A DNA stretch of 64,000 nucleotides from a virus (taxonomy: Duplodnaviria; Caudoviricetes). Both the position numbers and the translations under genes were made by a program. The first letter of the stretch is position 1, and each line of letters begins with the position of its first letter. Under the pieces are notes generated by a model. The model saw only the letters and a program-made list of their open reading frames with translations, was not told where the DNA came from and searched no databases. Positions 1-64,000 of the stretch are shown one piece after another. The stretch is from positions 509 to 64,508 of the IMG/VR virus record IMGVR_UViG_3300049173_000052; one strand, written 5' to 3'.

Positions 1-51
1 GGACGACGGGGTGCGCGTCCTTCTCCGGGTCGTACAGCGGGTTGTAGGAGG

Positions 52-210
52 TCACGACGCACGCTCCGGCACGACGATGAACCGGTCGGAGTCGAGGTCC
101 ATACGGACCGTCGCGGGCTGGCCCTGCCGGGTGAGCTCCGCCGCGCGCTCCTCGGCGGGCCACGAACCGCGGGGGTGACCGGCCGGGAAGTGGTCGAGGA
201 TCTCGCTCAT
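52..210 (-). CDS. Small hypothetical protein (52 aa)
   Basis: MSEILDHFPAG...; ATGA overlap with upstream ORF stop, GTGA overlap with next ORF running off the window. Confidence 0.65.
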   Translation of the reverse strand: MSEILDHFPAGHPRGSWPAEERAAELTRQGQPATVRMDLDSDRFIVVPERAS

Positions 211-818
211 GCCGCCACCCCGATCAGGTCCAGGCGGCCGACCGTGGCGAGGGTGGCTCGGTAGCCGGCCATCAGGTCGACGTTGTGCGCCAGGTCGTCG
301 GCGTCCAGGTCCGACATGCTGCCGGTCCGGGCGATCTCGATCAGCTCGTTGGCGCGCGCCTCGGCGGACCTGTAACGGGCCACGGCGACCACGGGCAGGT
401 CGGTGCGGTAGCCGTGCTCGGGGTCGTCCTCGATGTCGGTGACCACCTCGACGGGGCCGACACCGTCGATGTCCACGGTGAGGGTGATCTCGGTGGCGGT
501 CCACGTGCTGGAGCCGTCGGACGTGCTGCGTTCGACCTGGCGGAGGGTGACGGTGCCGCCGACCCGCAGGTAAAGGTCGTTCAGCTCGCGCTGCGACCAC
601 ACCGTCAGGTACGTCGCCGTCTCGCCGAGGTAGGCGCGGGGCGCCGAGTTGGTCCGGTAGCCGAGCGCGGCGTTGACCTTCGCGACCACGGCCGGGTCCG
701 GCTTGGTGAGCGCCAGCTCCAGACGACGGAGGGCGTCGGCGGCGGCCGGCGGAAGCGGGGCGGTGTCGCCCTCGCGGTTGGTGCGCTCGTGCGCACCGAT
801 AAGATCGGTGGTAGCCAA
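207..818 (-). CDS. Hypothetical protein, first gene of the leftward operon
   Basis: 203 aa, GC3-biased, AGGAG RBS upstream of a TTG start. Confidence 0.7.
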   Translation of the reverse strand: MATTDLIGAHERTNREGDTAPLPPAAADALRRLELALTKPDPAVVAKVNAALGYRTNSAPRAYLGETATYLTVWSQRELNDLYLRVGGTVTLRQVERSTSDGSSTWTATEITLTVDIDGVGPVEVVTDIEDDPEHGYRTDLPVVAVARYRSAEARANELIEIARTGSMSDLDADDLAHNVDLMAGYRATLATVGRLDLIGVAA

Positions 819-940
819 CGTGGTCTCCTAGTCAGAACCTGTTGGTCAGGGCCGGCCTGCGAGGTGAGAGTCGCGGTGTCCGGCCCGTCTTCTGTTGTGC
901 GTCGTCCGCGGACTGGGTCCGGTGAGAGTGGACGACGTTC

Positions 941-970
941 GCCGCTCTCAAGTTGCTGCCTTGAGGGCGA
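941..970. promoter_or_regulatory. Candidate operator, inverted repeat CTCAAG-N7-CTTGAG
   Basis: Lies just downstream of the leftward promoter; related hexamers GTCAAG (1003) and CTTGAG (~1035) nearby. Confidence 0.45.
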
Positions 971-978
971 CTGATACG

Positions 979-1007
979 ACCGTAGAGGCGCTGCGGCGGG
1001 GAGTCAA
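979..1007 (-). promoter_or_regulatory. sigma70/HrdB-type promoter TTGACT-N17-TACGGT
   Basis: Near-consensus -35 and TANNNT -10 with exact 17-nt spacer, pointing into the leftward operon. Confidence 0.65.
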
Positions 1008-1071
1008 GCGCCCAACTGAACTTCTCCAATCGCGTCTTGAGTGACCGTCGGATCGCCCGTACCCTCACGTC

Positions 1072-1326
1072 ATGGCCGACTCCCTCGACGCTCCCTACGC
1101 CCCCTACGACGAGCAGCTCCGCGCGATCGCCGACCTCAACGAGCGCTGGACGGCTTACCTCGAACTCGCCCAGCGATTGGAGGACGAGCTGGAGTTGTGG
1201 CGCAGGCGGCAGCGCCAGGAGATCGCGCTGGGCTTCCGGGACCAAAAGAAGACCTGGAAGGAGATCGGGGAGATCATGGGGGGCGTCACGTACCAACGCG
1301 CCCACCAATTCGGCAAGGGCGAGTGA
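1072..1326 (+). CDS. Small HTH DNA-binding protein
   Basis: C-terminal KTWKEIGEIMGGVTYQRAHQF helix-turn-helix; divergent from the leftward promoter. Confidence 0.75.
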   Translation: MADSLDAPYAPYDEQLRAIADLNERWTAYLELAQRLEDELELWRRRQRQEIALGFRDQKKTWKEIGEIMGGVTYQRAHQFGKGE

Positions 1327-1475
1327 GTGGGGCTTCATGGGAGCAAGTCTTCGCGTGCGGGCACACCCGGACCATGAAGATCCCATGCAGCACCATGCAG
1401 TGAACTGAAGCGGGACATGCAGCGTCATGCAGAGCCGCCGAAAGATGGCCCACAAAGGCGGCCGAGGAGCCGATA

Positions 1476-2111
1476 GTGGACGACGTTAAGTGGACCGGGG
1501 AGAAAGCCGCCCGGCTCCAGGACGCATTCGAAATGACCCAGGAAGAGTTCGCCGGAAAGCTCGGGGTCTCGGTTCGCAGTGTCGCTTCATGGCGTGCGAA
1601 CCCGAGGATGGTGCCCCAGTCGGAGACGCAGCGAATCCTGGACACGACCTTGGGATTGGCAGGTGATGCGGTGCGCCGGCGCTTCATCCATTCGTTGCGG
1701 GCAGCGGCGCCCCAGCCTGAGGCGCAGGCGCTACGTGTAGCGATCGCCGTGGTCCGTCGCGGTGGTGATGTGCTGCTTGTATGCAGGCAGGACGGCGACG
1801 ATATCGCTTGGCAGTTCCCGGCGGGCATCGTGAAGCCGGGCGGCTCGGCGTCGAAGGTCGCTGTGCGGGAAACCCTGGATGAGACCGGGGTTCATTGCAC
1901 AGTCCGCGGACACTTGGGTGAACGACTGCACCCTTATACGCGCGCAATGTGCGATTACTTCATCTGTGACTACGTGCACGGTGAGGCGGTCAACGGGGAT
2001 TCCTCCGAGAACGTCGCCGTGGTGTGGGCTCCGATTGGCGAGCTTGGCCGCTTCATCCCAACGGACCGCATCTATCCGCCGATCCTGGACGCCTTGGAGG
2101 CAACGGTATGA
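1476..2111 (+). CDS. XRE-HTH + NUDIX fusion protein (degenerate NUDIX box)
   Basis: N-term MTQEEFAGKLGVSVRSVASW; C-term GIVKPGGSASKVAVRETLDETGV (first conserved E replaced by G, EE by DE). Confidence 0.85.
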   Translation: MDDVKWTGEKAARLQDAFEMTQEEFAGKLGVSVRSVASWRANPRMVPQSETQRILDTTLGLAGDAVRRRFIHSLRAAAPQPEAQALRVAIAVVRRGGDVLLVCRQDGDDIAWQFPAGIVKPGGSASKVAVRETLDETGVHCTVRGHLGERLHPYTRAMCDYFICDYVHGEAVNGDSSENVAVVWAPIGELGRFIPTDRIYPPILDALEATV

Positions 2112-2515
2112 CCGAGAAGATCACCGAGAAGGGCGTCAGCGCCGCCATCATCGTGCGCGAGGGCAAGGTCCTAATGGTCCGGCGCCGGGTCGGCGAGGGC
2201 GACTTGCTGTGGCAGTTCCCGGCCGGCCAGATCGAGCCCGGCGAGGCTGTCGAGGATGCGGCGGTGCGCGAGACGGTCGAGGAGACCGGGCTGGTCGTCA
2301 CGGCGATCCGCCTCCTGGGCGAGCGTGTTCACCCGAAGACCGGGCGCGCGATGTCCTACACGGCCTGCGAGGTGCTGCAGGGCGAGGCCCGGGTTGCGGA
2401 CGAGGATGAGCTCGACGCGGTCGCCTGGGTCTCCCGCTCGGAGATCACGGACTACGTGCCGTACCCGCTGTACGAGAAGGTCCAGGAGTATCTCGACGAC
2501 GTGCTGCCGCGCTGA
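2108..2515 (+). CDS. NUDIX hydrolase (Pif/MutT-like)
   Basis: Canonical box GQIEPGEAVEDAAVRETVEETGL; ATGA coupling to the upstream gene. Confidence 0.92.
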   Translation: MTEKITEKGVSAAIIVREGKVLMVRRRVGEGDLLWQFPAGQIEPGEAVEDAAVRETVEETGLVVTAIRLLGERVHPKTGRAMSYTACEVLQGEARVADEDELDAVAWVSRSEITDYVPYPLYEKVQEYLDDVLPR

Positions 2516-2798
2516 TCGATTTTCGGTCGCTTCCACCTTTGGCCACCGATTGGCCGCGCGACGGCGACGGGAGCGCGACGAATCCTACCGGGTCGGTCAA
2601 ATCGGCGATCACCGCAGATCGGAGGCCCGGAGGCGAGAGGTCTGGATCCGTCACCGACGACCCACTGACCGATGAGATTTGGCCTAGCGTCACGGCCAGA
2701 AAAGCGAACGGCCGGGTGCGTCAACACCCGGCCAGTTCTACCGGCGAGCTGTCACTCGCCGATCAGCAACCCAACCCCTGTGAAGGATGGAGCTACCC

Positions 2799-3095
2799 AT
2801 GAAGAGTAGCGAAACGCTGGCTTTACCGCGCCCCGCTTTGTCGACAGATCGCCTGTTGGATGCGCCACTCGACGAGCTCCTCGCCGAGCTGGACGTGGAA
2901 CTCGTCGACTCGTCGATCACGGACGCGACGTTCTTCGGGGCATTCGTCGAGGCTCCTGACGGCTCCCGCATCCTGTCGATGCCGCCTGGCCGCAGCGCCT
3001 TCGAGCGCGACACTGCGGCCCGGATGCTGCTGGCGGAGAGGTTCGGTCTGGATGCCCCGCCGGTGCCGGCGCCGCTCGAGGTGTCGCGCATCTGA
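2799..3095 (+). CDS. Hypothetical protein, possibly IrrE/ImmA-like without HExxH; contains a TTA codon
   Basis: GGAG RBS; codon 9 is TTA (2823-2825); pattern F-x-G...DG..I...PP...E. Confidence 0.7.
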   Translation: MKSSETLALPRPALSTDRLLDAPLDELLAELDVELVDSSITDATFFGAFVEAPDGSRILSMPPGRSAFERDTAARMLLAERFGLDAPPVPAPLEVSRI

Positions 3096-3104
3096 GAACG
3101 CAAA

Positions 3105-3142
3105 GAAGGGCCCCGCTCCCCGGTCGGGGGGCGGGGCCCTTC
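3105..3142. terminator. Bidirectional hairpin terminator
   Basis: GAAGGGCCCCGCTCCC / GGGGGCGGGGCCCTTC stem between convergent genes. Confidence 0.8.
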
Positions 3143-3143
3143 G

Positions 3144-3353
3144 TCATTCGGTTTCGTTGATCGCTCGGGCCACGTCGAGGGCGTGGTTCGTGGCGGTGAT
3201 GGCGGGGAGGGCGTCGAGGAGGTCGGCGGTCTGGTCGAGCCACTTCGCAAGCGGGGAGCGGACTTCCTCCTCGATGGAGATGGCGGGGCCGTTCCGGTGG
3301 AGTGGGTTGCGCAGGGCAAAGGCCGCGGCGCGGAGTTCCTCGGCGGTGCTCAC
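3144..3353 (-). CDS. Hypothetical protein
   Basis: 69 aa, coupled to upstream gene, last of the early operon. Confidence 0.65.
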   Translation of the reverse strand: MSTAEELRAAAFALRNPLHRNGPAISIEEEVRSPLAKWLDQTADLLDALPAITATNHALDVARAINETE

Positions 3354-3982
3354 GCCGCCCGCCTCTCAGCGACGGTCAGCTTCAACGCCTCCGAGTGCCC
3401 GTACTCCGCCCCGCAGCCGCGGCATTCGAACCCGTCGGTGTCGAGGGTGACCGATCGGACGGTGCCGCAGGGGCAGGTGACGGGGATGCGGCGGGGTGCC
3501 CTTTCGCCGCTGATGATGGCTTGGATCTGCCGGGCGGCCTGCTGGATTTCTCGGCCGAATTCATCCAGCGCGGGGTGACGGCTCGCGGCCCGGGTGAGGT
3601 TGCGGCGGAGGGTGTCGACGGCTTGGTCGACGCGGTGCTGGAGTCGCCCGCCGGCGCCGTGGACGCCGAGCCCGTAGCTGGCCCAGTCCTCAACCCACGT
3701 CTCCAGCGTGGAGACCAGGCCCCCGTTGGCGGTGAGGCTGAGGATCTGCTCGTTGCAGGGCATGGGGTGGCCGCTGCTGCCGCTGACGACAGGCCCGTCG
3801 CTACCGCCGCGGCCGGGCTGGATGCGCAGGCAGAGCCGGGCATAGAGGCCGGCGGGCCCGGCCAACTTCCGCAGATCCTGGTCGATGCGGTGCTCACACG
3901 GGGTGCAGATGAACCTGCCGGTCTCGTGGTCGAGCAGCTGGCGCGGGCAGATCACGCAACGGGGCGACGGGGCGTCGAGCAT
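3350..3982 (-). CDS. Double zinc-finger protein, possible late regulator (OvmZ-like)
   Basis: CVIC...CTPC at the N-term, CPC...CRGC at the C-term; near the end of the early operon. Confidence 0.65.
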   Translation of the reverse strand: MLDAPSPRCVICPRQLLDHETGRFICTPCEHRIDQDLRKLAGPAGLYARLCLRIQPGRGGSDGPVVSGSSGHPMPCNEQILSLTANGGLVSTLETWVEDWASYGLGVHGAGGRLQHRVDQAVDTLRRNLTRAASRHPALDEFGREIQQAARQIQAIISGERAPRRIPVTCPCGTVRSVTLDTDGFECRGCGAEYGHSEALKLTVAERRAA

Positions 3983-4025
3983 GGCGGGCTCCTTGTGCGG
4001 GCGGTGCGGGCTGGGCGGGGTGTGG

Positions 4026-4637
4026 CTATTCGCCGTGCTTTTCGAGCGACCAGCGGCGGTCGGCCTGGGCGCATTCGGCGACGCTGGGGCCGGCGTTGTG
4101 GGCGGGCGCCGCGTCGACGACCCGCCCGGCGACCGTGATGTCCCGGCCGGTGGTGTCGATGCCGACGTGTTCCAGCAGGCCGCGGATGCCGGTGGCGCCG
4201 TCGCACGAGGTAGTGCAGCCGTCGGTCGCGTTGGGAGCAGGTGGGTCGAGGGCCGCGTCGAGCCGGCTGTGGAGCTGCGTGAGGCCCGGGTAGTTGCGGC
4301 GGAGCCACTGGGCTTCCTCGCGAACGCGGGCGACGACGGCCTCGGCACGTTCGGCGCGCTCCCCGTTCTCGATGGCCTTGTCGGCGTACTGGGCGGCCAT
4401 GCGCACCGCGTGGGCGTCGGATTCGCTGGCGGCGACGAGGAGCTTCATACGTTCGATCTCGCGGCCGACGACGCGCCAGACGGCGGCGGCGATGTCGTCG
4501 GGGTATCGGGCGGGGGTGTCGCGGACCGCTTGGGCGATGCGCTGCTGGAGGTCGCCAGCCGCGGGCTGCTGCTCGCGTTCGGCGGCTTGCTGGCGGGCCC
4601 AGTCGACGGGGCCGCGGGGGCGGGGTTCGGAGGTCAT
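4026..4637 (-). CDS. Hypothetical coiled-coil protein
   Basis: 203 aa, GC3 bias, RBS. Confidence 0.65.
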   Translation of the reverse strand: MTSEPRPRGPVDWARQQAAEREQQPAAGDLQQRIAQAVRDTPARYPDDIAAAVWRVVGREIERMKLLVAASESDAHAVRMAAQYADKAIENGERAERAEAVVARVREEAQWLRRNYPGLTQLHSRLDAALDPPAPNATDGCTTSCDGATGIRGLLEHVGIDTTGRDITVAGRVVDAAPAHNAGPSVAECAQADRRWSLEKHGE

Positions 4638-4939
4638 TCGGGGCTCCGTGGGGTCGACGGTTCGGATTCGAGGCTCTGAGCGCCCATCTGCGGCTCGGAG
4701 CGGGAACGGATCCGCTGCGGGGAGTTCGGCCGGGAGGCGGGCGCTGAGGCCCCTTCTCGGGCCTCTTCCGCCTTACGCGGTCGCTGCCGCTTCGCCGCCC
4801 GCCTCGTGGCCCGGTTCGGTCGGGGCGGCTCCGCGTCGTCGACGACGAGCTCTTCGCCGGACCATCCGACGGTCGTCGTCCACAGGACGCCGGGCCGGGG
4901 CGCGTGTTCGCCGCGCGGGTTGCTGCTGGGCCCGGTCAC
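4634..4939 (-). CDS. Hypothetical basic protein
   Basis: GTGA overlap upstream and 4-nt overlap downstream; low complexity. Confidence 0.45.
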   Translation of the reverse strand: MTGPSSNPRGEHAPRPGVLWTTTVGWSGEELVVDDAEPPRPNRATRRAAKRQRPRKAEEAREGASAPASRPNSPQRIRSRSEPQMGAQSLESEPSTPRSPE

Positions 4940-5115
4940 GGCCGTCTCCCCTGCCGGGGTACGCGCCCCCGGATGTCGAGCACCCCGTCGGCGCGGGCGA
5001 GGAGCAGCAGGGCGCGGCGCAGGACCTTGGCGGGGTTTTCGCCGCGGCGGGCGTAGGCGGCGAGGATCGCGGCACTGCCGTCGTCGGGCTGCCAGCGGAT
5101 CGGCGGGCGGGTCAC
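4936..5115 (-). CDS. Small hypothetical protein (59 aa)
   Basis: Manually translated MTRPPIRWQPDDGSAAILAAYARRGENPAKVLRRALLLLARADG...; GGAGG RBS. Confidence 0.6.
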   Translation of the reverse strand: MTRPPIRWQPDDGSAAILAAYARRGENPAKVLRRALLLLARADGVLDIRGRVPRQGRRP

Positions 5116-5166
5116 TGGTCCTCCAGGGGTGGGGCCGGCCGCGCGAGACGGCCGGCGGGCGAGTGG

Positions 5167-6141
5167 TCAGGCGGCGGGGGTGAGGTGCTGGGCGACGATG
5201 CGCTGGTGCCAGTCGAGGGCGAAGTCCGGGCAGTTGGCGCAGTTCTTGTGCGTGTGGCCGGGCAGTTGGATCTGTTCCTTGCGGGCGACGTCGGACCAGG
5301 CCATCGAGTCGGCGGAGATGAGCCCGTCGGCGTAGGAGCCAAGGCCCTTGGTCTTCACGCCGAAGCCGTGGAGCCGGTAGCCCTGGTCGGCGAAGTGGCG
5401 GACGATCTGCCGGATCTCTTCGGTGGCCTGGCGGCGGCAGACCGAGCCGAGCCCGACGACAGGTTCGGCGGCGAGGTCGATACCGGCAGCTGCGTACATG
5501 TCGGCGCAGCGCTGGTACTGCTCGAGCGTCCAGCCCTGCAGCACCGGGATGATCGGCAGGTCTGGGCCGAGCCGCTTCAGCTCCAGGTAGTCCTCGACGG
5601 TGTAGCGCTGGTGGATCAGGACTGCGGCGTCGAGGTCCCGTTCGGGGTCCTCGACGACTCCAGGGGCGATGCCGCGGGCTTCGCGGGTGCCGTGGAAGTA
5701 GTCGCGGTGGCTGGGCTTGAGGTGCTGGTTCTTCCCGAAGATCACCCACGGCTCGCACATCCAGTCGCGCGGGGCTATCCACTCGGCGGGCCCCACCTCG
5801 CTGTCCCAGCGGCGGTGGTTGGTGACGTACTCGTCGGCGGGGATGGTCCAGCGGCCGTTCTGCTTCAGGTGTGTGAAGCCGCCGGAGTCGCGGCAGTGGG
5901 CGTGCCGGGCCCGGGGGAAGGCGCTCTTGCGCTGGATGAACCGGTTGTACGAGACGAAGAGCGTTTTGCCGATGAAGCGCGGGTCGTCCGACCACAGCCA
6001 GTTGATCATGTGGGTGCCGAGGTAGAACCGCGCCGCCTCCAGCTCCCGGCCTAGCCAGACCTTGCCGGCGAGCGTGGGCCGCTGGGCGATCGACGGCTGC
6101 GTCCACAGCGTCAACTGCGCCCGTTCGGGTGCGATGGTCAC
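5167..6141 (-). CDS. TGT-fold queuine tRNA-ribosyltransferase-like / DpdA-like base-exchange enzyme
   Basis: DSGGF motif, PVLQG, GLGSVCRR, LHGFGVK, DSMAWS nucleophile-type motif, C-terminal H-x3-C-x2-C. Confidence 0.8.
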   Translation of the reverse strand: MTIAPERAQLTLWTQPSIAQRPTLAGKVWLGRELEAARFYLGTHMINWLWSDDPRFIGKTLFVSYNRFIQRKSAFPRARHAHCRDSGGFTHLKQNGRWTIPADEYVTNHRRWDSEVGPAEWIAPRDWMCEPWVIFGKNQHLKPSHRDYFHGTREARGIAPGVVEDPERDLDAAVLIHQRYTVEDYLELKRLGPDLPIIPVLQGWTLEQYQRCADMYAAAGIDLAAEPVVGLGSVCRRQATEEIRQIVRHFADQGYRLHGFGVKTKGLGSYADGLISADSMAWSDVARKEQIQLPGHTHKNCANCPDFALDWHQRIVAQHLTPAA

Positions 6142-6413
6142 GCCGCCACCTGCTTCCGGGCCCGTGCGGCGCGCACTCGCGGCGTGCAGTTGGCGGTGTT
6201 GGCGGCGGTGCACTTCGGGCAGCGGCAGCACCAGTTGGTGTACGTCGACGGCTTGCCGTGGCGCGGGTCGTCGGGGGCGAGGCCGCGTTCGGCGCGGCGG
6301 CGGCGCTGCTCCCGGCAGCGGGCCGCGTTCGCCTGCCGCTCCTCGGCGGTGCGCTCCGGGCGGGTCGACGGGGCCAGGCCCAGGCTGGTGATCAGGTCGT
6401 CCCAGGGGGTCAA
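6138..6413 (-). CDS. Small Zn-binding protein (HG..Y..CRC..C motif)
   Basis: HGKPSTYTNWCCRCPKC; AAGGAG RBS before TTG. Confidence 0.7.
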   Translation of the reverse strand: MTPWDDLITSLGLAPSTRPERTAEERQANAARCREQRRRRAERGLAPDDPRHGKPSTYTNWCCRCPKCTAANTANCTPRVRAARARKQVAA

Positions 6414-6482
6414 CGCAAGCTCCTTGCGGTCGGTAGGGTCGGTGCCAGGCCCGGGCGGTAGCAGCGCCCGGGCCGTCTGCGG

Positions 6483-6887
6483 TCACGGGGCAGGGGTGGC
6501 GGCTTCGGCGGCGGCGCGCCGGTTCCGGTCGAGCTGGGCGACGGCCTCGTCGTGCGGCAGCTGCCGGTAGGCCGGGCACGGGCAGGTCTGGCCGTGGGCG
6601 AAGCAGGAGTGCGGCGCCGGGACCGTGTGGGCGTGGTGGCTGTGCCCGCAGGCGCAGAGTCGCGGCGTGTGCGGGGTCAGGCCCTGCAAGAGCCACTCCA
6701 GGCGCCGCTCTTCCTCCAGCTCGGCGACTCGGGTGCGCAGACGGTCGACCTCCGCCTTCAGTCCGAGCGCAATCTCGTGCAGTGCCTTCTCGGTGCCGTT
6801 GTTGTGGGTCGCGGTCGACCAGGTGCTGGTGCGCTCGCCGTACTGGGCGAGGCGGATCTCGGCGGGGGTCAGGCGGTTGGTGCTCAC
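6483..6887 (-). CDS. Hypothetical coiled-coil plus Cys/His-rich protein
   Basis: CACGHSHHAH...C...CPC. Confidence 0.65.
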   Translation of the reverse strand: MSTNRLTPAEIRLAQYGERTSTWSTATHNNGTEKALHEIALGLKAEVDRLRTRVAELEEERRLEWLLQGLTPHTPRLCACGHSHHAHTVPAPHSCFAHGQTCPCPAYRQLPHDEAVAQLDRNRRAAAEAATPAP

Positions 6888-6936
6888 GGTGTCTCCTCGT
6901 GTGGGTGGTCAGGCGGGCGTCAACGCGCGGCGGGCA

Positions 6937-7143
6937 TCAGGGGGCGGGGCGGGCGCAGTCGGCGTGGTCGATCGGCAGGTCGCCGGCCTTGATGCCGCAG
7001 GCGCAGCACTGCAGGAAGCTGCCGCTCTTGCCGGTAGCCGGGTCGAACCAGCTGCCGAAGTGGACGTTCTCGGTGGCGCCGCAGTCCTGGCAGTTGGTCG
7101 GCCCGGTGTGGCCGTGACGGCGGGCGATGTCGGTGGTGGTCAC
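6937..7143 (-). CDS. Small zinc-finger protein
   Basis: CQDC...CCAC; GTGA coupling. Confidence 0.6.
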   Translation of the reverse strand: MTTTDIARRHGHTGPTNCQDCGATENVHFGSWFDPATGKSGSFLQCCACGIKAGDLPIDHADCARPAP

Positions 7144-7427
7144 GGGGTCTCCTTGTTGAGGTGCTTGCGGGCTCGGGCGATGGCGGCTTGCTCGTGGATG
7201 CGGGCGGTGACGTGCTCGTTGAAGAGCGGCGAGTCGACGGCGGGCTCGGGCGGTATGGCGCGGCCGGGGACGATCTGCCAGCCGCAGGTCCAGATGTGGC
7301 CGCAGTTGGGGCAGCGGTAGCCGGCGATGAGTCCCTCGGCGCCGTCGCGGAGCGCGGACTCGGGGAACACGTCGTAGGTCGGGCAGGCCTCGCATGCGTC
7401 GCCGTAGAGGGGGTTGGGGTCGGTCAC
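7140..7427 (-). CDS. Small zinc-ribbon protein
   Basis: CEAC...CPNC; coupled to the helicase stop. Confidence 0.65.
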   Translation of the reverse strand: MTDPNPLYGDACEACPTYDVFPESALRDGAEGLIAGYRCPNCGHIWTCGWQIVPGRAIPPEPAVDSPLFNEHVTARIHEQAAIARARKHLNKETP

Positions 7428-8749
7428 CAGATCGCTCCTGTCGGGGAGTAGCCGCTGATGGGGTCGGCATCGATGGGCTTGTAGGAGATCCACGGCCACT
7501 TCTCGCCCTGCTTGATGAAGTGGGGCCAGTCGCGCTCATCGCGACTGCCGCGCCACGGCACGACCTGTCGGCCGCGGGCGCCTTCCACGTTCTGGGCGGA
7601 CTTCTCGTCCTCGACGGGGCGGAGGCCGAACCCGAACTCGGGCCAGCGCATCCACAGGGAGCTGCCGAGGGGGCGCAGGGAGCGGGGTCCCATGCCGTTG
7701 CCGTGGGGGGCGTGGGCTTCCATGAGGACGGTGCAGCCTGCGGTGGCACGGGCCTCGTCGATGACGACGGAGACCTTGCGGGCGAGTTCTTCGTCGTTGG
7801 GGTTGCCGGCGTGGAGCCGGTAGACGGGGCCGATGATCAGCACGTCGGGCTTGATCTTCTCGACGCGGCGCATGGCCCACGCCCGGTCGGAGGGGCGCGT
7901 CAGGTCGAGGCCCTGGGGGCGGCACTCGATGTGGAACTGGCCGCGGCGCACTGGCTGCTCAATGTGGTCGGCGGCGGCCAGCAGGGGCCGGAACTTGCGG
8001 CGGGAGGCGGCTTCACCGTTTTCGCAGTCGAGGGTCAGGACCCTGACGGGGTCGATGGTCTCCCAGGTGCGGAAGGGGTGGATGCCGGCGGCGAGGGTCA
8101 CAGAGATCTGCCGCAGCAGGGTCGACTTGCCGCCGCCTTCCGAGGCGGTGAGGATCAGCCGGTCCTGCCGCTCAAGCAGGCCGGGCACGACCCAGTCGTA
8201 GGTGTCCTCGTGCTGGACGAAGTCGAGGATGTCCTCGACGGGCAGGTCTTCGGAGGCCATGCCGCGGTCGCGGAGGTCGCGGGTGTCGGCGACGAACTTC
8301 TCGATCAGATCGCTGGTCTCGCCTGCGGTGCTGTAGCCCATCTGCACCATGCGGGTGCCGAGTTCAATGAGGGCCCTGCGCAAGCCGCGGTCTTGGACGA
8401 TCTCGGCGTAGTACGGGCCGTTGGCGGCGGTGGGGACGGCGCGGACGAGTTCGTACAGGTACTGGGCGCCGCCCACTCGGATGAGGTCGCCGGTGTCGGC
8501 GAGGTACTTGCCGAGGGTGATCTGGTCGACGGACAGGCCGGCCTCGTGCATGTGGGCGATGGCGTTGAAGATGAGCTGGTGGCGCGGCTGGTAGAAGGCG
8601 GCGGAGTCGACGAGGTCGAGGACGTCGGCGCGGGCCGGGGTAGAGAGCAGGCAGGCGCCGAGGGCGGACTGCTCGGCGTCGAAGTCCTGCGGCGGGACCC
8701 GTTCGAGCGGGATGTCGCCGTAGGTGTCGGGCTCGTGGGCGGTGGTCAC
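7424..8749 (-). CDS. Replicative helicase: DnaB N-terminal domain + RecA-like AAA (RepA/AAA_25-type) motor
   Basis: PPQDFDAEQSALGACLL...FYQPRHQLIF (DnaB-N); Walker A ASEGGGKST. Confidence 0.85.
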   Translation of the reverse strand: MTTAHEPDTYGDIPLERVPPQDFDAEQSALGACLLSTPARADVLDLVDSAAFYQPRHQLIFNAIAHMHEAGLSVDQITLGKYLADTGDLIRVGGAQYLYELVRAVPTAANGPYYAEIVQDRGLRRALIELGTRMVQMGYSTAGETSDLIEKFVADTRDLRDRGMASEDLPVEDILDFVQHEDTYDWVVPGLLERQDRLILTASEGGGKSTLLRQISVTLAAGIHPFRTWETIDPVRVLTLDCENGEAASRRKFRPLLAAADHIEQPVRRGQFHIECRPQGLDLTRPSDRAWAMRRVEKIKPDVLIIGPVYRLHAGNPNDEELARKVSVVIDEARATAGCTVLMEAHAPHGNGMGPRSLRPLGSSLWMRWPEFGFGLRPVEDEKSAQNVEGARGRQVVPWRGSRDERDWPHFIKQGEKWPWISYKPIDADPISGYSPTGAIW

Positions 8750-9580
8750 TTAGAAGATTCCCCTGTCTTCAGGGCTCTGGCCGACGGCGCGCAGGTGCGG
8801 TCGGGGCGTGTGGATGGGGCTGCCGGCGGCGGGCTTGGGAGGCAGTTCGCTCCAGCCGCGCATGAAGTAGCGGGCGGAGTCGACGTGGGTGCGGTCGGCG
8901 GTGCGCCGGGCGTATGCGACGAGGGCGGGGACGCCGCACTTGTTGATCAGTGCGATGAGGGGGAACCACTGGTTCCCGGTGAAGGGCCATCGGACGACGA
9001 CTCCGCTGGCGGTCATGCTGTCGACGAGCGGGCGGACGACGTCGGGGATGCCGTAGTCGTCCTGCTGCTGCCCTTCGGGCTCCCCGTCGTGCTTGCTGGG
9101 AGTAGTTGGGGAGTGTGGGTCGGAATCTGAACCACTACGGGTGTCTCGCGGTTCGGAATCTGAACCGCTAGGCCCGTCGCGGTCAGCACCCAGCGGTTCG
9201 GAATCTGAACCGCTACGAGGCCCTAGTGGTTCGGAATCTGAACCACTACGAGGAGCCGCCCTGCCCCGTAGCGGTTCAGAATCTGAACCGCTAGTCATGC
9301 TCGGGCGGACGTACCCAACCGCTTTCGGCAACGAGTAGAGCGACGCTCGGCGGCCCTTGCCCTGCTCCAGGACGCTCAGCTCACCCGACTCCAGTGCAGC
9401 CCTGATCGACTCCCTGACGGTGGGCCGGCCAGTGTTCATGGCCGCCATGAACTCGGCGTAGCTGAGCCGCACCTCACACGCGGAGGTGCGCACCTGGTCG
9501 GCTACGAAGAGCAGCGCGATCCGTGCGTTCCCCTTCGACTGGGAGTGGTTCCACACCCAGTGCATGGCGTCCAAGGTCAC
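8750..9580 (-). CDS. Phage replication initiator (lambda O-like organisation)
   Basis: N-terminal HTH-like region, internal SGSDSEP repeats encoded by iterons, directly upstream of the helicase. Confidence 0.8.
   Translation of the reverse strand: MTLDAMHWVWNHSQSKGNARIALLFVADQVRTSACEVRLSYAEFMAAMNTGRPTVRESIRAALESGELSVLEQGKGRRASLYSLPKAVGYVRPSMTSGSDSEPLRGRAAPRSGSDSEPLGPRSGSDSEPLGADRDGPSGSDSEPRDTRSGSDSDPHSPTTPSKHDGEPEGQQQDDYGIPDVVRPLVDSMTASGVVVRWPFTGNQWFPLIALINKCGVPALVAYARRTADRTHVDSARYFMRGWSELPPKPAAGSPIHTPRPHLRAVGQSPEDRGIF
9113..9293. repeat. Five 25-bp palindromic iterons (replication origin)
   Basis: Consensus TAGCGGTTCRGA-A-TCTGAACCGCTA at 9113, 9146, 9191, 9224, 9269; spacing 33/45/33/45. 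Confidence 0.85.
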
Positions 9581-9660
9581 GGCTTTGTCCTTCGGCTGGT
9601 TGTGGCTGTATCTCTGATGGTCCGCACCGCACTGACACGGAGCCGGATGCTCCGCTTCGT

Positions 9661-11475
9661 TCAGGCAGCGGTCGCCAGCTGCGGCTCAGGTCCGGTGTGC
9701 CGGTCGAGCTCCTCGCCGGTGATGACCTCGACGAGCGCGGCAACGATGACCTCGGCACAGTTCGGCGTGACGGCGTTGCCGTACTGACGGACCCGCTCCC
9801 GCTTCGAGCCGAGGACGATGTAGGCGTCCGCGAAGCTCATGGCCCGGCCGATCTCGTGGGGTTCGAGCATCCGGAAGAGGACGTCCTCGATGTCGACGTC
9901 GCCGTGGACGAGGGCGTACCGGTCGCGGGTGGAGAGCGTGCCGATTGGCTCGCGGACCGTCTTCGCGGTGCCGTTCCCGTAGTAGGGGACGAGGAGGTGC
10001 TCCCAGGTGACGAGCGACTGGTGGCCGGCCGTCGTCATGGTGCGGAAGTACTCCTCAACTGATGTGCAGTGCTCGCCGCCGTTGCCCTGGCTGCCGTTGT
10101 TGCGCATCACGAACGCGGGCAGGTTCGGGGTGACGAGGCCGTGGTGGTTGCCGTTCGCGGACACGGTGCCGACGGGCTCGCCGATGGAGCGTCCGCGCAG
10201 CTGGTCGCCGCCGCCGCGCATGGTGACCATGAACGGGAGCCAGGCGAGGCCGGTCTCGTTCCGCGCGGTCTGGGTTCGCAGTGGGTCGTTGGCCGATCGC
10301 GGGTCTTTGCCGTCGCGGCCTTCGACGGGGATGAGGAGCGGCGGGATCGCGAGCCCGTCGTTCTCCCGGGTGGTGCGGCAGGCCATGGGGTCCAGCACGC
10401 TGGACGGGTCGTTGCGCCAGGTGCCTCCGGCCGGGACCATGAACGGCTCGTAGGCCATGGCCTTGGTCGCTGTCGTGGTCTGGGTCGTCAAGGGCGCGTC
10501 GACGGGCCAGGTGCGTACACCGGGGCGCCTCTCGAAGGTGTTACCCGCGGCCTCCAGGGTGATCGGCCGGGCGAACTTGTCGAGGCCGGCCTGGATCCGG
10601 GCGAGGGTCTTGTCAGCCAGGGGCTTGGCCCGGTCGCCGATGCGCTGGCCCGGGATGGTCCAGTCGATCGCGACGGCGGCGGGCAGGGTCTCCGGCTCGA
10701 CGACCTGGTTGCGGCAGGTGGTGTTCGGGCAGCGGTACACGTACTGCTGCCGGTAGCGGCCCATGTCGCGGCCGGGCTGCTTGAACCGCTGCACGGCCTG
10801 CACCCACGTGTCGCAGCCAGTGCACCAGGCGCGCGGCCTCAGCCACTTGTCCCAGTCGGGAGTGCGGTCCAGGGTCTCGTGCCAGTAGGCGACATACAGG
10901 CGGTCACGGGACTGCGGGGCCTTGTGCACAGTGCGCGGGTCGGCGTGCATGCTGTTGAGGGCGATGACGCGGGTCTTGTAGCCGAGCTTGCGGATCTCGC
11001 CGATCCACCGGTCCCACTGGTCCCAGGCACGGACGTCGACGACGTTCTCGACCACGCCGGCCTTGACCAGGCCACCCCGCTCCTGCACGCCGCGCAGGTA
11101 CATGGGGACCTCTTCCATGAGGGCGCGCGACCGCTCGACCTCCTCCGACGGGCCGAACCCGTCGAAGAGGTCGCCTTGGAGGGAGGCGTCGAAGTCGCGC
11201 TTCTTGCCGCGGGCGTTGGACCACTGCGGGCACTCGGGGCTGGCCCAGAAGATGTCGGTGACCGGCCACTTGTCGACCGGGGCCTCGCGGATGTCGCCGC
11301 GGTAGTGGTCCACGGTCGGGAAGTTCGCGGCGTGCGACTCGATCGCCCGCTCCCAGTGGTTGGCCGCCCGCTCCATCCGGACCCCGGGGATGGAGTGCAT
11401 GCCCTGGGAGGAGCCTCCGGCGCCGCAGAACCAGTCCATGACCGTCAGCGCGTCGTTGTCGTGGCGGTACATCAT
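9661..11475 (-). CDS. DNA cytosine-5 methyltransferase (orphan)
   Basis: Motif I DWFCGAGG, catalytic SPEC, ENV, RxR (QSRDRLY), C-terminal GNAV. Confidence 0.92.
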   Translation of the reverse strand: MMYRHDNDALTVMDWFCGAGGSSQGMHSIPGVRMERAANHWERAIESHAANFPTVDHYRGDIREAPVDKWPVTDIFWASPECPQWSNARGKKRDFDASLQGDLFDGFGPSEEVERSRALMEEVPMYLRGVQERGGLVKAGVVENVVDVRAWDQWDRWIGEIRKLGYKTRVIALNSMHADPRTVHKAPQSRDRLYVAYWHETLDRTPDWDKWLRPRAWCTGCDTWVQAVQRFKQPGRDMGRYRQQYVYRCPNTTCRNQVVEPETLPAAVAIDWTIPGQRIGDRAKPLADKTLARIQAGLDKFARPITLEAAGNTFERRPGVRTWPVDAPLTTQTTTATKAMAYEPFMVPAGGTWRNDPSSVLDPMACRTTRENDGLAIPPLLIPVEGRDGKDPRSANDPLRTQTARNETGLAWLPFMVTMRGGGDQLRGRSIGEPVGTVSANGNHHGLVTPNLPAFVMRNNGSQGNGGEHCTSVEEYFRTMTTAGHQSLVTWEHLLVPYYGNGTAKTVREPIGTLSTRDRYALVHGDVDIEDVLFRMLEPHEIGRAMSFADAYIVLGSKRERVRQYGNAVTPNCAEVIVAALVEVITGEELDRHTGPEPQLATAA

Positions 11476-12326
11476 GCGGCGAGCTCCGTTTCAGGTCGCT
11501 GAGAGAGGGCGCGCTCGAGGTGGGCCTTCGTGATGCCGAGCCGGTGTGCGGCCTGGGCGCGGGTGTAGTCCTGGGTGCTGATCAGCCAGCGCGCGTCTTC
11601 GGCGATCGCGGTGTACCGGTCGACCTCGTCGCCGAGATCGGGCGTGGCGGCGGGGCTGTCGATGTAGTCGTCGTCCCAAGCGGCGGGCGGCACCCAGCCG
11701 TTGACGGCGGCGATCTTCTTGGCCTGCTCGATGTAGCGGTGCGGGACGCCCCGGGTGGCGGGGTCGACGTTCCACAGCTGCTCGTACAGGTTGCGGACCT
11801 TGCGGGCGGTGTCCGCAGACACGGTGTCCTTGCGGATCTGGTCCCAGATGAGCCGGTGGTGCTTGATGCCGAGTTCGCGGCCGAGGCGCATCTGCGGCCA
11901 GCCGGTGGCGACGAGGGCCTGGAGCCGGCGGCGGGTGCCGGTGCCGTCAACGCGGGCGCCCGGCGCGAGGTGCTCGAGGGACGGCTTGATAGCGAGGATC
12001 TTGTCGGCGGTGGTGGTGCGGACTCGCTTTGTAGGTCCGCTGCCTTCGTGGGGGGCGCCGTACAGGATGCGGGAGACTCCGCCGTTGGCGACGCCGGCCA
12101 GGCGGCACAGGCGCTGCCAGCCGATGCCGTAGGTGGAGAGCATCCGGATGTGCTGGCGTACCGGTTCGGCGTCGATGAGGGGCTTCCAGCGGCCGTAGGC
12201 GACAAGCCGGTTGCGGGTGCGGTCGTAGTCGGCGGAGCGGGCGAGGCAGGCGGGCCGCCGACAGCGGTACTGCTTCACGCAGGTGAGGTTGCGGTGGTGG
12301 GGGGCTTCGCGGACGGCGGTGGTCAT
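11472..12326 (-). CDS. Conserved actinophage protein with N-terminal Cys motif and HTH regions
   Basis: CVKQYRCRRPAC; GTRRRLQALVATGWP; C-terminal RAQAAHRLGIT HTH. Confidence 0.7.
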   Translation of the reverse strand: MTTAVREAPHHRNLTCVKQYRCRRPACLARSADYDRTRNRLVAYGRWKPLIDAEPVRQHIRMLSTYGIGWQRLCRLAGVANGGVSRILYGAPHEGSGPTKRVRTTTADKILAIKPSLEHLAPGARVDGTGTRRRLQALVATGWPQMRLGRELGIKHHRLIWDQIRKDTVSADTARKVRNLYEQLWNVDPATRGVPHRYIEQAKKIAAVNGWVPPAAWDDDYIDSPAATPDLGDEVDRYTAIAEDARWLISTQDYTRAQAAHRLGITKAHLERALSQRPETELAA

Positions 12327-12529
12327 GGCTGCGGGTTCTCCTCTCGGGGGTCGGTGTGCAGGCGGTGGGCGCCGGGGTGGTTGGCGTACTTCTCGAGGCG
12401 GCGGATGCCGCTGCGGGTGCGGTGCTCGCCGCCGCGGACGGCGTGACGGATGGCCCAGGCGGCGGAGATGGTCATGACGGCGCCGAGGATGAGCGCGGGC
12501 GCGGCGGTGATGAGGCGCTCCGGGTCCAT
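12323..12529 (-). CDS. Small membrane protein
   Basis: One TM segment; overlaps neighbours at start and stop. Confidence 0.6.
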   Translation of the reverse strand: MDPERLITAAPALILGAVMTISAAWAIRHAVRGGEHRTRSGIRRLEKYANHPGAHRLHTDPREENPQP

Positions 12530-12897
12530 CACGCAGCCTTCCGGGTGCGTGCGGCGCGGCGGCGGGCGGCGATCAGTCGGCCCTTCGGCGTGAGCGTCCA
12601 CACGGCTATCGGGTGTCCGTGGGTGGCGGCGCTGGTGGAGGGCACGTACTGGCCGGTGTGGGCGATGATCCCGGCGGTGCGCAGCGAGTTGATGGCGGCG
12701 CCGAGGAAGCCGCTGCCCAGCTCGGGGAGCTGCTCGCGGATCTGGTTGCAGCTGAAGGTGATGTAGCGCTCCCCGAAGTGGAGGACGGCCTGCTCGACGA
12801 GGAACCGGTCCCATTCGGAGTGGCGGGCGATGTCGTCGAGGAGGGCGTCCTTCTCGGTGGACGCGAGCCGCTCGGCGACAGACAAACGCTTCGTCAT
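12529..12897 (-). CDS. Hypothetical protein (winged-helix-like)
   Basis: 122 aa, GC3 bias. Confidence 0.6.
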   Translation of the reverse strand: MTKRLSVAERLASTEKDALLDDIARHSEWDRFLVEQAVLHFGERYITFSCNQIREQLPELGSGFLGAAINSLRTAGIIAHTGQYVPSTSAATHGHPIAVWTLTPKGRLIAARRRAARTRKAA

Positions 12898-12961
12898 CTG
12901 GTGTCCTTGGGGTAGCGGGGCTGGCCGCGATTCGGGCGCGGCCAGCGCCCCGGCGGTTGGG

Positions 12962-13783
12962 TCAGTCGACGAGCTCGCCCTCGATGGGGCCCTCGTCGTA
13001 GTCGGGGTCGACCGTTCCGGGTGCGGGCGTCGGGATTCCGATCGGCAGGGGCTCGGGCCGCTGCTCGCTGTCGACGACGGCCTTGGCGCGGATCTGCTCG
13101 CGCATGTACTCGGCAGAGGTCGGCACCCACTTGGCGAGGCGGTGCGCGGCGGTCTTCAACCACATGGCCTCGGTGTCGGTCTTCCAGGGCGACCAGGACT
13201 GGTCGGCGCTGTCGGACTTCGCCATGGCCTTGGCGATGTGGCCCTTGTTGAGGACGACGACCTTGCTGGTGGCGCCGTCCTTCATGACGGCGTAGGCGTA
13301 GGCGAGGCGCAGCTCGCCGCGGTCTTCGAGGTCCCAGTCGATGTCGTGGACGGGGCGCTCGTCACGGCCGGGCCGGAACTGGAACTGGTCCTTGCTGTAA
13401 ACGACTTCGACGATGACGGAGGAGACGGCGCCGGCCCGGTACATGAGCTCGATCTCGCCCTGGTAGCCGCGCACGCCGGTGACTTCGGTGGCCCGCTTCT
13501 TCTTGTTCCAGCGCGGCACGAGGTAGTACTGCTCAGTGCCCGGCTCCAGGCCGAGGCGGCCAGCGTCCATGAGGACGGCGATGAACTGGCCGACGTCGTT
13601 CTGGGCGGCCTCCATCAGCTTCGGGTCGCGGCGCAGGAGGCCCTGGGTGTTGCGGATCCAGGCGCCGACGCGCTGCTGGAGGTGGCTGGGCATGACGAGT
13701 TCGAGGTCGCTGCGGTACTGCTCGACGACGGCGGCCGGCCCCTGGTCGCGCTTCTCGATCGCGTTGCCGATCTGGTTGCTCAT
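12962..13783 (-). CDS. recT: RecT family ssDNA-annealing recombinase
   Basis: LGLEP...YYLVP...RGYQGEIELMYRAG; W...EAMWLKT. Confidence 0.92.
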   Translation of the reverse strand: MSNQIGNAIEKRDQGPAAVVEQYRSDLELVMPSHLQQRVGAWIRNTQGLLRRDPKLMEAAQNDVGQFIAVLMDAGRLGLEPGTEQYYLVPRWNKKKRATEVTGVRGYQGEIELMYRAGAVSSVIVEVVYSKDQFQFRPGRDERPVHDIDWDLEDRGELRLAYAYAVMKDGATSKVVVLNKGHIAKAMAKSDSADQSWSPWKTDTEAMWLKTAAHRLAKWVPTSAEYMREQIRAKAVVDSEQRPEPLPIGIPTPAPGTVDPDYDEGPIEGELVD

Positions 13784-14673
13784 GCTGCGTCCTTGCTGCT
13801 GGTGTAGGGGTGGAGGCTGTGGGTGTGGCCGTCGCGGACGGTGCGGTAGGCGATGCGGCGGCCTTCGCAGACGGCGCGCTTGCCGTTGCCGATGGCGTCG
13901 AGGACTTCGCCGCGGACCTGGGTGAGGTCGGCGGAGGCGGCGGCCAGCGCGCTGTAGGCGCTGTCCCAGCGGGCGACGAGCTCGGCGGGGATCTCGACAT
14001 CGCGGTCCTCGAGCCCGTCCGGCTGGACGCGGATGGTGCGGTAGGTGTCGGCCGCCCCGTCGATCGGCGGCCGGTTGCCGCGCCGGACGTCGTCGAGGAA
14101 CCTCTCGGCCGCGTCCCGCAGGATCTGCGCCTCGGCCTCGTCGTACTCGACGATGTACTCGCGGTAGTCGTAGGGCAGGATCAGGACGGCCAGTCGAGCC
14201 GGTCGGCGAAGCCCCAGCGTGTCCTGCTGCCAGAGAACCTGGCAGCGGTAGTGCACCGGGAACTCGTCGCTACCGTCCGGCCCCCAGCCGTCAGGGGAGG
14301 CGGCGGTCTTGATCTCGACGATGCTGTCGCCGTGCAGCCGGTCCGGGGTGGCGCGCTGCCACTCCCGCTCCCGGTGCTTCCAGGTGCCGGTGTGCAGCAG
14401 CGGGTGCTCGGGGTGGCGCTCGGCGAATTCCTCGGCCACGTCGTCCTCGAAGCGGACGCCCCACTTCATCTCCGGTGACGGCTCGAACGGCGCGGACGGC
14501 AGGCCGGCCTTCTTGTGCCAGAGCGTGAAGCGTGACGTCCAGGGCGACAGTCCAACCACGGCTGCGATCTCAGTGGCCGTGATGCACAGGCCCTTGCGGG
14601 CCGCGTTCCACTCCGGCGTGCCGGGGGTGAAGGAACCGAGCAGAACGCCCTCGGGGGCGGTCGCGGTGGCCAT
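13780..14673 (-). CDS. YqaJ/lambda-exonuclease family 5'-3' exonuclease
   Basis: ITATEIAAVVGLSPW, ATPD, EIKT, YRCQVLWQQ; coupled to recT. Confidence 0.9.
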   Translation of the reverse strand: MATATAPEGVLLGSFTPGTPEWNAARKGLCITATEIAAVVGLSPWTSRFTLWHKKAGLPSAPFEPSPEMKWGVRFEDDVAEEFAERHPEHPLLHTGTWKHREREWQRATPDRLHGDSIVEIKTAASPDGWGPDGSDEFPVHYRCQVLWQQDTLGLRRPARLAVLILPYDYREYIVEYDEAEAQILRDAAERFLDDVRRGNRPPIDGAADTYRTIRVQPDGLEDRDVEIPAELVARWDSAYSALAAASADLTQVRGEVLDAIGNGKRAVCEGRRIAYRTVRDGHTHSLHPYTSSKDAA

Positions 14674-14951
14674 CAGAACGGCACGTTCGGGTTGGAGTCC
14701 ACGGCCACGGTCTCGCCCCGGGCGAGGCGCTGGAGGGTGGCGATGCCTTCCTCGTCGTACTTGGCGAGGAGGACGGCGCGCCCGTACTCGGGGAACGCGG
14801 CGAGGAGCTTGGCCCGGTTGATCATGTCGGCGCGGTCGATGAGGGTGATGAGGGACTCGGCCCAGTCGCCGGCCGGGTAGCCGCCGCGGCCGAAGTGCGA
14901 CAGGACGTGCGCGGCGACCTCGGCCGGAATTGTGGTGGTTTCGGTGCTCAT
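14673..14951 (-). CDS. Hypothetical protein
   Basis: 92 aa, GC3 bias, AGGAG RBS. Confidence 0.65.
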   Translation of the reverse strand: MSTETTTIPAEVAAHVLSHFGRGGYPAGDWAESLITLIDRADMINRAKLLAAFPEYGRAVLLAKYDEEGIATLQRLARGETVAVDSNPNVPF

Positions 14952-14980
14952 GTGACGCTCCTGAGGGTGTGCTGATTGGC

Positions 14981-15022
14981 GGGCAGCCGCCCCTGACCGG
15001 GGGGTGGGCGGGGCGGCTGCCC
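14981..15022. terminator. Intergenic hairpin (terminator/attenuator)
   Basis: GGGCAGCCGCCC / GGGCGGCTGCCC perfect 12-bp stem. Confidence 0.55.
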
Positions 15023-15086
15023 TGGGGTGGCGGCGCGGAGTGGGGGGCTCGACGCGTCGCCGGCTATGTGGCTGTGGGTCAGGCGG

Positions 15087-15512
15087 TCAGCCGAAGAAGC
15101 CGTTAGGGAACGGGCAGTCGTAGCTGTCGACGTTGGTGGGCTCGACGCGAGCCAGGTGGCGGCCGTGGCTGGCCTGCGGGTAGAAGCCGTTGGCGCGGCC
15201 CTGCTCGTGGTGGTCGGCGCAGCAGGCGAAGAACGCCCACCCGTCGCGGTCGACGACGGCGTGCAGGCCGCCCGTGCCGGACACGATCGCGCCGACCGGG
15301 TGCGGGTAGTCGTCGATCCGGACCTTCTCGGGGATGAAGCCGGTGGCGGCGCAGTACAGCGCGTTGTGGTCGGCGCCGGCGTCGAGGGCGGACTGACGCG
15401 CCTTGGCGAGGTCCTCGTCGCTGGCAGTCCCGGCCGCGCGGGCCTTGGCCACGCGCTCGTAGTCGTGCAGGGCGGTGACGCGGCGCTGCTGGGTCTCGTA
15501 GGTCTCGGTCAC
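15087..15512 (-). CDS. Hypothetical protein
   Basis: 141 aa, GGAGG RBS. Confidence 0.65.
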   Translation of the reverse strand: MTETYETQQRRVTALHDYERVAKARAAGTASDEDLAKARQSALDAGADHNALYCAATGFIPEKVRIDDYPHPVGAIVSGTGGLHAVVDRDGWAFFACCADHHEQGRANGFYPQASHGRHLARVEPTNVDSYDCPFPNGFFG

Positions 15513-15622
15513 TGGGGTCCTCCGTGGGATGCTGGTGTCGGATCCCCGGGCGTCTCTAGCGCTCGGGGGTTTGTGCGTTGTGCGTCACTCCGCCAGCCCG
15601 GTGGTCATCCGGCGGGCGGCGG

Positions 15623-16054
15623 TCAGTGGGTGCGGCCCGGGTCGGTGACGGGCCGGATGCCGACGGCGTCCCAGAGCGGCCGGACGTCGATGGGCCCGGT
15701 GGCCTGGTCCTCAGGGCCGTCGATCGGGCGGATCATGGGCGGCACGTCGATCCGGTGCGCGTTCGCCTCCGCGGCGAGGTGCGGGCCGAACCGGGCCTTC
15801 AACGCGAGGGCTTCGTCCCGCCAGTAGTCGCGCTCGGTGGTGAGCTCGTCGACGGTGGCCTGCTGCTGGACGACGATCTCTTCAGCTTCGGCCTGCATCC
15901 CGCGGGCCTCGGCGAGGTCCTGCTGCAGCAGCGCGATCTCGTCTCCGGCGGCGTGCATCTGGCTGAGCGCGAGGCTCAGGTCGCGGCGCAGTTCGGCGAT
16001 CTTGTCGATGGCGCGGCGCCGGCCGGTGCCCTTGGGAAGCAGGTTGAGGGCCAT
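15623..16054 (-). CDS. Hypothetical coiled-coil protein
   Basis: 143 aa heptad-rich. Confidence 0.65.
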   Translation of the reverse strand: MALNLLPKGTGRRRAIDKIAELRRDLSLALSQMHAAGDEIALLQQDLAEARGMQAEAEEIVVQQQATVDELTTERDYWRDEALALKARFGPHLAAEANAHRIDVPPMIRPIDGPEDQATGPIDVRPLWDAVGIRPVTDPGRTH

Positions 16055-16245
16055 TACCTCTCCAGTCCGGTGCGGTCGATGTAGCCGGCGGCTTCCGAGT
16101 CGCGGAAGCTGGCGGCGGTGCGGAGTTCGAACCCCTGCTCCCGCTCGAAGGCGACCTCGGCGGCGAGTTCGGCTTCGCGGGCGGTGAGCTGGTCGATGGC
16201 GGCCTGGACCTCGGTGTCGGCGCCGGGCTCGGCTGGGGCGGTCAC
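16054..16245 (-). CDS. Hypothetical protein
   Basis: 63 aa, GTGA coupling. Confidence 0.55.
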   Translation of the reverse strand: MTAPAEPGADTEVQAAIDQLTAREAELAAEVAFEREQGFELRTAASFRDSEAAGYIDRTGLER

Positions 16246-16484
16246 GAGGCCTCCAGGACTTGCCGGTACATGGCGGCGGTGGTCGGCCGGGAGACGGGGA
16301 TGAGGGGGCCGTGCATGGCGTACACGTCGGGCAGCTGGACGGGTGCCGAGTCGCTCGGCGATGCCTGCACCAGTGGCTCGCCCGTCTCGGTGCGGGCGCC
16401 GGTCCAGCGCCATTCGACGCCAGTGACGTCGAGGTGCGGGACGCCCAGGTCGAAGGTGATCCCGTCGTGCAGGTACGTGCTCAT
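16242..16484 (-). CDS. Conserved Streptomyces phage protein (phiSA1p31-like)
   Basis: DVTGVEWRWTG...GEPL...LPDVYAMHGPL pattern. Confidence 0.6.
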   Translation of the reverse strand: MSTYLHDGITFDLGVPHLDVTGVEWRWTGARTETGEPLVQASPSDSAPVQLPDVYAMHGPLIPVSRPTTAAMYRQVLEAS

Positions 16485-16684
16485 GAGGCCGTCTCCTGTT
16501 CGTGGGTGCGCAGCCATTGGCGGCGGTGGTTGTAGCGGACGTGGACCTGCTCGATGCGGTCGACGTATTCGGCGGGCGTCCAGGGGCGGGCGCCTCGGGC
16601 GCGGCGGGCGAACTCGGTCTCGACCTGGGCGAGGGCGTCCTGCTCCAAGTCGGCCAGCGGGCGGGGCTCGACGGCGGCGGTCAC
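16481..16684 (-). CDS. Hypothetical protein
   Basis: 67 aa, coupled both sides. Confidence 0.6.
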   Translation of the reverse strand: MTAAVEPRPLADLEQDALAQVETEFARRARGARPWTPAEYVDRIEQVHVRYNHRRQWLRTHEQETAS

Positions 16685-16911
16685 GACGCGGCCTCCTCGG
16701 CGTGGTCGGTCGTGCGGGTGGCGAGGCGGCGGATGTCGTTGGCGGCGCCGCGCATGACGCGGGCTCGGTAGTTCTGGTCGGGCTCGGCGGCGGCGCGCTG
16801 GTCGAACCAGTCGGCGGCCTCGTTCAGCGCCGCCGTGCGGGCCTCGGCCAGTGCTGCCTTGAGGCGCTCGACCTCGGCCAGCAGGGCGTCATGGGTGGGC
16901 TTGTCGCTCAC
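16681..16911 (-). CDS. Hypothetical protein
   Basis: 76 aa, coupled both sides. Confidence 0.6.
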   Translation of the reverse strand: MSDKPTHDALLAEVERLKAALAEARTAALNEAADWFDQRAAAEPDQNYRARVMRGAANDIRRLATRTTDHAEEAAS

Positions 16912-17402
16912 GGCCGCCTCCCCATTGGCCGGCGGTTATTGGCCTGCTGCTTCGCCGTTGCCCAGCGGACGTTGCCCGGCTCGTAGTCGCCGTCGTTGTT
17001 GATCCGGTCAAGGCTCAAGTCCTGGCTCGGCCTACGCCCCACGTCGCGCAGGAAGGCGGCAAAACTGGTTCGCCATTCTGGGTGGACGTTGATGCCGCGG
17101 CCCCCATAGCGGGCGTAAGCATGGTGATTCGGGTTCTCGCAGCGCTTGATCATGGAGCGCCAGATCTCGTACTCAGGCGTGTTGCGTCCGCCATGCGTGG
17201 TCCGAAAGGCTCGGTTGAATTTCGCAACGGCACATCCGCACGACACGGTCTGCCCTCGACGCAGGTTCGAGCTGGTGGCAGTCGTTGAGCCGCCACAGGA
17301 GCACTGGCAGAGCCAACGCGCCTCGCCGCCCTTCGCGCTTTCCGCTCGGGTGACGACGGTCAGGTCGCCGAAGACCTTCCCTGTAAGGTCAATGAGTCGC
17401 AT
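16908..17402 (-). CDS. Free-standing HNH-type homing endonuclease-like protein
   Basis: WLCQCSCG, YARYGGRGI, LDRINNDGDYEPGNVRWAT; visibly lower GC3 than neighbours. Confidence 0.8.
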   Translation of the reverse strand: MRLIDLTGKVFGDLTVVTRAESAKGGEARWLCQCSCGGSTTATSSNLRRGQTVSCGCAVAKFNRAFRTTHGGRNTPEYEIWRSMIKRCENPNHHAYARYGGRGINVHPEWRTSFAAFLRDVGRRPSQDLSLDRINNDGDYEPGNVRWATAKQQANNRRPMGRRP

Positions 17403-18013
17403 CAGCAAGCCACCGCCTTCCGGGCGACGTCGTACAGGTCGATGCCGTGGCGGATCGCGTGGCAGGAGTGCAGGAAGCCCGGTGTGAAGTCGCAGAACTT
17501 CCACTCCCACGTCTCGCCGAAGGTCCAGCCCTCGTAGCGGAAGTCCTCCAGCTCCCTGCGCGCTCCGGCCTCGTGGCTGATGTCGCCCCACTCGAAGATG
17601 TCCCGGGTGACCTCGGCGCCGATGCCGCGCGGGGCGTCACCGTTGCGGATCGCCTCGACGACGTGCTGCTTGACCTGTTGCTCGAAGAGGTTCGGGTCGA
17701 AGCCTTCGATCTCGTCGCGTCCGGCCCGCACTTTCTCGGACCAGTAGCCGGGGTTGATCCGCCCGGAGAGCGCGGTCTTCCGGAACAGGTCGAACATGTC
17801 CGGGGTGGCGTCGATGTCGAAGTGGAACGTCCAACCCGACTTGACGACGAGGTTGTACGGCCACGTGATCAGCTCGAACGGGTAGCTCGGGTACCGGCCG
17901 AGCGAGGAGTCGGCCGTGCCCTCGAACCGAAGGTGCCTGTACAGACCGTCCTCGTGCCGGACCGTCATCTGGTGGCCGGCGAACCGGGCCGCGATCTCGG
18001 GGTAGTCGGTCAT
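17402..18013 (-). CDS. Conserved phage hypothetical protein
   Basis: HEDGLYRHLRF...INPGYWSEKV. Confidence 0.7.
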   Translation of the reverse strand: MTDYPEIAARFAGHQMTVRHEDGLYRHLRFEGTADSSLGRYPSYPFELITWPYNLVVKSGWTFHFDIDATPDMFDLFRKTALSGRINPGYWSEKVRAGRDEIEGFDPNLFEQQVKQHVVEAIRNGDAPRGIGAEVTRDIFEWGDISHEAGARRELEDFRYEGWTFGETWEWKFCDFTPGFLHSCHAIRHGIDLYDVARKAVAC

Positions 18014-18279
18014 CGCTGGCCCTCCATGGCCTCGAAGGCGGCGCGTCGTTCACAGTCGGACTGGAGGGCGGTCCACCAGCAGTAGAAGAGGGCGTCCAGC
18101 GCGGCCGGCTTCTCCTCCTCGGGCAGGCAGCCGAAGGCGATGCGGCCGATCTCCTCGACCTCGAAGCCCTCCGGGTGCGTCTCGGTCAGCAGCTCCTCCG
18201 CCGCGTTCCAGGCGGCCTGGAACGCGGACAGCTGCGGGAGCTTCGCGGTGATCTCGTCGAACGGGGTCAGGTCGTTCAC
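18010..18279 (-). CDS. Hypothetical protein
   Basis: 89 aa, coupled both sides. Confidence 0.6.
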   Translation of the reverse strand: MNDLTPFDEITAKLPQLSAFQAAWNAAEELLTETHPEGFEVEEIGRIAFGCLPEEEKPAALDALFYCWWTALQSDCERRAAFEAMEGQR

Positions 18280-18683
18280 GACGCACCGCCCTCGGCCGCT
18301 TCGCCGCCGTGGCTCAGAATGAGGTCCCGGACCATCTGGACCGGCACGTAGCCGTAGACCGTTCCCGTCGGGTTGTCCTCGTCCTCCACTCGCTGCGCCC
18401 ACTCCGACCACGGCTCCGGCCGGGCGGAGGGGAAACCCACCTCAACGGCCATGTAGGGGCCCGGGTAGTCGCGGGGGGCGTCGCTCACGAGGTCGTCCGG
18501 GAGGTCCGAGAGGAGCGACGGGCGGGGCTTGCAGTAGTAGCCAGCACCGGCAATCACGGACAGGCTGAAACCGTCCGCGCATGTGATGCGGTTATCGACG
18601 GGGCGCTCACCCGTCTTGCGGTCGGGCGCGTTGCCCGTTGCGGCGATCTGGTCGAGCGCCGGGGTCTGAGAAGATGTGGACAT
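18276..18683 (-). CDS. Hypothetical protein
   Basis: ITCADGFSLSVIAGAGYYCKPR...VEVGFPS; AGGAG RBS. Confidence 0.7.
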   Translation of the reverse strand: MSTSSQTPALDQIAATGNAPDRKTGERPVDNRITCADGFSLSVIAGAGYYCKPRPSLLSDLPDDLVSDAPRDYPGPYMAVEVGFPSARPEPWSEWAQRVEDEDNPTGTVYGYVPVQMVRDLILSHGGEAAEGGAS

Positions 18684-18772
18684 GGTCCACGCTCCTGTTC
18701 TTCAGGGTTCTGGTGGTGTGGATCAAGGCCGTTCCCCGTGCTTGGCCGTTCGGGGGGCGGCCTCTTTGCCGC

Positions 18773-19057
18773 TCAGGCGGCGGCGCGGGCTCGCGGTCGA
18801 CCGGCGCGGGTGGGGGCGTTCCGGTGCATGGCCGCGATCTGGGCCAGGTCGGAGTCGCTGAACATGAGGCGGCGGCCGAAGCGGTGGTGGGGCCATCCCT
18901 TGTGGTTGACGCCGTCGCGCAGCCAGCGTTCGCCGGACTCGTTGTCCTCGTCGGGGTCGTCGGGGTCGGTCGGGATGAGCTTCTTGGCGGCCTGCTTGAC
19001 CGTGTAGAAGTTCTCCAGCTTCGTGACGGAAGCCGCGCGGGGGGATCGGGTGGGCAT
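18773..19057 (-). CDS. Excisionase-like (MerR/Xis-type) HTH protein
   Basis: FYTVKQAAKKL...WLR...GRRLMFSDSDL. Confidence 0.75.
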   Translation of the reverse strand: MPTRSPRAASVTKLENFYTVKQAAKKLIPTDPDDPDEDNESGERWLRDGVNHKGWPHHRFGRRLMFSDSDLAQIAAMHRNAPTRAGRPRARAAA

Positions 19058-19066
19058 GACACCTCT

Positions 19067-19309
19067 CTAAGGCGGGTCCTCTGTGGGGCTGAGGAGCTGG
19101 GTGGAGTCGGCCGGCAGGCCGAGCGCTTGGCGGAGACGGCTGTAGGAGTGCGGTCTCATGCGGGTGCGGTAGCCGTTTTCGAGGTGGTTGAGGTAGCGCC
19201 CGCTGAGGCGCGCTTCTCTCGCCAGCTCGGTGGTGCTCAGCCCTGCCTGTATGCGGAGCTTTCGGATTTCCGCCCCGTTCACCGTGACGGTGTTGGGGGT
19301 TGCTTCCAT
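19067..19309 (-). CDS. Cro-like XRE regulator
   Basis: EIRKLRIQAGLSTTELAREARLSGRYLNHLENG; divergent from the repressor. Confidence 0.85.
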   Translation of the reverse strand: MEATPNTVTVNGAEIRKLRIQAGLSTTELAREARLSGRYLNHLENGYRTRMRPHSYSRLRQALGLPADSTQLLSPTEDPP

Positions 19310-19314
19310 GGAGA

Positions 19315-19372
19315 GAAGCTAGCGGAAGTTCGCGGTCCCTGTCTAGCGGAAGTTCGCAGAAGTTAGCGGAAG
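19315..19372. promoter_or_regulatory. Direct-repeat operator array in the immunity region
   Basis: TAGCGGAAGTTCGC at 19320 and 19344; TAGCGGAAG at 19364. Confidence 0.75.
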
Positions 19373-19508
19373 ATATCTACTGATGAGTAGCGGCATCGAA
19401 CACGTGCAGCAGGCTCGATCCGGTCACAGTCCGCTTTTGAGCCACCACGTTCCGGACTCCTTTGGCCCAGTCCTAGCTGGTCCTAGCGGGTCCTGCGAAG
19501 ATGTCGCC

Positions 19509-19931
19509 ATGACCAGCCCCAGCCCCAGCCCCGACCTCGAGCGCCTAGCGACGCTCGTACAGAAGCGAAGGACCGAGCTACGGCTCGGCATCGAGCCTGC
19601 CGCCAAGCTCGGCGGCATCTCCAAGGACACGTGGAAACGTGTCGAGGCGGGCCAGAAGGTCTGGGACCGCTCCTACGCAGGGATCGACACGGCGCTCCAG
19701 TGGGCCGTCGGTAGCTGCCTCATAGTGCTTGCTGGCGGCGAGCCACTCACGAGCGAACCGCTCGACGAGGATGTGAAGATCACCGAGGTGCCCAAGGCTG
19801 AGCTCGAGCGACTCGTCGGGGACGCAGTCCAGCACGCAGCCATCGCCACCAAAGGCTCCATGACAGGCGATGAGATCCTCGAGTTGAACCGGCGCGTCCT
19901 GGATGAGCTCCGCGAACGCGGTGTGATCTAA
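19509..19931 (+). CDS. Prophage repressor (XRE family)
   Basis: LATLVQKRRTELRLGIEPAAKLGGISKDTWKRVEAG; start placed at ATG 19509. Confidence 0.8.
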   Translation: MTSPSPSPDLERLATLVQKRRTELRLGIEPAAKLGGISKDTWKRVEAGQKVWDRSYAGIDTALQWAVGSCLIVLAGGEPLTSEPLDEDVKITEVPKAELERLVGDAVQHAAIATKGSMTGDEILELNRRVLDELRERGVI

Positions 19932-20093
19932 GGAAAGTTCAGCCAGAAGGCGTACAACCATTCGCGTCTGCGGCCTTTTGCTGAATTCTCCCTGCATCAC
20001 TTTGGTCCCATCCGGTCCCAACCGGCCCTGAGCGTGGCAAAGTCGGTACCACACCTTGGGGGTCCCCGAAGCACCCATGAAGGGGGACCAGGT

Positions 20094-20288
20094 ATGCGGA
20101 GCAGTCTGTCCATAGTTGATGTCGGCCCTGAGTTCGCAGGATGGGCCGGCCCGGCCAATGGGAGAATGATCTGTGTAGCGCCTCCCGAGATCGAGACGAG
20201 CGAGGAAGCACGAAGCTCGATGCGAGAGATCGTGAGGCGCGTAGGAGGAGACTGCGAGGGATGCCGGGGCTGCTGGCTCGGCACCTGA
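20094..20288 (+). CDS. Small protein between repressor and integrase (possible IrrE/ImmA-like remnant; C-terminal CxxCxxC)
   Basis: AGGGGGA RBS; no HExxH. Confidence 0.6.
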   Translation: MRSSLSIVDVGPEFAGWAGPANGRMICVAPPEIETSEEARSSMREIVRRVGGDCEGCRGCWLGT

Positions 20289-20363
20289 GCACACGGCCGC
20301 GGAGTCCTGGCGGTAGGGGTACCTGCCGGACTACCGCGACGGCCGTCCACCCAAGGGGGAACC

Positions 20364-21698
20364 ATGCCTTATGTGGAGGTCCGCGGCGGCAACATCCGCG
20401 TCAAGTGGTGGGGCGGCGAGTACCACCTGGACGCCGAGGGCAAGGCCACCCGCCGCAAGAAGTACGAGAGCGCCTCGGGCCCTGAGCCGGGCACACCGTT
20501 CGAAGACGAGAACGAGGCGTACAACTACGGCCTGGACCGTGAACACGAGGTCCGGCACGGCACGCACATCCCCCGCGCCAGCTCCAAGACGCTGATGCGC
20601 GACTACTGCTGGATGTGGTGGGACGCCCAGGACCTGCGGCCCATGTCGATGGACCGTTACCGGTCCAGGCTCCGGGCCCGCATAGTCCCCTACTGGGGTG
20701 AGCGCCCCGTTGGGGACATCACCGCGTGGGAGTACGACGCCTGGAAGAAGGGGCTCAAGAAGGCTGCTGCCTCCGGAGAGCTGTCCCACCACTACGTCAG
20801 TCAGTTGCTGAGCCTCTTCAACCTGCTGATGACCGACGCCGTCGTCAAGTACAAGCTGCGCGCCGAGTCTCCGGTCATCAAGCACGGCCGCCGCGGCAGG
20901 TACGTGAAGGTCAAACGCGAAGTCAAACGGCCCATGGAGATGGAGACTCTGCACGCCCTGGCATGCAACGCCTACACGATCTGGGGCTTCGCCGGCTGGG
21001 TGTGCGTGTGGACTGTCGCGTTCACTGGCATACGGCCGCCCGGTGAGACCTGGGGCCTGCGCCGGGAGTTCGCCTCCCCCACGTGGCCGGCCAGCGATCC
21101 GGATCCCGACAGGCGGGCTGAGGCGGCGGAGCGCTATGGGCCCGCGAAGATGCCGGCCTTGCGTGTGCAGTGGCAACAGCAGTACGTCGAGGGCGAGCGC
21201 ACTCTGGTCGACCCGAAGTACGACTCCCACCGCACGCTGGTGCTGCCGCCGTTCCTGCACGAGTTGCACGCGGTGCTGCTGGCGAGCCACGACAGCGAGT
21301 GGGTGTTCCCCGGCATCCAGGGCGGAGAGATGCCGCGCAACTGGTACGACAGCTACTGGGTGCCCATGCGGGACGGAACGCCGGAGCGGAAGGGGCGTCG
21401 GGACTTTGTCCGGCCCGCGATTCCTGCGGTTCCGCAGATGGCGGGCAAGCGGTTCTATCTGCTGCGGCACGGGCATCGCGAGTGGCTGGACGAGGATGGG
21501 CATTCCCGTACCTCGATCGAGACGCGCATGGGCCACGAGGTGGCCGGTGTGGAGGGTCTGTACTCGAATCTGACGCCGCGCATGGAAGCGGCTATCGCGG
21601 AGACGCTGCAGAAGCGCTGGGAGGAGTTCTGGGGGATGGGCGTCTGGTGGGCTCCGCCGTTTCCCAGTATTCTCCCAAGTAGCTCACCCTTGGGATGA
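20364..21698 (+). CDS. int: Tyrosine integrase
   Basis: TGIRP (R), YLLRH (R), MGH, LY (Y); N-terminal arm-binding-like domain; ends inside attP. Confidence 0.92.
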   Translation: MPYVEVRGGNIRVKWWGGEYHLDAEGKATRRKKYESASGPEPGTPFEDENEAYNYGLDREHEVRHGTHIPRASSKTLMRDYCWMWWDAQDLRPMSMDRYRSRLRARIVPYWGERPVGDITAWEYDAWKKGLKKAAASGELSHHYVSQLLSLFNLLMTDAVVKYKLRAESPVIKHGRRGRYVKVKREVKRPMEMETLHALACNAYTIWGFAGWVCVWTVAFTGIRPPGETWGLRREFASPTWPASDPDPDRRAEAAERYGPAKMPALRVQWQQQYVEGERTLVDPKYDSHRTLVLPPFLHELHAVLLASHDSEWVFPGIQGGEMPRNWYDSYWVPMRDGTPERKGRRDFVRPAIPAVPQMAGKRFYLLRHGHREWLDEDGHSRTSIETRMGHEVAGVEGLYSNLTPRMEAAIAETLQKRWEEFWGMGVWWAPPFPSILPSSSPLG

Positions 21699-21902
21699 CG
21701 TCCCAGGTCAGAGCCTGATATGCACTAAAGCGTGAGCATCATGTCGATGCCGGAGACGGTGCACATCGGATAGCGGTTGACCAGTAATCCGCGAGATACC
21801 GGCGATGCGACGGCCGATCACACTTAGCAGTTCCTAGCTGAAGTTAGCGGCAATTGGCGATTGCTCTCCATGATCGTCTCCCATCTGTCTCCCATTTCCC
21901 AT
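21660..21902. other. attP-like site with arm-type repeats on both sides of a core
   Basis: TYTCCCA at 21660 and 21671 (left) and 21877, 21888, 21895 (right), same orientation, 11-bp periodicity. Confidence 0.75.
21725..21784 (-). other. att core carrying the 3' end of a host protein gene (LVNRYPMCTVSGIDMMLTL*)
   Basis: 19 codons plus TAG, 18 of 20 third positions G/C, no start codon, upstream codons lose the bias. Confidence 0.6.
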
Positions 21903-21945
21903 GACGCATGAACCTTGGCGCCCTTATGGGGCGTTAATAGAGAGA

Positions 21946-22000
21946 CCGGAGCCGGAGTCGTCTTGCTCACCTTGGGGGTAGCTGTCGACTCCGGCTCCGG
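21946..22000. repeat. 15-bp perfect inverted repeat with 25-nt loop
   Basis: CCGGAGCCGGAGTCG / CGACTCCGGCTCCGG. Confidence 0.8.
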
Positions 22001-22279
22001 CCTCTTGTCCAACGAGTTCCCCGCGCCCCGATGACGGAAAATGGGTCACTCGTTCGGGTGGATACGCGACAGGGGTTGCCGGGTATCCGGGCAGGTCGGC
22101 CTCAGCCCGCCTAGGGGGTACGCGGCAGCCGACCGGCCTTCGACGCCGCGGAAACCTGAACCCCGCGGCGCCGAAGCCTCTCTTCAGATGACAAGGGCAC
22201 CTGCCGCGAGCTGGATATATCCAGGCTGGCAGCCGCCTCATAGCGTCAGACCTCACGTCATGATCGACAGGGGTCCTGG

Positions 22280-22906
22280 ATGCCAGAGGATGCGCGCTAC
22301 CGGCGTATCGCTGCTGACATCCGCCGCCGCATCGCCGCCGGGGAATGGCGGCCGGGCGACCCACTGCCTTCTCGCGCCGAGCTAGCTGCCGAACTCGGCG
22401 TAAACCCTCAGACCGTTCGCCTCGCCTACGTCCACCTGCGCCGTACCGGCGTCTTGGAGGGTGAGGAGCGTCGGGCCGTGTATGTGGCGCATCCTCCTGC
22501 TATGCGCACTCTCACGGACGCGGACGCCGAGTGGCCATATTCCTCCGAGACCACCGACACCCGCCCGCGCCCCGCCACGGTGGAGCTTGCGGAGCGGCTT
22601 GGCGTCCACGAAGGCGCGATGCTTCGGCACGAGACGGTGGAGTGCCTGGATCCGGGCGGCAGGTCGGCGATGCTCGTCTCGTCGTGGTGGCGCGGCCAGC
22701 GCCGGCCGCACACGTCGTTCACTGCCGAGGTGGGTGCGGTGGAGCTGGCGGAGGAGCAGGCGCACGCTCTGGGGCTCCTCGTGGACGCCGTGGCGTTCCG
22801 TGTGGTGCGCACCCGCTTCGACGTACACCGCCGCCCCCTGGAGACTGCTGACCTGATTCTGCCGATGGATCGCTGGCTGATCCGTCTGGCGCCCACGCGG
22901 AAGTGA
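22280..22906 (+). CDS. GntR family regulator (HutC/KorSA/TraR-like, UTRA-like C-terminus)
   Basis: RYRRIAADIRRRIAAGEWRPGDPLPSRAELAAELGVNPQTVRLAY. Confidence 0.9.
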   Translation: MPEDARYRRIAADIRRRIAAGEWRPGDPLPSRAELAAELGVNPQTVRLAYVHLRRTGVLEGEERRAVYVAHPPAMRTLTDADAEWPYSSETTDTRPRPATVELAERLGVHEGAMLRHETVECLDPGGRSAMLVSSWWRGQRRPHTSFTAEVGAVELAEEQAHALGLLVDAVAFRVVRTRFDVHRRPLETADLILPMDRWLIRLAPTRK

Positions 22907-23150
22907 GCGCTTTCGGACCGGGCGTGTGGGGCGCCTCGACTCAGGAGTAAAGCTGAGTTTCAGCCCTGGCGGAAGGTGTCTCATGCATATTCTTCGACTT
23001 TCCGTTCATTGCCGATCCGTTTCTGTAACCGCAGGTCAGGTGTTGGCCAAACGTTCCTGTGTTGATGCAGGTCACCGCCGTCAGGTGAGGCTCACCTGCG
23101 CCTGACCGGTGGCTGAAACCGCGCGTTTTGCTACCGGCCAGTTGCCCCGG

Positions 23151-23366
23151 TTAGCCGCGCATCAGCCGGCCGACGGCATCGCTGGTGGCCTCGTAATCCC
23201 GCCACAGCTGCCCGCCCTCGGCGCAGGAGCGGTCGATGTCCCGGCAGCTCGGGCACTTGAGGAAGTGGGTGGCGTACCGGCCGTAGGCGCGCTGAACGGG
23301 GCTGAGCTCGCCAGCTATGGGCGGCCCGCTTCCCGCCGCGGGGGGATGCTCTCTACCCTCGTCCAC
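23151..23366 (-). CDS. Small Cys/His protein
   Basis: HFLKCPSC...C; divergent from the short GntR gene. Confidence 0.6.
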   Translation of the reverse strand: MDEGREHPPAAGSGPPIAGELSPVQRAYGRYATHFLKCPSCRDIDRSCAEGGQLWRDYEATSDAVGRLMRG

Positions 23367-23534
23367 GTCGACGCACCGCCTTGTGCTCGTCGGCCATGCC
23401 CCCGGGCCGGTGTGCCGCCGGTCGCGGGGGTCTTGCAATTTCACGGTACCGCTCCGACAGGCCCGATAGGTGCGATAGGGCCGATAGGCGCACTCGTCTC
23501 GCCTGGCGGGGTGAGCGGTCCTAGCGTCCGGATC

Positions 23535-23780
23535 ATGGAATGGCAGCCGGATATCCCGAGGTGGCAGCAGGTGTACGCCGTGATGGAAGAGCGGATCGCG
23601 GGCGGCACCTACCCGCCGGGCGGACGACTGCCGTCGGTGGTTGACGTGTGTGCCGAGTTCGAGATCTCCCAGATGACGGCGCGGAAGGTGCTGCAGAAGC
23701 TGCGGGAGGCCGGCCTGGCGGCGATGCACCCGGGCGTGGGCACGTTCGTCACGGAACTGCCGCAGCCGCCGAAGTCATAG
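23535..23780 (+). CDS. GntR winged-helix-only regulator (81 aa)
   Basis: WQQVYAVMEERIAGGTYPPGGRLPS...TARKVLQKLREAG...GVGTFV. Confidence 0.88.
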   Translation: MEWQPDIPRWQQVYAVMEERIAGGTYPPGGRLPSVVDVCAEFEISQMTARKVLQKLREAGLAAMHPGVGTFVTELPQPPKS

Positions 23781-23814
23781 CCCGCTGTCAGAGGGGAGCA
23801 CTACCCTGATCGCC

Positions 23815-23985
23815 ATGCCCTCCTCTCCCCCGCCGTTGCGGTCTGCGGCCGAGCTGAACGCGGCTATCCGCGCGTTGTGGTCGCATCCTGCGGTGCCGTT
23901 GACGGCGGAGCAGCGGGAGGAGTACGGGCGGCTGTGTGCGGAGCTGCGGCGGGTGGAGCGCGGGGACGTCACGGCGGCGGCATGA
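23815..23985 (+). CDS. Small hypothetical protein (56 aa)
   Basis: Manual translation RSAAELNAAIRALW...LTAEQREEYGRL. Confidence 0.55.
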   Translation: MPSSPPPLRSAAELNAAIRALWSHPAVPLTAEQREEYGRLCAELRRVERGDVTAAA

Positions 23986-24436
23986 TGAGACCCGGAACAG
24001 CAGCGGCAAGCCTCGCGCGCTTCCGGTCGCTGGGCTTGAACGTGCGCTGCATGAGCCCCCGTCCGGCGTTGTAGGTGGCGGTCATCACGGCGTCGGTTTC
24101 GCACACGGACGGCAGGCTGTACAGCTCGCGCACGACGTAGTCCAGAAGGTCGCGGCGCGCGGCCTGGCGCCCGATGCCACGAGCCTGCTGCCAGGCTTCC
24201 CGATCAACGGTGATACGCCAGTCGCAGCGGACTACCGCCTGCCCTGGCGGCTGCGGAGCAGGATGTTGAGTGATGCCGGTGGCGTAGGCGCCAGCTTCTT
24301 CGAGGGGCGTGATGTCGTTGATCGATGAGACGAGGTAGCTCCCCAGGTCGCCCTCAACGCGGTCGGGCTCGATGCCGTTGTCGTCGGCGTAGGAGGCCAG
24401 CGATACGGTCCAGAGCGTTCGAAGGATTGCGATCAC
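23969..24436 (-). CDS. Hypothetical protein
   Basis: 155 aa; AAGGA RBS. Confidence 0.6.
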   Translation of the reverse strand: MIAILRTLWTVSLASYADDNGIEPDRVEGDLGSYLVSSINDITPLEEAGAYATGITQHPAPQPPGQAVVRCDWRITVDREAWQQARGIGRQAARRDLLDYVVRELYSLPSVCETDAVMTATYNAGRGLMQRTFKPSDRKRARLAAAVPGLIMPPP

Positions 24437-24469
24437 TACGGTCCTTAGGTTGTGGCGGTAGCCTGCATG

Positions 24470-24506
24470 ACGGTGCCCCGGCTGCTTTCCTCAGCCGGGG
24501 CACCGT
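24470..24506. terminator. Hairpin terminator
   Basis: Perfect 15-bp stem ACGGTGCCCCGGCTG / CAGCCGGGGCACCGT. Confidence 0.75.
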
Positions 24507-24518
24507 GCGTTTCCTCTG

Positions 24519-24680
24519 TCACTGCTCCTGGACGGTGACCGTGAACTTGCGGCCGTCGAGGGTGTGAACGGTCATCTCGACCGGCTTGCCCGGAACGGGA
24601 CTCTCCAAGACGAGTTCGTAGACCTCGTCCATGTCGTCGAGGGTCTTGAAGAAGGCGTAGCGGATCTCAAGGGCGTTCAT
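24519..24680 (-). CDS. Small hypothetical protein (53 aa)
   Basis: MNALEIRYAFFKTLDDMDEVYELVLESP...; strong GC3, GAGAG RBS. Confidence 0.65.
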   Translation of the reverse strand: MNALEIRYAFFKTLDDMDEVYELVLESPVPGKPVEMTVHTLDGRKFTVTVQEQ

Positions 24681-24726
24681 GCTGCGGTCTCTCCTCTGGT
24701 TGTTGATGAGTTCGGCGGTCTTGGCG

Positions 24727-25302
24727 TCAGCGGGAGAAACGTTCGGCGACGGCCCACCGCAAGTGCTTCATGGCCTCGCGCTTGTTCGGCAACGAGTCGC
24801 CGTAATTGGATCCGCTGCTCACGACCCATCCGGAGAAGTCGGCACCCTCGCGCTTGAAGAAGCGGGTGGCCTCGGCGATCACCTCGACCTCGTAGGGCAC
24901 CTTCTCCACGAAGGAGAGGAGCACGTTGTCCAGGGCGGTCTTCGGGTCGATGGCCGGGTCGGAGCACCACACGGCCGTGACGATGTTGCCTTCGTCGACG
25001 TACTGCACGTTCTCGGCGTTGTACGGACGGCGCACGGGCTGCTCGGTGACGACCCTGCGGACGTTGCGGGAGTGCCATTCGACGGCGTCTCGGCGCAGGA
25101 CGGCGGTCCCCTCAAAGCTGTCGCGACAGTCGACGCGGACCGTCTTCTCGGTGACCTTGACGACCACTCCGGTGCGCACGTAGAGGCCGCGCCCGTTGAA
25201 CCCGGTCTCCCGGGTCATGAACTGGAGGCGGTCTCCCTCGTGCACGTTGCTGGGGTCGACACCTTCGAAAGCCTCGGTCTTGTTCTCGGTCATCACGCTC
25301 AC
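24727..25302 (-). CDS. Hypothetical protein (N-terminal SH3/KOW-like beta domain possible)
   Basis: 191 aa; driven by a TTGACA promoter. Confidence 0.7.
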   Translation of the reverse strand: MSVMTENKTEAFEGVDPSNVHEGDRLQFMTRETGFNGRGLYVRTGVVVKVTEKTVRVDCRDSFEGTAVLRRDAVEWHSRNVRRVVTEQPVRRPYNAENVQYVDEGNIVTAVWCSDPAIDPKTALDNVLLSFVEKVPYEVEVIAEATRFFKREGADFSGWVVSSGSNYGDSLPNKREAMKHLRWAVAERFSR

Positions 25303-25329
25303 TAGATCTCCCTGGCTAGCGCCGGTTTC

Positions 25330-25404
25330 TGTTTAACAAGAATGACGCACACCCCACCCCTTGTCAACCCATCACGGCAGATGGATGCTAGATTCTGTTA
25401 AACA
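25330..25404. promoter_or_regulatory. Divergent promoters, each followed by a TGTTAAACA operator
   Basis: Minus: TTGACA(25362-67)-N17-CATTCT then TGTTAAACA (25330-38). Plus: TAGATT (25389-94) then TGTTAAACA (25396-404). Confidence 0.7.
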
Positions 25405-25421
25405 CTTACCGAGGGGGAACG

Positions 25422-25607
25422 ATGGGACGACCCGCCACCGGGCAGACCAAGGTCATGGGCTTCCGGCCGCCCAAGCCGCTACGCGACGAGTTCGAAGTGC
25501 TCGCCAAGGCCGAGGAGCGCTCGCCCTCCGACGCGCTCATCGAAGCAATGCACGACTGGGTCAAGAAGAAGCGGCGCGAACACGGGGCCACCGACGACGC
25601 CACGTAG
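25422..25607 (+). CDS. Ribbon-helix-helix (Arc/CopG-like) regulator
   Basis: MGRPATGQTKVMGFRPPKPLRDEFEVLAKAEERSPSDALIEAMHDWV. Confidence 0.8.
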   Translation: MGRPATGQTKVMGFRPPKPLRDEFEVLAKAEERSPSDALIEAMHDWVKKKRREHGATDDAT

Positions 25608-25616
25608 GATCCGCTC

Positions 25617-25820
25617 GTGAGTGACATCGAGTTCCCCGACGACCTGATAGCCCTGGAGCGTGCTGCCTGGGAGGAGCACCGGGCCGGGCGGCTCACCGTC
25701 GCCACCGCCAACGCCGTCCAGGACGCCATCACCGCGCACGCCGAAGCGGCCGGGATGTCGCGCTACGGCGTGGAGATGGCGCTCAAGAAAGCCGTGCGGC
25801 ACGCGCCCGCCGAGGGCTGA
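25617..25820 (+). CDS. Small hypothetical protein
   Basis: 67 aa, GC3 bias. Confidence 0.65.
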   Translation: MSDIEFPDDLIALERAAWEEHRAGRLTVATANAVQDAITAHAEAAGMSRYGVEMALKKAVRHAPAEG

Positions 25821-25906
25821 CACCGCGACGCCCCACCGGTGCGTGACCACCGACGGGGCGCCATTCAAGTGCTCGCGCCACAGACACGAACAGTGATGAG
25901 CCCATG

Positions 25907-26128
25907 CTACGAAGGGCCACTGACAACGCTGGGGCGGCGAGTCGACAGCACGTAGGTGCCCGCACCGAAGCCCTGCTTGGCGGCCTGCCGCAGCCCTGTG
26001 CGGATCCGCTGGAAGCCCTCGTCGACCGACTGCAGGGCCGGCGACAGCGGGATCACGGGCGCGGGCGGGTAGTGCCGGTCGATCTGCTTCAGCGCTCGCT
26101 CGCGGTCGGGGAACGGGCGGTACGACAT
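25907..26128 (-). CDS. Small hypothetical protein
   Basis: 73 aa, GAGGAGG RBS. Confidence 0.6.
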   Translation of the reverse strand: MSYRPFPDRERALKQIDRHYPPAPVIPLSPALQSVDEGFQRIRTGLRQAAKQGFGAGTYVLSTRRPSVVSGPS

Positions 26129-26165
26129 GGGCGCCTCCTCGCGTCCCCGCCAGCATGCCAGGAGA

Positions 26166-26384
26166 TCACCCCTCGTCCGTCCAGGTCGTCAACACGGTGC
26201 CGGTGTCCTCGTCGACGAGGGTGACGGTGGCGTTCGGGAGTCTCCAGCCGCCCACCCACTCGGTGAACTTCTCCCGGGCCACCGCTTCACTCCCCCACCA
26301 GCCCTGCATCGCCGGGCGGCCCTCGGAGGTCAGGGTGAGGTGGTAGCGGCTGGGGTCGTGGTTGCTGGTCACGCCCACCATCAT
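26166..26384 (-). CDS. Small hypothetical protein
   Basis: RYHLTLTSEGRPAMQGWWGSEAVAREKF...TLVDEDTG. Confidence 0.65.
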   Translation of the reverse strand: MMVGVTSNHDPSRYHLTLTSEGRPAMQGWWGSEAVAREKFTEWVGGWRLPNATVTLVDEDTGTVLTTWTDEG

Positions 26385-26396
26385 AGAATCGAACGC

Positions 26397-26735
26397 ATGA
26401 ACGACCCAGAGTCGCGGCTCGCGCTGCTCCGCTTCCTGCAGCAGGTACAGGAACGCGACCTGGCACGCACCCGCAGGTGGATCGCGGACGAAGAACGCCG
26501 CGAAGCCGAACGCCAGCGCGGCATCGAAGCCCGACCGCCGGCCCCGGACTGGCTGATCGAGCAGGGACTCAACCGGGACAGCCCGCCCGTGCAGGTGCAC
26601 GTCGGTGACTGCTGGAACGCGGGGAAGCGCACCCGGGGCATCCGGCGGGACGAGGCGCTGCGGGCGCTCGCCGACGGGGTGAAAGCCTGCGGAGCGTGCC
26701 GGCCTGACAGCGAGCTGGGGTTCCTGGACGGGTGA
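26397..26735 (+). CDS. DUF6233-like protein
   Basis: VHVGDCW...ALADGVKACGACRPDSELG. Confidence 0.7.
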   Translation: MNDPESRLALLRFLQQVQERDLARTRRWIADEERREAERQRGIEARPPAPDWLIEQGLNRDSPPVQVHVGDCWNAGKRTRGIRRDEALRALADGVKACGACRPDSELGFLDG

Positions 26736-26916
26736 CGCGAAAGCCCCGCCGAGACGGGGGGCCCGGCGGGGCGTGCGGCCAGTGTTGCACGGCCTCCTCA
26801 CAGGACGGTCGTGTTCCGCGTACCGTGTTCGGGCGGCCCGCTTCGTTCGCAGCGACCCCTTCGGGGGCGTGGGGAGTAACCCCTCGGCGGGCCGCACCTG
26901 ACACTGGGGAGGCATC

Positions 26917-26943
26917 ATGAGCGACGACACGGGCTGGGGCTAA
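26917..26943 (+). CDS. Candidate 8-aa micropeptide MSDDTGWG
   Basis: GGGAGG RBS, structured leader, followed by a terminator. Confidence 0.3.
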   Translation: MSDDTGWG

Positions 26944-26957
26944 GCCCCGGACAGCAG

Positions 26958-26989
26958 AACGCCCCCGCAGCCGAAGCTGCGGGGGCGTT
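26958..26989. terminator. Bidirectional terminator
   Basis: Perfect 14-bp stem AACGCCCCCGCAGC-CGAA-GCTGCGGGGGCGTT. Confidence 0.85.
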
Positions 26990-26996
26990 GTCGTGT

Positions 26997-28028
26997 TCAG
27001 AGGCCGATGTCCTCCGATGCTGCGTCGGTCCACTTGTCGGCTTCGCGGATGTACCCCCAGAAGGCGGGGCTGTTCTCGGCGTGCCCGGACTGTTCGCGGA
27101 TCTTCTCTTCTCGCTTGCCTGCGCGTCGAGAGGTGGTGATGAACCCGGCCCGCATCGAGTGGCCGGTGAGGCGGACGGAGAGCCCGGCGCGTTCGGCGTT
27201 GCGGGCGATGATTCCGCGGACGGCTTCGGGTGAGAGGGCGTGGTCGCCGAGGCGGCCGTGGACGGTGATGGGCAGGAAGGCGGGGCCTGAGCTGATGCCT
27301 GCGGCGGCGCGCCAGGTGAGCCATGCGCGGACGGGGCAGGTGTCGGGGTTCTTGCCTTCGTGGACGACGACGTCCCGGGGCGGCCTCCCCTTCACGGCGG
27401 GGACGTGAACTTCGAGTCCCTGGCTGACGTGGACGATGGTGTCGGCGCGGAGGGCGGCGACTTCGGCGGAGCGTCCGGCGATGGAGAAGGCGGTGAGCCA
27501 GAGGGCGCGGTCGCGGAGTCCGGTGAGTCCGTCGGCGACGGCGGCGTTCATCTGCCGGAGTTGTTCGGGGGTGACGGCGGCGGCCTTGCCTCTGCCGCGC
27601 GCCATGCGTTCGGGGTCGTGCTTGAGCGGCTTGAGGGCTTGCCGGGCGGCGACAGTGGCGGCTTTGGGGACCTCGATGCCGTGTTCGTTCCGGGCGGTGA
27701 CGGTGACGCCGGTGATGCGGCGATCGATGCTGTTGGGTGCGGCGAGTTTGATGGTGTCGAGCCAGACGACGAACCCGACGAGCGTGCCCTTGGTGACGTT
27801 GGTCGAGGCGATCCGGTGCCCGGTGCGCTCCCCCAGCCAGTCGTGGAACTCCTCCCAGAGTGCCCAGTCGTTGGCGTATCCGCGTTTGGTGTTGTGGGGG
27901 CGGATGGCGTCGAGGTGCTTCTCGGCTGCCTCTTCCATGGCGTGCAGGACGGCGAGCGTCGCAGCGTCGTAGACGGCAGGGGTGGCGTCCGGCTGGCGCG
28001 GGGCGAGGTCGCTGCTAGCTGACATCAT
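26997..28028 (-). CDS. Second tyrosine recombinase (Cre/Xer-like, resolvase-type)
   Basis: RDRAL...GRSAEV (R), K, GHSMRAG (HxxR), SGH, GY (Y); no arm-binding domain evident. Confidence 0.9.
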   Translation of the reverse strand: MMSASSDLAPRQPDATPAVYDAATLAVLHAMEEAAEKHLDAIRPHNTKRGYANDWALWEEFHDWLGERTGHRIASTNVTKGTLVGFVVWLDTIKLAAPNSIDRRITGVTVTARNEHGIEVPKAATVAARQALKPLKHDPERMARGRGKAAAVTPEQLRQMNAAVADGLTGLRDRALWLTAFSIAGRSAEVAALRADTIVHVSQGLEVHVPAVKGRPPRDVVVHEGKNPDTCPVRAWLTWRAAAGISSGPAFLPITVHGRLGDHALSPEAVRGIIARNAERAGLSVRLTGHSMRAGFITTSRRAGKREEKIREQSGHAENSPAFWGYIREADKWTDAASEDIGL

Positions 28029-28755
28029 TCCCCGTCTCTGAGCTGTTGTTGTCCTGGCGCTCCGAGCCCCTTGGAATGCCAGCGGTCATGATGGTCTTCG
28101 GGTCGCCCTTCAGCTTCTTGCGGACGTTGCTCACAGCAGCGAATGTGCGCCCAAGCATCAGCGCGACTTCCCGCGTAGTGAGATCGGACCGCCCGGCCAC
28201 CTCCAGCTCCGGGCCCGTCCACTGCTGGCCGTGACGCGTTGCACCTTCAAGGGTCTGGGCTTGCCACTTGACCATCTTGAGGCGCTGAGCCTCCCTCGAC
28301 TCATCGGGATGAACGACGTGGTACTGCTTGTCTCGGTTCGCGGCGCGGTACGCCGCGTATCCCTCTGTGCAGGTCTCGCAGCGGCACCCATCATTCGTGT
28401 AGCCGCTGAGGCCGTGGCTGACCTTGACCTCACCCTTCGCTCGTGCCGCCTTCCTGCCTTGGCGGTACTTCTGCATGTACTCCTTCTGGCCCGTCCCCCG
28501 TCCACGGCCCGACTGGTAATCAGCCTTAGCCTCCTTGCAAACCTGGCAGCGGCAACCCCAGCGGGTGTAACCCTCGTAGCCGTGATCGAAGTTGGCCTCA
28601 CCTGCCGCCAGGGCCGCCATTCGCTTCTGCCGCGCCTTCTGCTCGTAGACACGCTTGGCCGCGCGACAGACATCGCATCGACACCCCTTGCGGTACCCGG
28701 AGCCGCCATGCTTCTCGACGACCGCCTCGCTTCGCCCCTCAGTGTCCATCGCCAC
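28015..28755 (-). CDS. Protein with three HG..GY..GCRC..C repeats and a C-terminal Myb/HTH-like domain
   Basis: HGGSGYRKGCRCDVC, HGYEGYTRWGCRCQVC, HGLSGYTNDGCRCETC; WTGPELEV...TREVALMLGRTFAAV. Confidence 0.75.
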   Translation of the reverse strand: MAMDTEGRSEAVVEKHGGSGYRKGCRCDVCRAAKRVYEQKARQKRMAALAAGEANFDHGYEGYTRWGCRCQVCKEAKADYQSGRGRGTGQKEYMQKYRQGRKAARAKGEVKVSHGLSGYTNDGCRCETCTEGYAAYRAANRDKQYHVVHPDESREAQRLKMVKWQAQTLEGATRHGQQWTGPELEVAGRSDLTTREVALMLGRTFAAVSNVRKKLKGDPKTIMTAGIPRGSERQDNNSSETGNDVS

Positions 28756-28783
28756 CCCTCCCGAGAATCGGACAACTCTCGCA

Positions 28784-28812
28784 ATTATAGCCCGTGATAT
28801 GGCATGTTATCG
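28784..28812 (-). promoter_or_regulatory. Promoter with perfect TATAAT -10 for the Zn-HTH/recombinase cassette
   Basis: TATAAT at 28784-89 (minus), rare in ~72% GC DNA; weak -35 (ATAACA). Confidence 0.55.
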
Positions 28813-28896
28813 AGAGGCTGACCCCCAACTACCAATCTGGGATGAGCTGGTACTTCGACTAGTAGCAGCAGTAGTTCGCCCCCCACGCACGACGAA

Positions 28897-28934
28897 GCGC
28901 CCCGCTCCCCTGCCGAAGCAGGAGGGCGGGGCGC
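28897..28934 (-). terminator. Terminator at the end of the late/lysis operon
   Basis: GC-rich bulged stem with 4-nt loop. Confidence 0.6.
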
Positions 28935-28940
28935 GGTCGT

Positions 28941-29033
28941 TCACGCGGGTTCGTCGTCGGGCGGCCAGTCCGGTTCCTGGAACGGTCGGGGTGACAGCCA
29001 GAACGGCGGCGGGTCTTCGGTGTCCTCGTCCAT
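28941..29033 (-). CDS. 30-aa acidic Pro/Trp-rich peptide
   Basis: MDEDTEDPPPFWLSPRPFQEPDWPPDDEPA; GGGAGG RBS. Confidence 0.5.
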   Translation of the reverse strand: MDEDTEDPPPFWLSPRPFQEPDWPPDDEPA

Positions 29034-29042
29034 GGCCCTCCC

Positions 29043-29354
29043 CTACTTACTGGCCGGCGTCGTGGGCTTGGTCTTCCGTGGTGCTTTGATCCAGCGCTGT
29101 ACGGCGGCGACGGTGGCCGGGTCGAGGCTGGCGATGGCGCGGGCCGCAGCCTGGTCGTTGGCCGCCGTCTCCACGCCGGCTTCCGCAAGGGCCGAGAAGA
29201 GGGTGACGGCTTCCTGCTCGTCCACCGGGTCCGGCACGGGCTCCGGCGCGGTTGCGGGGACGGGCTCGGGTTCGACTTCCCCGAGCTGCACGAGCGACCG
29301 CATGTCCGCGGCCGTGTCGTCGCGGCGCGGCCGGAGCGGGATCGGATCGGGCAT
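29043..29354 (-). CDS. Hypothetical protein in lysis region
   Basis: 103 aa. Confidence 0.65.
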   Translation of the reverse strand: MPDPIPLRPRRDDTAADMRSLVQLGEVEPEPVPATAPEPVPDPVDEQEAVTLFSALAEAGVETAANDQAAARAIASLDPATVAAVQRWIKAPRKTKPTTPASK

Positions 29355-29355
29355 C

Positions 29356-29718
29356 TCAGACTCCAGTTCGGTGGTACTCGTCGACCAGGGGATGCGGCGG
29401 CTCGGGCTCGATGCCGGCGCGGTGCATCTGGCGGGCCCACTGGTCCGTCGTCCACGCGAACGCCCGCAGCATCGCCTCCAGCCGGGACATGCGGCCCCGC
29501 AGCGAGCCGTTCTCCTCGTCGACCCTCTTCACCGTCGCCTCCAGCACGGCGAACTCCTGGGCGCGTGCCTGCGGTGCGGCTTGGATCGCGGCCACCGCCT
29601 CGTTGGCGCGGGCTGTTGCTTGCGCGGCCCTCACGGTGGCGCGGGAGACGAACCAGCCGCCTCCTCCGAGGACGCTGCTGGCGGCGCCGATGATGGCTGC
29701 CCACTCGCCCACGTTCAT
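29356..29718 (-). CDS. Membrane-anchored coiled-coil lysis accessory protein
   Basis: N-terminal TM then coiled coil; downstream of holins. Confidence 0.7.
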   Translation of the reverse strand: MNVGEWAAIIGAASSVLGGGGWFVSRATVRAAQATARANEAVAAIQAAPQARAQEFAVLEATVKRVDEENGSLRGRMSRLEAMLRAFAWTTDQWARQMHRAGIEPEPPHPLVDEYHRTGV

Positions 29719-30155
29719 GCGGCCTTGCCTCTCCGGGCGCGCACGGGCGGGGGGACCGAGTATTCGGGAACCGCGCTCGCCCACAGGATCACCCCGACGT
29801 GACTCGTCAGGTACCAGACTGCGACGAAGCCGCCGCGGGAGTAGTCGCCGGTGATGACGGCGAACGTGTAGGCGGCGGCCCACACGGTGGGGGGAATGAG
29901 GGCGGCCAGGAACCCGAACCGGTCCCGGCCGATCTTGACGAATGCTGAGCCGAGGGTGACGAGTCCGCACACGATCCACAGCCACGCCCAATGCCGCAGC
30001 TCGCAGTAGCGGGTGAGGAGTTCGAGGCCTTCGTCGCTGGGCGGGTTGACGAGGAACGACACACCCCAGCAGGTCTTGCCGATGCCGAGGATCAGCAGGA
30101 AGCAGCCGCGGCGGCCCAGGGCCTTGTACAGCCGCCGGGCCGCACGGCGCGGCAC
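29715..30155 (-). CDS. Multi-TM membrane protein (holin-like)
   Basis: About four hydrophobic helices; in the lysis cassette. Confidence 0.7.
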   Translation of the reverse strand: MPRRAARRLYKALGRRGCFLLILGIGKTCWGVSFLVNPPSDEGLELLTRYCELRHWAWLWIVCGLVTLGSAFVKIGRDRFGFLAALIPPTVWAAAYTFAVITGDYSRGGFVAVWYLTSHVGVILWASAVPEYSVPPPVRARRGKAA

Positions 30156-30512
30156 TCAGGCCGCCGTCGGACCGGTCGGCGCCGATGGCGAGGACGGGGC
30201 GACCTGCACCCGGGTCAGCAGCGTGAGCGCGGCGAGCACGAGGGTGTTGATGGCGCCGACGGTGCCCTGGCTGACCTCGTAGCCGAACGCGGCCACGGCG
30301 GTGGCGCCGGCGGCGACGATCGCGGTGAACGCCTGCGGGGCGATCGGCCGGGTCATCGCGGCGGCGACACCGCCGAGGATCGCAGAGACCAGGGCGACGA
30401 TGACGCCAGCCTGCTCGGCGGTCAGGCTCGTCACGCCGAGCGAGACGACGAGGCCGAGCACCGCGGACAGGGTGTTCAGTACGACAACCGGTTCTCTACC
30501 GAAGATCTTCAT
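30156..30512 (-). CDS. Holin
   Basis: MKIFGREP, four TM segments, directly after the endolysin. Confidence 0.8.
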   Translation of the reverse strand: MKIFGREPVVVLNTLSAVLGLVVSLGVTSLTAEQAGVIVALVSAILGGVAAAMTRPIAPQAFTAIVAAGATAVAAFGYEVSQGTVGAINTLVLAALTLLTRVQVAPSSPSAPTGPTAA

Positions 30513-30515
30513 GGG

Positions 30516-31400
30516 TCAGGCTCCCTTCGTGACGGCCGCGCGCAGCTGCGCGACCTCGGTGCGCAGCGCTTCGAGCTGGCGCAGGATTGTGTCGGTGTTC
30601 TCCGCGCTGCGGCGGGCGTGCGCGTAGCCGGAGCCGAGTGCCGTGTTCACGGCGATCTTTCCGTCGGCGAGGCCCTTGTCGTTGGGCCACTGCGTCTTCA
30701 CCCAGTCGCCGAGGGGGATCTGGTCGCTGAGCTTCATGTCGGTCTCCGTGCTCGGGGCGGGCGCCGGCTTCGACGGGGCCGGGGTGGTGGCGCCCTTGGC
30801 GCGGGCGAGGATCGCGGCCATGGGGAAGGCGCCGGGGTCGCCGTGGTCGTTCTCGGGGACGTGCTGGTGACCGCAGTGTCCGGTGAAGGAGTTCCACTTG
30901 TCGGCGCTCATGCGGACGCCGTTGGATCCGTAGCTCGACGGGTACGCCTTGAAGGTGACGTTGCTGGTGAGCGGTACGCCGTGGTTGTCGTGCGCCCACT
31001 TGGCGAAGGCGGCCAAGTCGCGGATCACCCAGTCCGGCAGTTCCGGCGTGTACAGATGAGGAGTCGTCCCCCACCTCTTGTGGGTGGCCGGGTCGCAGGT
31101 GCCCACGATCTCCACCTGCACCACGTTCAGGGTGTTGGTCTGCACCCCGCCGGCCTTGTTGACGAGGGCGCGCGAGGAGACGTCGAAGTCAAAGTGCTGG
31201 TACCAGACGAGCCGCTTGGCGGCGAAGTCGGGCTTGGCCGTGAAGTTGGGGGCGTTGGACCCGCCGTCGTAGGACGGCAGGGACGTGCCCTCTGTGGAGT
31301 GCCAGACGATGACGTTGGACTCCATCGCCGAGCCCTGATACTTCGAGCCGTACCAGTAGGCGGTGGAGGCGCCCGGGTAGCGCTGTGGACCGCTCTTCAT
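30516..31400 (-). CDS. Endolysin, N-acetylmuramoyl-L-alanine amidase
   Basis: VWHSTEG, QVEIVG, GHQHVPENDHGDPG Zn-amidase motifs. Confidence 0.88.
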   Translation of the reverse strand: MKSGPQRYPGASTAYWYGSKYQGSAMESNVIVWHSTEGTSLPSYDGGSNAPNFTAKPDFAAKRLVWYQHFDFDVSSRALVNKAGGVQTNTLNVVQVEIVGTCDPATHKRWGTTPHLYTPELPDWVIRDLAAFAKWAHDNHGVPLTSNVTFKAYPSSYGSNGVRMSADKWNSFTGHCGHQHVPENDHGDPGAFPMAAILARAKGATTPAPSKPAPAPSTETDMKLSDQIPLGDWVKTQWPNDKGLADGKIAVNTALGSGYAHARRSAENTDTILRQLEALRTEVAQLRAAVTKGA

Positions 31401-31419
31401 GAGGGCCCCTTTCTGAGGA

Positions 31420-32040
31420 CTAGAGGCTGACGGTGACGCCGTTGAAGCCGATCCACGGGGGTTTGACGGACGAGCTGAAGCCGAACACTTCGAGATAGCC
31501 GTCGGTCTTCACGTCGAGCTTCAGGGCGATGCGTTCGCTGCTGGCGTCGGAGCAGGGGATCAGCACGGTGCGCAGCGTCGATGGCCGCACGATGCTCGGC
31601 AGGGCGGTGTTGTTGACGACGTAGCTGCCCGCAGGTGACGCCGGGTACGAGGCCCGGCCGAGCGCCCCACGGAACTGCAGGCTCTCCTCGCCGCTGATGT
31701 TGAGGAGCCGGTACTGGAAGGTGCCGTTGTTGTTGCCGTTCTGCGTCCACGGCGACTCGGGCGTGATGGTCTTCCAGGTGGACTGGCCGACCGACACGGC
31801 GACCCACGCGGAACCGTCGTACAGGTCGAGGCGGTTGACGTCTTGCAGCCACGTCAGCATGCCCTCCACTGGGGCCGCGGCTCCGACGAGGGTGGCGCCG
31901 CGAGTGGAGGCTGACGCGAAGCGCATGACCGATCGCTGGGCGATCGCGTTGGCGATGTCGCTGGCGAGCTTCTTGGCGTCCGGGGCGTCCGTCAGGGAGG
32001 CGATGTTGACGCCCTGACCGTAGCTGTCGGTTGTGGGCAT
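31420..32040 (-). CDS. Minor tail protein
   Basis: PVEGMLTWLQDVNRLDLYDGSAW pattern; beta-rich C-terminus. Confidence 0.75.
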   Translation of the reverse strand: MPTTDSYGQGVNIASLTDAPDAKKLASDIANAIAQRSVMRFASASTRGATLVGAAAPVEGMLTWLQDVNRLDLYDGSAWVAVSVGQSTWKTITPESPWTQNGNNNGTFQYRLLNISGEESLQFRGALGRASYPASPAGSYVVNNTALPSIVRPSTLRTVLIPCSDASSERIALKLDVKTDGYLEVFGFSSSVKPPWIGFNGVTVSL

Positions 32041-32294
32041 CAGTCCTCCTGCGGCCAGTCGAGCTCGGCACTGGACGTGACCGGCGCGGCGAACGGCGGC
32101 ACCGTGTAGCCGCGGTCGACGAGCAGGTCACGAACCGCGGCGGCCACGTCGCCGACGTCGACCGGATGCAGCTCGGTGTACTCGGAGACGTTGAAGCCGA
32201 CGGTGACGGTCGCGTAGCCGGTGCCGTCCGGGCTCTCCACCTGCACGGACGACGTGAAGAGCGTGGTGGGAGGGAAGTTCGAAGGGGCAGCCAC
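32040..32294 (-). CDS. Hypothetical tail-region protein
   Basis: 84 aa, coupled. Confidence 0.55.
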   Translation of the reverse strand: MAAPSNFPPTTLFTSSVQVESPDGTGYATVTVGFNVSEYTELHPVDVGDVAAAVRDLLVDRGYTVPPFAAPVTSSAELDWPQED

Positions 32295-32303
32295 CAGGGC
32301 TCC

Positions 32304-32978
32304 TTAGGCGTCGAGGGGGTACTGCAGGCCGTTGAGGGACACCCAGCCGGGCCGGATTATTGGCGTGGTGTGGGTGTCGGAGGTGCTGGTCGTGGTGCCG
32401 ACGATGCGCATCTGGCCGTCGGTGCGGGCGTCGACCTTCAGCGAGAGGCTGGACGATCCGCCGGCGGAGCAGGCCGCAGTCAGCGACCGGGTGCCGGCTG
32501 GGCGCAGGGCGGCGGGGAGGGCGGTGGCGAGGAAGTCGCCGCTGTTCTGGATGCTGTTGGCGGAGTAGACGATGGTGATGCCGCCGCGCCACTGCATGTG
32601 CGGGGTGCCGGCGATGACGGTCACCCGGTAGCGGACGTCGCCGTTGCCGTTGCCGTCGTGGATGAACCCGGTGGCGAGGGTGGGCTTCGTCCAGGCGCCG
32701 TCGGTGCCGGTGGACAGCCGCCCCAGGGCCAGCCAGTTCCCTGAGCTGGAGCGGGTGAGGACAATGACGTCGCCGGCCGCGGGGCCTTGGTAGGTGTCCA
32801 TGCGGCGCACGGTGATGCCGTCGACGGTGACCGTGCCGTCCGTGGCGACGGCGGTGACGGTTGCGAGGCGCCAGTCGGAGCCGCGTACCGCCGGCGTGTT
32901 GGCGCCCGCGCGGACGGATTCGCGGGCCTGGAATTCGGCGTATTCGCGGGCGTGCGCGAAGAGGCTCTTGTTGCTCAC
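32304..32978 (-). CDS. Minor tail protein
   Basis: RGSDWRLATVTAVATDGTVTV; C-terminus resembles the 31420 protein. Confidence 0.75.
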   Translation of the reverse strand: MSNKSLFAHAREYAEFQARESVRAGANTPAVRGSDWRLATVTAVATDGTVTVDGITVRRMDTYQGPAAGDVIVLTRSSSGNWLALGRLSTGTDGAWTKPTLATGFIHDGNGNGDVRYRVTVIAGTPHMQWRGGITIVYSANSIQNSGDFLATALPAALRPAGTRSLTAACSAGGSSSLSLKVDARTDGQMRIVGTTTSTSDTHTTPIIRPGWVSLNGLQYPLDA

Positions 32979-34069
32979 GCGTCCTCCTTCGCCGAGATCG
33001 TCGCGATGGGGAAGTCTCCGCCGAGGTCGAGCGGCACGGAGAACGAGGCGACTTGGTGGAGCTCGCGGCTGCCGTCGTCGTGCGTGACCCGGATGACGTC
33101 GCCGGGTTCGAGTGCGGGGTTGGGCAGGGCGGAGATGTCGCCGGAGGCGTTGGGCGCCCGGGCGGCGGCGAGCTTGAGGTTCGCGGCTTGCGCGCAGGCG
33201 TTGGTCGTGGTGAGCGTCGACGAGCTGTAGAACATGGGCCGGCGGCCGAACGGCCCGCCCCAGTAGGTGGGGCTCGTCGGGTCGGTGTCGACGGCCAGGT
33301 GGGAGACGGGCGGGACGTTCTCCGACGTGTTCTCGCCTCTCGCCAGCACGGCGTTGAAGACGCCGTCGCTGCTCATGGCCCGGTTGCCGGAGATGTAGAC
33401 GCCGCCCTCGGTCGCTTCGACCGCCCACACCGGGGTGGTGGTGAGCAGGTCCGGGAGGGTGGAGATGACGAACACGCCGTCGGCGTTGGCGTACACCTCA
33501 GCGCCGGCTGCCGCCGCAACCTCCTGCGCTCCGGCCCACGGGTCGGCTTCGACGTCGAAGACGCGGGAGCCGATCGGGGTGTCGACGATGAGGCTGATGA
33601 CGTCGGCGGTGGGGAGGCTGCGCTGGATGAGCGCGGTGACCGCGCCGACCACGGTCCCGGACGCCTTGTACGGCTCGGTGAACTTGTCGTCGGCGACGAC
33701 CGCCTCGAGGCCCTTGCCCTGCAAGGTGACGGGCCCCTCGGTGACGTCGCCGTCGACGGAGTCCAGCCGGAACACGCCGAGCGGCACGAGCTCGGCGTCG
33801 TTGGGGTTGCCGTACTCCACCCCGCGGGAGATACGCAGCCGCGCCCCGTAGGTGGCGAGCTGGTCGGCGGGTGTGCGCGGGATGAGGGACGGGTCGGCGA
33901 TGGTGACGGTGCAGGTGCGGCGGATGGCCTGCGCCCGGTCGACGGTGACGCTGCCGCCCGTGTGCTCGAGGTCGACGACGTCCCCGTTCGTCAGGAACAG
34001 CTTCACTTCCGTGAGCGGCCGATGATCCTCGGCGAGCCGCGGCAGGAACCGGGCGGAGACGGGGTACAC
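32975..34069 (-). CDS. Minor tail / hub protein (DUF5047-like)
   Basis: GGSVTVDRAQAIRRTCTV, PLGVFRL, PNPALEPGDVI. Confidence 0.8.
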   Translation of the reverse strand: MYPVSARFLPRLAEDHRPLTEVKLFLTNGDVVDLEHTGGSVTVDRAQAIRRTCTVTIADPSLIPRTPADQLATYGARLRISRGVEYGNPNDAELVPLGVFRLDSVDGDVTEGPVTLQGKGLEAVVADDKFTEPYKASGTVVGAVTALIQRSLPTADVISLIVDTPIGSRVFDVEADPWAGAQEVAAAAGAEVYANADGVFVISTLPDLLTTTPVWAVEATEGGVYISGNRAMSSDGVFNAVLARGENTSENVPPVSHLAVDTDPTSPTYWGGPFGRRPMFYSSSTLTTTNACAQAANLKLAAARAPNASGDISALPNPALEPGDVIRVTHDDGSRELHQVASFSVPLDLGGDFPIATISAKEDA

Positions 34070-34073
34070 CGCA

Positions 34074-36308
34074 TCACCCCGTTCGCCGGTCGAGGAGTAC
34101 GTCTTCCCAGGTGGCGTACACGTCCTGAAGGTCCGCCCAGGTGGTGAACTCGGTGAGGACGTCCTGCCAGGTGCGGCCGGCGGCGCCGTTGACGCTCAGG
34201 TTGACCGGCATGTCCGCTTCGGTGAGCGGCAGCGTCCAGGCCCGCCACTGCTCTTGGGCGAGGGGGCTGACGCGGGTCTCGGTGATCTGGCCGACGTTGA
34301 CGTACATGTCGGTGACGCCGAGCCCGGGGCTGGCCTGCCACAGCAGCACGTTGCCGGAGTCGAGCAGCAGGTGCAGGGCCGCCCGTTCCTCGTCCGAGCG
34401 GGTCCAGATGGCGAGGTCCCCTTCGAGGCCCTGCCGGTTCCCGCTGAACACGACCTTGTTGCGTCGGCCCCGCACCACGAACGCGGACTGCTCGATGGGG
34501 CGCTGCCAGTCCGGGGCCCGCTGCACCATGACGAGGGTGTTGCGCTGAGGGTTCCCGGGATCCTTCAGCCAGGCCGTGTTGATGTCGGCCAGGGTCAGCG
34601 TGATGGGGCCCGAGGAGCGGGTGACCTGGACGCCGCCGCTGGCGTTGTAGACCGTGATCGCGTAGTAGTACTGCACCCCGAATGGTGCTTCGTGGTCCTC
34701 GATGACGAGCAGGTCGGACGTGATGAGCTGCCGGTCGATGAGGCCGGACGGTCCGCGCACGAGAGTGCGGGTTCCGTCCGCGGCGACACGGTGCACGGTG
34801 ATCGTGAAGTCGTCGAGAGGCAGCTCGCGCAGCGTCAGCGTGGCGTAGCCGCCGTCGGAGTGCGCCTCGACCGCGGTCTGCGGCAGCACCTCCCACAGGA
34901 CGACCTGGTCCACGTTCAGCACGCTCGCCGTGGTCGCCGCGGTGACCACCAGATCGATGGACGCCTGCGTGGCCCCGGCGGGGGCGATGCTGTCCGAGGG
35001 CATGACGTACCAGGCGGAGCCGGGCACACCGTAGGAGACGCCGCCGCTGACGCCCACCTCGACGTTGGCGGCGTTGTACCAGCGGACCCGCACCACCACG
35101 GACGTCCATGAGCCCGCGTAGGGGTGGGCGAGGATCTGCGCCCGCCAGTTCGCGCCCTCGATCACCGGGAACTTTGCGGATCGGATCGTCGAGGTGGTGG
35201 CCGTGCTGGAGGTGATCGCCAGGGAGTAGGCGCCCTCGAAGTAGCTGACGCCCCACGGGCTGGTGCGGGCGATCGTGGCGACGCCGTTGGCCACCGTCCA
35301 CCCGGCCACGCCCTGCTCGAACGAGCCGTCCGCATACGGCACGACGGTGCCGGACTGCAGCTCGGGCGCCGCGGTGATGACGACCGTCTCCAGCCGCAGC
35401 ACCTGCCCCGCGGACGCCCCGTCGAGGCCGGCGGCGAGCGAGCAGGTGGCTGCGCCCGCGGGCGCCGTAGCGGAGACCCGCTGCCGGTACATGCCGGTCG
35501 CCGGGGTGGGAGGCGCCAGCACCGAACGGGTGGCCTGGATCTGGTTGCCGTTGACGTCGTAGAAGCGCAGCTCGATCCACGCCGTCGACGCCACCGTGGG
35601 CGGCTGCAGGTAGGCGTAGGCCAGGTACTCCTGACCTGGGGTGACGGTGGGCCGGTCCACCGCCAGGATGGACGCGTTGCCCGCGGCGATAGCGGTCATC
35701 GCCAGGGTCTGGCCGCCAGCGAGGTAGTTGTCGACCGCCCAGCCCATGACCGGCGTCTGCCGGCTGATCGAGGCGTTGACGACCGGCGCCCAGCCCGAGG
35801 CGTCCACCTCGGACGATTCGGTGTTGAAGGGGAAGAGGTTTCCGATCGTCCGGAGAGGTGCCCCGAGGTAGATGTTCTCCCAGAAGTGGGAGGCGGCCCC
35901 CGCGGTCTCCGTCGACGACAGCAGCACCTGCGCCTGTGTCGCCCCCGACGGGGCCACCCCGGCGACGGACACGCGATGCCAGTTCGCCGAGGATCCCGTG
36001 GTCGGCACCGACCAGGTGATGCCGAGCTGGATCGCCCCGTACATCCAGCGGATACCGATCCGCTCCCCCACCACACCAGCCGTGTCGGCGAACGCGTAGT
36101 ACGTCGCCCCGGAGGTGATCGGGTAGGAGGAGACGGTGCGGGCCTGCATCTCCCCCGCAGCCACCGACCGGACGGACAGGCAGCCGCCCCCGCCCGTCCG
36201 GCCCCCGATACCCATGAGGATCGTGCAGTTGAGGTGCGACGTCCAGCCCGACGTGTTCGGATCGATGGTCTCCGTCGTCGCCGAGAGGAGGTTCCCGGGG
36301 ATCGGCAT
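34074..36308 (-). CDS. Distal tail protein with about three carbohydrate-binding (CBM4/9-like) modules
   Basis: Repeated NL....E....GW modules, then a Dit-like C-terminus (WLKDPGNP...). Confidence 0.75.
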   Translation of the reverse strand: MPIPGNLLSATTETIDPNTSGWTSHLNCTILMGIGGRTGGGGCLSVRSVAAGEMQARTVSSYPITSGATYYAFADTAGVVGERIGIRWMYGAIQLGITWSVPTTGSSANWHRVSVAGVAPSGATQAQVLLSSTETAGAASHFWENIYLGAPLRTIGNLFPFNTESSEVDASGWAPVVNASISRQTPVMGWAVDNYLAGGQTLAMTAIAAGNASILAVDRPTVTPGQEYLAYAYLQPPTVASTAWIELRFYDVNGNQIQATRSVLAPPTPATGMYRQRVSATAPAGAATCSLAAGLDGASAGQVLRLETVVITAAPELQSGTVVPYADGSFEQGVAGWTVANGVATIARTSPWGVSYFEGAYSLAITSSTATTSTIRSAKFPVIEGANWRAQILAHPYAGSWTSVVVRVRWYNAANVEVGVSGGVSYGVPGSAWYVMPSDSIAPAGATQASIDLVVTAATTASVLNVDQVVLWEVLPQTAVEAHSDGGYATLTLRELPLDDFTITVHRVAADGTRTLVRGPSGLIDRQLITSDLLVIEDHEAPFGVQYYYAITVYNASGGVQVTRSSGPITLTLADINTAWLKDPGNPQRNTLVMVQRAPDWQRPIEQSAFVVRGRRNKVVFSGNRQGLEGDLAIWTRSDEERAALHLLLDSGNVLLWQASPGLGVTDMYVNVGQITETRVSPLAQEQWRAWTLPLTEADMPVNLSVNGAAGRTWQDVLTEFTTWADLQDVYATWEDVLLDRRTG

Positions 36309-39300
36309 CAGGCCCTCCTCCCTCCACGGCCAGCGGCCATCACCATGCGGTCCCGTTCCATGACCACCTGCTGCGCCTCACCGCGCACCTTCCCGAGGAA
36401 CTCACCCGAGTCGAGGTAGAGGTCGCCCTCGAAGGAGGCCGGCCCGTTTGAACCGCCGCGGGCCGCCAGGGAGGTTAGTGCGTTGGCCTGCGCCGTCGTG
36501 AAGACCGGCTCCGGCCTACCGGTGCCGTTGTAGGCGAGGTTCATCCCGGGCTGGAGGTAACCGCCGGAGTCGTAGCTGCCGGGCTTGAAGCCGTACCAGC
36601 TACCGAAGAGGCGGTCGTTGTAGCCGCGGGCCCGGGGCCCGACGACGACGCCATCGCCGCCGCGGCTCTCCACCTTCGTCTTACCGAGGGTGCCTGCCGT
36701 GTGGCCGACGCCCTTGTTGGTGATGCCGATCCGGAAGGGCGAGTTGCCGTGGTAGACCCATCCGGGCGGGGCGGTCTTCCCGTTGAAGGCCATCGTCGCC
36801 CAGCGCCGATGCGGCTTCTGACCTCGAATGACGGACTCGATGGCGGACATGAAGCCGGAGCAGTCCCAGCTCGGATCGCCGTTGCCGGCCCACTGGTAGG
36901 GCTTGCCGTTCTGGGTCTTCGCCCAGCGCAGCGCCGCCTGGATGCGGGGGCCTCCGATGCCGCCACCACCCCGCTTGTCGGCCTCCTCCGAGTAGCCGAA
37001 CAGGGCGTCGATGATTTTCGTCGGGATGCGACGGATCATCTTGCCGAACCCGGTGTCCATGCCGGGGAAGGAGTTCAGCAGCGGGTTCACCACGTTCTTC
37101 ACGCCCGCTCGAGCGGACGCCTCGAGCGTGTCGCTGAGCCAGGACGCACCCTTCTTGACCAGGTTCCAGGCGTCGGAGCCGGCGCCGACCGCAGCGCTCG
37201 CGGTCTTCTTGATCCAGCCGAAGATGCCGCCGTCCGCGAACCGCTGCACCATGCCGCCGTTGGCGTAGCGGAGCGAGCGGTCCGTAGACATGGCCGGGTT
37301 GCCGCCGAGCACGGGGGCCAGGGCGGCTTTGACGCCCTGAGCACCCCGGGACTTGGCGATCCGGTTGAAGTAGCCGACGAACCCGGAGCCGACCGCCCGG
37401 GTGAACTCCGGCCGCATGATGGCCTCGCCGCCGCTGAGCTCCAGCTGGCCACCGGTCGGGGACAGGAACTTGTGGACGTCGCGGCCCGGCGTGTAGCCGG
37501 GCATCACGCCACCGCTGGCGAACTTGTAGGTCGACAGCTTGGGCGCCCCAAACGCGGAGGCGACCTTGTTCCAGACGGCGACGATGCCCTTGTTGTAGAC
37601 GGTGTCGACGACGAACTGGACGGGCTTCCTCGAAATGGACTTGATCTTGTCCCAGGCCGTTCGGATGCCGCTGACCGCGGTGTCGAACGCGCCTCTCAGG
37701 CTCTTGACGATCTCCTTGAAGCGCTCGAAGACGGGCTTGATGCCCTTCTCCCACGCCCACTTCCCCGCGGCCACGATGCCGTTCCAGGCAGGTTTGATGG
37801 CGTTCTGCCACAGCCACTTGCCCCAGCGGCCGACCTCCTGCATGCCCTGCCAGATGAAGCGGAAGACCGGCCGCAAGGCCTTCTCCCACATCCACTTGGC
37901 GCCAGTCTGGATCCCCGCCCAGGCCGGTTTGATGGCGTTGTTCCACAGCCACTTGGCCTTGTCGCCGATCCACTGGAACGTGGGCCGGAAGACGTTGGTC
38001 CAGAGCCACTTGGCGATCCAGGCGATGCCCTCGAACGCAGGCTTGATCGCGTTCTTCCACAGCCACATCGCCACCCAGGCGATCAGCTTGAACGCCGCAT
38101 ACAGCGGCAGGAAGACGATCGTGACCAGGGCGGTGAGCAGGATCTTCCCAATGAAGACGATGCCGTTGAAGGCGGGCTTGATGGCGTTGTTCCAGAGCCA
38201 CATAGCCCACCGGCCGACGGTCTGCAGGCCGCCCCAGATGGCGGTGAACGCCGGCTTGAGAGCGTTGTTCCACAGCCACAGGGCGCCCGTCTTGATTGCC
38301 GACCAGACGGTCTGCACGGCAGCCCGGAACCAGGCGAAGCGCCGGTAGAGGTAGATGACCGCGAGGACGACGCCTGCAATGGCGAGGGCGATCCAGCCCC
38401 ACGGCCCCGCCATGCTGATCAGTTGGAACGCGGCCATTGCCGCGTTGACGAGGATCATGGCCAGCCGCCAGGCGCGGGTGGCCGCCCACAGCCCCCACAG
38501 GCCGATGACCAGCTCAGGCACGTGGGTGGCCAGCGAGCTGACGCCCTCGGCCATCTTGCCGAGGATCTCAAGCAGCGGGCCGGAAACCGGCGCCAGGGCT
38601 TGGCCGAGGTCAAGGAACGCCTTGGCGATCTTTCCGAGGGTCTCGGCGACGAGCGGCCCGTGCTCCGAGGAGTACGACAAGAACCGCTCGAAGGCCGGGC
38701 TGCCCTTCAGGCTGGTACCCCAGTCCGCGAAGCGCTTCGTGACCCGCTGCATGCGCTCCGAGATGGAGTCCATGTGCGGGAAGAAGGCCTGCAAGATGCC
38801 CGCCATGCCCTTGAACACGTTGCCGAAGGAGACGCCCAGTCCCTCGATCGCGGGCTTGATGGAGCCCTGCAGGTCCGTCTTGAAGGTCTTCCACCAGGGC
38901 GACTTGAACCCGGCGCTGGCCCGGTCCTGGAGCCTCTTGATGGCGTCAGCTGCCTCCAGGACGAACGGAGTCAGGCCGGGAAGGCTGCTCTTTAGTCCCA
39001 TCAGCGCGCGCGTGAAGATCGGCATCACGGCGGGCTGCAGCGCCTTCGACCATGCCGAGAAGGCGGTACGCAGACCAAGGAACGCGTTGAACGTCTCCCG
39101 GGCGGCCGGCGTCAGCTTCGCCAGCTCGGCCTGGTACTTGGCCTGCGCGATGGCAGCCTGATCCACGCCCCCGGCCGCCTGAAGCGACGCGGAGGCAATC
39201 TGGCGCTGGGCTGACGCGATCGAATCCGCAGCCGACTGCTGTGCCTCTGCGAGCTGCTCCTGAGCTCGGGCCACGGAGCGGGCCCCGTCCTCCTGGGTGC

Positions 39301-40834
39301 GGGCGACGTTGCGCTGCGCCTCGGCGACGGCCTGCTGGGCTTCGACCTGCTGGCGAGCCGCGTCCTGCCGCGCCTGGGCGAGCTCCTTCTGCTGGTCCGC
39401 GACCGCCTTGTCGGCCTGCCGGAGACGCTCCTGCGCGTCCTGGACCGTCTTGGAGCCTTCGACGCCAGCCTTGTCGGCGGCCTTCTTCTGGTTGGTCAGG
39501 CTCTTCGTCTCGGCCTGCTGCTCCGCCAGGCGCTGCAGGGCCTGGTCGTAGGCGAGCTGCGCACGCTGCTGCTCCAGCAGGGACGCCTTCGACCCGGACG
39601 CCTGCACCGCGGCCAGCCGCTGCCGGGCCTCCTCGACCGACAGAACCGCGTCCCGCTCAGACAGTTGCGCGTTGGTGAGGCGGGTCTCCAGGTCGGCGAG
39701 TTCCTGCGCCGCGTCGCGACGGGCCTGGTTCAGGTCCTGCTGCGCCTGCCGCGCGTCACGCTGCGCGTCAGCCAGCGTCTCCTCTGCCCGGGCCACCTGC
39801 TCGGCGGCCTGCCGCTGACGTTCCGCGGCCTGCTGGACGGCGTCCGCGAGCTGCTGCTTGGCCCGCCGGTTGGCCTCTGAGGCGGAGCGCACCGCGTCTG
39901 CGACGCCCTGCTCGGCCTGCCGGATCTGCCGTGCTGCGTTCCGGTGCGCGGACGCCAGGGACTGCTGAGCGGAGGCCATCTGCAGCGCCCGCTGAGCGCC
40001 CTGAGATGCGGCCTGTCCGCCCCGCATCGTGGCGCTCGTGGCCGCGTCCTGGGCGGCCTTCTGCGCCTGCATGACCTTGCCCATCTGAGCGAAGGCCGGT
40101 ACCGCGACCAGAGCGATGGATCCGATGCCGACGGCGGCAGCCGACGCCGCAGCGGCGATCGCTCCCAGCCCGGCGGCGACCACCGGCAGGGCCGGGATGA
40201 TGGCCGGGCCGAACGTGATCGCCGCCGTCGACAGCAGATTCAGGTTCGCCGCCGCCGACCTGGTGTCGACATCGACATTGGCGGTCTGCCCGTCCAGGCG
40301 GTTCACCTGAGCCTGGATCGCCGCGAGCGTCGTGGCCGCGCTCGCGGCGTCGACCCGGATCGCCACGTCGGCATCCGACGCCGACAGCCGCTGGAGACGC
40401 TGCTGCAGGTGGTTGATGGCGGCGACCGCGTCAGCGGAGCTGATGTCGATGCCGATCCGCGAATCCTGCAGCGTCTGCAGCTGCCGGCGGATGTTGTAGA
40501 TCTCCCGCTGGGCGTCCGTGCTGTTGGCGTGCAGCCGGACCTCGGGCAGGTTGCGCAGGGCCGCTTCGAGGGTGGTGCGCAGCGACCGGGCGAACGTGCT
40601 GCCCGTCGCCTGGCCCTGGCGTGCCGCGGGCGCTTGCGCAGTACGCCCGCCGTTGGTGACGCCGTCGCGGATGGCCTGCGCGACCTGAGTGGAGACGTGC
40701 CGGCCGATGATCCGGCCGACCTCCTCGCCCACCTCGTCCGCGGCAGGCACAAGGGCGCCCTGGAGACGGGCCCGGATCCCCTGAGTGTTGGGGACGACGT
40801 CGACCTCGACGGAACCCACGCTGATGGCGGCCAC
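36308..40834 (-). CDS. Tape measure protein with C-terminal NlpC/P60-CHAP-like peptidase
   Basis: 1508 aa, Ala/Gln coiled coil, W-rich repeats, KPYQWAG...WDCSG...GHT. Confidence 0.92.
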   Translation of the reverse strand: MAAISVGSVEVDVVPNTQGIRARLQGALVPAADEVGEEVGRIIGRHVSTQVAQAIRDGVTNGGRTAQAPAARQGQATGSTFARSLRTTLEAALRNLPEVRLHANSTDAQREIYNIRRQLQTLQDSRIGIDISSADAVAAINHLQQRLQRLSASDADVAIRVDAASAATTLAAIQAQVNRLDGQTANVDVDTRSAAANLNLLSTAAITFGPAIIPALPVVAAGLGAIAAAASAAAVGIGSIALVAVPAFAQMGKVMQAQKAAQDAATSATMRGGQAASQGAQRALQMASAQQSLASAHRNAARQIRQAEQGVADAVRSASEANRRAKQQLADAVQQAAERQRQAAEQVARAEETLADAQRDARQAQQDLNQARRDAAQELADLETRLTNAQLSERDAVLSVEEARQRLAAVQASGSKASLLEQQRAQLAYDQALQRLAEQQAETKSLTNQKKAADKAGVEGSKTVQDAQERLRQADKAVADQQKELAQARQDAARQQVEAQQAVAEAQRNVARTQEDGARSVARAQEQLAEAQQSAADSIASAQRQIASASLQAAGGVDQAAIAQAKYQAELAKLTPAARETFNAFLGLRTAFSAWSKALQPAVMPIFTRALMGLKSSLPGLTPFVLEAADAIKRLQDRASAGFKSPWWKTFKTDLQGSIKPAIEGLGVSFGNVFKGMAGILQAFFPHMDSISERMQRVTKRFADWGTSLKGSPAFERFLSYSSEHGPLVAETLGKIAKAFLDLGQALAPVSGPLLEILGKMAEGVSSLATHVPELVIGLWGLWAATRAWRLAMILVNAAMAAFQLISMAGPWGWIALAIAGVVLAVIYLYRRFAWFRAAVQTVWSAIKTGALWLWNNALKPAFTAIWGGLQTVGRWAMWLWNNAIKPAFNGIVFIGKILLTALVTIVFLPLYAAFKLIAWVAMWLWKNAIKPAFEGIAWIAKWLWTNVFRPTFQWIGDKAKWLWNNAIKPAWAGIQTGAKWMWEKALRPVFRFIWQGMQEVGRWGKWLWQNAIKPAWNGIVAAGKWAWEKGIKPVFERFKEIVKSLRGAFDTAVSGIRTAWDKIKSISRKPVQFVVDTVYNKGIVAVWNKVASAFGAPKLSTYKFASGGVMPGYTPGRDVHKFLSPTGGQLELSGGEAIMRPEFTRAVGSGFVGYFNRIAKSRGAQGVKAALAPVLGGNPAMSTDRSLRYANGGMVQRFADGGIFGWIKKTASAAVGAGSDAWNLVKKGASWLSDTLEASARAGVKNVVNPLLNSFPGMDTGFGKMIRRIPTKIIDALFGYSEEADKRGGGGIGGPRIQAALRWAKTQNGKPYQWAGNGDPSWDCSGFMSAIESVIRGQKPHRRWATMAFNGKTAPPGWVYHGNSPFRIGITNKGVGHTAGTLGKTKVESRGGDGVVVGPRARGYNDRLFGSWYGFKPGSYDSGGYLQPGMNLAYNGTGRPEPVFTTAQANALTSLAARGGSNGPASFEGDLYLDSGEFLGKVRGEAQQVVMERDRMVMAAGRGGRRA

Positions 40835-40852
40835 GGCACCTCCTCCGTGGCG

Positions 40853-41607
40853 CTACTCGGCGCCCCCCTGAATGAGCTGGAACAGCCGGTTGGCGCTGTT
40901 CTCGTTGAGCTTCGGCTTCGCCTTGCGCGGCGCAGCGCCGGGGCGGCGGATCGGCTCAGGCGGATCCGGACGCTTGCTCTTCTTCTCGATGTTCACGCAG
41001 AGCAGCACCCACTCCAGGCGTGCCACCCGGTCCGCCACGACGGCCACGAGTTGCTCGAGCTGGGACCAACGGGCCTTCTCTGGCTCGCCGCCCTCGGCCT
41101 GCCCGGCGAGCTCTTCCGGATCCGTGGCATTGCGCAGCGCAGTCCACGTCGCGGACTCAGGCGGCAGGTGCTGGATCAGGATCCGCAGACGCCGCCACGA
41201 CATGCGCCCACGGTGGACGTCGAGGACGTCGATGCCCCGCTCGAGCAGGTCGGCCTCTACCGCTTCCGCGTGCTGCGTGAGGACCGCGAAGGTCCACTGG
41301 ATTTCCCCAGGGCCTCACCGCTGATCCTGCTGGCGTCCGCCACGAACTTGCCAAAGCCATCCATGGTCGGGTCGAGTTCCTCGAAGATCTCGAAGTCGTC
41401 CGGGTGGAGGTTGATCTCCATGAAGGTGTCGATCTCGCCGGAGTTGAGGGCGCGGATCGTCGAGGCCCGCCAGCGTCCGGCGGGCACGCAGCGGACGTCC
41501 TTGGTGACGCCGTCGTGTCCGGCGAGGGGCACTGTGACGTACTCCTGCTCGTCGGCCTCGGCTTCCTGGGCGCGGGCGGCTTCGATCTGGTCCTTGGTGG
41601 CGGGCAT
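40853..41607 (-). CDS. Tail assembly chaperone, long form by -1 frameshift
   Basis: After GGGGAAA the -1 frame reads EIQWTFAVLTQHAEAVEADL... into ORF 40853..41203. Confidence 0.8.
41257..41607 (-). CDS. Tail assembly chaperone, short form
   Basis: Between major tail and tape measure; ends GEALGKSSGPSRSSRSTRKR. Confidence 0.85.
   Translation of the reverse strand: MPATKDQIEAARAQEAEADEQEYVTVPLAGHDGVTKDVRCVPAGRWRASTIRALNSGEIDTFMEINLHPDDFEIFEELDPTMDGFGKFVADASRISGEALGKSSGPSRSSRSTRKR
41302..41308 (-). other. Programmed -1 frameshift slippery site GGGGAAA
   Basis: Position and frame shift match the lambda G/GT arrangement. Confidence 0.8.
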
Positions 41608-41706
41608 GGCGCGGGCCTCCTTCTGTGCAGGGCGCGGGCTCGATTAGGAAGTGTTTAGGAGGTGGACGGGCCGGGCCCGCGCCAGGGTGACGGCCCGTCC
41701 ACCGGC

Positions 41707-42294
41707 TCAGGACCCGGTGTACGCCTCGGTCTCCGGGACGCGGTCGAAGTGGTAGACGGTGTTGCCGCTGACGTCCGGGTAGGCGGTGATCGTCCACTCG
41801 AAGCCGGCGATCTCGTCCTGCTTGTGGGTGACGTCCGAGCGCTCGGTGATCTCGCCCTCGGGGACGTAGAAGCCGCGCTGGAAGTTGTCGCCGTCGAGGA
41901 CGACGAACCAGAACGCCCTGCGGTCCGGCACCGGGGAGGCGGTCTCCGCGAACGTCGTCAGGCCCGACGTGGGAGCGAGGTCGGCGCTGTCGATGCGGTA
42001 CTGCAGCGACTGCACCGTGGTGCGGCCGGTCTCCCACACCGTCAGCCCGAACGTGCGCAGGCTGGACGTGATGGTGGTGCGGATCGGGGCGGTGTAGCCC
42101 CAGGGGGTGAAGGACTGGGTGTCCTCCTCGAAGCCCTGCACCAGACCGTCGTCGGAGATGGCGCCGAGCGGCAGCCACGGCGAGGCCGGCTGGATGGCGG
42201 GGTCTCCGGGCGAGGTGCTGCCGAGGGGGGCGACCCAGCCGCCGCCGTTCGCGCCGACTTCCAGAAGGTCCGCCGCGCGGGTGATCGAAACCAT
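41707..42294 (-). CDS. Major tail protein
   Basis: WLPLGAISDDGL, PWG, TITAYPD. Confidence 0.88.
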   Translation of the reverse strand: MVSITRAADLLEVGANGGGWVAPLGSTSPGDPAIQPASPWLPLGAISDDGLVQGFEEDTQSFTPWGYTAPIRTTITSSLRTFGLTVWETGRTTVQSLQYRIDSADLAPTSGLTTFAETASPVPDRRAFWFVVLDGDNFQRGFYVPEGEITERSDVTHKQDEIAGFEWTITAYPDVSGNTVYHFDRVPETEAYTGS

Positions 42295-42368
42295 GAAGGG
42301 TCTCCAGACATGCGAAGACCCCGCGGCAGGCGGGGTCGGATTACAGGGTCCGGCGCGGGCCCAGCCGG

Positions 42369-42770
42369 TCAGGAGACCGGGTGACTGTGGATCTCGTAGA
42401 CCGCCCCGACACGTCGCAGGGCGGTGTTCTCATAGGGGCGCACCCCAGGGGCGCTGATCGTGCCCACCCGGCTGAACACGGCCGCCTCCGTTGAGGTGCC
42501 GCGCAGCTCGGTCAGTAGCAGGCCGCGGATTGTTGCTGACAGGGCGATCGCCTCGGCGCGCGTCGCGGCGTACACGTCGATGTCGATGAAGGCCCGGTCG
42601 AGGCGGATCCCGTCATCGCCGCCCGACGGGATCCGCTGCACCTGCACCGTGGGTAGCTCATTGAGGAGGTTGTTGTCCGTCTCGTCGCGGACGACGACAT
42701 CGGGGTCGAGGCGGGCGCGCAGCCACACGATGACCTCCAGCTCGACGTCGACCGAACCGACGGCGGCCAT
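42369..42770 (-). CDS. Tail terminator protein
   Basis: LPTVQVQRIPSGGDD...IDIDVYAATR. Confidence 0.8.
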   Translation of the reverse strand: MAAVGSVDVELEVIVWLRARLDPDVVVRDETDNNLLNELPTVQVQRIPSGGDDGIRLDRAFIDIDVYAATRAEAIALSATIRGLLLTELRGTSTEAAVFSRVGTISAPGVRPYENTALRRVGAVYEIHSHPVS

Positions 42771-43096
42771 CAGTCGCCACCCGTGGCAGCCGCCCGCAGC
42801 AGGACGTGGTGCGCGGGGACCCGCTCGGTGCCGTACTCCACCCACCGGGCGTAGTACGTCGGGTTCCGCACGTAAGCCACCGCACGGTCACGGCGCCGGC
42901 CGCCCCTCCGGGTGCTGGCGACTTCCCAGGCGCCCTTGTACTGGCCCGGGTGCGGGTCGCCTGAGTTGCCGACCGGTGAGAGGGCGACCGCAGACGCCTT
43001 GATGTTTTCGGCGCGGCGTACCAGGTCGGCCCGGATCATCTCCGACTTCAGGAGCTGGCCCACGCCTTTCCGCTTCATCTTGAACCGGGCTGCCAT
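42770..43096 (-). CDS. HK97 gp10-like neck protein
   Basis: SPV...GQYKGAW...YARWVEYGT. Confidence 0.8.
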   Translation of the reverse strand: MAARFKMKRKGVGQLLKSEMIRADLVRRAENIKASAVALSPVGNSGDPHPGQYKGAWEVASTRRGGRRRDRAVAYVRNPTYYARWVEYGTERVPAHHVLLRAAATGGD

Positions 43097-43127
43097 ACCC
43101 TCAACTCCTCACACTCAAGGGGGGCGT

Positions 43128-43451
43128 ATGGACGTCAAAGGCGTGCTCGGCCGCATCAGCTTCGATGGCGAATGGGTCACCATCACGAAGACGCCGCTCG
43201 GGCCGAAGCCGGCACCGGTGCGGATCAGGGCCGCGGACGTGACCGGCAGCCGCTTCAAGCCGGGCAACCGGCTGTTCCACGGCTACGTGCAGTTCCTCAT
43301 GCCGGACAGTCAGCCCGCCCCGGAGAAGCCCACCGGCTCGTTCGGTGGCGGCAGGCCGCCGTATGAGGACCCGTACAGCCTGTCCATCCCGCGCAAGAGC
43401 AACGACGCCGCCGAGAAGCTGATCGCCGCCGTCGAGCAGGCCCGCGGCTAG
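43128..43451 (+). CDS. DUF4429-like (PH-fold) protein; antisense moron in the structural operon
   Basis: KGVLGRISFDGEWVTI...GYVQF; GGGGG RBS; occupies a gap between neck and stopper genes. Confidence 0.7.
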   Translation: MDVKGVLGRISFDGEWVTITKTPLGPKPAPVRIRAADVTGSRFKPGNRLFHGYVQFLMPDSQPAPEKPTGSFGGGRPPYEDPYSLSIPRKSNDAAEKLIAAVEQARG

Positions 43452-43810
43452 CCGGTCACCCGGTCCGCCGCGAACTGCACCACACCACGGAGCCCGGTGA
43501 AGGGGTTGCGGCCCCAGTCGCCGGGCTCCCCCGTGATCTCGCAGACCACGCCCCGGATGCGAGCCCTGTCGGTGGTGCGGATCTGCGTCCCGGCGGGGGC
43601 GTAAACGGTCCAGCCGACGATGACCGTGTCCCGGCCCTGCTGCTCCGAACCGCCCACGGTTGGTACCGACTCCCGCGGGGCGACCACGCAGCCCGGAACG
43701 TCGAACGACTCATCCGGGCCCGGTAGCGGCTGCCCGCGAGGATCCCGCCCGGGCGAAGGACCGGTGCGCACGATCCGCACCGTCTCCCCGAACGGATACG
43801 GGGCGGGCAT
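43448..43810 (-). CDS. Head-tail stopper/closure protein
   Basis: TVYAPAGTQIRTTDRARIRG...GEPGDW. Confidence 0.8.
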   Translation of the reverse strand: MPAPYPFGETVRIVRTGPSPGRDPRGQPLPGPDESFDVPGCVVAPRESVPTVGGSEQQGRDTVIVGWTVYAPAGTQIRTTDRARIRGVVCEITGEPGDWGRNPFTGLRGVVQFAADRVTG

Positions 43811-44227
43811 CTACACCCACCCCCAGCCGGGTTCGTACTCCAGCGGCGGCCCGTAGTCGTCGTCGACCGGGTAGGTCGGCGACGGATCCGCCGCGGCCGG
43901 GGTCGGGTCCACGGTGAACGCGCCGCCGCGGCCGGCTGCGCTCTTCAGGGCGGCCTTGTCGGCCCGCGTCAGGTACAGGCCGCCCGAGCCGGACGGGCGT
44001 TGTACCGACATGGGGCCGATCGTCTCGTAGGACACCTGCTGCGGGTTGACGTAGGCCCGGCCGGCAGCCGACAGCACTACGGCGGTGGCCTGGTCGGGGA
44101 GCGGCTTCACCACCGTCTCGCACAGGGCGACCGCCTGCTGAATCAGCAGATCTGCCCGGTTGCCGTCGATCTCGGGGAGTCCGAGGTACAGGCCGAGCTG
44201 CTCCGCTGTCGGTGCCACGAACGTCAC
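43811..44227 (-). CDS. Head-tail adaptor
   Basis: AAGRAYVNP..VSYETIGP...GGLYLT. Confidence 0.8.
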   Translation of the reverse strand: MTFVAPTAEQLGLYLGLPEIDGNRADLLIQQAVALCETVVKPLPDQATAVVLSAAGRAYVNPQQVSYETIGPMSVQRPSGSGGLYLTRADKAALKSAAGRGGAFTVDPTPAAADPSPTYPVDDDYGPPLEYEPGWGWV

Positions 44228-44236
44228 AGTGACCTC

Positions 44237-45259
44237 CTAGGCCAGGGCCTCCACGGCGTCACACCACGCAGCCAGTTCAGCGGTCGGATCCAGCTCGGCA
44301 GACCTGGCCCTCGCCCGCTTCGACGCCAGCCGGTACTCCGCGGGCGCGAGGAGCTTGCGCAGCACCGCCTCGTAGCCGGCCACGTCGTTGCGGTCGACGA
44401 ACACCCCGGCCTCACCGAGCGACTCGCACAGACCCGGGGTGGGATGGGCCACGACGGGGATGCCGGAGGCGAGCGCCTCGACGCCAGCCCTGCCCCACGA
44501 CTCATACGAGGACGGCATCAGCAGCACCTTCGTGCGGCCGTACACCTTGGCCCGCATGTCCTCGCCGCGCACGTGCTCGACGACCTCGACGTTCGGCAGG
44601 TCAGGGAGGATCTGCTCCCCGTAGGCGCCGCGGACAGCGATGAACTGCTGGTCCGGCATACGGCGGGCCAGCGCGTCGAGCACCTTGCCGCCCTTCTCCG
44701 GGTTGCAGTTGACCAACGTGATCGCATTGCCCGGCCTCGTCGCGTAGTCGCTGGCGAACACCGGAGGGCGCATGATCAGCGACGAGGCAGGGCGGACGGA
44801 CTTCGGGTACTCGGCGAAGAACAACTCCGCCTCCCGCTCCATCCATCGGCTGTTGTAGACCGCCAGCGCGGTGCCACCAGCGGCGGCGTCCCGGAACGTG
44901 GGCCGGTGCGTGTTGTGGCAGAGCACCACCACCGGCTTGCTGTAGCCGCGAGCCAGGGCGGCCGTGTGAGGCACGCACTCCAGGTGCGAGATGAGCACGT
45001 GCGCCTTGCGGACCGCTGTGGGGAAGTCGAGGCGGGCCTCCAGCGGCACCACGCGGATGCCCCGGTACTCGTAGACCTTGCTGGCCTTGCCGTACCGGGA
45101 CAGCCACACGGACACGTCGTGCCCGCGCTCCACCAGGGGCCGCAGCATGGACACGAGCATGTGCTCGGCGCCCGCGTTGTGCTCCGGCGGCATCGCGTGA
45201 ACGCGGGCCACGATGCTGAGCGCGGTCCCGCCCGGCGCGGAAGCCGGGACCGCCCCCAT
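44237..45259 (-). CDS. Glycosyltransferase family 4 (GT-B)
   Basis: GAEHM, GHDV, LMPSSYESWGRAGVEALASGIPVV; start overlaps the capsid stop (TGATG). Confidence 0.9.
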   Translation of the reverse strand: MGAVPASAPGGTALSIVARVHAMPPEHNAGAEHMLVSMLRPLVERGHDVSVWLSRYGKASKVYEYRGIRVVPLEARLDFPTAVRKAHVLISHLECVPHTAALARGYSKPVVVLCHNTHRPTFRDAAAGGTALAVYNSRWMEREAELFFAEYPKSVRPASSLIMRPPVFASDYATRPGNAITLVNCNPEKGGKVLDALARRMPDQQFIAVRGAYGEQILPDLPNVEVVEHVRGEDMRAKVYGRTKVLLMPSSYESWGRAGVEALASGIPVVAHPTPGLCESLGEAGVFVDRNDVAGYEAVLRKLLAPAEYRLASKRARARSAELDPTAELAAWCDAVEALA

Positions 45260-46221
45260 CAGGAACCGCTCGGCGTGCCGGTGAACTTGACGAACGCCTC
45301 CGCGTCGCCCAGGACGAAGCCGTAGTAGGCCTCCGCGAGGAGCAGCACCAGGTTCTCCTGGAAGGCGCTGTGCACACCGCCGTCCTCGTCGATGTACGTC
45401 GCCTCACGCGACAGCTTCACCGAGATGTCCATGCCCACGCCGTATGCGGCCTGTGAGAAGTCCCCGCCGATCGCGCGCAGACCCGAGTCCGCCGAGGTGG
45501 ACTGTCGGCGCAGCTTGCCCGAGACGCTGCGGGAGTAGGCGATCGGCTCGCCGATCAGCTCACCCTGCAGGGCCGCACCGGTGCCGGCGCCGGGCTGGCG
45601 GGTCGCCACGAACAGCGGCTCGCCCGTGGTGGACGTCGCAGCCAGGAGCTTCGGCTTCAGCCGGTTGTCGGCGACGGTACCGGTGTAGTCCCAGTCGTCG
45701 TCGATGATCTCTTCCATGCCGGAGACGAAGTCGCCCCAGATGCCGCCCTGGTTCTGCGCCGTCGTGCCCAGCGACACCGCCTTCGACGTCATGGCGAAGT
45801 AGTCGGCGAACGGACCGGTACCGCCCTTCATGTTCTTGCCGTGGATCGTGGCCATGTCGAAGGCCCGCGCGAACGCCGTCGGCAGATCGCGCTGGAGCTG
45901 CGTCCACAGGCCGGCCGCGTTGGACTGGGCGACCTCCATGCTGACCGGGATCAACACGGCGATCTTCTTGCCGCTCATCTGCTTGACCTCGACACCGCCC
46001 GAGCTGAGCGGCTTGCGGCCACCCTCAGACACCCAGTCCGCGGTCGGCACGTCGAGCGGCACCGGTACCGCGGTGTTCGCCGTCATCGACAGCGGCACCC
46101 GGCGGGCCAGGCTCATGACCGCGGAGCCCTCGACGGACTTCTCGAAGATCGGGCCGACCAGCGTCTCCGGAAGGAAGATCGGGTCGACGGTGGACAGCTT
46201 GATCGGATTCGTGGCTGCCAT
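45259..46221 (-). CDS. Major capsid protein (HK97 fold)
   Basis: ADWVSEGGRKP, KKIAVLIPVSME, AFQENLV...EAYYGF. Confidence 0.93.
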   Translation of the reverse strand: MAATNPIKLSTVDPIFLPETLVGPIFEKSVEGSAVMSLARRVPLSMTANTAVPVPLDVPTADWVSEGGRKPLSSGGVEVKQMSGKKIAVLIPVSMEVAQSNAAGLWTQLQRDLPTAFARAFDMATIHGKNMKGGTGPFADYFAMTSKAVSLGTTAQNQGGIWGDFVSGMEEIIDDDWDYTGTVADNRLKPKLLAATSTTGEPLFVATRQPGAGTGAALQGELIGEPIAYSRSVSGKLRRQSTSADSGLRAIGGDFSQAAYGVGMDISVKLSREATYIDEDGGVHSAFQENLVLLLAEAYYGFVLGDAEAFVKFTGTPSGS

Positions 46222-46236
46222 CGGGGGCTACCTTTC

Positions 46237-46833
46237 TCAGCGGCCCCGTGCGAGGCCCTGGGTCATGAAGTCGGCGAACACAGCCGCCGGATCGTTGGGG
46301 GTTCGGTTGCCGTTGCCCGAGGAGCCCTGCGTGCGGTCCGCCTTCGGCGCCCGCGGCGAGGTATCGGCCGGCTTGGCGAGGTGCGGCTTGCGCTTCAGCA
46401 GCTCCTTCAGGTCCTGCTGGATCGCCGCCGTGTCGACGTCGCCGTCGTCGTCCACGTAGGAGTTGAGGTCGAGGAACGCGTGCGCGTCCTCCGGGTCGGC
46501 GAACTCCGATGCCGCCAGCGCCTTCACCTCGGAGCGCACGGCGCGCTGCCGGAAGGACTGCATGCGCTGCTCGACGGCCGTGAGCTGCTCGGTGAGCCGC
46601 TCCTGCTCCGTCTTCTTCGCGTCCTCCAGCTCCTGCGCCTTCTGCGCCAGAGGCTTGGTCTCCTGGTACTTCGTGCGCCAGCTGGCGGACTCCTTGCGGA
46701 GCTTCTCGATCTCCTTGCGGGCCTTGGCGGGGTCCGCCCACGGGTCCGCCGGGTCCTGCTCCGCCTCCGGGGCGGCCTCGGACTGCTGCGGCTCCGTCTC
46801 GACCTGCTCGGCCGTCTCCTCGTTCTCGGGCAT
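46237..46833 (-). CDS. Scaffolding protein
   Basis: Acidic coiled coil, LRKESASWR, LKRKPHLAK. Confidence 0.85.
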   Translation of the reverse strand: MPENEETAEQVETEPQQSEAAPEAEQDPADPWADPAKARKEIEKLRKESASWRTKYQETKPLAQKAQELEDAKKTEQERLTEQLTAVEQRMQSFRQRAVRSEVKALAASEFADPEDAHAFLDLNSYVDDDGDVDTAAIQQDLKELLKRKPHLAKPADTSPRAPKADRTQGSSGNGNRTPNDPAAVFADFMTQGLARGR

Positions 46834-46892
46834 GGCTAGTTGGCCCTCCAGGGGCTGAGAAAGGCCGCCACCAGGGCAGCCGAAAGGGTTGG

Positions 46893-47666
46893 TCAGTGCG
46901 CGGCCGGCAGCGGGTGCCGGTCGTGCTCGGCAAGAGCCCGCCGGAACAGGCGGAGCTGCTCGCCCGGGTGGCCCTGGGCGTACTCGCGGTACAGCCGGTC
47001 CCACCTCGCCGCGTGCTCAGACAGCTCGAAGCGCTGGCCGCGGAACACCGGGATGATCGTGCAGTGGCAGTTGTCGTGAAACTTCACGACGCTGGCGTCG
47101 CCGGAGAAGAGGTCGTTGGCCTCCCGGCCTGCCGTTCCTGCCGTCTTGTAGACGGCCCCTCGTGACGCCATGAGCTTGCAAAACGAGCAGGCCCCGAGCG
47201 CGGCGGCCCGTGCGTAGGCGACAGCGTCACGGTCCTGCCGCACCGCCTGCCGCAGCGTCTCGCGCCCCTGGTCCAGGACCAGTTTCTGCGCGGCGCCCTC
47301 CGCCTTCGACTGAGCCGTCTCCAGATCGCCGCCGCCCCACAGATCTGCAACGGCCCACCGCAGCGACGCCTCGACCTGCTCGTCCGGCGGCGCCGAGGCA
47401 GGCTCTGCCGAGTAGCGGCTGCGGATACCGGCCGCCTCGCGCTGCTCCTCGTAGGCGGCAGCGGCCAGCGAGGACGAGGCCGCGCCGTACTGGTCCACCA
47501 GGGACCTCACCGCGGCAATCCAGTCCGGCACCGTCTCCCGCAACCGCACGGGGGCGATCAGCCGCCGCAAGGTGCGCATGTCCCGCAGCAGCAGGGCGAT
47601 CACCGCGGCCTGCGCCCGCCGGTCCCGGGCGGCGGCGCCACTGTCGTCAGAGATCCTCGTCTCCAT
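46893..47666 (-). CDS. Minor capsid / MuF-VG15-like protein
   Basis: ACSFCKLMASRG, FHDNCHC. Confidence 0.8.
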   Translation of the reverse strand: METRISDDSGAAARDRRAQAAVIALLLRDMRTLRRLIAPVRLRETVPDWIAAVRSLVDQYGAASSSLAAAAYEEQREAAGIRSRYSAEPASAPPDEQVEASLRWAVADLWGGGDLETAQSKAEGAAQKLVLDQGRETLRQAVRQDRDAVAYARAAALGACSFCKLMASRGAVYKTAGTAGREANDLFSGDASVVKFHDNCHCTIIPVFRGQRFELSEHAARWDRLYREYAQGHPGEQLRLFRRALAEHDRHPLPAAH

Positions 47667-49062
47667 CGGGCTCCTCAGCCTCCGGCGTCTCGGGCCCGCC
47701 GTCCGCGGCCTGCGTCAGCCGCTGCAGCAGCGCATTGCCCTGCGCCCGGCGCCGCTCGGCCGCAACCCGGCGCCGCTGATCCTCACTCAGGCCCGCCATC
47801 TCCAGCACGACGTCACCGTCGGCCGGCAGGATGCCCGCCTGGACGAGCTTCACCGCGGCGTCGGCCTGGGCCGCGACCGTCGGCGTAGCGGGGTTGCGCC
47901 AGACGCACTCGATGCGGCGCGACTTGTCTGGCGGCTCCCCATCGCGGAACCAGAGCGCCAACCTCATCGCGTCCCGGTGTGTCGCCGAGAAGCGCCTGAT
48001 GCGCCGCTCCGCCTTCTTGATCTGGCCGTTGTCGGCGAAACGGATCGCGTCCGCGCTCGCCGGGTTGTCGCTGGTGTAGCCGAGCACGTGCGGGGCCACC
48101 GACAGCTGCGACGCCATGATGCGGGCGTAGAGGTCGATGATTTTCGTCTGCCCAGACGGATCGTGGGCCGCGAACTGCCCGACCGTGGGCACTTCCCCGT
48201 TCTCGTCCCGCTCCAGCGCCAGCACGCGGCCGATGTACGTCTCCCAGGCCGACTTGGCGTTGCCCTCCGCGTCCTGGAAGGCACTCTCCGACACCCCCAG
48301 GATGTAGCGCTGCGGCGCCTGGAAAAACTCGGCGCCCACCTCGATGCCCATCAGCCGTCGGCACGCCGCATCCGTGATCGACATGACCTCGGGCGTGATC
48401 TCCGACTTGCCGATGCGGTCCGCGGTGCGCTGCCGGTTCGCCATCCGCAGCACCGGCACCATGCCCAGGTTGTGGATGTCCCGGTCAAAGACCTCCCAGC
48501 CGCCATCCACTTCGGCCGCGTACACCGTCTGGTCCGGCAGATACAGGGTGGCGATCCGCACCCCGTCCTCGACAGACTCGCGCAGAGCCGCCGTCGCCAG
48601 CCGCAGCCGGGCATCCCAGAACATCGTCATGTCCAGCGGCGACTCGAACGTGATCAGCGGCGGGTCGCCCGCCTCACCCGAGCCGACCGCCACGTACTCG
48701 CGGCCATAGGTGAGAGCATCCAGGTGCGCCAACGACGCCTCGTCGTACAGGTCGTTCGACTCGGCGATCTCCTCCAGATCGGACGGGTCCGTACCGTCCG
48801 CCCAGCGGAACGCCTCCAGGTCGAGACGCTGCTCCAGCGACTCGACACCGATGCGCGGCCAGCCGATCACCGTGTGGAGCCCCTTGAGCTGCGGCGGAAT
48901 CGAAATGCCAAGGTCACGGACAAGCTGCTCGCCGTTGAAATAGGCGTCGAGCAGCTCCAGCTTGAACCGCTGCGACAGCAGATCCGTGCGCAGCGCCGTC
49001 AGCAGCTGTGCCTCGTCGCCCGACAGCGACAGAAGCGGCAGCTCGGGGATGGTCGCAGTCAT
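47647..49062 (-). CDS. Portal protein (SPP1 gp6-like)
   Basis: GWPRIGV, ALTYGR, GKSEI, NPASADAI, WRNPAT. Confidence 0.92.
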   Translation of the reverse strand: MTATIPELPLLSLSGDEAQLLTALRTDLLSQRFKLELLDAYFNGEQLVRDLGISIPPQLKGLHTVIGWPRIGVESLEQRLDLEAFRWADGTDPSDLEEIAESNDLYDEASLAHLDALTYGREYVAVGSGEAGDPPLITFESPLDMTMFWDARLRLATAALRESVEDGVRIATLYLPDQTVYAAEVDGGWEVFDRDIHNLGMVPVLRMANRQRTADRIGKSEITPEVMSITDAACRRLMGIEVGAEFFQAPQRYILGVSESAFQDAEGNAKSAWETYIGRVLALERDENGEVPTVGQFAAHDPSGQTKIIDLYARIMASQLSVAPHVLGYTSDNPASADAIRFADNGQIKKAERRIRRFSATHRDAMRLALWFRDGEPPDKSRRIECVWRNPATPTVAAQADAAVKLVQAGILPADGDVVLEMAGLSEDQRRRVAAERRRAQGNALLQRLTQAADGGPETPEAEEPDGDEDL

Positions 49063-50798
49063 CGAAGCACCACCACCCTCCCCTTGCCTGGCGTGCCGCG
49101 CTTCGCCCACGCCGTCGAGTTCAACATCATCCGGCGCAGCATCCGTGCCCCGATCGCACAGACCGCGAGGTCGACCTTGCGGGCCGACTCGCGGTGCTCC
49201 TTGCCGATCGTGTAGCCCCACGCGTTGGTGCGCCGCCGGGCGTTCGCCACGTGCTGCCGCAGCATCCGATGCCCATCGTGGAAGAGTTGCCGCTCCAGCA
49301 CGTCCCGGTAGAAGCGGTCGACGGCCTCTGTGAACGCCTGCTGACGCCGCCGGTCACGCATGTCCCACAGCACCGCATGCCGGTTCGCGCCACCCGTCAC
49401 CGCCTTCAGCTTCAGCTTGTTGCCGTAGCGCTGCGCCCACGCGTCGATGTAGCCGTCCCAGTAGCGCTCGCCGTCCGCGTCGTCATGGCCGGCGCCCGGG
49501 TCGGCGAAGAACGCAATCGGCCGGTAGTCCGCGAACACCTGATCCACCGTGCCGTCGACCTCCTCGCGCGGCACCCGCCACGGCACATCCCCCGGCCAGT
49601 TCGCCGGCCTCTGCCAGACTCCGAGGGCGGTAACGAAGCCGTCCGACATGCGGCAAGCCGCCAGGCCCGTGGCGTCATCGCTCTTGGAGCCATCGAAGAA
49701 CAAGACGATCTCGTCGCCCTGCTGCAGTGCGGCTTCTTCTCGGCGGCAGGCGTCCCACTCATACGGCGCGAGGAACGCGTCCTCCGCGGCAACGATCTGG
49801 TTGAACCAGAAGCGCCTGGACCGGCTCGGCGGGTTGCGGACGTCGAGGATGGACGCCTTCAACCGGTCGATGTCCAGCCAGGTCGAATCCCCGCGGACCG
49901 CCTTCAAGGTCGGGACGATCCACTCCTCGGTGAGCTTCGCCTCAGCCGGAGCCTCCAGCGAGTCGTAGAACAGGCCCGTGTCCACCACTCGGCCGGCCTC
50001 AGCCGACTCGAACGCCTCCCGGGTGCGCTCGGCGACACTGTCCTCGCCCGGCTCGTAGGCGTTCGTGTTCGCCAGAGTTCTCGACTGGCCGTCCGCGCTC
50101 TTGGTGGCGTTGCGCTCGATCACCGCGGCCATCTCGTGGCCCTGGTTCGACTCCAGCCAGTGGTGCGTCTCCCCCAGGTTGACGGCCGTCGGCCGACCGC
50201 CCTCCAGGGCTCGCGGCGACGAAGTGACCGCCTCAATGCGGGCCCGCCCCTTGTCGGCGTAGATGATCTCCTTGCCGAGGTCGATCCGGTACTCCTCGAT
50301 CGCCCGCTTCGACAGGATCGACGGGAACAGCGTCATCGTGTTCCGCGTCTGATCCTGCGACACCGCCGCGATCTGCACCCACGCCGCCGGATGCTGCACC
50401 CCCAGCGGCTGGCCGGCCGGGACGCCCCACTCGTTGCCCTCGTCGGCGACCTGGCCGAAGCGGCACGGACCGACGAACTCGAACGCGGACCACGTCGCGA
50501 TCAGCGGATCCTTGCCCCAGCCCTTCAGCCGCTGGATCACGCCGTCCCGCCACAGGAACCGGTTCGTCGCCGGATCCATCGCGTACCACCACAGGGTCAA
50601 ACGCGCCTGCTCGGCCGTGTACTGCCAAGCCTTACCGGCGTACTGCTGCAGGTACGTCTTCGTCCAGATCAGGCAGTGCCAGCCCAGCGTGTACTCGGGG
50701 AGAACGAACCGACCGTCCGGGCCGCGCTTCCACGTCGGGCCAATCGTGAAGGGTTCGACGACCTCAGGGACCTGCCCGTCAGCCACCTGCGATGTCAC
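49059..50798 (-). CDS. Terminase large subunit
   Basis: RLKGWGKDP, AVSQDQT, ETHHW, FDGSKSDDAT, KVDLAV. Confidence 0.94.
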   Translation of the reverse strand: MTSQVADGQVPEVVEPFTIGPTWKRGPDGRFVLPEYTLGWHCLIWTKTYLQQYAGKAWQYTAEQARLTLWWYAMDPATNRFLWRDGVIQRLKGWGKDPLIATWSAFEFVGPCRFGQVADEGNEWGVPAGQPLGVQHPAAWVQIAAVSQDQTRNTMTLFPSILSKRAIEEYRIDLGKEIIYADKGRARIEAVTSSPRALEGGRPTAVNLGETHHWLESNQGHEMAAVIERNATKSADGQSRTLANTNAYEPGEDSVAERTREAFESAEAGRVVDTGLFYDSLEAPAEAKLTEEWIVPTLKAVRGDSTWLDIDRLKASILDVRNPPSRSRRFWFNQIVAAEDAFLAPYEWDACRREEAALQQGDEIVLFFDGSKSDDATGLAACRMSDGFVTALGVWQRPANWPGDVPWRVPREEVDGTVDQVFADYRPIAFFADPGAGHDDADGERYWDGYIDAWAQRYGNKLKLKAVTGGANRHAVLWDMRDRRRQQAFTEAVDRFYRDVLERQLFHDGHRMLRQHVANARRRTNAWGYTIGKEHRESARKVDLAVCAIGARMLRRMMLNSTAWAKRGTPGKGRVVVLR

Positions 50799-51216
50799 GG
50801 TACGAATCCAGCGGACTCACCGACGCCAACTGCGGCCCCGCAGGCTTCCGCTCCAGCTCCATCCGCGCCCGGCGACGGTCGCCTTCCGTCGTCAGCAGGC
50901 TCGTCATCACGCTGTTCAGCGCCGCCACGTACTGGCCGTTCGGCGGACGGTCCGACGACAGACCGCGCGACATCAACTCCGCGGCATACCGGGCCATCGC
51001 CCAGTCCGACGGCTCGTAGAACTGCGCCTGGCCCGACTCGCGCAGGGACAAGTACCAGTCGGTGGCGATCGGATGCCACAGCGGATCCGGCTCCGGCAAA
51101 TCCGGCAGGTCGGTCGGGGCCCCCGAAGGAGCCTTGGTGATCGAGTCCTTCTCTTCCTTCGAGCGGTGACCCATGCGCTCCTCAGAGCGCTTACCGATAG
51201 GTCCACGAGCGCCCAT
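50779..51216 (-). CDS. Terminase small subunit
   Basis: WHPIATDWY...SDWA...LLTTEGDRRRARMEL. Confidence 0.85.
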   Translation of the reverse strand: MGARGPIGKRSEERMGHRSKEEKDSITKAPSGAPTDLPDLPEPDPLWHPIATDWYLSLRESGQAQFYEPSDWAMARYAAELMSRGLSSDRPPNGQYVAALNSVMTSLLTTEGDRRRARMELERKPAGPQLASVSPLDSYRDIAGG

Positions 51217-51295
51217 AGCGACCTCCAGGGTCAAGGCGCGCCACCAGGGCGCGCAGGGGCGGGAGAACGAGCCCCGCCCGGGCGCCACCAGGGCG

Positions 51296-51940
51296 TCAGA
51301 CCAGCGAGGCAATCACACCGGCCGCATCACGCAGCTCGGCAAGCTCAAGAGGCGTCCCGCTCACGCGGTCGCCGACGATGATGTACCGGCGATCCGAGTA
51401 CACCTCGACCGCCACCTCGTCGCGACGGATACGGCGACCGGACGGCACCGCGCCGCGGAACCACAGGTGCAGGCCCGAACCGGATCGGCCTCGCTCCATG
51501 TACGTCGCCGGCAGGGCGCCCACGATCCGCTGCGCCCACGGCAGGACACGGCCATCCTCGACCGCGTGGTCCAGGTCGACGACGACGATCCCGTCACCGG
51601 CCGTCAGTACGAAGCCGACACCCTCGCCGGCCGTGGCCCTGGCCGCAGTCGGGAAGTCCGACCACGTCGACGGGTTGTCCACGGCGGCGAACCGGCCGTC
51701 GACGCGCAGCGGCACCTTCCGCGACGAGTACCGAACCCACCGCGGACGCGTCGTCAACTCGACCGGCACGCGCGCGGCCTGCTCGAGCGTTACCCGCTCA
51801 CGGTCCGCGCGGCGACGCTCCCGGTACGCGGCCTGCCGACACGGCGACGAGCAGTAGCGCGCATCCGCCCGGGCCATCAGCGGCAGCGGGCCGGCGCAGT
51901 GCTCGCACTCGGTGCGGCCGGCGACGGGAGCGGTGGTCAT
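51296..51940 (-). CDS. Zn-finger + AEP primase-polymerase domain protein (no helicase)
   Basis: CEHC...CSSPC; DLDH, SGSGLH, EVY motifs. Confidence 0.78.
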   Translation of the reverse strand: MTTAPVAGRTECEHCAGPLPLMARADARYCSSPCRQAAYRERRRADRERVTLEQAARVPVELTTRPRWVRYSSRKVPLRVDGRFAAVDNPSTWSDFPTAARATAGEGVGFVLTAGDGIVVVDLDHAVEDGRVLPWAQRIVGALPATYMERGRSGSGLHLWFRGAVPSGRRIRRDEVAVEVYSDRRYIIVGDRVSGTPLELAELRDAAGVIASLV

Positions 51941-52080
51941 GAGCCCCATCGTACAGGCTCCGCGTTACGGCTACAGGCTTCTGACCTGCACCGTAACCGT
52001 CCTGATACCGTCCAGCACAGGCCAGGTGGACTAGACCTGATGGACATACCCGCAGGTCAGCGGCCTTGGAAACCCGGGGG

Positions 52081-52147
52081 CGATGTCAGGTGCTATACGG
52101 CCCCGATCCCTGAAGATCGCGGGGAGGGGGATCTCCCCCCAGGGTGA
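52081..52147 (-). other. Candidate cos/packaging region
   Basis: Non-coding, between HNH-side genes and terminase-side genes; G/C-run palindrome GGGGGAGATCCCCC; candidate 10-mer CGGGGCCGTA (52096-52105). Confidence 0.35.
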
Positions 52148-52351
52148 TCATGCGCAGTGCCGCTCGAAGCCGAGCTCCCTCGACGCCAGCGCGGCGCCGG
52201 CCAGGGCCTTCGCCTGTGGGTCGGTCGACGTCGTCGCGATGCTCGCGAGCACCTCAGCGAAGAGGCCGTCTTCGAGGCCGTGTTGCGCCTCGTAGTCAGG
52301 TGCTGCATCGGCTATGGCCTGCACACGCTGCCGCACTTGGGAGACCTCCAT
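52148..52351 (-). CDS. Hypothetical protein
   Basis: 67 aa, GGAGG RBS. Confidence 0.6.
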   Translation of the reverse strand: MEVSQVRQRVQAIADAAPDYEAQHGLEDGLFAEVLASIATTSTDPQAKALAGAALASRELGFERHCA

Positions 52352-52387
52352 GCCTGCCTCCCCTGTACCCCTCGGGTGGCCGGCTGC

Positions 52388-52615
52388 CTACCGCCTGCGC
52401 TTGCCGACGTTGGCCCTGCTGCCTGTGCCTACTCCCGTGTTGCGGATGTGGAGTAGCTGGCAGTAGCCCTTGGCCCTGGCTCCCATGTACTTGTGCAGCT
52501 GGCGTGTGCACCTGGTCCAGTCGCCGGGTGTACCCCATCGGATCTTGGCTGCGCCTGGCCCTGTGCTCCAGTACCTGCGCAGTGTGGATGCGTTGCCTCG
52601 TCCCTTGCTGGCCAC
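52388..52615 (-). CDS. Small basic actinophage domain protein (KIRWGTPGD..RC...GYC..H)
   Basis: 75 aa, AGGAG RBS. Confidence 0.65.
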   Translation of the reverse strand: MASKGRGNASTLRRYWSTGPGAAKIRWGTPGDWTRCTRQLHKYMGARAKGYCQLLHIRNTGVGTGSRANVGKRRR

Positions 52616-52621
52616 AGTGGA

Positions 52622-52822
52622 TCACTCCTCTTGCGGCGCGGGCTCCTGTACGTCTACCCGTTCGATGTGGGCTCCTTGCCCGCTGGGTATGGCGAGGCAG
52701 ACACCGTTGGCGTCTTCGAGTACGGCCCAACCGGCATCGAAGCGGAGGGTGAGGTGGGGGTCCTCGATGAAGACGTCATCCCTGCGCTGATCCCGGGGGT
52801 GGACGATCAGGTAGCGGGGCAC
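52622..52822 (-). CDS. Hypothetical protein
   Basis: 66 aa. Confidence 0.6.
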   Translation of the reverse strand: MPRYLIVHPRDQRRDDVFIEDPHLTLRFDAGWAVLEDANGVCLAIPSGQGAHIERVDVQEPAPQEE

Positions 52823-52826
52823 GGAT

Positions 52827-53120
52827 TCACCTCAGCCCGGGATGTTGTTCGGGGGGCCGTGTTCGTCCGGGCGGGGGGTTGTTGCGCTGGGCTTCGTTCC
52901 CCTCGGCGCTGGACTTCTGGTCGTGGCATGGGCCGCAGACGCCTTGGAGTCCTTGCTCGCTGTGGTCGTCGGCCTTGGCCACGATGTGGTCGCAGTGCGT
53001 CGAGGGCCGTACTCCGCACAGCTTGCAGATCGGGTCGCGTTTGAGGATGCGGGCCCGGATCTTCGCCCAGCCGGACGGCAGTCGGGCCTTGCGGTTCGAG
53101 CCCTGCCAGCCGCCGCTCAT
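52827..53120 (-). CDS. HNH endonuclease (HK97 gp74-like terminase cofactor)
   Basis: CKLC, DHI, CGPCHDQKS; upstream of terminase. Confidence 0.85.
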   Translation of the reverse strand: MSGGWQGSNRKARLPSGWAKIRARILKRDPICKLCGVRPSTHCDHIVAKADDHSEQGLQGVCGPCHDQKSSAEGNEAQRNNPPPGRTRPPEQHPGLR

Positions 53121-53659
53121 GCGCGCCGACTCCACCACCACACGCCGAGCGTTTCGCCCCGCATCGACTGGACGTTCCCGCCGAGTTCGGCGAGGACGGA
53201 GTCCATGTCGGCGGCGTCCCAGTGGTGCAGGTGCTCCTCATGCGGGTTGCCGTCGACTTCGCCTTGCGGCGCTTCGACGATGGGCAGGCTGACGAGGATG
53301 TTCCACGCCCCGGCCGCCTCCGCCTTGCGCAGGAGGTCGACGGCGTCGCCGCGGGCCATGTGTTCGAGGACGTCGCCGAAGATCACGAGGTCTCGGTGGA
53401 AGAGGTGCTCGGGTGCGACGCGGGCGTCGAGGTTGTGGATCTCGTCGTACATGGTCCGCGTCTTGGTGGACTTCAGCCCGTAGCGCCGGATGTACGGCTT
53501 GTGGATCTCGATCGCGGTCCACCAGATGCCCCGGTGGGCGGGCCGGAACAGCTTGGCGTAGGTGCCTTCACCAGGCCCGACGTCGCAGACGGTGTCGGGC
53601 TTGTGCTGCTCGAAGAGGCGGAGGGACCAGTCCTTGCCCTCGGCGATGCTGGTGGGCAT
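53117..53659 (-). CDS. Class I SAM-dependent methyltransferase (small-molecule/glycan type)
   Basis: DVGPGEG, AIE, DLVIFGDVLEHM; no DNA-MTase NPPY/PC motif. Confidence 0.85.
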   Translation of the reverse strand: MPTSIAEGKDWSLRLFEQHKPDTVCDVGPGEGTYAKLFRPAHRGIWWTAIEIHKPYIRRYGLKSTKTRTMYDEIHNLDARVAPEHLFHRDLVIFGDVLEHMARGDAVDLLRKAEAAGAWNILVSLPIVEAPQGEVDGNPHEEHLHHWDAADMDSVLAELGGNVQSMRGETLGVWWWSRRA

Positions 53660-53669
53660 GGCGGTCTCC

Positions 53670-53969
53670 CTAGTAGACGGTGATCGTTCCAGTGCGGTAC
53701 ACGGGCACCTCCGTGCCGGCGGCCCACGTCAGCCACACTCGGTACTCGCCCGGCTCCAACACGACCGCCCCACCCGATGGGCCCACCAGAATTCGCGCGT
53801 GCGGCACACTCCACTCCCCCGCCAGCCAATCCTCCACCGTCGGGTTCTCGCTCGACGAAGCGGGCAGGAAGGCGAACTTGGGTGGCGCCGCCGGATTGAC
53901 GGAGCTGCCAGCGGCTCGCGAGGTGGCGGTGACGCGGACGTACTCGGTGGATGTGGCTGCTATCTCCAC
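53670..53969 (-). CDS. Small Ig-like/BppU-like virion protein
   Basis: LVGP.GG...L.PGEYRVWL. Confidence 0.65.
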   Translation of the reverse strand: MEIAATSTEYVRVTATSRAAGSSVNPAAPPKFAFLPASSSENPTVEDWLAGEWSVPHARILVGPSGGAVVLEPGEYRVWLTWAAGTEVPVYRTGTITVY

Positions 53970-54799
53970 GGGATGCTCACCACCCATCCGGCCGAGGGTC
54001 TGCCGATGGTGAAGTCGACGTCGCTGAGGCTGCTGGTGCCCGTGGCGGTCGCTGTCGCGTCGGTGTCGAGGCTGCCGTTGCCGGTGGCGTAGTACACGGC
54101 GCTCGCTGCGGCGGCTGTGTCGATGTCGAGCTGGCCGGAGCCGGTGGCGACAGCGGTACGCTGCCCGCTGGCCGTCGCATTGGAGTCCATGGTGGCGTTG
54201 CCGGTGGCGGTGTGGACGGCGCCGTTGTTGAGCGTGTTGACCAGGTCGAATTCGGCGTAGTCGCCGGTTCCGGCGTCGCGATGGGCGGACATGTCGAGGG
54301 CGCACGTGTCGATGTTCGTCGCGATCCAGGCGGGGGTGGCGAGGGTGCGGCGGTTGGTCCAGGTGCTGCCGTCGGGCGACGTGTCCCAGTACAGGTTGGT
54401 GCCGTCTTCGCGCAGCCGCAGGAACGCGTGCGTGGTCGCGCTGTAGGTGAGGGTGACCGCGTTGTCGTCCCAGTAGTCCGTCTCGGACACCATTCGCAGG
54501 ACGTTGGTGACTTTGTTGACGCTGAAGCCAACGCGGGTGCCTTCGATGTTGCCTTGCACCATGACGGCCGCGTAGGCCTCGGCGGTGGCGCCGGCCGCCG
54601 ACGGGGTGGTGGGCATCTGCACGAAGAGGGTGGCCCCGGCGAGGGTCCACGCGTAGGCGGTCTGGCAGCCGGCGTATCCGGTGGTGCACGGGACGCGGGC
54701 CCGCCCGGCGGCGACCGCGGTACCGCCGTAGGAGTTGCCCCAGTTGGCGCCGAGCGTTCCGCTGTTGAAGTTGTCTACGAGGGTGGACAGGCTGGGCAT
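53960..54799 (-). CDS. Lectin-like beta-sandwich virion protein
   Basis: LRLREDGTNLYWDTSPDGSTWT; Ala/Thr-rich repeats. Confidence 0.65.
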   Translation of the reverse strand: MPSLSTLVDNFNSGTLGANWGNSYGGTAVAAGRARVPCTTGYAGCQTAYAWTLAGATLFVQMPTTPSAAGATAEAYAAVMVQGNIEGTRVGFSVNKVTNVLRMVSETDYWDDNAVTLTYSATTHAFLRLREDGTNLYWDTSPDGSTWTNRRTLATPAWIATNIDTCALDMSAHRDAGTGDYAEFDLVNTLNNGAVHTATGNATMDSNATASGQRTAVATGSGQLDIDTAAAASAVYYATGNGSLDTDATATATGTSSLSDVDFTIGRPSAGWVVSIPWR

Positions 54800-54812
54800 G
54801 CTGCTGTCCCCT

Positions 54813-55196
54813 CTACGACGCGGTGAACGTCCAGCCCCCGGCGGCGACCTTGAACTCGTCCCCGGCGGCGACGGTCTTCGGGGCGTCGAACGGACCGTAG
54901 GACCAGCGCACTGGTGTGCCCGCAGAGTCCCAGATCTCCCAGCCGACGACCGTGCAGGCCGGCATGCCGGTGAAACTCAGGTCGGCCGAGTTGGAGACGG
55001 AGCCGTTGACGGCGGCGGCGACGGTGATGTTCTTCCGCGCGTAGGAGCCGCCGGTGACCTCGGTGCCAGCGGCGGCGTCGGAGCCGGCTGCGGTGACGAG
55101 GGCCATCTTCAGTGGCAGCGTCGGCGCCGTGGTCGCCGTGCCGAACAGCCAGTCGACGGCCCGGTTCTCGGCGGTATTGGTGAGGTTGTCTGCCAT
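54813..55196 (-). CDS. Phage tail-fibre-type structural protein
   Basis: EVTGGSYAR...NSADLSF...VVGWEIWDS...KTVAAGD. Confidence 0.75.
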   Translation of the reverse strand: MADNLTNTAENRAVDWLFGTATTAPTLPLKMALVTAAGSDAAAGTEVTGGSYARKNITVAAAVNGSVSNSADLSFTGMPACTVVGWEIWDSAGTPVRWSYGPFDAPKTVAAGDEFKVAAGGWTFTAS

Positions 55197-55206
55197 GACA
55201 CCTCCG

Positions 55207-57204
55207 TTAGTCGTAGCGGTAGATGTCGGAGACGGGCAGGACCTTGAGGCCGCGGGCCGCGATCCCGTCCATGATCGAGTTGAAGTCCGCGACGCTGCAC
55301 TGGTTCGTGGTGGTCGCAGTGCCCGAGACGATCTCGTGGAACGTCAGGATGGTCCACGCCCCGGTCGACGCGGTCCGGTCCAGCGCTCCCCCGGCGGCGA
55401 GCATCGTCGTCGGGTTCGCCGGCGAGGCGCCACCAGCCATCGAGCCGATACCGGAGATGGACCGCATCCGGAACGGCTGCCCGGGCGGGTGCGTTTCGCT
55501 GGCGTTGTCGGCGCTCGCGATGCCGCGGCCGGTGGAGAAGTAGCGGGCCGTCAGCTGGTCGATCGGATCGCCGTCGGTGGTGGGCCCGAACCAGCCGCCC
55601 GGGTAGGCGTAGTGCTCCGAGGGGAAGCCGCGGGCGACCATCCAGGCCCGCAGCTGCCGAAGTTCGTCGAGGACGGCGGCCGTGGACAGCGTCGTGTATT
55701 TGGCGTTGTGGGCGGCCACCGTGTAGGCGTGTCCGGCGATGTCCCACCCGGCGTCCTGCATGGCCCGCAGGTTGCTGGTGGTGAGGTAGACGCCGCTGGT
55801 GTCGATGACGTCGGCGATCGTGTAGATCGTGCCCCGGTAGCCGAGCGCGTCCATCTTGGGCCGGGCCAGGGCGTACTGCGACGCGTAGCAGTCGTCGAAC
55901 GTGATCGACACGGCGCCGTTGGGGAAGGTGGCCACGGTGCCGTCGATGATCTCGACGGACTGCAAGTTCACGGTGGCCGGCGCGGAGCCGCCCTTGTCGA
56001 CGACCTGGAACGCCATATCCGTCAGACCGCTCGTCGTCGACGGAATGCCTGTGGAGCCGACGGTGAAAGTGCCGGTCGGCGACCTCACGCCGGACCACTG
56101 GAGGGTGACGGTCACCCACTCGCCCGACTGCACTTGGTTCTGCGCCGTCGTGGCGTGCGTGAACACCCGCCAGCTGTAGGAGTTGGCGAGCGACGACGTA
56201 CCCACCAGGAAGTTGATCTGGTTGATCCTGGAGACGTCCGCGACGCGAAAGACGAGCCGGATCGCCTTACCGGTCAGGTCGAACGCGGTCGCCCCGTACC
56301 GGCGGATGTTCGCGACCGCGCCCGTGCCCGTGGTCGTCATGGCGAACGACTGCGAGCCCCGGATGAACGTCGTCGTGTCGTTGACGTTCGACGACGCGAC
56401 GCCCGAGCCGGACGCCGTCCAGCCGTGCCCCGACGCGAAGATCTGCCGCCAGGCCGCCTCGCGGAACTTCGGCGCCCGGGTCCCGCGCGGGAACAGTGTG
56501 GGCGTGCGCGCATCCGTCGTGGACGGATCATCGCTGCGAAGCGCGATCGTCGGGCCAGCGCCGGCCGCACCGAGCGAAGGCTGCGGACCCTGCGGCCCGG
56601 TCTCGCCCTGGGGCCCTTCCGGCCCTTCTGGTCCGACCGAGCCGACAGGCCCCTGCTCGCCAGCAGGTCCAACGGGCCCTTCGGGACCTTCCGGCCCCGC
56701 CGGTCCAGCGGCTCCCGTTCCACCGGCGGGTCCGACGGCTCCCTGCTCACCCGCCGGCCCGATCAGCGAGGCGAGCCACTCGGTGACCGTCCCGGTGAAT
56801 CCCTCCTCGACAGCGACCTCGTAGGCGCTCATGCCGGGCGCCCCGACGCTGCCGCCACCGGGGGCCTGCGTGGGCACCAGATCATCGAGGTAGACCGTGG
56901 CCCCGTCAGCGCCTTGGATGTCGGCCCAGAAGCTGACCCGCTGCCCGCGCGACGGCTGTATGTCGACGTACCAGCGCCAGCCGTCCGGGCCAATCCCGGC
57001 AGCGTTGTTCGGGATCAGCTGGGCGGTGAACGCGCCGTCGACAATGTCGACTTTGCCGCCGCCGGGATAGACCGCGTGCCGGGCCGTGTCCGTCAGCACC
57101 GCCGACGGGGTCAGCACCACCTGCCCGCCGTAGCCGTCCCCCGCAACAGCGGAGGGCAGGGTGCCGGTGAGGGTGACCACGGGAGTGCCAGCGGGGAAGG
57201 CCAT
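55207..57204 (-). CDS. Collagen-repeat fibre protein with C-terminal CE4/NodB polysaccharide deacetylase
   Basis: GAGGAGG RBS; 20 consecutive G-X-Y triplets; ITFDD, GH, YAYPGG, ILTFH. Confidence 0.82.
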
Positions 57205-57260
57205 CGCCACCTCCTCGGTGAAGCCCCGCCGTCCGCGGGACCGCACGAACGACGGGACGA

Positions 57261-57503
57261 TCAGGCGGCCTTGGGTGCGCGCTGCGGCATGGGCCGGTAG
57301 GTCTTGGCGCGTTCCTTGATCTCGGGGAGGGCGTACATGGTCTTGTACTCGTGACCCTGGCCGGTAAGTTGCCCGTCGCCCTGGAAGCGGTGGATCTTCC
57401 CGCGCCGCGCCCACTGCCTGATGACCGGGCCGGGGACGCCGGTCGCTTCGGTCGCTTCGTGCTCGTAGACGAGGTCGTCGGGGTACAGCTCGGTCACGTC
57501 CAT
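57261..57503 (-). CDS. MerR-like HTH protein, possible late-gene regulator
   Basis: [21 protein letters not shown]...MYALPEI; first gene after a terminator. Confidence 0.7.
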
Positions 57504-57523
57504 GCGGCCTCCCCGGGGCATGC

Positions 57524-57552
57524 AAAAGGCCCCCGGCAGTAGCTGGGGGCCT
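57524..57552 (-). terminator. Intrinsic terminator ending the transfer operon
   Basis: 11-bp stem, 4-nt loop, followed by TTTT on the minus strand. Confidence 0.75.
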
Positions 57553-57615
57553 AAGAGGCTTGCGGGCACACGTGTCCTGCCCTGGGGGCACTGTGACATA
57601 CGGTGATCGTCGCGG

Positions 57616-57891
57616 TCAAGCGGCTGCCGGGATGCCCCAACTGCCGCCTCGGGTGGCCCGGAGCGCCTCTGACGCCTGCGTGTAGTCCATGAGCACCTCA
57701 CGGGCGAGCGAACCGCAGGCGGGCCCGACGATTCCGTGGCGGCCCATCATGTCGAGCAGGTGCTCACAGATCTCGAACGGCACGGACACGTTGTAGTCCC
57801 GCCGGAGGCGCCGACGGATCATGGACGGCGAGCCAAAGCGGGACTCGGTGACGAGCTTGGTGGCTGCGTAGAGCAGGTCGATGTGTGGCAT
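57616..57891 (-). CDS. Stand-alone FtsK gamma (winged-helix) domain protein
   Basis: DLLYAATKLVTESRFGSPSMIRRRLR...LLDMMGRHGIVGPACGSLAREVL matches the FtsK gamma pattern. Confidence 0.8.
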   Translation of the reverse strand: MPHIDLLYAATKLVTESRFGSPSMIRRRLRRDYNVSVPFEICEHLLDMMGRHGIVGPACGSLAREVLMDYTQASEALRATRGGSWGIPAAA

Positions 57892-58142
57892 CAGTGGACC
57901 TCCTGAGTTGTGAGGGTACGGACGTGTACGGGCATCGCCACTCCCCCGGCCTTCATCGCCCCTTCGAGCGCGGCCTGCGCTCCACTGTCCCGCCACGCCG
58001 CGGCGATATCGGCCCGGGCGAAGTGCAGCCGGAGCGTGCCGTCGTCGACGGTGGGGGTGGCGTGGGCGAGGAGCATGCCCGCCGCCTGACGACGGGTCGA
58101 CGTTGCTTCCAGCACCTGCGACCACCAGGCGGGGGCGGTCAT
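57891..58142 (-). CDS. Stand-alone domain resembling actinobacterial DnaX tau C-terminal region
   Basis: W..VLEA...RR....LL..A....DGTL.L.F.......SG....L; similarity recalled, not computed. Confidence 0.5.
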   Translation of the reverse strand: MTAPAWWSQVLEATSTRRQAAGMLLAHATPTVDDGTLRLHFARADIAAAWRDSGAQAALEGAMKAGGVAMPVHVRTLTTQEVH

Positions 58143-58351
58143 GCCGCCGCCTTCTCTCGGATGTCGGAGACGAGACCGCTCGCGTCGATATCCAGCTCGG
58201 TGCCGCAGTTGGGGCAGCTGTACTCGATGCCGCCGCCGACCTCCTTGGGGATCATGTCGTCGCCGCAGCAGATCGGGACGTCGTCGAGGTCGGTGTCGTC
58301 GGCTATGGATAGTTCGTAGCCGTAGCTGGTGGTGGGGCCGGTAGAGCACAT
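58139..58351 (-). CDS. Small zinc-ribbon protein
   Basis: PICCGDDM...CPNCG. Confidence 0.65.
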   Translation of the reverse strand: MCSTGPTTSYGYELSIADDTDLDDVPICCGDDMIPKEVGGGIEYSCPNCGTELDIDASGLVSDIREKAAA

Positions 58352-58360
58352 AGCGGTCTC

Positions 58361-58546
58361 CTAGTCGAGGTCGCGGGTGTCGTTGAAGATGTCGAGGTAC
58401 GAGGTGCCGTCGGCGGCAGTTAGACCGGCGAGGATGTCGAGGGCCGTCACTGCCGAGCCCCTGCTGTTGAGAAGGTCGTTGATCTCCTCGTCTGTGGCGG
58501 CGCGGCCTTCGGGGCTCTCGTCGTCGTGGATGGTCACGTCGGTCAT
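58361..58546 (-). CDS. Small acidic hypothetical protein
   Basis: 61 aa, GAGGAG RBS. Confidence 0.6.
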   Translation of the reverse strand: MTDVTIHDDESPEGRAATDEEINDLLNSRGSAVTALDILAGLTAADGTSYLDIFNDTRDLD

Positions 58547-58558
58547 ACAGTTCTCCTC

Positions 58559-59032
58559 CTACTGCTGGTTGTTGGTCTTGGCCCACACGCCGCGAGTGGT
58601 GGTCTGGACGTTGCGCTGGTCCTGGTAGACGGTGCCGGTGTAGGTCTGGTGGATCTCGGCGGGGACGGCTTCCTTCGCTCCGCGCAGGAGCCAGGCGAGG
58701 GCGAGGATGGGCACGGCGAGCGCGGCGGGGGCGGCGCAGATCATGCCGATGACGGTCGGATTGGCGTGCTCGGAAGCGACCACCACGGCGACCGCAATCA
58801 GGCCCGGGGGCACGGTGGCGAGGCTGCAGAACATGACGGCCCGGGCGGTCTCGGTCGTGCGCTGCGACATGGGCGGGATACCGGGCTGCGGGACGGGCGG
58901 GGCGTCTCCGTACCGCGGGAGCGGGGTCTGGTCGCGGTAGGAGGTGGCGAAGTCGGCGATGATCCGGCGCGCCTCAACGGCAGCCTCGGCGTCGGTCATT
59001 GCGGTGCGGGTCGGGTCGGTCTCGGCGGGCAT
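58559..59032 (-). CDS. Two-TM membrane protein (Spd-like by context)
   Basis: Pro-rich N-terminus, two TM helices, immediately after traB/clt. Confidence 0.7.
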   Translation of the reverse strand: MPAETDPTRTAMTDAEAAVEARRIIADFATSYRDQTPLPRYGDAPPVPQPGIPPMSQRTTETARAVMFCSLATVPPGLIAVAVVVASEHANPTVIGMICAAPAALAVPILALAWLLRGAKEAVPAEIHQTYTGTVYQDQRNVQTTTRGVWAKTNNQQ

Positions 59033-59080
59033 GGTGGGCTCCTGCGGGTGATCGTTTCGGGTGGCCTGGGGGCTGTTCGA

Positions 59081-59251
59081 CCCGTCCTGCCCCTCGTCCG
59101 AGGGTGCATTTGCGCTGGTCAGAGCTCGGCGAAGGCTCGTCGACGGGGGCTTTGAGCCCGTCCTGGCCGGACGGGGCTGCGGTGGCCAGGACGGGGGTTG
59201 GACTGGGTTCAAACTAGGTCAAAACAGGTCAGTGGACGGGGGTTGGACGGG
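59081..59251. repeat. clt-like locus with TRS-like GGACGGG(G) repeats
   Basis: GGACGGG at 59169, 59189, 59234, 59245; inverted at 59081 and 59157; variants at 59141 and 59200; 15-bp direct repeat GGACGGGGGTTGGAC at 59189 and 59234. Confidence 0.7.
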
Positions 59252-59253
59252 CC

Positions 59254-61356
59254 TCACAGGCCGATGTCGTACCGGTCCAGCACCGCGCGGCGGACCGCGG
59301 CGAGCGGGTAGACGGACACCTTGCTGCCGTTGACCTCCTGCCGCCGCTTCTCCTCATCGGTGCGCGGCACGAGCACGGCCAACCGGTCGGCGGTCACCGG
59401 GTGGCCGGCCGCAGCAAGCCCTTCGGTGACGCGGGCGGCGGGCAGCAGTTCCACGCCCTCCGGGTACAGGCCGAGCAGGGCGGCGAGGATCTCGCCGTCT
59501 TCCCCAGCGGCGCGCAGCCGGTCGAGCGGGCCGAGCGGCAGCGTCCCGGCTTCCTGCCGAAGCGTGTGGGCGCGGCCCATGATGGCGGCGACCTCGTCGT
59601 CGTCGTAGTAGTCGCCGCGGACCAGCTCTGGCTCGGCGCCTTCACCGTCCATGTAGATGCCCACGCCGCGCTGCGACTTGAGGATGTCCTGCGCGTTATG
59701 CCCGGCGGAGGCGTAGCCCTGACCGAGGATCGTGTCGGAGGCCTGCGGAGTGAGGCAGCGCATCGCCCAGCGGATGGACAGGATGTCGCGGATGCCGGTG
59801 GGCACGGAGTCGCTGTCGGGCTTCTGCGTGGCGGCGAGGCTGATGATGCCGAGCGCCCGGCCCTGCTGGACGATCAGCCGCAGCAGGCGCTCCATCTCCT
59901 GCCGGGTCTTCTGGTCGGCGGCGGCACCGTAGGACGACCATTCGTCGACGAGGAGCACGGCCAGGCAGACCCGCGGGTCGACGGCGGCCATCGCTTCGGT
60001 CAGCTTGCGGGAGCCGTGCTCCTTGGCCAGGGCGCGCCGTTCCTTGATCTCGACGTCCCACATGTACTGCAGGATGTCGAGGAGCTTGTCGGGGTCGCCG
60101 TCGGTGTCGAACATGGTGGCGATCGGCTCGAACGGGGTGATGTCGGCGCCGGCCTTGCCGTCGGCGAGGTACATGCGCACCGTGGGGTCGAGGGCGGCGG
60201 CGAGCAGCAGGTCGTTCGCCGCGGCTGACTTACCGGAGCCGGGCTCGCCGCCGAACAGTCCGGACCGCTCAACCCACGAGGTGACGACTTCCTCGCCGCG
60301 CAGGTTGACGCCCATCCGGATGGGCTGCCACAGGTTCACCTTCTCGGCGTCGAGCAGCGGGCCCCGGGTCGGCTTGGTGGAGAACGGCAGCTTCAGCGAC
60401 ACCCGCAGGTGGATGGTGTCCTCGCGGTCGCCGCGCGCCTGGTGGACCTGCTGCACGGACACGCCGAAGCCGTTGGCGATGCCCTCGCGCGCCCCGAGCG
60501 CCTTCTTGGCGGGGGTGCCGGACGGCAGCTGGAACACGACCTGCCAGGCCTTGCCGTCGGCGGTGAGCGTGCACGGGGTGCTGAGGCGCAGGGTGTCGTC
60601 GGCGGCGATGACGCGGGCGTCACGGTAGACGCGGTTGACCATGTCGTCGGTCATCCGGTCCCCGTCGCCGATCTTCGCGTCGCGGTCGGTGTACAGCTCG
60701 CCCGCGGTGGTGCGCCGGCCAATCAGAGCGAACGTGGCCAGGGTCGCCGCGGTGGCCGCGAGCCCGCCGGGGGCACCGAGCAGGTGCAGCCCGGCCCCCT
60801 CAACGCCGGCGATCGGAGCCAGGGCCGCCATGCCGCGCACGGCCCGCCGCATGCGGGCATCCCGCTGCGCCGACCGGTACTTGCTCATCGCGGAGGCGGA
60901 GTCGGCGAACGCGCCTTCCATCTCCCGGCGGCGCTTCTCCTTCTCCTTGCCGGGCATGAGCCGCCGGTCGTGCGCCCACTTCGCGGCCTTGTAGTCGCGC
61001 TGCGTCTGCTGCAGCTCGTGCCGGGCGGCAGTCACCTGAGCGCCCTCGGTGCCCTGCACCCACAGGGCGGTGCGCCAGATGCCGCGACCGATCTGGGAGG
61101 CGTGCCCGTGCTCGGTGGCCTGCCGGCGCAGCCACTTGCGGAAGCCACGCATCGTGTTGACGCGGCCCACCGCAGCCCGGCTCTTCCAGCCGCCGCGGGT
61201 CTTCGTCCAGGCGGGGGTGAGGGGGGTGTCGCCCATCAGGTCGACGGACGTCGTCTGCTTCTCGACGGGCGCCTCACCGGGGGCGTTCAGGTACCCGCCG
61301 ACGATGCGCTCCCACTCCGGGTCGGGGGTGCTGCTGGGGGTCGTCTCGATGCTCAT
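59254..61356 (-). CDS. traB: FtsK/SpoIIIE-family DNA translocase, TraB/TraSA-like
   Basis: TM segment, Walker A GGEPGSGKS, DGK, Walker B LLVDEWSS, ATQKP; Spd-like neighbours. Confidence 0.88.
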   Translation of the reverse strand: MSIETTPSSTPDPEWERIVGGYLNAPGEAPVEKQTTSVDLMGDTPLTPAWTKTRGGWKSRAAVGRVNTMRGFRKWLRRQATEHGHASQIGRGIWRTALWVQGTEGAQVTAARHELQQTQRDYKAAKWAHDRRLMPGKEKEKRRREMEGAFADSASAMSKYRSAQRDARMRRAVRGMAALAPIAGVEGAGLHLLGAPGGLAATAATLATFALIGRRTTAGELYTDRDAKIGDGDRMTDDMVNRVYRDARVIAADDTLRLSTPCTLTADGKAWQVVFQLPSGTPAKKALGAREGIANGFGVSVQQVHQARGDREDTIHLRVSLKLPFSTKPTRGPLLDAEKVNLWQPIRMGVNLRGEEVVTSWVERSGLFGGEPGSGKSAAANDLLLAAALDPTVRMYLADGKAGADITPFEPIATMFDTDGDPDKLLDILQYMWDVEIKERRALAKEHGSRKLTEAMAAVDPRVCLAVLLVDEWSSYGAAADQKTRQEMERLLRLIVQQGRALGIISLAATQKPDSDSVPTGIRDILSIRWAMRCLTPQASDTILGQGYASAGHNAQDILKSQRGVGIYMDGEGAEPELVRGDYYDDDEVAAIMGRAHTLRQEAGTLPLGPLDRLRAAGEDGEILAALLGLYPEGVELLPAARVTEGLAAAGHPVTADRLAVLVPRTDEEKRRQEVNGSKVSVYPLAAVRRAVLDRYDIGL

Positions 61357-61365
61357 GACGGGTCC

Positions 61366-62511
61366 TTAGTGGTGGTGGCCGTTGACGGCAGGAATCCGGC
61401 GGGGAGAGCCGCCGCGCTCGAGGGCGGCCTCGTTCTTCGCGATGAGGTGGAACGGCACCGAGTCACCCTTGGTGCGGCGGTGCGGCGGAGGCGCCTTACG
61501 GCCACCCTTCTGAGCCGCCTTCTGGGGCACCTTGGGAGCGGGGGGTAGATCGGACGCGACCTGCGAAGATCCAGGCTCCGAGAGGCGCCCTACAGGGGCC
61601 GGGTGGAGCAGTTCCAGCAGACGCCCGCGAGTGCTCACCGGGGAGCCGTTCACCGCATCCATGGCGTCGGCGAGAGCCTTGCTGGAAGCGAGCTGCTCGG
61701 CGTGCAGAGCCGGGGTCATGCCGGGGGTCCGCGTGCCGTACTTGATCTCCCAGGCGGAAGCGAACGCCTCCTCGAACGAGAGGGTGCCGTAGGGGGCTGC
61801 GGACACCAGCGTCTTGGCGAGGGTGACGACGGCCTTGTGGTCCTTGCGGCGCCGCCGCTCGTGCTTCTCGCGGGCCTTCGTCTCGGAACGCCGCTTCCGC
61901 TCCCCCGCGTCGAACGACAGCGTCATCACCCACTGGCGAACCTCGAAGAACAGCGGACCGAGCAGGGTCACCGCGGCGAGACCAAAGCCGACCGCCGGAG
62001 CGATGTGCCGGCCGTAGTCGTAGTTGATCCACGCCGCGAAGCTGGCGGCGCTCATAGCCAGGGCTCGCAGAAGCCAGCGCACCCAGCCGGGCAGCTTTCG
62101 CTCGTCGGCATAGGCGACGCCCGCGTTCATCACCCAGGCGGCGCCTTCAAGGGCGAACGGCAGGGGCAGCAGCATCAGCGAGATGGTGGCGAAGTGCATG
62201 ATCTGCGCGGGCAGGGACGCCAGCGCAGACGCGGTGACGAGTGCGAGGGTGCCGCGCCGGTAGACGATGCCAGGGGTGGTGTTCTTCGCCCAGGCCTGGG
62301 CGCGTTCGCGACGGCGTTCGCGCTTGTCGCGGCGCTTCTGCTGCTTCTCGGCGCGGGCCTCGGCCTTGTCGGCCTGCCGGTTGGTGCGGCGCCGCTCATC
62401 TTCGGCAGCCCGCATCTTCAGGACGCGTTCGGCGGCGGCGGCCTGGTCCAGGCGGCGCTGCTCAGCCTCGGCCGCCTGGTTCCGTCGGCGCTCGTCGCTC
62501 CAGCTGCTCAC
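61366..62511 (-). CDS. SpdB-like (DUF2637-like) membrane protein with coiled coils
   Basis: Charged coiled-coil N-terminus, about four TM helices, immediately upstream of traB. Confidence 0.72.
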   Translation of the reverse strand: MSSWSDERRRNQAAEAEQRRLDQAAAAERVLKMRAAEDERRRTNRQADKAEARAEKQQKRRDKRERRRERAQAWAKNTTPGIVYRRGTLALVTASALASLPAQIMHFATISLMLLPLPFALEGAAWVMNAGVAYADERKLPGWVRWLLRALAMSAASFAAWINYDYGRHIAPAVGFGLAAVTLLGPLFFEVRQWVMTLSFDAGERKRRSETKAREKHERRRRKDHKAVVTLAKTLVSAAPYGTLSFEEAFASAWEIKYGTRTPGMTPALHAEQLASSKALADAMDAVNGSPVSTRGRLLELLHPAPVGRLSEPGSSQVASDLPPAPKVPQKAAQKGGRKAPPPHRRTKGDSVPFHLIAKNEAALERGGSPRRIPAVNGHHH

Positions 62512-62533
62512 GGTGATCGATTCCTTCCGGGTT

Positions 62534-62737
62534 TCAGGCGGTGGCGGTCTTGGCGGGGGTGGGCCGGTGCTTCAGCCAGGCGGCGACGGCGGCGAGGGCC
62601 AGCACGGGCCCGGGGATCGCGGCAATGACCGCGGCGATCCCGTCCAGGCCCAGCGAGACCGGGGCGAGAGCAGCCGGCCACAAGCCGACGGTGATCAGGT
62701 AGAGGGCAAGAGCGGCCCAGGCGATGACGCGGAACAT
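62534..62737 (-). CDS. Small hydrophobic membrane protein (SpdA-like by context)
   Basis: 67 aa, two TM helices. Confidence 0.65.
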   Translation of the reverse strand: MFRVIAWAALALYLITVGLWPAALAPVSLGLDGIAAVIAAIPGPVLALAAVAAWLKHRPTPAKTATA

Positions 62738-62830
62738 GACGACCTCTTCGGGGTCGGAACGGACGGGATGGGGTGGTGCTGCGCCAGTTCTCCTTGGCCC
62801 ACGTGCGTGACGCGGGCCGCGGACAGCCGG

Positions 62831-63031
62831 TCAGCGGCGGCGGTGGCTGGCCTTGTGCTGACGAAGGGAGTCCTTGCAGGGTCGGCACTTGCGGACAGGG
62901 CCGTTGCCGACGACGCCGGGCGGGATGATCGCGCCGCAGATCGCCGGGGTGACACCGCGCTGCAGCTGGGGGTGGCAGTCGGGGCAGTGGAAGTGCATGT
63001 CCAGGACGGGCAGGCTGGCGTCGTACTTCAC
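62831..63031 (-). CDS. Small zinc-finger protein
   Basis: HFHCPDC...ICG...CRPC. Confidence 0.6.
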   Translation of the reverse strand: MKYDASLPVLDMHFHCPDCHPQLQRGVTPAICGAIIPPGVVGNGPVRKCRPCKDSLRQHKASHRRR

Positions 63032-63222
63032 GTGTCGTCCCCGTCCTCGATGCAGTGGCCGAGGATCCGCATCGAGGTGTCCTGCCGGTAGTCGCCGGAG
63101 TGGGCGGTCAGGTCGTAGGCCGCGTGGTGGCTGCCCGCGTTCAACTGCGCGGCAGCGGACTTCACCTCGGCCTCGGTGGGGCGGTAGCCCTTCGGCTCGG
63201 GACTGCGGCGGAACAGGGCCAC
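63028..63222 (-). CDS. Small hypothetical protein
   Basis: 64 aa, GAGGAG RBS. Confidence 0.6.
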   Translation of the reverse strand: MALFRRSPEPKGYRPTEAEVKSAAAQLNAGSHHAAYDLTAHSGDYRQDTSMRILGHCIEDGDDT

Positions 63223-63305
63223 GGTGGGCTCCTCTCGGTGGGTGGCGGAACGCTGAGCGGTTCCCCTCACCGCCCGGCACGCATCCGGGCGGATCGGGCA
63301 GCCGA

Positions 63306-63482
63306 TCAGCCGTTGTCGCGCTCGACCTGCACGTCGCCGTCGACGCGGTAGCCGTGCTTGGCCAGGCCCGTGTAGACCTGCCCCCGGGCGTCGCGCTCGT
63401 TTTCGGCGGAGACCGTGCCGGTGACCTCGCTCTTGCCGTTGGTGCGCACCTCGACGGCGTCGGTCTTGATCCTGAACTTCAT
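63306..63482 (-). CDS. Small hypothetical protein (58 aa)
   Basis: Manual translation MKFRIKTDAVEVRTNGKSEV...; GAGGA RBS; strong GC3. Confidence 0.65.
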   Translation of the reverse strand: MKFRIKTDAVEVRTNGKSEVTGTVSAENERDARGQVYTGLAKHGYRVDGDVQVERDNG

Positions 63483-63616
63483 GGGGATTCCTCTCGGTCA
63501 GTGAATGGGTGGTGGTGCGCGCCCCGGGCCCGAGTCGATCGGGCACCGTCGCGGCTGGTCCGGGGCTGGATGCCGGGCGGGGCAGGGGGATGGACCCCGC
63601 CCGGCGGATCAGGGGG

Positions 63617-63745
63617 TCAGCCGTCCAGTCCGGGCAGCAGGTCGGCTTCCTGGCACGGATCCGGCGCGGCCGGGTCGTAGCCGCACGCACATACGGCGGT
63701 CGGGTCGGCCGGGGTGCCGCAGTCCGGACACGGGCGGGGCGGCAT
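63617..63745 (-). CDS. 42-aa Cys-rich peptide
   Basis: CPDC...CAC; TGATG coupling. Confidence 0.45.
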   Translation of the reverse strand: MPPRPCPDCGTPADPTAVCACGYDPAAPDPCQEADLLPGLDG

Positions 63746-63945
63746 CAGGCGGCGGCCGGGAGGGCGGAGCCGTACAGCTCGTCGAGCAGCGACTCGCCCG
63801 GGTTGACCTCGTCGTAGCGGGCGGCCTCGGCGAGCAGCTCCAGCTGGGTGACGTCGTCGGAGGCGGCGAGGAAGCGGCGGATCAGGTCGGTGCGGTAGGC
63901 GGCATCCGACGACGGGGCGGACGTGATCAGGGCGAACGTGGGCAT
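63745..63945 (-). CDS. Small hypothetical protein
   Basis: 66 aa, GAGGA RBS. Confidence 0.6.
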   Translation of the reverse strand: MPTFALITSAPSSDAAYRTDLIRRFLAASDDVTQLELLAEAARYDEVNPGESLLDELYGSALPAAA

Positions 63946-64000
63946 GGCGGTGGATCCTCACTGGTCAGGTGGGGCGGAAAGGGGTGGGGTCAGGCGGTGG

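Follow-up and report, generated by a model that had tools for sequence, protein, structure and literature searches.

A temperate, integrating Streptomyces phage encodes apparent counterparts of a plasmid DNA pump, its docking repeats and its channel protein, suggesting that the phage may also spread without virus particles. On balance we consider it probable that this plasmid-type module for transfer and spread of double-stranded DNA (dsDNA) works and moves the phage genome particle-free. In the general view, phages travel between cells as particles only, and Streptomyces plasmids rely solely on dsDNA transfer driven by TraB.

The stretch analyzed here (the window, 64,000 nt) comprises positions 509–64508 of an IMG/VR virus record (64,508 b) that stems from soil-metagenome data. 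In relatives, the two record ends are adjacent and join collinearly; hence, the record is a circular permutation. In the explanation we favor, it represents the excised or virion form of a temperate, integrating, siphovirus-type Streptomyces phage. The 64.5-kb genome encodes terminase, portal, protease, scaffold, capsid, major tail, tape measure and tail proteins as well as the phage-type early proteins DnaB, RecT and a YqaJ-type exonuclease.

The transfer operon and its predicted mode of action

The operon lies on the minus strand at window positions 57616–64000, and its genes have a high third-position GC content (GC3). The initial annotation had described small transmembrane (TM) proteins, a SpdB-like protein, an FtsK/SpoIIIE translocase with Walker motifs and a 2-TM protein in this operon, and all of these genes are present. 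The traB gene (59254–61356) encodes a 700-aa FtsK/SpoIIIE-type dsDNA translocase of the pSVH1/pSG5 type, which matches PF01580 (E 9.7e-9, above the cut-off) and phrog_1358 (E 1e-116) and has intact Walker A (GEPGSGKS, residue 370) and Walker B (VLLVDE, residue 467) motifs. Among plasmids, pSVH1, pSG5 and pFP11 give the best matches, with 42–45% identity to the pSVH1/pSG5 proteins over the full length. The alignment with the biochemically characterized TraB of pSVH1 (42% identity over 681 aa, query residues 35–698, E 2e-141) is collinear and full-length and takes in both the N-terminal part and the clt-recognition end at the C-terminus. With the NCBIfam plasmid_TraB model NF041214, the match is weak and far below the cut-off (21 bits against 800); the phage protein thus belongs to a different subfamily than the model.

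Nine nucleotides separate the start of traB from the stop of a gene for a 381-aa SpdB2 homologue (61366–62511, minus strand). BLASTP aligns this protein with pSVH1 SpdB2 (30% identity over 294 aa, E 5e-16) and with a homologue from an S. xanthophaeus plasmid (E 5.6e-21), and in 22 of the 23 relatives described below the reading frame preceding traB likewise has matches to SpdB2 proteins of plasmids. The charged N-terminal ~95 aa align with the coiled-coil of the pSVH1 protein, and simple hydropathy, with peaks at residues 110, 144 and 170 and a weak fourth peak at residue 228, is consistent with three to four membrane segments. Plasmid SpdB2 homologues are annotated as DUF2637; the phage protein matches neither DUF2637 at E 0.01 nor any other Pfam family.

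Further upstream on the same strand, a gene for a 67-aa hydrophobic protein with two TM segments by hydropathy (62534–62737) takes the position of the small plasmid spd gene 5' of spdB2, where the plasmids have an ORF of ~80 aa, and is kept upstream of spdB2/traB in most relatives. The 58-aa ORF at 63306–63482 and the 66-aa ORF at 63745–63945, the latter at the upstream end of the co-oriented block, both have a GC3 of 0.98 and lack Pfam matches; each has a homologue in a related locus (L031 and L029, respectively).

Directly 3' of the traB stop, the intergenic clt-like locus (59033–59253, minus strand) harbors a cluster of CCCGTCC repeats. It is followed by a gene for a 157-aa protein with two TM segments by hydropathy (58559–59032; phrog_19266, E 3e-42), which is kept downstream of traB-clt in 23 of 23 relatives. 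The remaining minus-strand genes are a 61-aa acidic ORF (58361–58546; GC3 0.89; no Pfam family match), a 70-aa zinc-ribbon-like ORF (58139–58351) with weak Pfam zinc-ribbon matches below the cut-off and a homologue in the S. azureus prophage, and a gene for a free-standing 91-aa FtsK gamma (winged-helix) domain (57616–57891; PF09397, E 7.8e-9, above the cut-off). The FtsK gamma gene is accessory, with homologues among the 23 relatives in L008 and L012/L027 only, and the N-terminal extension of the surrounding 169-aa ORF looks non-coding. A terminator-like hairpin at 57527–57552 (minus strand; 11-bp stem, 4-nt loop, T-run) closes the operon. The initial annotation had rightly noted a terminator here but set it immediately before the virion genes; the hairpin and the terminase are in fact ~6 kb apart, and the genes in this interval include an HTH ORF, a collagen-like/deacetylase fiber gene, a methyltransferase and a Prim-Pol-like gene (a short one, of uncertain role, lies at 51296–51949).

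In plasmids, a GntR-type TraR/Kor repressor and traB form a kil-kor pair. No adjacent divergent GntR-type repressor (TraR/KorA) is found in or beside the phage module, and the upstream divergent position is occupied by an XRE-NUDIX gene. Two GntR genes (22280–22906 and 23109–23780) lie ~36 kb from traB and adjoin the integrase. The XRE-HTH-NUDIX fusion gene and a second NUDIX gene (1476–2515, plus strand; Pfam NUDIX and HTH_3) are oriented oppositely to the tra operon and located ~3 kb upstream of it on the circular map. The NUDIX gene position is conserved in L008, L009, L029, L033, L034 and L038. By analogy, this pair is a candidate counterpart of the regulator/Pif pair of actinomycete integrative elements (AICEs; PMC2440964).

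Overall, the phage translocase is a genuine homologue of TraB, accompanied by a cognate clt-like repeat array and by SpdB2 as a partner. In plasmids, traB alone is essential for transfer and TraB C-termini recognize 8-bp clt repeats; spdB2 is required for intramycelial spread, and its product forms pores (PMC4447253). For the phage, TraB would assemble into a membrane-associated hexameric pump whose C-terminal winged-helix end may dock on the phage-borne CCCGTCC repeats just 3' of traB. The ATPase motor would pump the phage genome, as double-stranded and probably circular DNA, across the hyphal envelope or the septal cross-walls, presumably assisted by the pore-forming SpdB2 and the small 2-TM proteins. 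The phage would thereby spread between the compartments of one mycelium and, very likely, also pass into mycelia in contact with it, besides forming lysogens and releasing virions. We consider such movement of phage DNA without particles, across the walls or septa of hyphae, the most likely function of the module. Behind this proposal stand the observed homology, gene order, integration as a unit, purifying selection and co-variation of recognition end and repeats; from these we infer DNA binding, pumping, the form of the substrate and transfer of any kind.

Integration as a unit and distribution of the layout

The record itself is a metagenome assembly with five de Bruijn branch points within 48–64 kb, unitig depth falls from ~62 to ~35 across the module, and the module extends up to the record end, the window covering positions 509 to 64508. 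These features would fit a traB block from a separate AICE or plasmid inserted beside a phage, or a soil-metagenome misassembly. We regard such a composite as very improbable because the same arrangement exists in an isolate genome. In S. azureus ATCC 14921, a 96%-identical traB is located mid-way in a 67-kb prophage that aligns collinearly with the window, lies between perfect 91-bp direct repeats and has a single tyrosine integrase adjoining attR. In S. azureus, the entire element thus integrates as a single unit. Besides S. azureus and the window, the layout is found in 13 other Streptomyces genomes and eight other IMG/VR records, and the collinear join of the record ends in relatives likewise argues against an artifact. 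So does the content of the window, which yielded no tRNA gene and has no integrase close to the module.

Altogether, 23 related virus or provirus loci share the layout upstream of the packaging genes, and each of the nine IMG/VR records with this TraB carries genes for terminase or HK97 capsid; at least three types of head module are represented. The original claim that no att site or host gene separates the module from the virion genes appears to hold; a second mobility module is likewise absent between them. Within the record as a whole, there is no other mobility module and no match to ParB_N or ParA (AAA_31). The transfer module thus belongs to the phage as a conserved, built-in component; it is neither an inserted AICE nor a chimera. 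Close relatives reside in the culture-collection strains S. azureus ATCC 14921, S. thermocarboxydovorans JCM 10367, S. wuyuanensis CGMCC 4.7042 and S. bullii CGMCC 4.7019. A search of 50,697 records of isolated phages found no homologue of this TraB (E 1e-5) or this SpdB2 (E 1e-3), suggesting that the elements are possibly poor plaque formers or partly defective phages.

Joint exchange of recognition ends and repeats

Six of the 34 CCCGTCC copies in the window fall within 171 bp (59081–59251), where ~0.09 would be expected. Four of these words have one orientation and two are inverted, and variants of the word are present in addition. A k-mer procedure, which recovered the known pSVH1 word GACCCGG(A) as a positive control, extends this observation to the relatives: the C-terminal end of TraB occurs in seven types in 24 loci, and each type is paired one-to-one with its own 7-mer repeat 3' of traB (CCCGTCC, CACAGGG, CCTGGAC, ACCCTGC, GGGTGCA, CCGGACG or CCCGTGA). 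One related locus (L006) encodes a motor 96% identical to that of the window but has a different C-terminus and a different repeat word. In another (L010), both flanks align with the window, whereas ~490 bp spanning the TraB C-terminus and clt do not. These alignments indicate that the recognition end and the repeats are exchanged jointly as one cassette, and the C-terminal types, each with its own repeat word, constitute the strongest new evidence, which concerns specificity.

A clt-like array that sits on the phage genome and co-varies with the TraB end is what would be expected if the phage genome were the substrate. The module might instead be a passenger acquired from a plasmid or AICE, or serve another use such as mobilization of chromosomal or plasmid DNA of the host, exclusion of incoming plasmids or phages or segregation of DNA into spores, or be drifting toward loss. 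Phage genomes are mosaic, and the tra module lies at a recombination-prone junction with unitig branch points and different head modules. Moreover, an adjacent TraR is missing, and other actinophages have FtsK-like genes of unknown role (PMC3706429, PMC13587820), which would be compatible with a passenger. We nevertheless consider this reading improbable, given the co-varying array on the phage genome and the conserved position of the module in 23 loci. In addition, dN/dS of traB against relatives is 0.09–0.45 (0.09–0.12 for close pairs), and traB is thus under purifying selection. The phage-borne TraBs also group in a clade separate from the five plasmid TraBs compared (SH-aLRT 94, with biased sampling).

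Relation to known systems and range of the proposed transfer

The TraB-clt-SpdB2 region of pSVH1/pSG5 is said to have been described by Reuther in 2006 and Vogelmann in 2011. The window resembles it in the succession of a small TM ORF, SpdB2, TraB, a gap of ~220 bp with a repeated 7–8-bp word and small membrane genes, and in that recognition end and repeat word are specific to each other (PMC4447253). The carrier, however, is a 64–67-kb integrating tailed phage instead of a 12-kb plasmid, its TraB falls into the separate phage clade, and its repeat word is CCCGTCC compared with GACCCGGA in pSVH1/pSG5. The window also lacks an adjacent GntR TraR and clear homologues of spdB3, spd79 and spdA. 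In pSVH1, spdB3 and spd79 are both needed for spread; for these two genes the window offers positional analogues only.

A Streptomyces plasmid-phage, pZL12, has reportedly been studied in the laboratory, by Zhong et al. in 2010 (J Bacteriol 192:3747). In pZL12 (phage ZL12, GQ919031), a Tra locus coding for a membrane protein, large proteins and an FtsK/SpoIIIE-like Tra likewise lies directly upstream of the virion genes. Directly after its Tra gene, pZL12.70c is 41% identical to the 157-aa 2-TM protein of the window, whose matches in the phage collection are two pZL12 records only, and the terminase of a pZL12-like plasmid of strain NBC_01005 is 76% identical to that of the window. In contrast, pZL12 is an 88–92-kb plasmid-prophage with ParA/ParB, whereas the window phage lacks ParA/ParB and its S. 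azureus relative is integrated. The pZL12 Tra protein has no BLASTP similarity to the window TraB, and no SpdB2 homologue is detectable in the phage collection, pZL12 included. Relatives of pZL12 include pSLE1 and NZ_CP108705.

With AICEs such as pSAM2, SLP1 and pMEA300, the phage shares an integrase with att repeats, an FtsK-type Tra, Spd proteins, NUDIX genes and XRE/GntR regulators, and AICEs, too, are maintained like a prophage (PMC2440964, PMC3218068). AICEs differ in their size of 9–24 kb and in the absence of virion genes, compared with 64–67 kb, a full virion, lysis and phage replication genes here. They replicate by RepSA, RepAM or Prim-Pol; neither RepSA nor RepAM was noted among the phage proteins scanned. 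Ghinet et al. deliberately left such loci out of the AICEs, as prophages. The FtsK/SpoIIIE-like genes of Cluster J mycobacteriophages and of Streptomyces phages Jaresh and AndoPrime, and the SpdB2 homologues of phiC31/VWB, belong to the same superfamilies. Action on phage DNA, or its spreading, has been suggested for such phage-borne genes (PMC3706429, PMC13587820, PMC4447253). Unlike the module in the window, however, they are single genes in isolated actinophages, without homology to the TraB N- and C-terminal parts, a clt array or pairing with SpdB2. Hence, neither a plasmid-phage with a Tra locus in an equal position (pZL12) nor the proposal that SpdB2 homologues spread phage DNA (Thoma et al., 2015; PMC4447253) is new.

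The range of the proposed movement can be read in two ways. After infection or induction, phage DNA might cross septa inside one mycelium only and enlarge the infected or lysogenized territory in the absence of donor-recipient conjugation. This restricted spread fits the data as well as hypha-to-hypha transfer: the tra operon is co-oriented with, and located between, early and packaging genes, SpdB2 of pSVH1 is specifically a spread function in which TraB participates, and septal spread has been proposed for phage SpdB2 homologues (PMC4447253). We still consider spread confined to one mycelium rather unlikely, since plasmid TraB and clt suffice for intermycelial transfer (PMC4447253) and no sequence feature restricts the phage TraB to septa. 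The AICE-like NUDIX genes, moreover, would suit a control of donor-recipient transfer.

Taking transfer between mycelia further, we tentatively propose that this lineage of integrating Streptomyces phages might consist of "conjugative prophages", whose excised circle would be pumped by its own TraB/clt into neighboring mycelia, bypassing receptors and extracellular barriers. The at least seven interchangeable recognition-end/clt cassettes might then act as transfer-specificity groups, like immunity groups, and block cross-mobilization of co-resident elements; the natural swaps provide ready-made specificity controls. If particle-free movement is true, an integrating phage lineage with both machineries blurs the line between phage and plasmid. 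Host range would be affected because no receptor is needed, with consequences for the spread of lysogeny through a compartmented mycelium and for gene flow in soil bacteria that produce antibiotics. Programs that assign mobile elements to the categories "phage", "plasmid" or "ICE" would be affected as well; MOB-suite classes even pSVH1 as non-mobilizable.

The tra operon and its plasmid relatives

The minus-strand tra block (63945-57616) comes first in minus-strand order from 64000 downward and contains every element listed in the initial annotation. The FtsK/SpoIIIE translocase with intact Walker A and B motifs is a 700-aa protein (59254-61356), residues 35-698 of which align with the biochemically characterised TraB of the Streptomyces plasmid pSVH1 (42% identity, E 2e-141). 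The best plasmid matches of this TraB are found in pSVH1, pSG5, pFP11 and similar Streptomyces plasmids, and the protein goes well beyond a generic relative of FtsK. The SpdB-like protein is encoded by a 381-aa gene homologous to pSVH1 spdB2 (E 5e-16), with its stop codon 9 nt upstream of traB. The small membrane proteins correspond to a 67-aa gene with two transmembrane segments (2-TM) before spdB2 and a 157-aa 2-TM gene (58559-59032) after traB. The latter was tried as a homologue of pSVH1 Spd198 and rejected, as the two proteins do not match. Downstream of it follow two small ORFs and the last gene of the operon (57616-57891, minus strand), which encodes a free-standing FtsK gamma winged-helix domain with no motor. 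This last gene occurs in some relatives only (the related locus L008 and S. azureus).

The operon ends, as had been proposed, in a terminator-like hairpin (57527-57552) followed by a T-run, which was recovered by an inverted-repeat search. This terminator is not immediately upstream of the virion genes, as an HTH-like ORF and collagen-like/deacetylase, methyltransferase and Prim-Pol-like genes precede the terminase. A simple promoter and terminator scan gave nothing useful on the minus strand of the window.

The order small ORF, SpdB2, TraB, gap of ~220 bp and small membrane genes is also found in pSVH1, pSG5, pSTS2, pFP11 and a plasmid of S. xanthophaeus. In 22 of 23 related loci, the ORF that immediately precedes traB has matches to plasmid SpdB2 proteins, and the downstream 2-TM gene is present in all 23.

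Candidate docking repeats and the proposed transfer function

The gap of 220 bp from the traB stop to the gene that follows (59033-59253) contains six copies of CCCGTCC in both orientations, together with variants. Six copies within 171 bp are a strong local cluster because the total of 34 in the whole window equals chance expectation. The pSVH1 word GACCCGGA was rejected as the clt word of the window: it occurs 8 times against 6.8 expected in the window and is absent from the putative clt region. Run on pSVH1, the same 7-mer procedure recovers the word already established for that plasmid, GACCCGG(A), in five to six copies. In plasmids, clt regions hold 8-bp direct repeats that are bound by the C-terminus of the cognate TraB (PMC4447253).

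TraB and 240 bp around and after its stop were extracted from 23 related loci. The last ~90 residues of TraB in the window and these loci fall into seven sequence types, each with its own commonest 7-mer (CCCGTCC, CACAGGG, CCTGGAC, ACCCTGC, GGGTGCA, CCGGACG and CCCGTGA). The repeat word tracks the C-terminal end of TraB and not the motor. In the related locus L006, residues 1-609 are 96% identical to the window TraB, yet the C-terminal end and the repeat word are both different. In a second locus, L010, the window DNA can be aligned with the motor part of traB and with the 2-TM gene downstream, whereas alignment is lost over the intervening ~490 bp, which comprise the recognition end and clt. 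Of the sequence evidence available, this co-variation speaks most strongly for TraB and clt acting as a pair in these phages and for the phage genome as the substrate.

In pSVH1, traB is the sole gene essential for transfer; TraB hexamers form a DNA channel and their C-termini dock on clt, SpdB2 forms membrane pores, and intramycelial spread needs spdB2, spd79 and spdB3 (PMC4447253). By homology and layout, the phage TraB would dock on the phage's own clt and, assisted by SpdB2 and the 2-TM proteins, might pump the double-stranded phage genome across hyphal envelopes or cross-walls. We regard particle-free movement of the phage genome, taken in general, as moderately probable. The main rival within it is spread only inside infected or induced mycelium, with no transfer from donor to recipient. 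The transfer interpretation put forward in the initial annotation is partly supported. Particle-free movement is weakened by the lack of clear homologues of spdB3 and spd79 and by the absence of a GntR repressor beside traB, the kil-kor partner in plasmids. A further point against it is that TraB and SpdB2 have no match among the collected isolated phages: tblastn of TraB (E 1e-5) and SpdB2 (E 1e-3) and blastn of window 57000-64000 gave zero matches in 50,697 phage records, a collection from which entries close to the window may be missing.

GntR regulators such as TraR and KorSA are the usual master repressors of Streptomyces plasmids and of actinomycete integrative conjugative elements (AICEs), not of phages. 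The window has two GntR-family HTH genes (22280-22906 and 23109-23780, both plus strand) beside the integrase/attP region. The HTH of the first is ~40% identical to pSVH1 TraR and pZL12.80, a similarity confined to the HTH region. The two genes may double as repressors of lysogeny and transfer. Operator-like words common to the DNA upstream of tra and to that around the GntR genes occur at chance level only, the best being a 12-mer at 1063 and 22251. In six relatives, a NUDIX gene lies a few kb upstream of the module; in the window, an XRE-NUDIX fusion on the other strand forms a pair with it. The NUDIX gene recalls the NUDIX protein Pif and regulators of AICEs (PMC2440964).

The module within the phage genome

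The source record comprises 64,508 b, of which the window covers bases 509-64508, and originates from a soil metagenome. IMG/VR classes it as 'linear', with 100% completeness by CheckV estimate. The G+C content of the window is ~70%, and the minus strand carries almost all genes. The tra block and the HTH-like ORF are followed in minus-strand order by a gene for a large protein that combines a polysaccharide deacetylase (CE4) domain with collagen triple-helix repeats (55207-57591, minus), located between the tra operon and the terminase, and by two fibre-like genes (54813-55196 and 53960-54799) that are kept in most relatives. A methyltransferase stands between the collagen-like/deacetylase gene and a short Prim-Pol-like gene (51296-51949, minus; phrog_8643, E 5e-53), which lies just upstream of the packaging genes and far from the replication genes. 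Prim-Pol is among the replication types of AICEs. The large terminase (49059-50798, minus) is followed by portal, protease, scaffold and HK97-type capsid genes, and directly after the major capsid gene by a GT4-type glycosyltransferase (44237-45259, minus) that is also found in the NBC_01005 phage-plasmid. The major tail protein, a 1,508-aa tape measure and tail proteins come next. A second tyrosine recombinase of 343 aa (26997-28028, minus; PF00589) near the lysis/tail end shares 34% identity with the recombinase encoded by the pZL12-like plasmid of NBC_01005. The putative integrase of 444 aa (20364-21698) runs opposite to the main gene direction and has phrog_1 as its sole match and no Pfam model. 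The early genes come last: a YqaJ-type exonuclease, RecT, a C5 methylase, DnaB and, in the same early operon, a DpdA-family protein of 7-deazaguanine DNA modification (5167-6696, minus; PF23859, E 1e-64). Deazapurine synthesis genes were absent among the window proteins scanned. By terminase, the nearest isolated phages are the Streptomyces siphoviruses Amela, Endor2 and phiCAM (~48% identity). The record holds the complete genome of a temperate Streptomyces phage of siphovirus type. Its permutation is a non-integrated one, in which the integrase has phage genes to either side.

The module could have been a separate AICE inserted in the phage, the reading that the initial annotation set against its own. 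This is not so: an isolate prophage is collinear, and att repeats enclose the whole element. The prophage of S. azureus ATCC 14921 is a single integrating unit bordered by two perfect direct repeats of 91 bp, 67.2 kb from each other (L042:10687-10777 and L043:13819-13909 in the two flanks, corresponding to NZ_DF968221.1 62686-62776 and 129818-129908). A tyrosine integrase adjoins attR and an XRE gene lies near attL. Integration is apparently into a protein-coding gene and not a tRNA gene, because the 3' end of a host gene encoding a Peptidase_C39_2 domain overlaps attR; tRNA genes were absent both from the window and from the att sites in S. azureus. The IMG/VR provirus call for S. azureus trims ~1.4 kb on each side and thereby loses the integrase. 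The provirus record of this isolate prophage, G001, is collinear with the window and circularly permuted, with its ends in the window's integrase region and traB mid-record. DNA upstream of the module in four relatives is homologous to the first 4 kb of the window, and therefore the two ends of the record are adjacent. As originally noted, neither an att site nor a host gene separates the module from the virion genes; no integrase lies near the module, and the record has no ParA/ParB. Gene order and att sites thus indicate that the module belongs to the phage.

Terminase or HK97 capsid genes accompany this TraB in all nine IMG/VR records that contain it. Two of them have a different capsid type, ~9 kb from traB, and some genome loci with this TraB have terminases only 30-31% identical to that of the window. 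Hence, the module holds its place between early and packaging genes across several head-module types.

In the contigs of run X1, probably the source sample itself and not an independent line of support, the unitig k-mer depth across 48000-64000 steps from ~62 at the terminase to 35 at traB and 10-20 at 63.2-64.0 kb, with graph branch points at ~51.19, 55.03, 58.6, 63.25 and 63.6 kb. The stepped depth and the branch points fit several mosaic relatives in one soil sample with a common virion module.

Distribution and relation to phage-plasmids

The hosts of the related loci are Streptomyces species. At E 1e-60, a TraB match was found in 4 of 151 sampled Streptomyces genomes, two of which were already-known members of the window's clade. 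The window terminase as query found no homologue in five of ten further TraB-bearing genomes; these five may have a terminase of another kind or may not belong to phages. For TraB residues 1-600, dN/dS is 0.09-0.12 in close pairs and 0.35-0.45 in distant pairs, with the underlying synonymous distances compressed by extreme codon bias. When the N-terminal and motor parts were placed in a quick maximum-likelihood tree, the 23 virus and provirus TraBs grouped together (SH-aLRT 94) and the five plasmid TraBs fell outside, in a biased sample with genome loci picked by phage-clade peptide words and no more than five close plasmids and one outgroup added. The tree suggests that the phage-borne TraB lineage is long-standing.

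A phage with a plasmid-type transfer module is not new in kind, and the window is a well-supported case without categorical novelty. FtsK-like genes are present in other actinophages (PMC3706429, PMC13587820). In the record of pZL12, a plasmid-phage from Streptomyces, the stretch immediately upstream of the virion genes holds a GntR gene, genes for a membrane protein and for two large proteins (of which one carries the annotation FtsK/SpoIIIE-like), and pZL12.70c. The last of these shares 41% identity with the 157-aa 2-TM protein of the window, and this window protein matches nothing in the phage collection but the two pZL12 records. The Tra proteins of pZL12 and NBC_01005 have neither BLASTP similarity to the window TraB nor Pfam hits, which gives no ground for calling the two Tra types homologous. 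The carrier also differs, being an integrating prophage in the window phage and a ParAB plasmid in pZL12. Further differences are the complete pSVH1-type set of TraB, clt and SpdB2 in the window phage, the wide distribution of its lineage and the documented cassettes of recognition end and clt.

The pZL12-like phage-plasmid of Streptomyces sp. NBC_01005 (NZ_CP108705.1) is circular (88,191 b), annotated as a plasmid only and typed 'non-mobilizable'. It carries ParA/ParB, a type III PKS (PhlD), a Tra locus of the pZL12 type and a full virion module in synteny with that of the window. Its Tra is 88% identical to the pZL12 type and its terminase 76% identical to that of the window; therefore, two kinds of transfer module have been exchanged on related virion backbones. 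The same terminase match is found in NZ_CP109578.1.

What the first reader, a model, noticed from the sequence alone, without database searches (positions are those of the whole stretch)
57616..57891. Free-standing FtsK gamma domain gene
Seen: a 91-aa ORF matching the FtsK gamma winged-helix pattern (GS.SMIRRRLR...LLD.M...GIVGP..GS..REVL), with no motor domain, at the end of the traB operon. Established: gamma reads KOPS and directs FtsK and activates XerD. TraB normally has its own C-terminal recognition domain. Inference: it could be a decoy that occupies KOPS-like sites or blocks host FtsK/Xer during septation, or a trans-acting specificity or orientation subunit for the phage translocase or the second tyrosine recombinase.
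Basis: partly seen in the sequence, partly recalled or inferred. Interest (0 to 1): 0.72.

Follow-up and report, generated by a model that had tools for sequence, protein, structure and literature searches.

The report
Stand-alone FtsK gamma gene in phage
A Streptomyces phage carries a real 91-residue gene that is just the DNA-reading "gamma" winged-helix of the chromosome pump FtsK, with no motor attached; it belongs to a small phage family that is always motor-less, it is an optional gene, and its role is still unknown.

Summary
Window 57616-57891 (-) encodes a 91-aa protein that passes Pfam FtsK_gamma (38.1 bits; cut-off 30.6). Its AlphaFold model matches solved FtsK gamma domains best (TM 0.72-0.85). 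It is under purifying selection (dN/dS 0.15). It is the last, translationally coupled cistron of an operon with an FtsK/TcpA-like ATPase.

New findings:
- It belongs to a gamma subfamily with a 6-residue insertion in the helix-turn-helix turn. 30 of the 31 such proteins found (one 300-aa exception) are 72-147 aa and free-standing.
- In six phage or prophage contexts it ends the same membrane-protein/ATPase operon. The ATPase type differs between them (gamma 86% identical, ATPase 8-21%).
- Sister prophages with a 67-74% identical ATPase have no gamma gene, so it is accessory, not a core subunit.
- The base-reading arginine of the recognition helix is lost, so a KOPS decoy is unlikely.
- No XerD was found in 13 Streptomyces genomes, so host Xer is an unlikely target.

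Best guess (0.4): a short-lived, trans-acting DNA-binding accessory of the phage DNA-transfer module, with its own DNA specificity.

Single gamma ORFs in phages are already noted in the literature as being of unknown role (PMC8190038). I rate this a new variant of a known kind, of moderate interest.

The parts
57616..57891 (-). Free-standing FtsK gamma-type winged-helix gene, 91 aa, stop codon included
57899..57904 (-). AGGAGG ribosome-binding site, 7 nt upstream of the ATG
   Evidence: Read directly from the sequence. This stretch is also conserved at the nucleotide level with L003.
57891..58142 (-). Upstream 83-aa ORF whose stop overlaps the gamma start (TGATG). Poorly conserved, no family match.
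57524..57551 (-). GC-rich hairpin followed by UUUU: terminator-like end of the operon
   Evidence: Sequence and fold. The strict consensus scan did not flag it because it has only 4 U.
57261..57503 (-). 80-aa MerR/excisionase-like HTH gene, the first gene after the hairpin. It is part of the conserved backbone and is also present in the gamma-less relative L070.
58139..58546 (-). Two small accessory ORFs (70-aa zinc-ribbon-like, 61 aa) in the same variable island as gamma
58559..59212 (-). Membrane protein of phrog_19266. The start is uncertain: the family match begins at residue 54.
   Evidence: E 3.2e-42.
59040..59260 (-). Repeat-rich region downstream of the ATPase gene, with six CCCGTCC/GGACGGG units and a conserved CTCTGACCAGCG arm (clt-like)
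59254..61356 (-). 700-aa FtsK/TcpA-like dsDNA-motor ATPase with a separate, confidently folded C-terminal helix-strand domain (residues about 610-696)
61366..62511 (-). 381-aa membrane protein immediately preceding the ATPase gene. This pairing is conserved in all related loci.

Best explanation
The gene encodes a small gamma-type winged-helix DNA-binding protein. It belongs to an actinophage subfamily that (one 300-aa exception aside) is free-standing and carries a 6-residue insertion between helix 2 and the recognition helix. Its closest full-length relatives are actinobacterial FtsK gamma domains.

In this phage lineage it is an optional cargo gene, kept as the last, translationally coupled cistron of the early operon that encodes a membrane protein and an FtsK/TcpA-like dsDNA motor.

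The most likely role is that it binds DNA with a specificity of its own, not the host FtsK motif. It would act in trans as a modulator or 'reader' for DNA handling by that transfer module, doing in trans what gamma does in cis for FtsK. It is not a core subunit of the module.

The conserved C-terminal tail (GGSWGxPxAA, disordered in the model) suggests regulated turnover or partner docking.

Shown: domain identity, fold, selection, synteny, accessory status and divergence of the recognition helix. Inferred: DNA binding, the target and the link to the motor.
For: - Identity: Pfam FtsK_gamma above cut-off; best fold matches are solved gamma domains.
- Origin: 41-44% identity to Streptomyces chromosomal FtsK gamma, including the extra fourth helix.
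- Backbone-contacting positions are kept and conserved in the family: R27 (E. coli R1289), R30 (R1292), the wing R64, and the Ser/Gly at the start of helix 2 (numbering from PMC5052618).
- Selection: dN/dS 0.15.
- Synteny: the gene sits last in the operon, 2-4 kb downstream of a roughly 700-aa FtsK-like ATPase, in window, L003, L004, L035, L065 and L066, at 54-86% gamma identity. This holds even though the ATPase has been swapped between at least three types.
- Fusion precedents: gamma is fused to dsDNA motors or their DNA-recognition partners elsewhere. Examples are FtsK itself, 806-821-aa FtsK/HerA-like ATPases on Streptomyces linear plasmids (43-44% identical gamma), the small terminase of Bacillus phages Sam46/Sam112 (PMC8190038) and PIF1 helicases.
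- Subfamily: 30 of the 31 insertion-bearing relatives are 72-147 aa.
Against: - Gamma identity does not track ATPase identity: window versus L003 is 86% against 8-21%, and L004 versus L035 is 77% against 23%.
- The window-type ATPase has at least 199 homologue clusters and none is fused to gamma.
- Prophages with a 74% or 67% identical ATPase of the same length have no gamma in any frame.
- One Streptomyces genome (G060) has the ATPase but no gamma orthologue.
- The ATPase model has its own folded C-terminal domain.
- More distant subfamily members sit in replication or methylase regions with no motor gene within the 7-8 kb seen.
- The recognition helix is net acidic (E40, E43, D47), so strong DNA binding is not assured.
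Confidence: 0.4

Rival explanations
1. It is an independent early-gene DNA-binding regulator, such as a transcription factor or nucleoid-type protein. It would have evolved from a captured gamma domain and be unrelated in function to the ATPase. Its position at the end of the early operon, just before the late genes, would reflect a hot spot for small accessory genes.
For: - Distant members of the same insertion subfamily lie next to DnaB/HNH replication genes, or among methylase, HIT and Ku genes, with no FtsK-like ATPase in the 7-8 kb seen.
- A phage-plasmid-like Streptomyces plasmid has a similar copy beside WYL, ERF and WhiB genes.
- Gamma lies in a variable island of small ORFs that differs between sister phages.
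- 14 of 31 subfamily members end in Ala-Ala and 24 of 31 end in Ala. From my own knowledge, a C-terminal AA is a ClpP-dependent degron in the Streptomyces regulators PopR and ClgR.
Against: - In six of six fully seen contexts of the close clade, the gene stays with the membrane-protein/ATPase operon despite heavy mosaicism.
- No operator-like site could be tied to it.
Confidence: 0.3
2. It is a trans-acting activator of a tyrosine recombinase. The target would be the phage's own 343-aa Cre/Xer-like enzyme at 26997-28028, or the integrase. This would mimic the way FtsK gamma switches on XerD and give the phage motor-independent resolution or excision.
For: - Isolated gamma alone activates XerCD-dif in vivo and in vitro (PMC3130261).
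- A 9-residue gamma peptide, RQFRIGYNR, is enough for activation, and R1289 is the key residue (PMC5052618).
- The phage protein has RRLRRDYNV at the aligned positions. R27 is invariant and R30 is nearly invariant in the family.
- The 13 Streptomyces genomes sampled from the likely host genus have no XerD, so a circular phage replicon would need its own system.
- The window has a second tyrosine recombinase.
Against: - The 6-residue insertion sits exactly in the turn that contacts XerD.
- The same arginines also contact DNA, so their conservation is not specific to this role (PMC5052618).
- The recombinase gene is about 30 kb away. It scores only 32 bits to XerC and has no PDB sequence relative.
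- No co-occurrence could be shown.
Confidence: 0.1
3. It is a decoy or inhibitor of host FtsK. It would occupy the host's FtsK-orienting sequences, or titrate an FtsK gamma partner, and so disturb chromosome clearance at septa during infection.
For: - Its nearest full-length relatives are Streptomyces FtsK gamma domains.
- It is more conserved than its neighbours (86% against 56-69% for the fibre genes and 8-21% for the ATPase). This would fit a conserved host target.
Against: - The positions that read bases in FtsK are changed. The Arg that aligns with E. coli R1300, and that Streptomyces FtsK keeps, is H, L, N or R in the family. The Lys that precedes it is Ile. The turn also carries a 6-aa insertion.
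- No XerD partner was found in the 13 Streptomyces genomes sampled.
Confidence: 0.08

Closest known systems
Gamma domain of FtsK/SpoIIIE (PDB 2j5p, 2ve8, 2ve9; Pfam PF09397)
   Same: Same fold and the same family by HMM and by structure. It keeps the helix-2 arginines, the wing Arg and the GIVGP turn. It is 41-44% identical to Streptomyces FtsK gamma.
   Different: It is not attached to a motor. It has a 6-residue insertion between helix 2 and helix 3. The base-reading Arg of helix 3 is replaced. It has a conserved extra tail, GGSWGxPxAA.
Single FtsK_gamma-like ORFs in phages, and the gamma-TerS fusion of Bacillus phages Sam46/Sam112 (PMC8190038)
   Same: A phage-encoded gamma without an FtsK motor. 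That paper states that such separate ORFs occur in some phages and that their role is unknown. The ESM Atlas also holds 83-90-aa, mostly viral gamma clusters.
   Different: Here the gene belongs to an actinophage-specific insertion subfamily. It is tied to an FtsK/TcpA-like ATPase operon, not to the terminase. The Sam46 gamma keeps the host-like DNA-contact residues.
phrog_6152 proteins of Gordonia and Mycobacterium phages (e.g. Gordonia phage Kiko gp52, 345 aa, annotated 'FtsK-like DNA translocase')
   Same: An actinophage early-region protein with a gamma domain, 35-44% identical.
   Different: In those proteins gamma is the C-terminal domain of a 345-aa protein with an unassigned N-terminal part, and it lacks the 6-aa insertion.
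FtsK/HerA-like ATPases with a fused C-terminal gamma on Streptomyces linear plasmids (e.g. WP_331751435.1, 806 aa)
   Same: A mobile-element dsDNA-motor module in the same host genus, with a gamma 43-44% identical.
   Different: Gamma is fused to the ATPase there. The plasmid ATPase is only remotely related to the phage ATPase.
TraB C-terminal winged helix with clt/TRS repeats of Streptomyces conjugative plasmids, and the accessory DNA-binding protein SpdA2 of pIJ101 (PMC4170104)
   Same: An FtsK-like motor followed by a repeat-rich locus. SpdA2 is a small DNA-binding protein of a tra/spd region that is dispensable for transfer.
   Different: The phage ATPase fails the NCBIfam plasmid_TraB model (21 bits against a cut-off of 800). 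Gamma is unrelated in sequence to SpdA.
XafT, the Xer activation factor of the satellite phage TLC-phi (PMC9226527)
   Same: A phage-encoded small protein that replaces FtsK gamma in activating XerD. It is a functional analogue for the recombinase-activator rival.
   Different: It belongs to a different protein family. Its host has XerCD, whereas the Streptomyces genomes sampled here do not.

Membership tests
FtsK_gamma (PF09397) | Matches the family HMM above the curated gathering score | tested here: met
   38.1 bits against a 30.6-bit cut-off, profile positions 5-62 of 63. The whole-record search gave 36.5 bits.
FtsK_gamma (PF09397) | Three-helix winged-helix fold like the solved gamma domains | tested here: met
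   The model has pLDDT 82.8. The eight best Foldseek PDB hits, and nine of the first ten, are FtsK gamma chains, with TM by target 0.72-0.85.
FtsK_gamma (PF09397) | C-terminal domain of an FtsK/SpoIIIE alpha-beta motor | tested here: not met
   It is a 91-aa stand-alone ORF. All 15 orthologue clusters are 86-139 aa. 30 of the 31 insertion-subfamily members are 72-147 aa.
FtsK_gamma (PF09397) | Base-reading residues of the recognition helix (E. coli N1296, R1300, E1303; this residue list is from my own knowledge of Sivanathan 2006 and Lowe 2008) | tested here: not met
   By alignment, R1300 corresponds to H44 (H, L, R or N in the family). The position of N1296 is disrupted by the insertion and is variable. 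E1303 corresponds to D47.
FtsK_gamma (PF09397) | XerD-activating surface (R1289, R1292, peptide RQFRIGYNR; PMC5052618) | tested here: inconclusive
   R27 and R30 are conserved and the aligned peptide is RRLRRDYNV. However, the insertion follows directly, the same residues also contact DNA, and no XerD was found in 13 Streptomyces genomes.
FtsK_gamma (PF09397) | Sequence-specific binding to an 8-bp polar DNA motif | not testable with these tools
   This needs EMSA, SELEX or ChIP. One candidate motif was examined and dropped.
Streptomyces TraB/clt conjugative transfer system (context of the gene) | FtsK-like hexameric motor ATPase | tested here: met
   Pfam FtsK_SpoIIIE 35.4 bits. The model's best PDB folds are the TcpA coupling protein and the FtsK motor, E about 1e-12 to 1e-13.
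Streptomyces TraB/clt conjugative transfer system (context of the gene) | Membership of the plasmid TraB equivalog | tested here: not met
   NF041214 plasmid_TraB scores 21.3 bits against a cut-off of 800.
Streptomyces TraB/clt conjugative transfer system (context of the gene) | Repeat-rich cis locus next to the ATPase gene | tested here: met
   Each of six loci has its own 7-8-bp repeat in direct and inverted copies downstream of the ATPase gene. Function was not tested.
Streptomyces TraB/clt conjugative transfer system (context of the gene) | The ATPase has its own C-terminal winged-helix DNA-recognition domain | tested here: inconclusive
   Residues 610-696 are confidently folded (pLDDT 80-92) as helices with a three-strand hairpin. 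The domain was not searched on its own, and it shows no profile similarity to gamma.

The most novel reading that the evidence does not exclude
The insertion-bearing, always free-standing gamma proteins of actinophages would be trans-acting switches for DNA transactions that do not use host FtsK. In one form, gamma licenses or orients a phage-encoded FtsK-like pump that moves phage DNA between hyphal compartments. In the other, it activates a phage tyrosine recombinase in a host genus in which no XerD was found in the genomes sampled. Either way, the phage would have split the 'reader/activator' part of FtsK from the motor and would use it as a diffusible, unstable regulator.
Probability: 0.12. 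Interest if true: 0.8.

Novelty: new variant of a known kind. Interest (0 to 1): 0.42.

Why it matters
FtsK gamma is the textbook example of a domain that reads DNA polarity for a motor and switches on a recombinase. Isolated gamma is known to work in trans in the test tube and when expressed artificially. Phages seem to have made that experiment naturally.

Separate gamma ORFs in phages have been noted, but no function has been assigned. This report defines a distinct subfamily that is always motor-less. It also shows that the gene is optional cargo that travels with a conjugation-like DNA-transfer operon in Streptomyces phages. That gives a concrete system, with natural gamma-plus and gamma-minus sister phages, in which the function can be tested.

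If the gene proves to guide a phage DNA pump or a recombinase, it would bear on how temperate phages spread or resolve their genomes in mycelial, linear-chromosome hosts. If it is only a small regulator, the finding is ordinary.

Tried and rejected
1. Complex prediction of gamma with ATPase residues 225-700, both given as alignments. After seven 'machine busy' refusals the job ran and returned no verdict. It is not used as evidence either way.

2. Idea: gamma binds the conserved CCGCAGGTCAGA / TCTGACCTGCGG inverted pair found in the repeat-rich region after the ATPase gene in all six loci. I dropped this because the same motif is present in the gamma-less relatives L069 and L070. The exact 8-mer is only mildly enriched in the window (6 found against 2.6 expected).

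3. Profile comparison of the gamma family with the ATPase C-terminus: no similarity.

4. tblastn of the ATPase against 50,697 phage records: no match at 1e-10, although phrog_1358 matches at 1e-116.

5. The upstream 83-aa ORF as a conserved partner: it is only 20-39% identical to the ORFs at that position in other loci, and it has no family hit.

6. NCBIfam and PADLOC give nothing for gamma.

7. A PDB sequence search with the 343-aa recombinase gave no hit, so the XerD residues that contact gamma could not be compared.

8. The whole-record search of the contigs behind L008 and L004 was not possible because those records are not held.

9. L011: the ORF that runs off the contig upstream of gamma has a YIKGP motif like the ATPases but no BLAST-level similarity to them. 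I therefore count it as a truncated context, not a confirmed one.

10. RNA evidence (sequencing runs) was not sought.

Full report
**What is there.**
- The window is 64,000 of the 64,508 bases of one IMG/VR virus record, judged 100% complete by CheckV.
- On the minus strand, 57616-57891 is an ATG-to-TGA ORF of 91 aa.
- It has an AGGAGG site 7 nt upstream. Its ATG shares one base with the stop of an 83-aa ORF (TGATG), so it is translationally coupled.
- It is followed by a GC-rich hairpin plus UUUU (57524-57551). After that come an 80-aa MerR/excisionase-like gene and the collagen/deacetylase fibre genes.
- Upstream in the same operon lie a 381-aa membrane protein, a 700-aa FtsK-like ATPase, a phrog_19266 membrane protein and small ORFs.

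**Is it a gamma domain?** Yes.
- Pfam FtsK_gamma scores 38.1 bits against a cut-off of 30.6, over nearly the whole profile.
- An AlphaFold2 model built on 16 family members (pLDDT 82.8) shows helices 6-17, 22-33 and 39-51, a wing, and a fourth helix at 70-80. The last 8 residues are disordered.
- Its best PDB matches are the E. coli and P. aeruginosa FtsK gamma domains (TM by target 0.72-0.85).
- The record contains no other gamma domain.
- Against the 86%-identical orthologue in a Streptomyces chromosome, dS is 0.61, dN is 0.09 and dN/dS is 0.15. This is a selected coding gene.

**Where it comes from and how it differs.**
- A profile of the family hits the chromosomal FtsK gamma of all 301 Streptomyces species genomes sampled, at about 65 bits. 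The tally includes one unpublished genome, G131, and does not depend on it.
- Pairwise identity to Streptomyces FtsK gamma is 41-44% and extends through the fourth helix.
- Two differences stand out. The first is a 6-residue insertion between helix 2 and helix 3. The second is replacement of helix-3 residues: the Arg that aligns with E. coli R1300, kept in Streptomyces FtsK, is H44 here (H, L, R or N in the family), and the preceding Lys is Ile.
- By contrast, R27 and R30 (E. coli R1289 and R1292) and the wing R64 are conserved.
- In E. coli, R1289 and R1292 contact both DNA and XerD, and the peptide RQFRIGYNR suffices to stimulate XerCD (PMC5052618). The phage peptide at those positions is RRLRRDYNV.

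**A distinct, always free-standing subfamily.**
- An exhaustive HMMER search of 1.84 billion representatives found 291 relatives.
- I placed the best 150 representatives together with the 15 orthologues on the family profile. 31 proteins besides the query fill the insertion columns (consensus roughly Q-x-H-G-[IV]-x-[IV]-T-F).
- All but one of these are 72-147 aa. The 132 proteins without the insertion range from 70 to 1040 aa.
- The close orthologue group is small: 15 clusters among 5.8 billion proteins, one of 301 Streptomyces species genomes and one further IMG/VR contig.

**Context.**
- In window, L003, L004 (with L005 and L006), L035, L065 and L066, the gene is the last of an operon. The operon contains a 381-449-aa membrane protein immediately followed by a 665-702-aa FtsK-like ATPase, then a few small genes.
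- The modules are mosaic. Gamma is 86% identical between window and L003, while the ATPases share only 8% (local) to 21% (MAFFT) identity. Gamma and the membrane protein are each 77% identical between L004 and L035, while those ATPases share 23%.
- The window-type ATPase is common, with at least 199 clusters, and is never fused to gamma.
- Prophages L069 and L070, with 74% and 67% identical ATPases and the same backbone down to the MerR-like gene, the fibre and the terminase, have no gamma in any frame.
- Genome G060 has the ATPase but only its chromosomal FtsK gamma.
- Gamma is therefore accessory cargo in a variable island at the end of this operon.
- More distant insertion-type members lie beside DnaB and HNH genes, or among methylase, HIT and Ku genes, or just upstream of an HTH_17 gene as here.

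**The ATPase.** Its model folds like the TcpA coupling protein and the FtsK motor. It has a separate, confident C-terminal helix-strand domain. It fails the plasmid TraB equivalog. So 'TraB' is an analogy, not a membership.

**The repeat locus.**
- Downstream of every ATPase gene is a 140-220-bp stretch with a locus-specific 7-8-bp repeat in direct and inverted copies. Examples are CCCGTCC here, GTCGTGAC in L004 and TGCTCGC in L035.
- The same stretches also carry a conserved CCGCAGGTCAGA / TCTGACCTGCGG pair.
- I tested whether the conserved pair could be the gamma site. It is also present in gamma-less L069 and L070, so it is not tied to gamma.

**Host Xer.** TIGR02225 (XerD) finds nothing above its cut-off in 13 Streptomyces genomes, and 7 of the 13 have no hit at 1e-20. 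Host XerD is therefore an unlikely partner. The phage's 343-aa recombinase is only remotely Xer-like.

**Known precedents.**
- PMC8190038 reports a gamma domain fused to the small terminase of Bacillus phages. [quoted passage not shown]
- The ESM Atlas holds mostly viral clusters of 83-90-aa gamma proteins, and gamma fused to PIF1 helicases.
- Gordonia and Mycobacterium phages carry 345-aa proteins ending in gamma.
- Streptomyces linear plasmids carry 806-821-aa ATPase-gamma fusions.
- Isolated gamma activates XerCD-dif experimentally (PMC3130261).

**Verdict.**
- The most likely role (0.4) is an optional, trans-acting, probably short-lived DNA-binding accessory of the phage DNA-transfer module, with a specificity different from host FtsK.
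- An independent early regulator is nearly as likely (0.3).
- A recombinase activator (0.1) and an FtsK decoy (0.08) are less likely.
- This is a new variant of a known kind. Its interest is moderate, mainly because natural gamma-plus and gamma-minus sister phages make the question testable.

Noticed in passing
window 59040-59260; L003 6176-6400; L004 5606-5806; L035 7976-8195; L065 4206-4370; L066 6211-6360: Every region after the ATPase gene carries its own 7-8-bp repeat, in direct copies on the left and inverted copies on the right, around a conserved CCGCAGGTCAGA ... TCTGACCTGCGG pair. The variable repeats change with the ATPase, as TRS repeats do with TraB. The conserved pair does not change, and it is also present in the gamma-less relatives.
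   Followed up: partly
window 51981-52060 and 23030-23100: Two further intergenic clusters hold inverted CTGACCTGCG / GCAGGTCA copies 50-70 bp apart. The cluster at 52 kb also contains GGACGG units like the repeat locus after the ATPase gene.
   Followed up: partly
window 63561-63623; L003 1309-1360 and 1740-1797; L035 2566-2680: A conserved element follows the stop codons of small ORFs: ACCCCCTGATCC, then a 10-bp stem CCGGGCGGGG, a 12-nt loop, and CCCCGCCCGG. It occurs twice in L003. It may be a terminator or an RNA or protein-binding element.
   Followed up: partly
window 59254-61356 compared with L003, L004, L035, L065, L066: The ATPase gene has been exchanged between at least three very divergent FtsK-like types (8-28% identity), while the flanking membrane-protein and gamma genes stay related. 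This is cassette-like swapping of the motor.
   Followed up: partly
P0262, a homologue of the window ATPase (1063 aa): One ATPase homologue is about 360 aa longer and carries a LAGLIDADG homing-endonuclease domain. It is probably an intein inside the motor gene.
   Followed up: no
P0030, P0031, P0034, P0037 (relatives): These are motor-less proteins made of two or three tandem gamma domains (for example 234 aa with three). They recall the gamma trimer that binds one KOPS site.
   Followed up: no
13 Streptomyces genomes (G001-G013): No XerD above the family cut-off was found in any genome, and 7 of the 13 have no hit at 1e-20. Yet chromosomal FtsK keeps a nearly invariant gamma domain across the 301 Streptomyces genomes sampled.
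   Followed up: partly
PF00589 was not found on it in the whole-record search.
   Followed up: no
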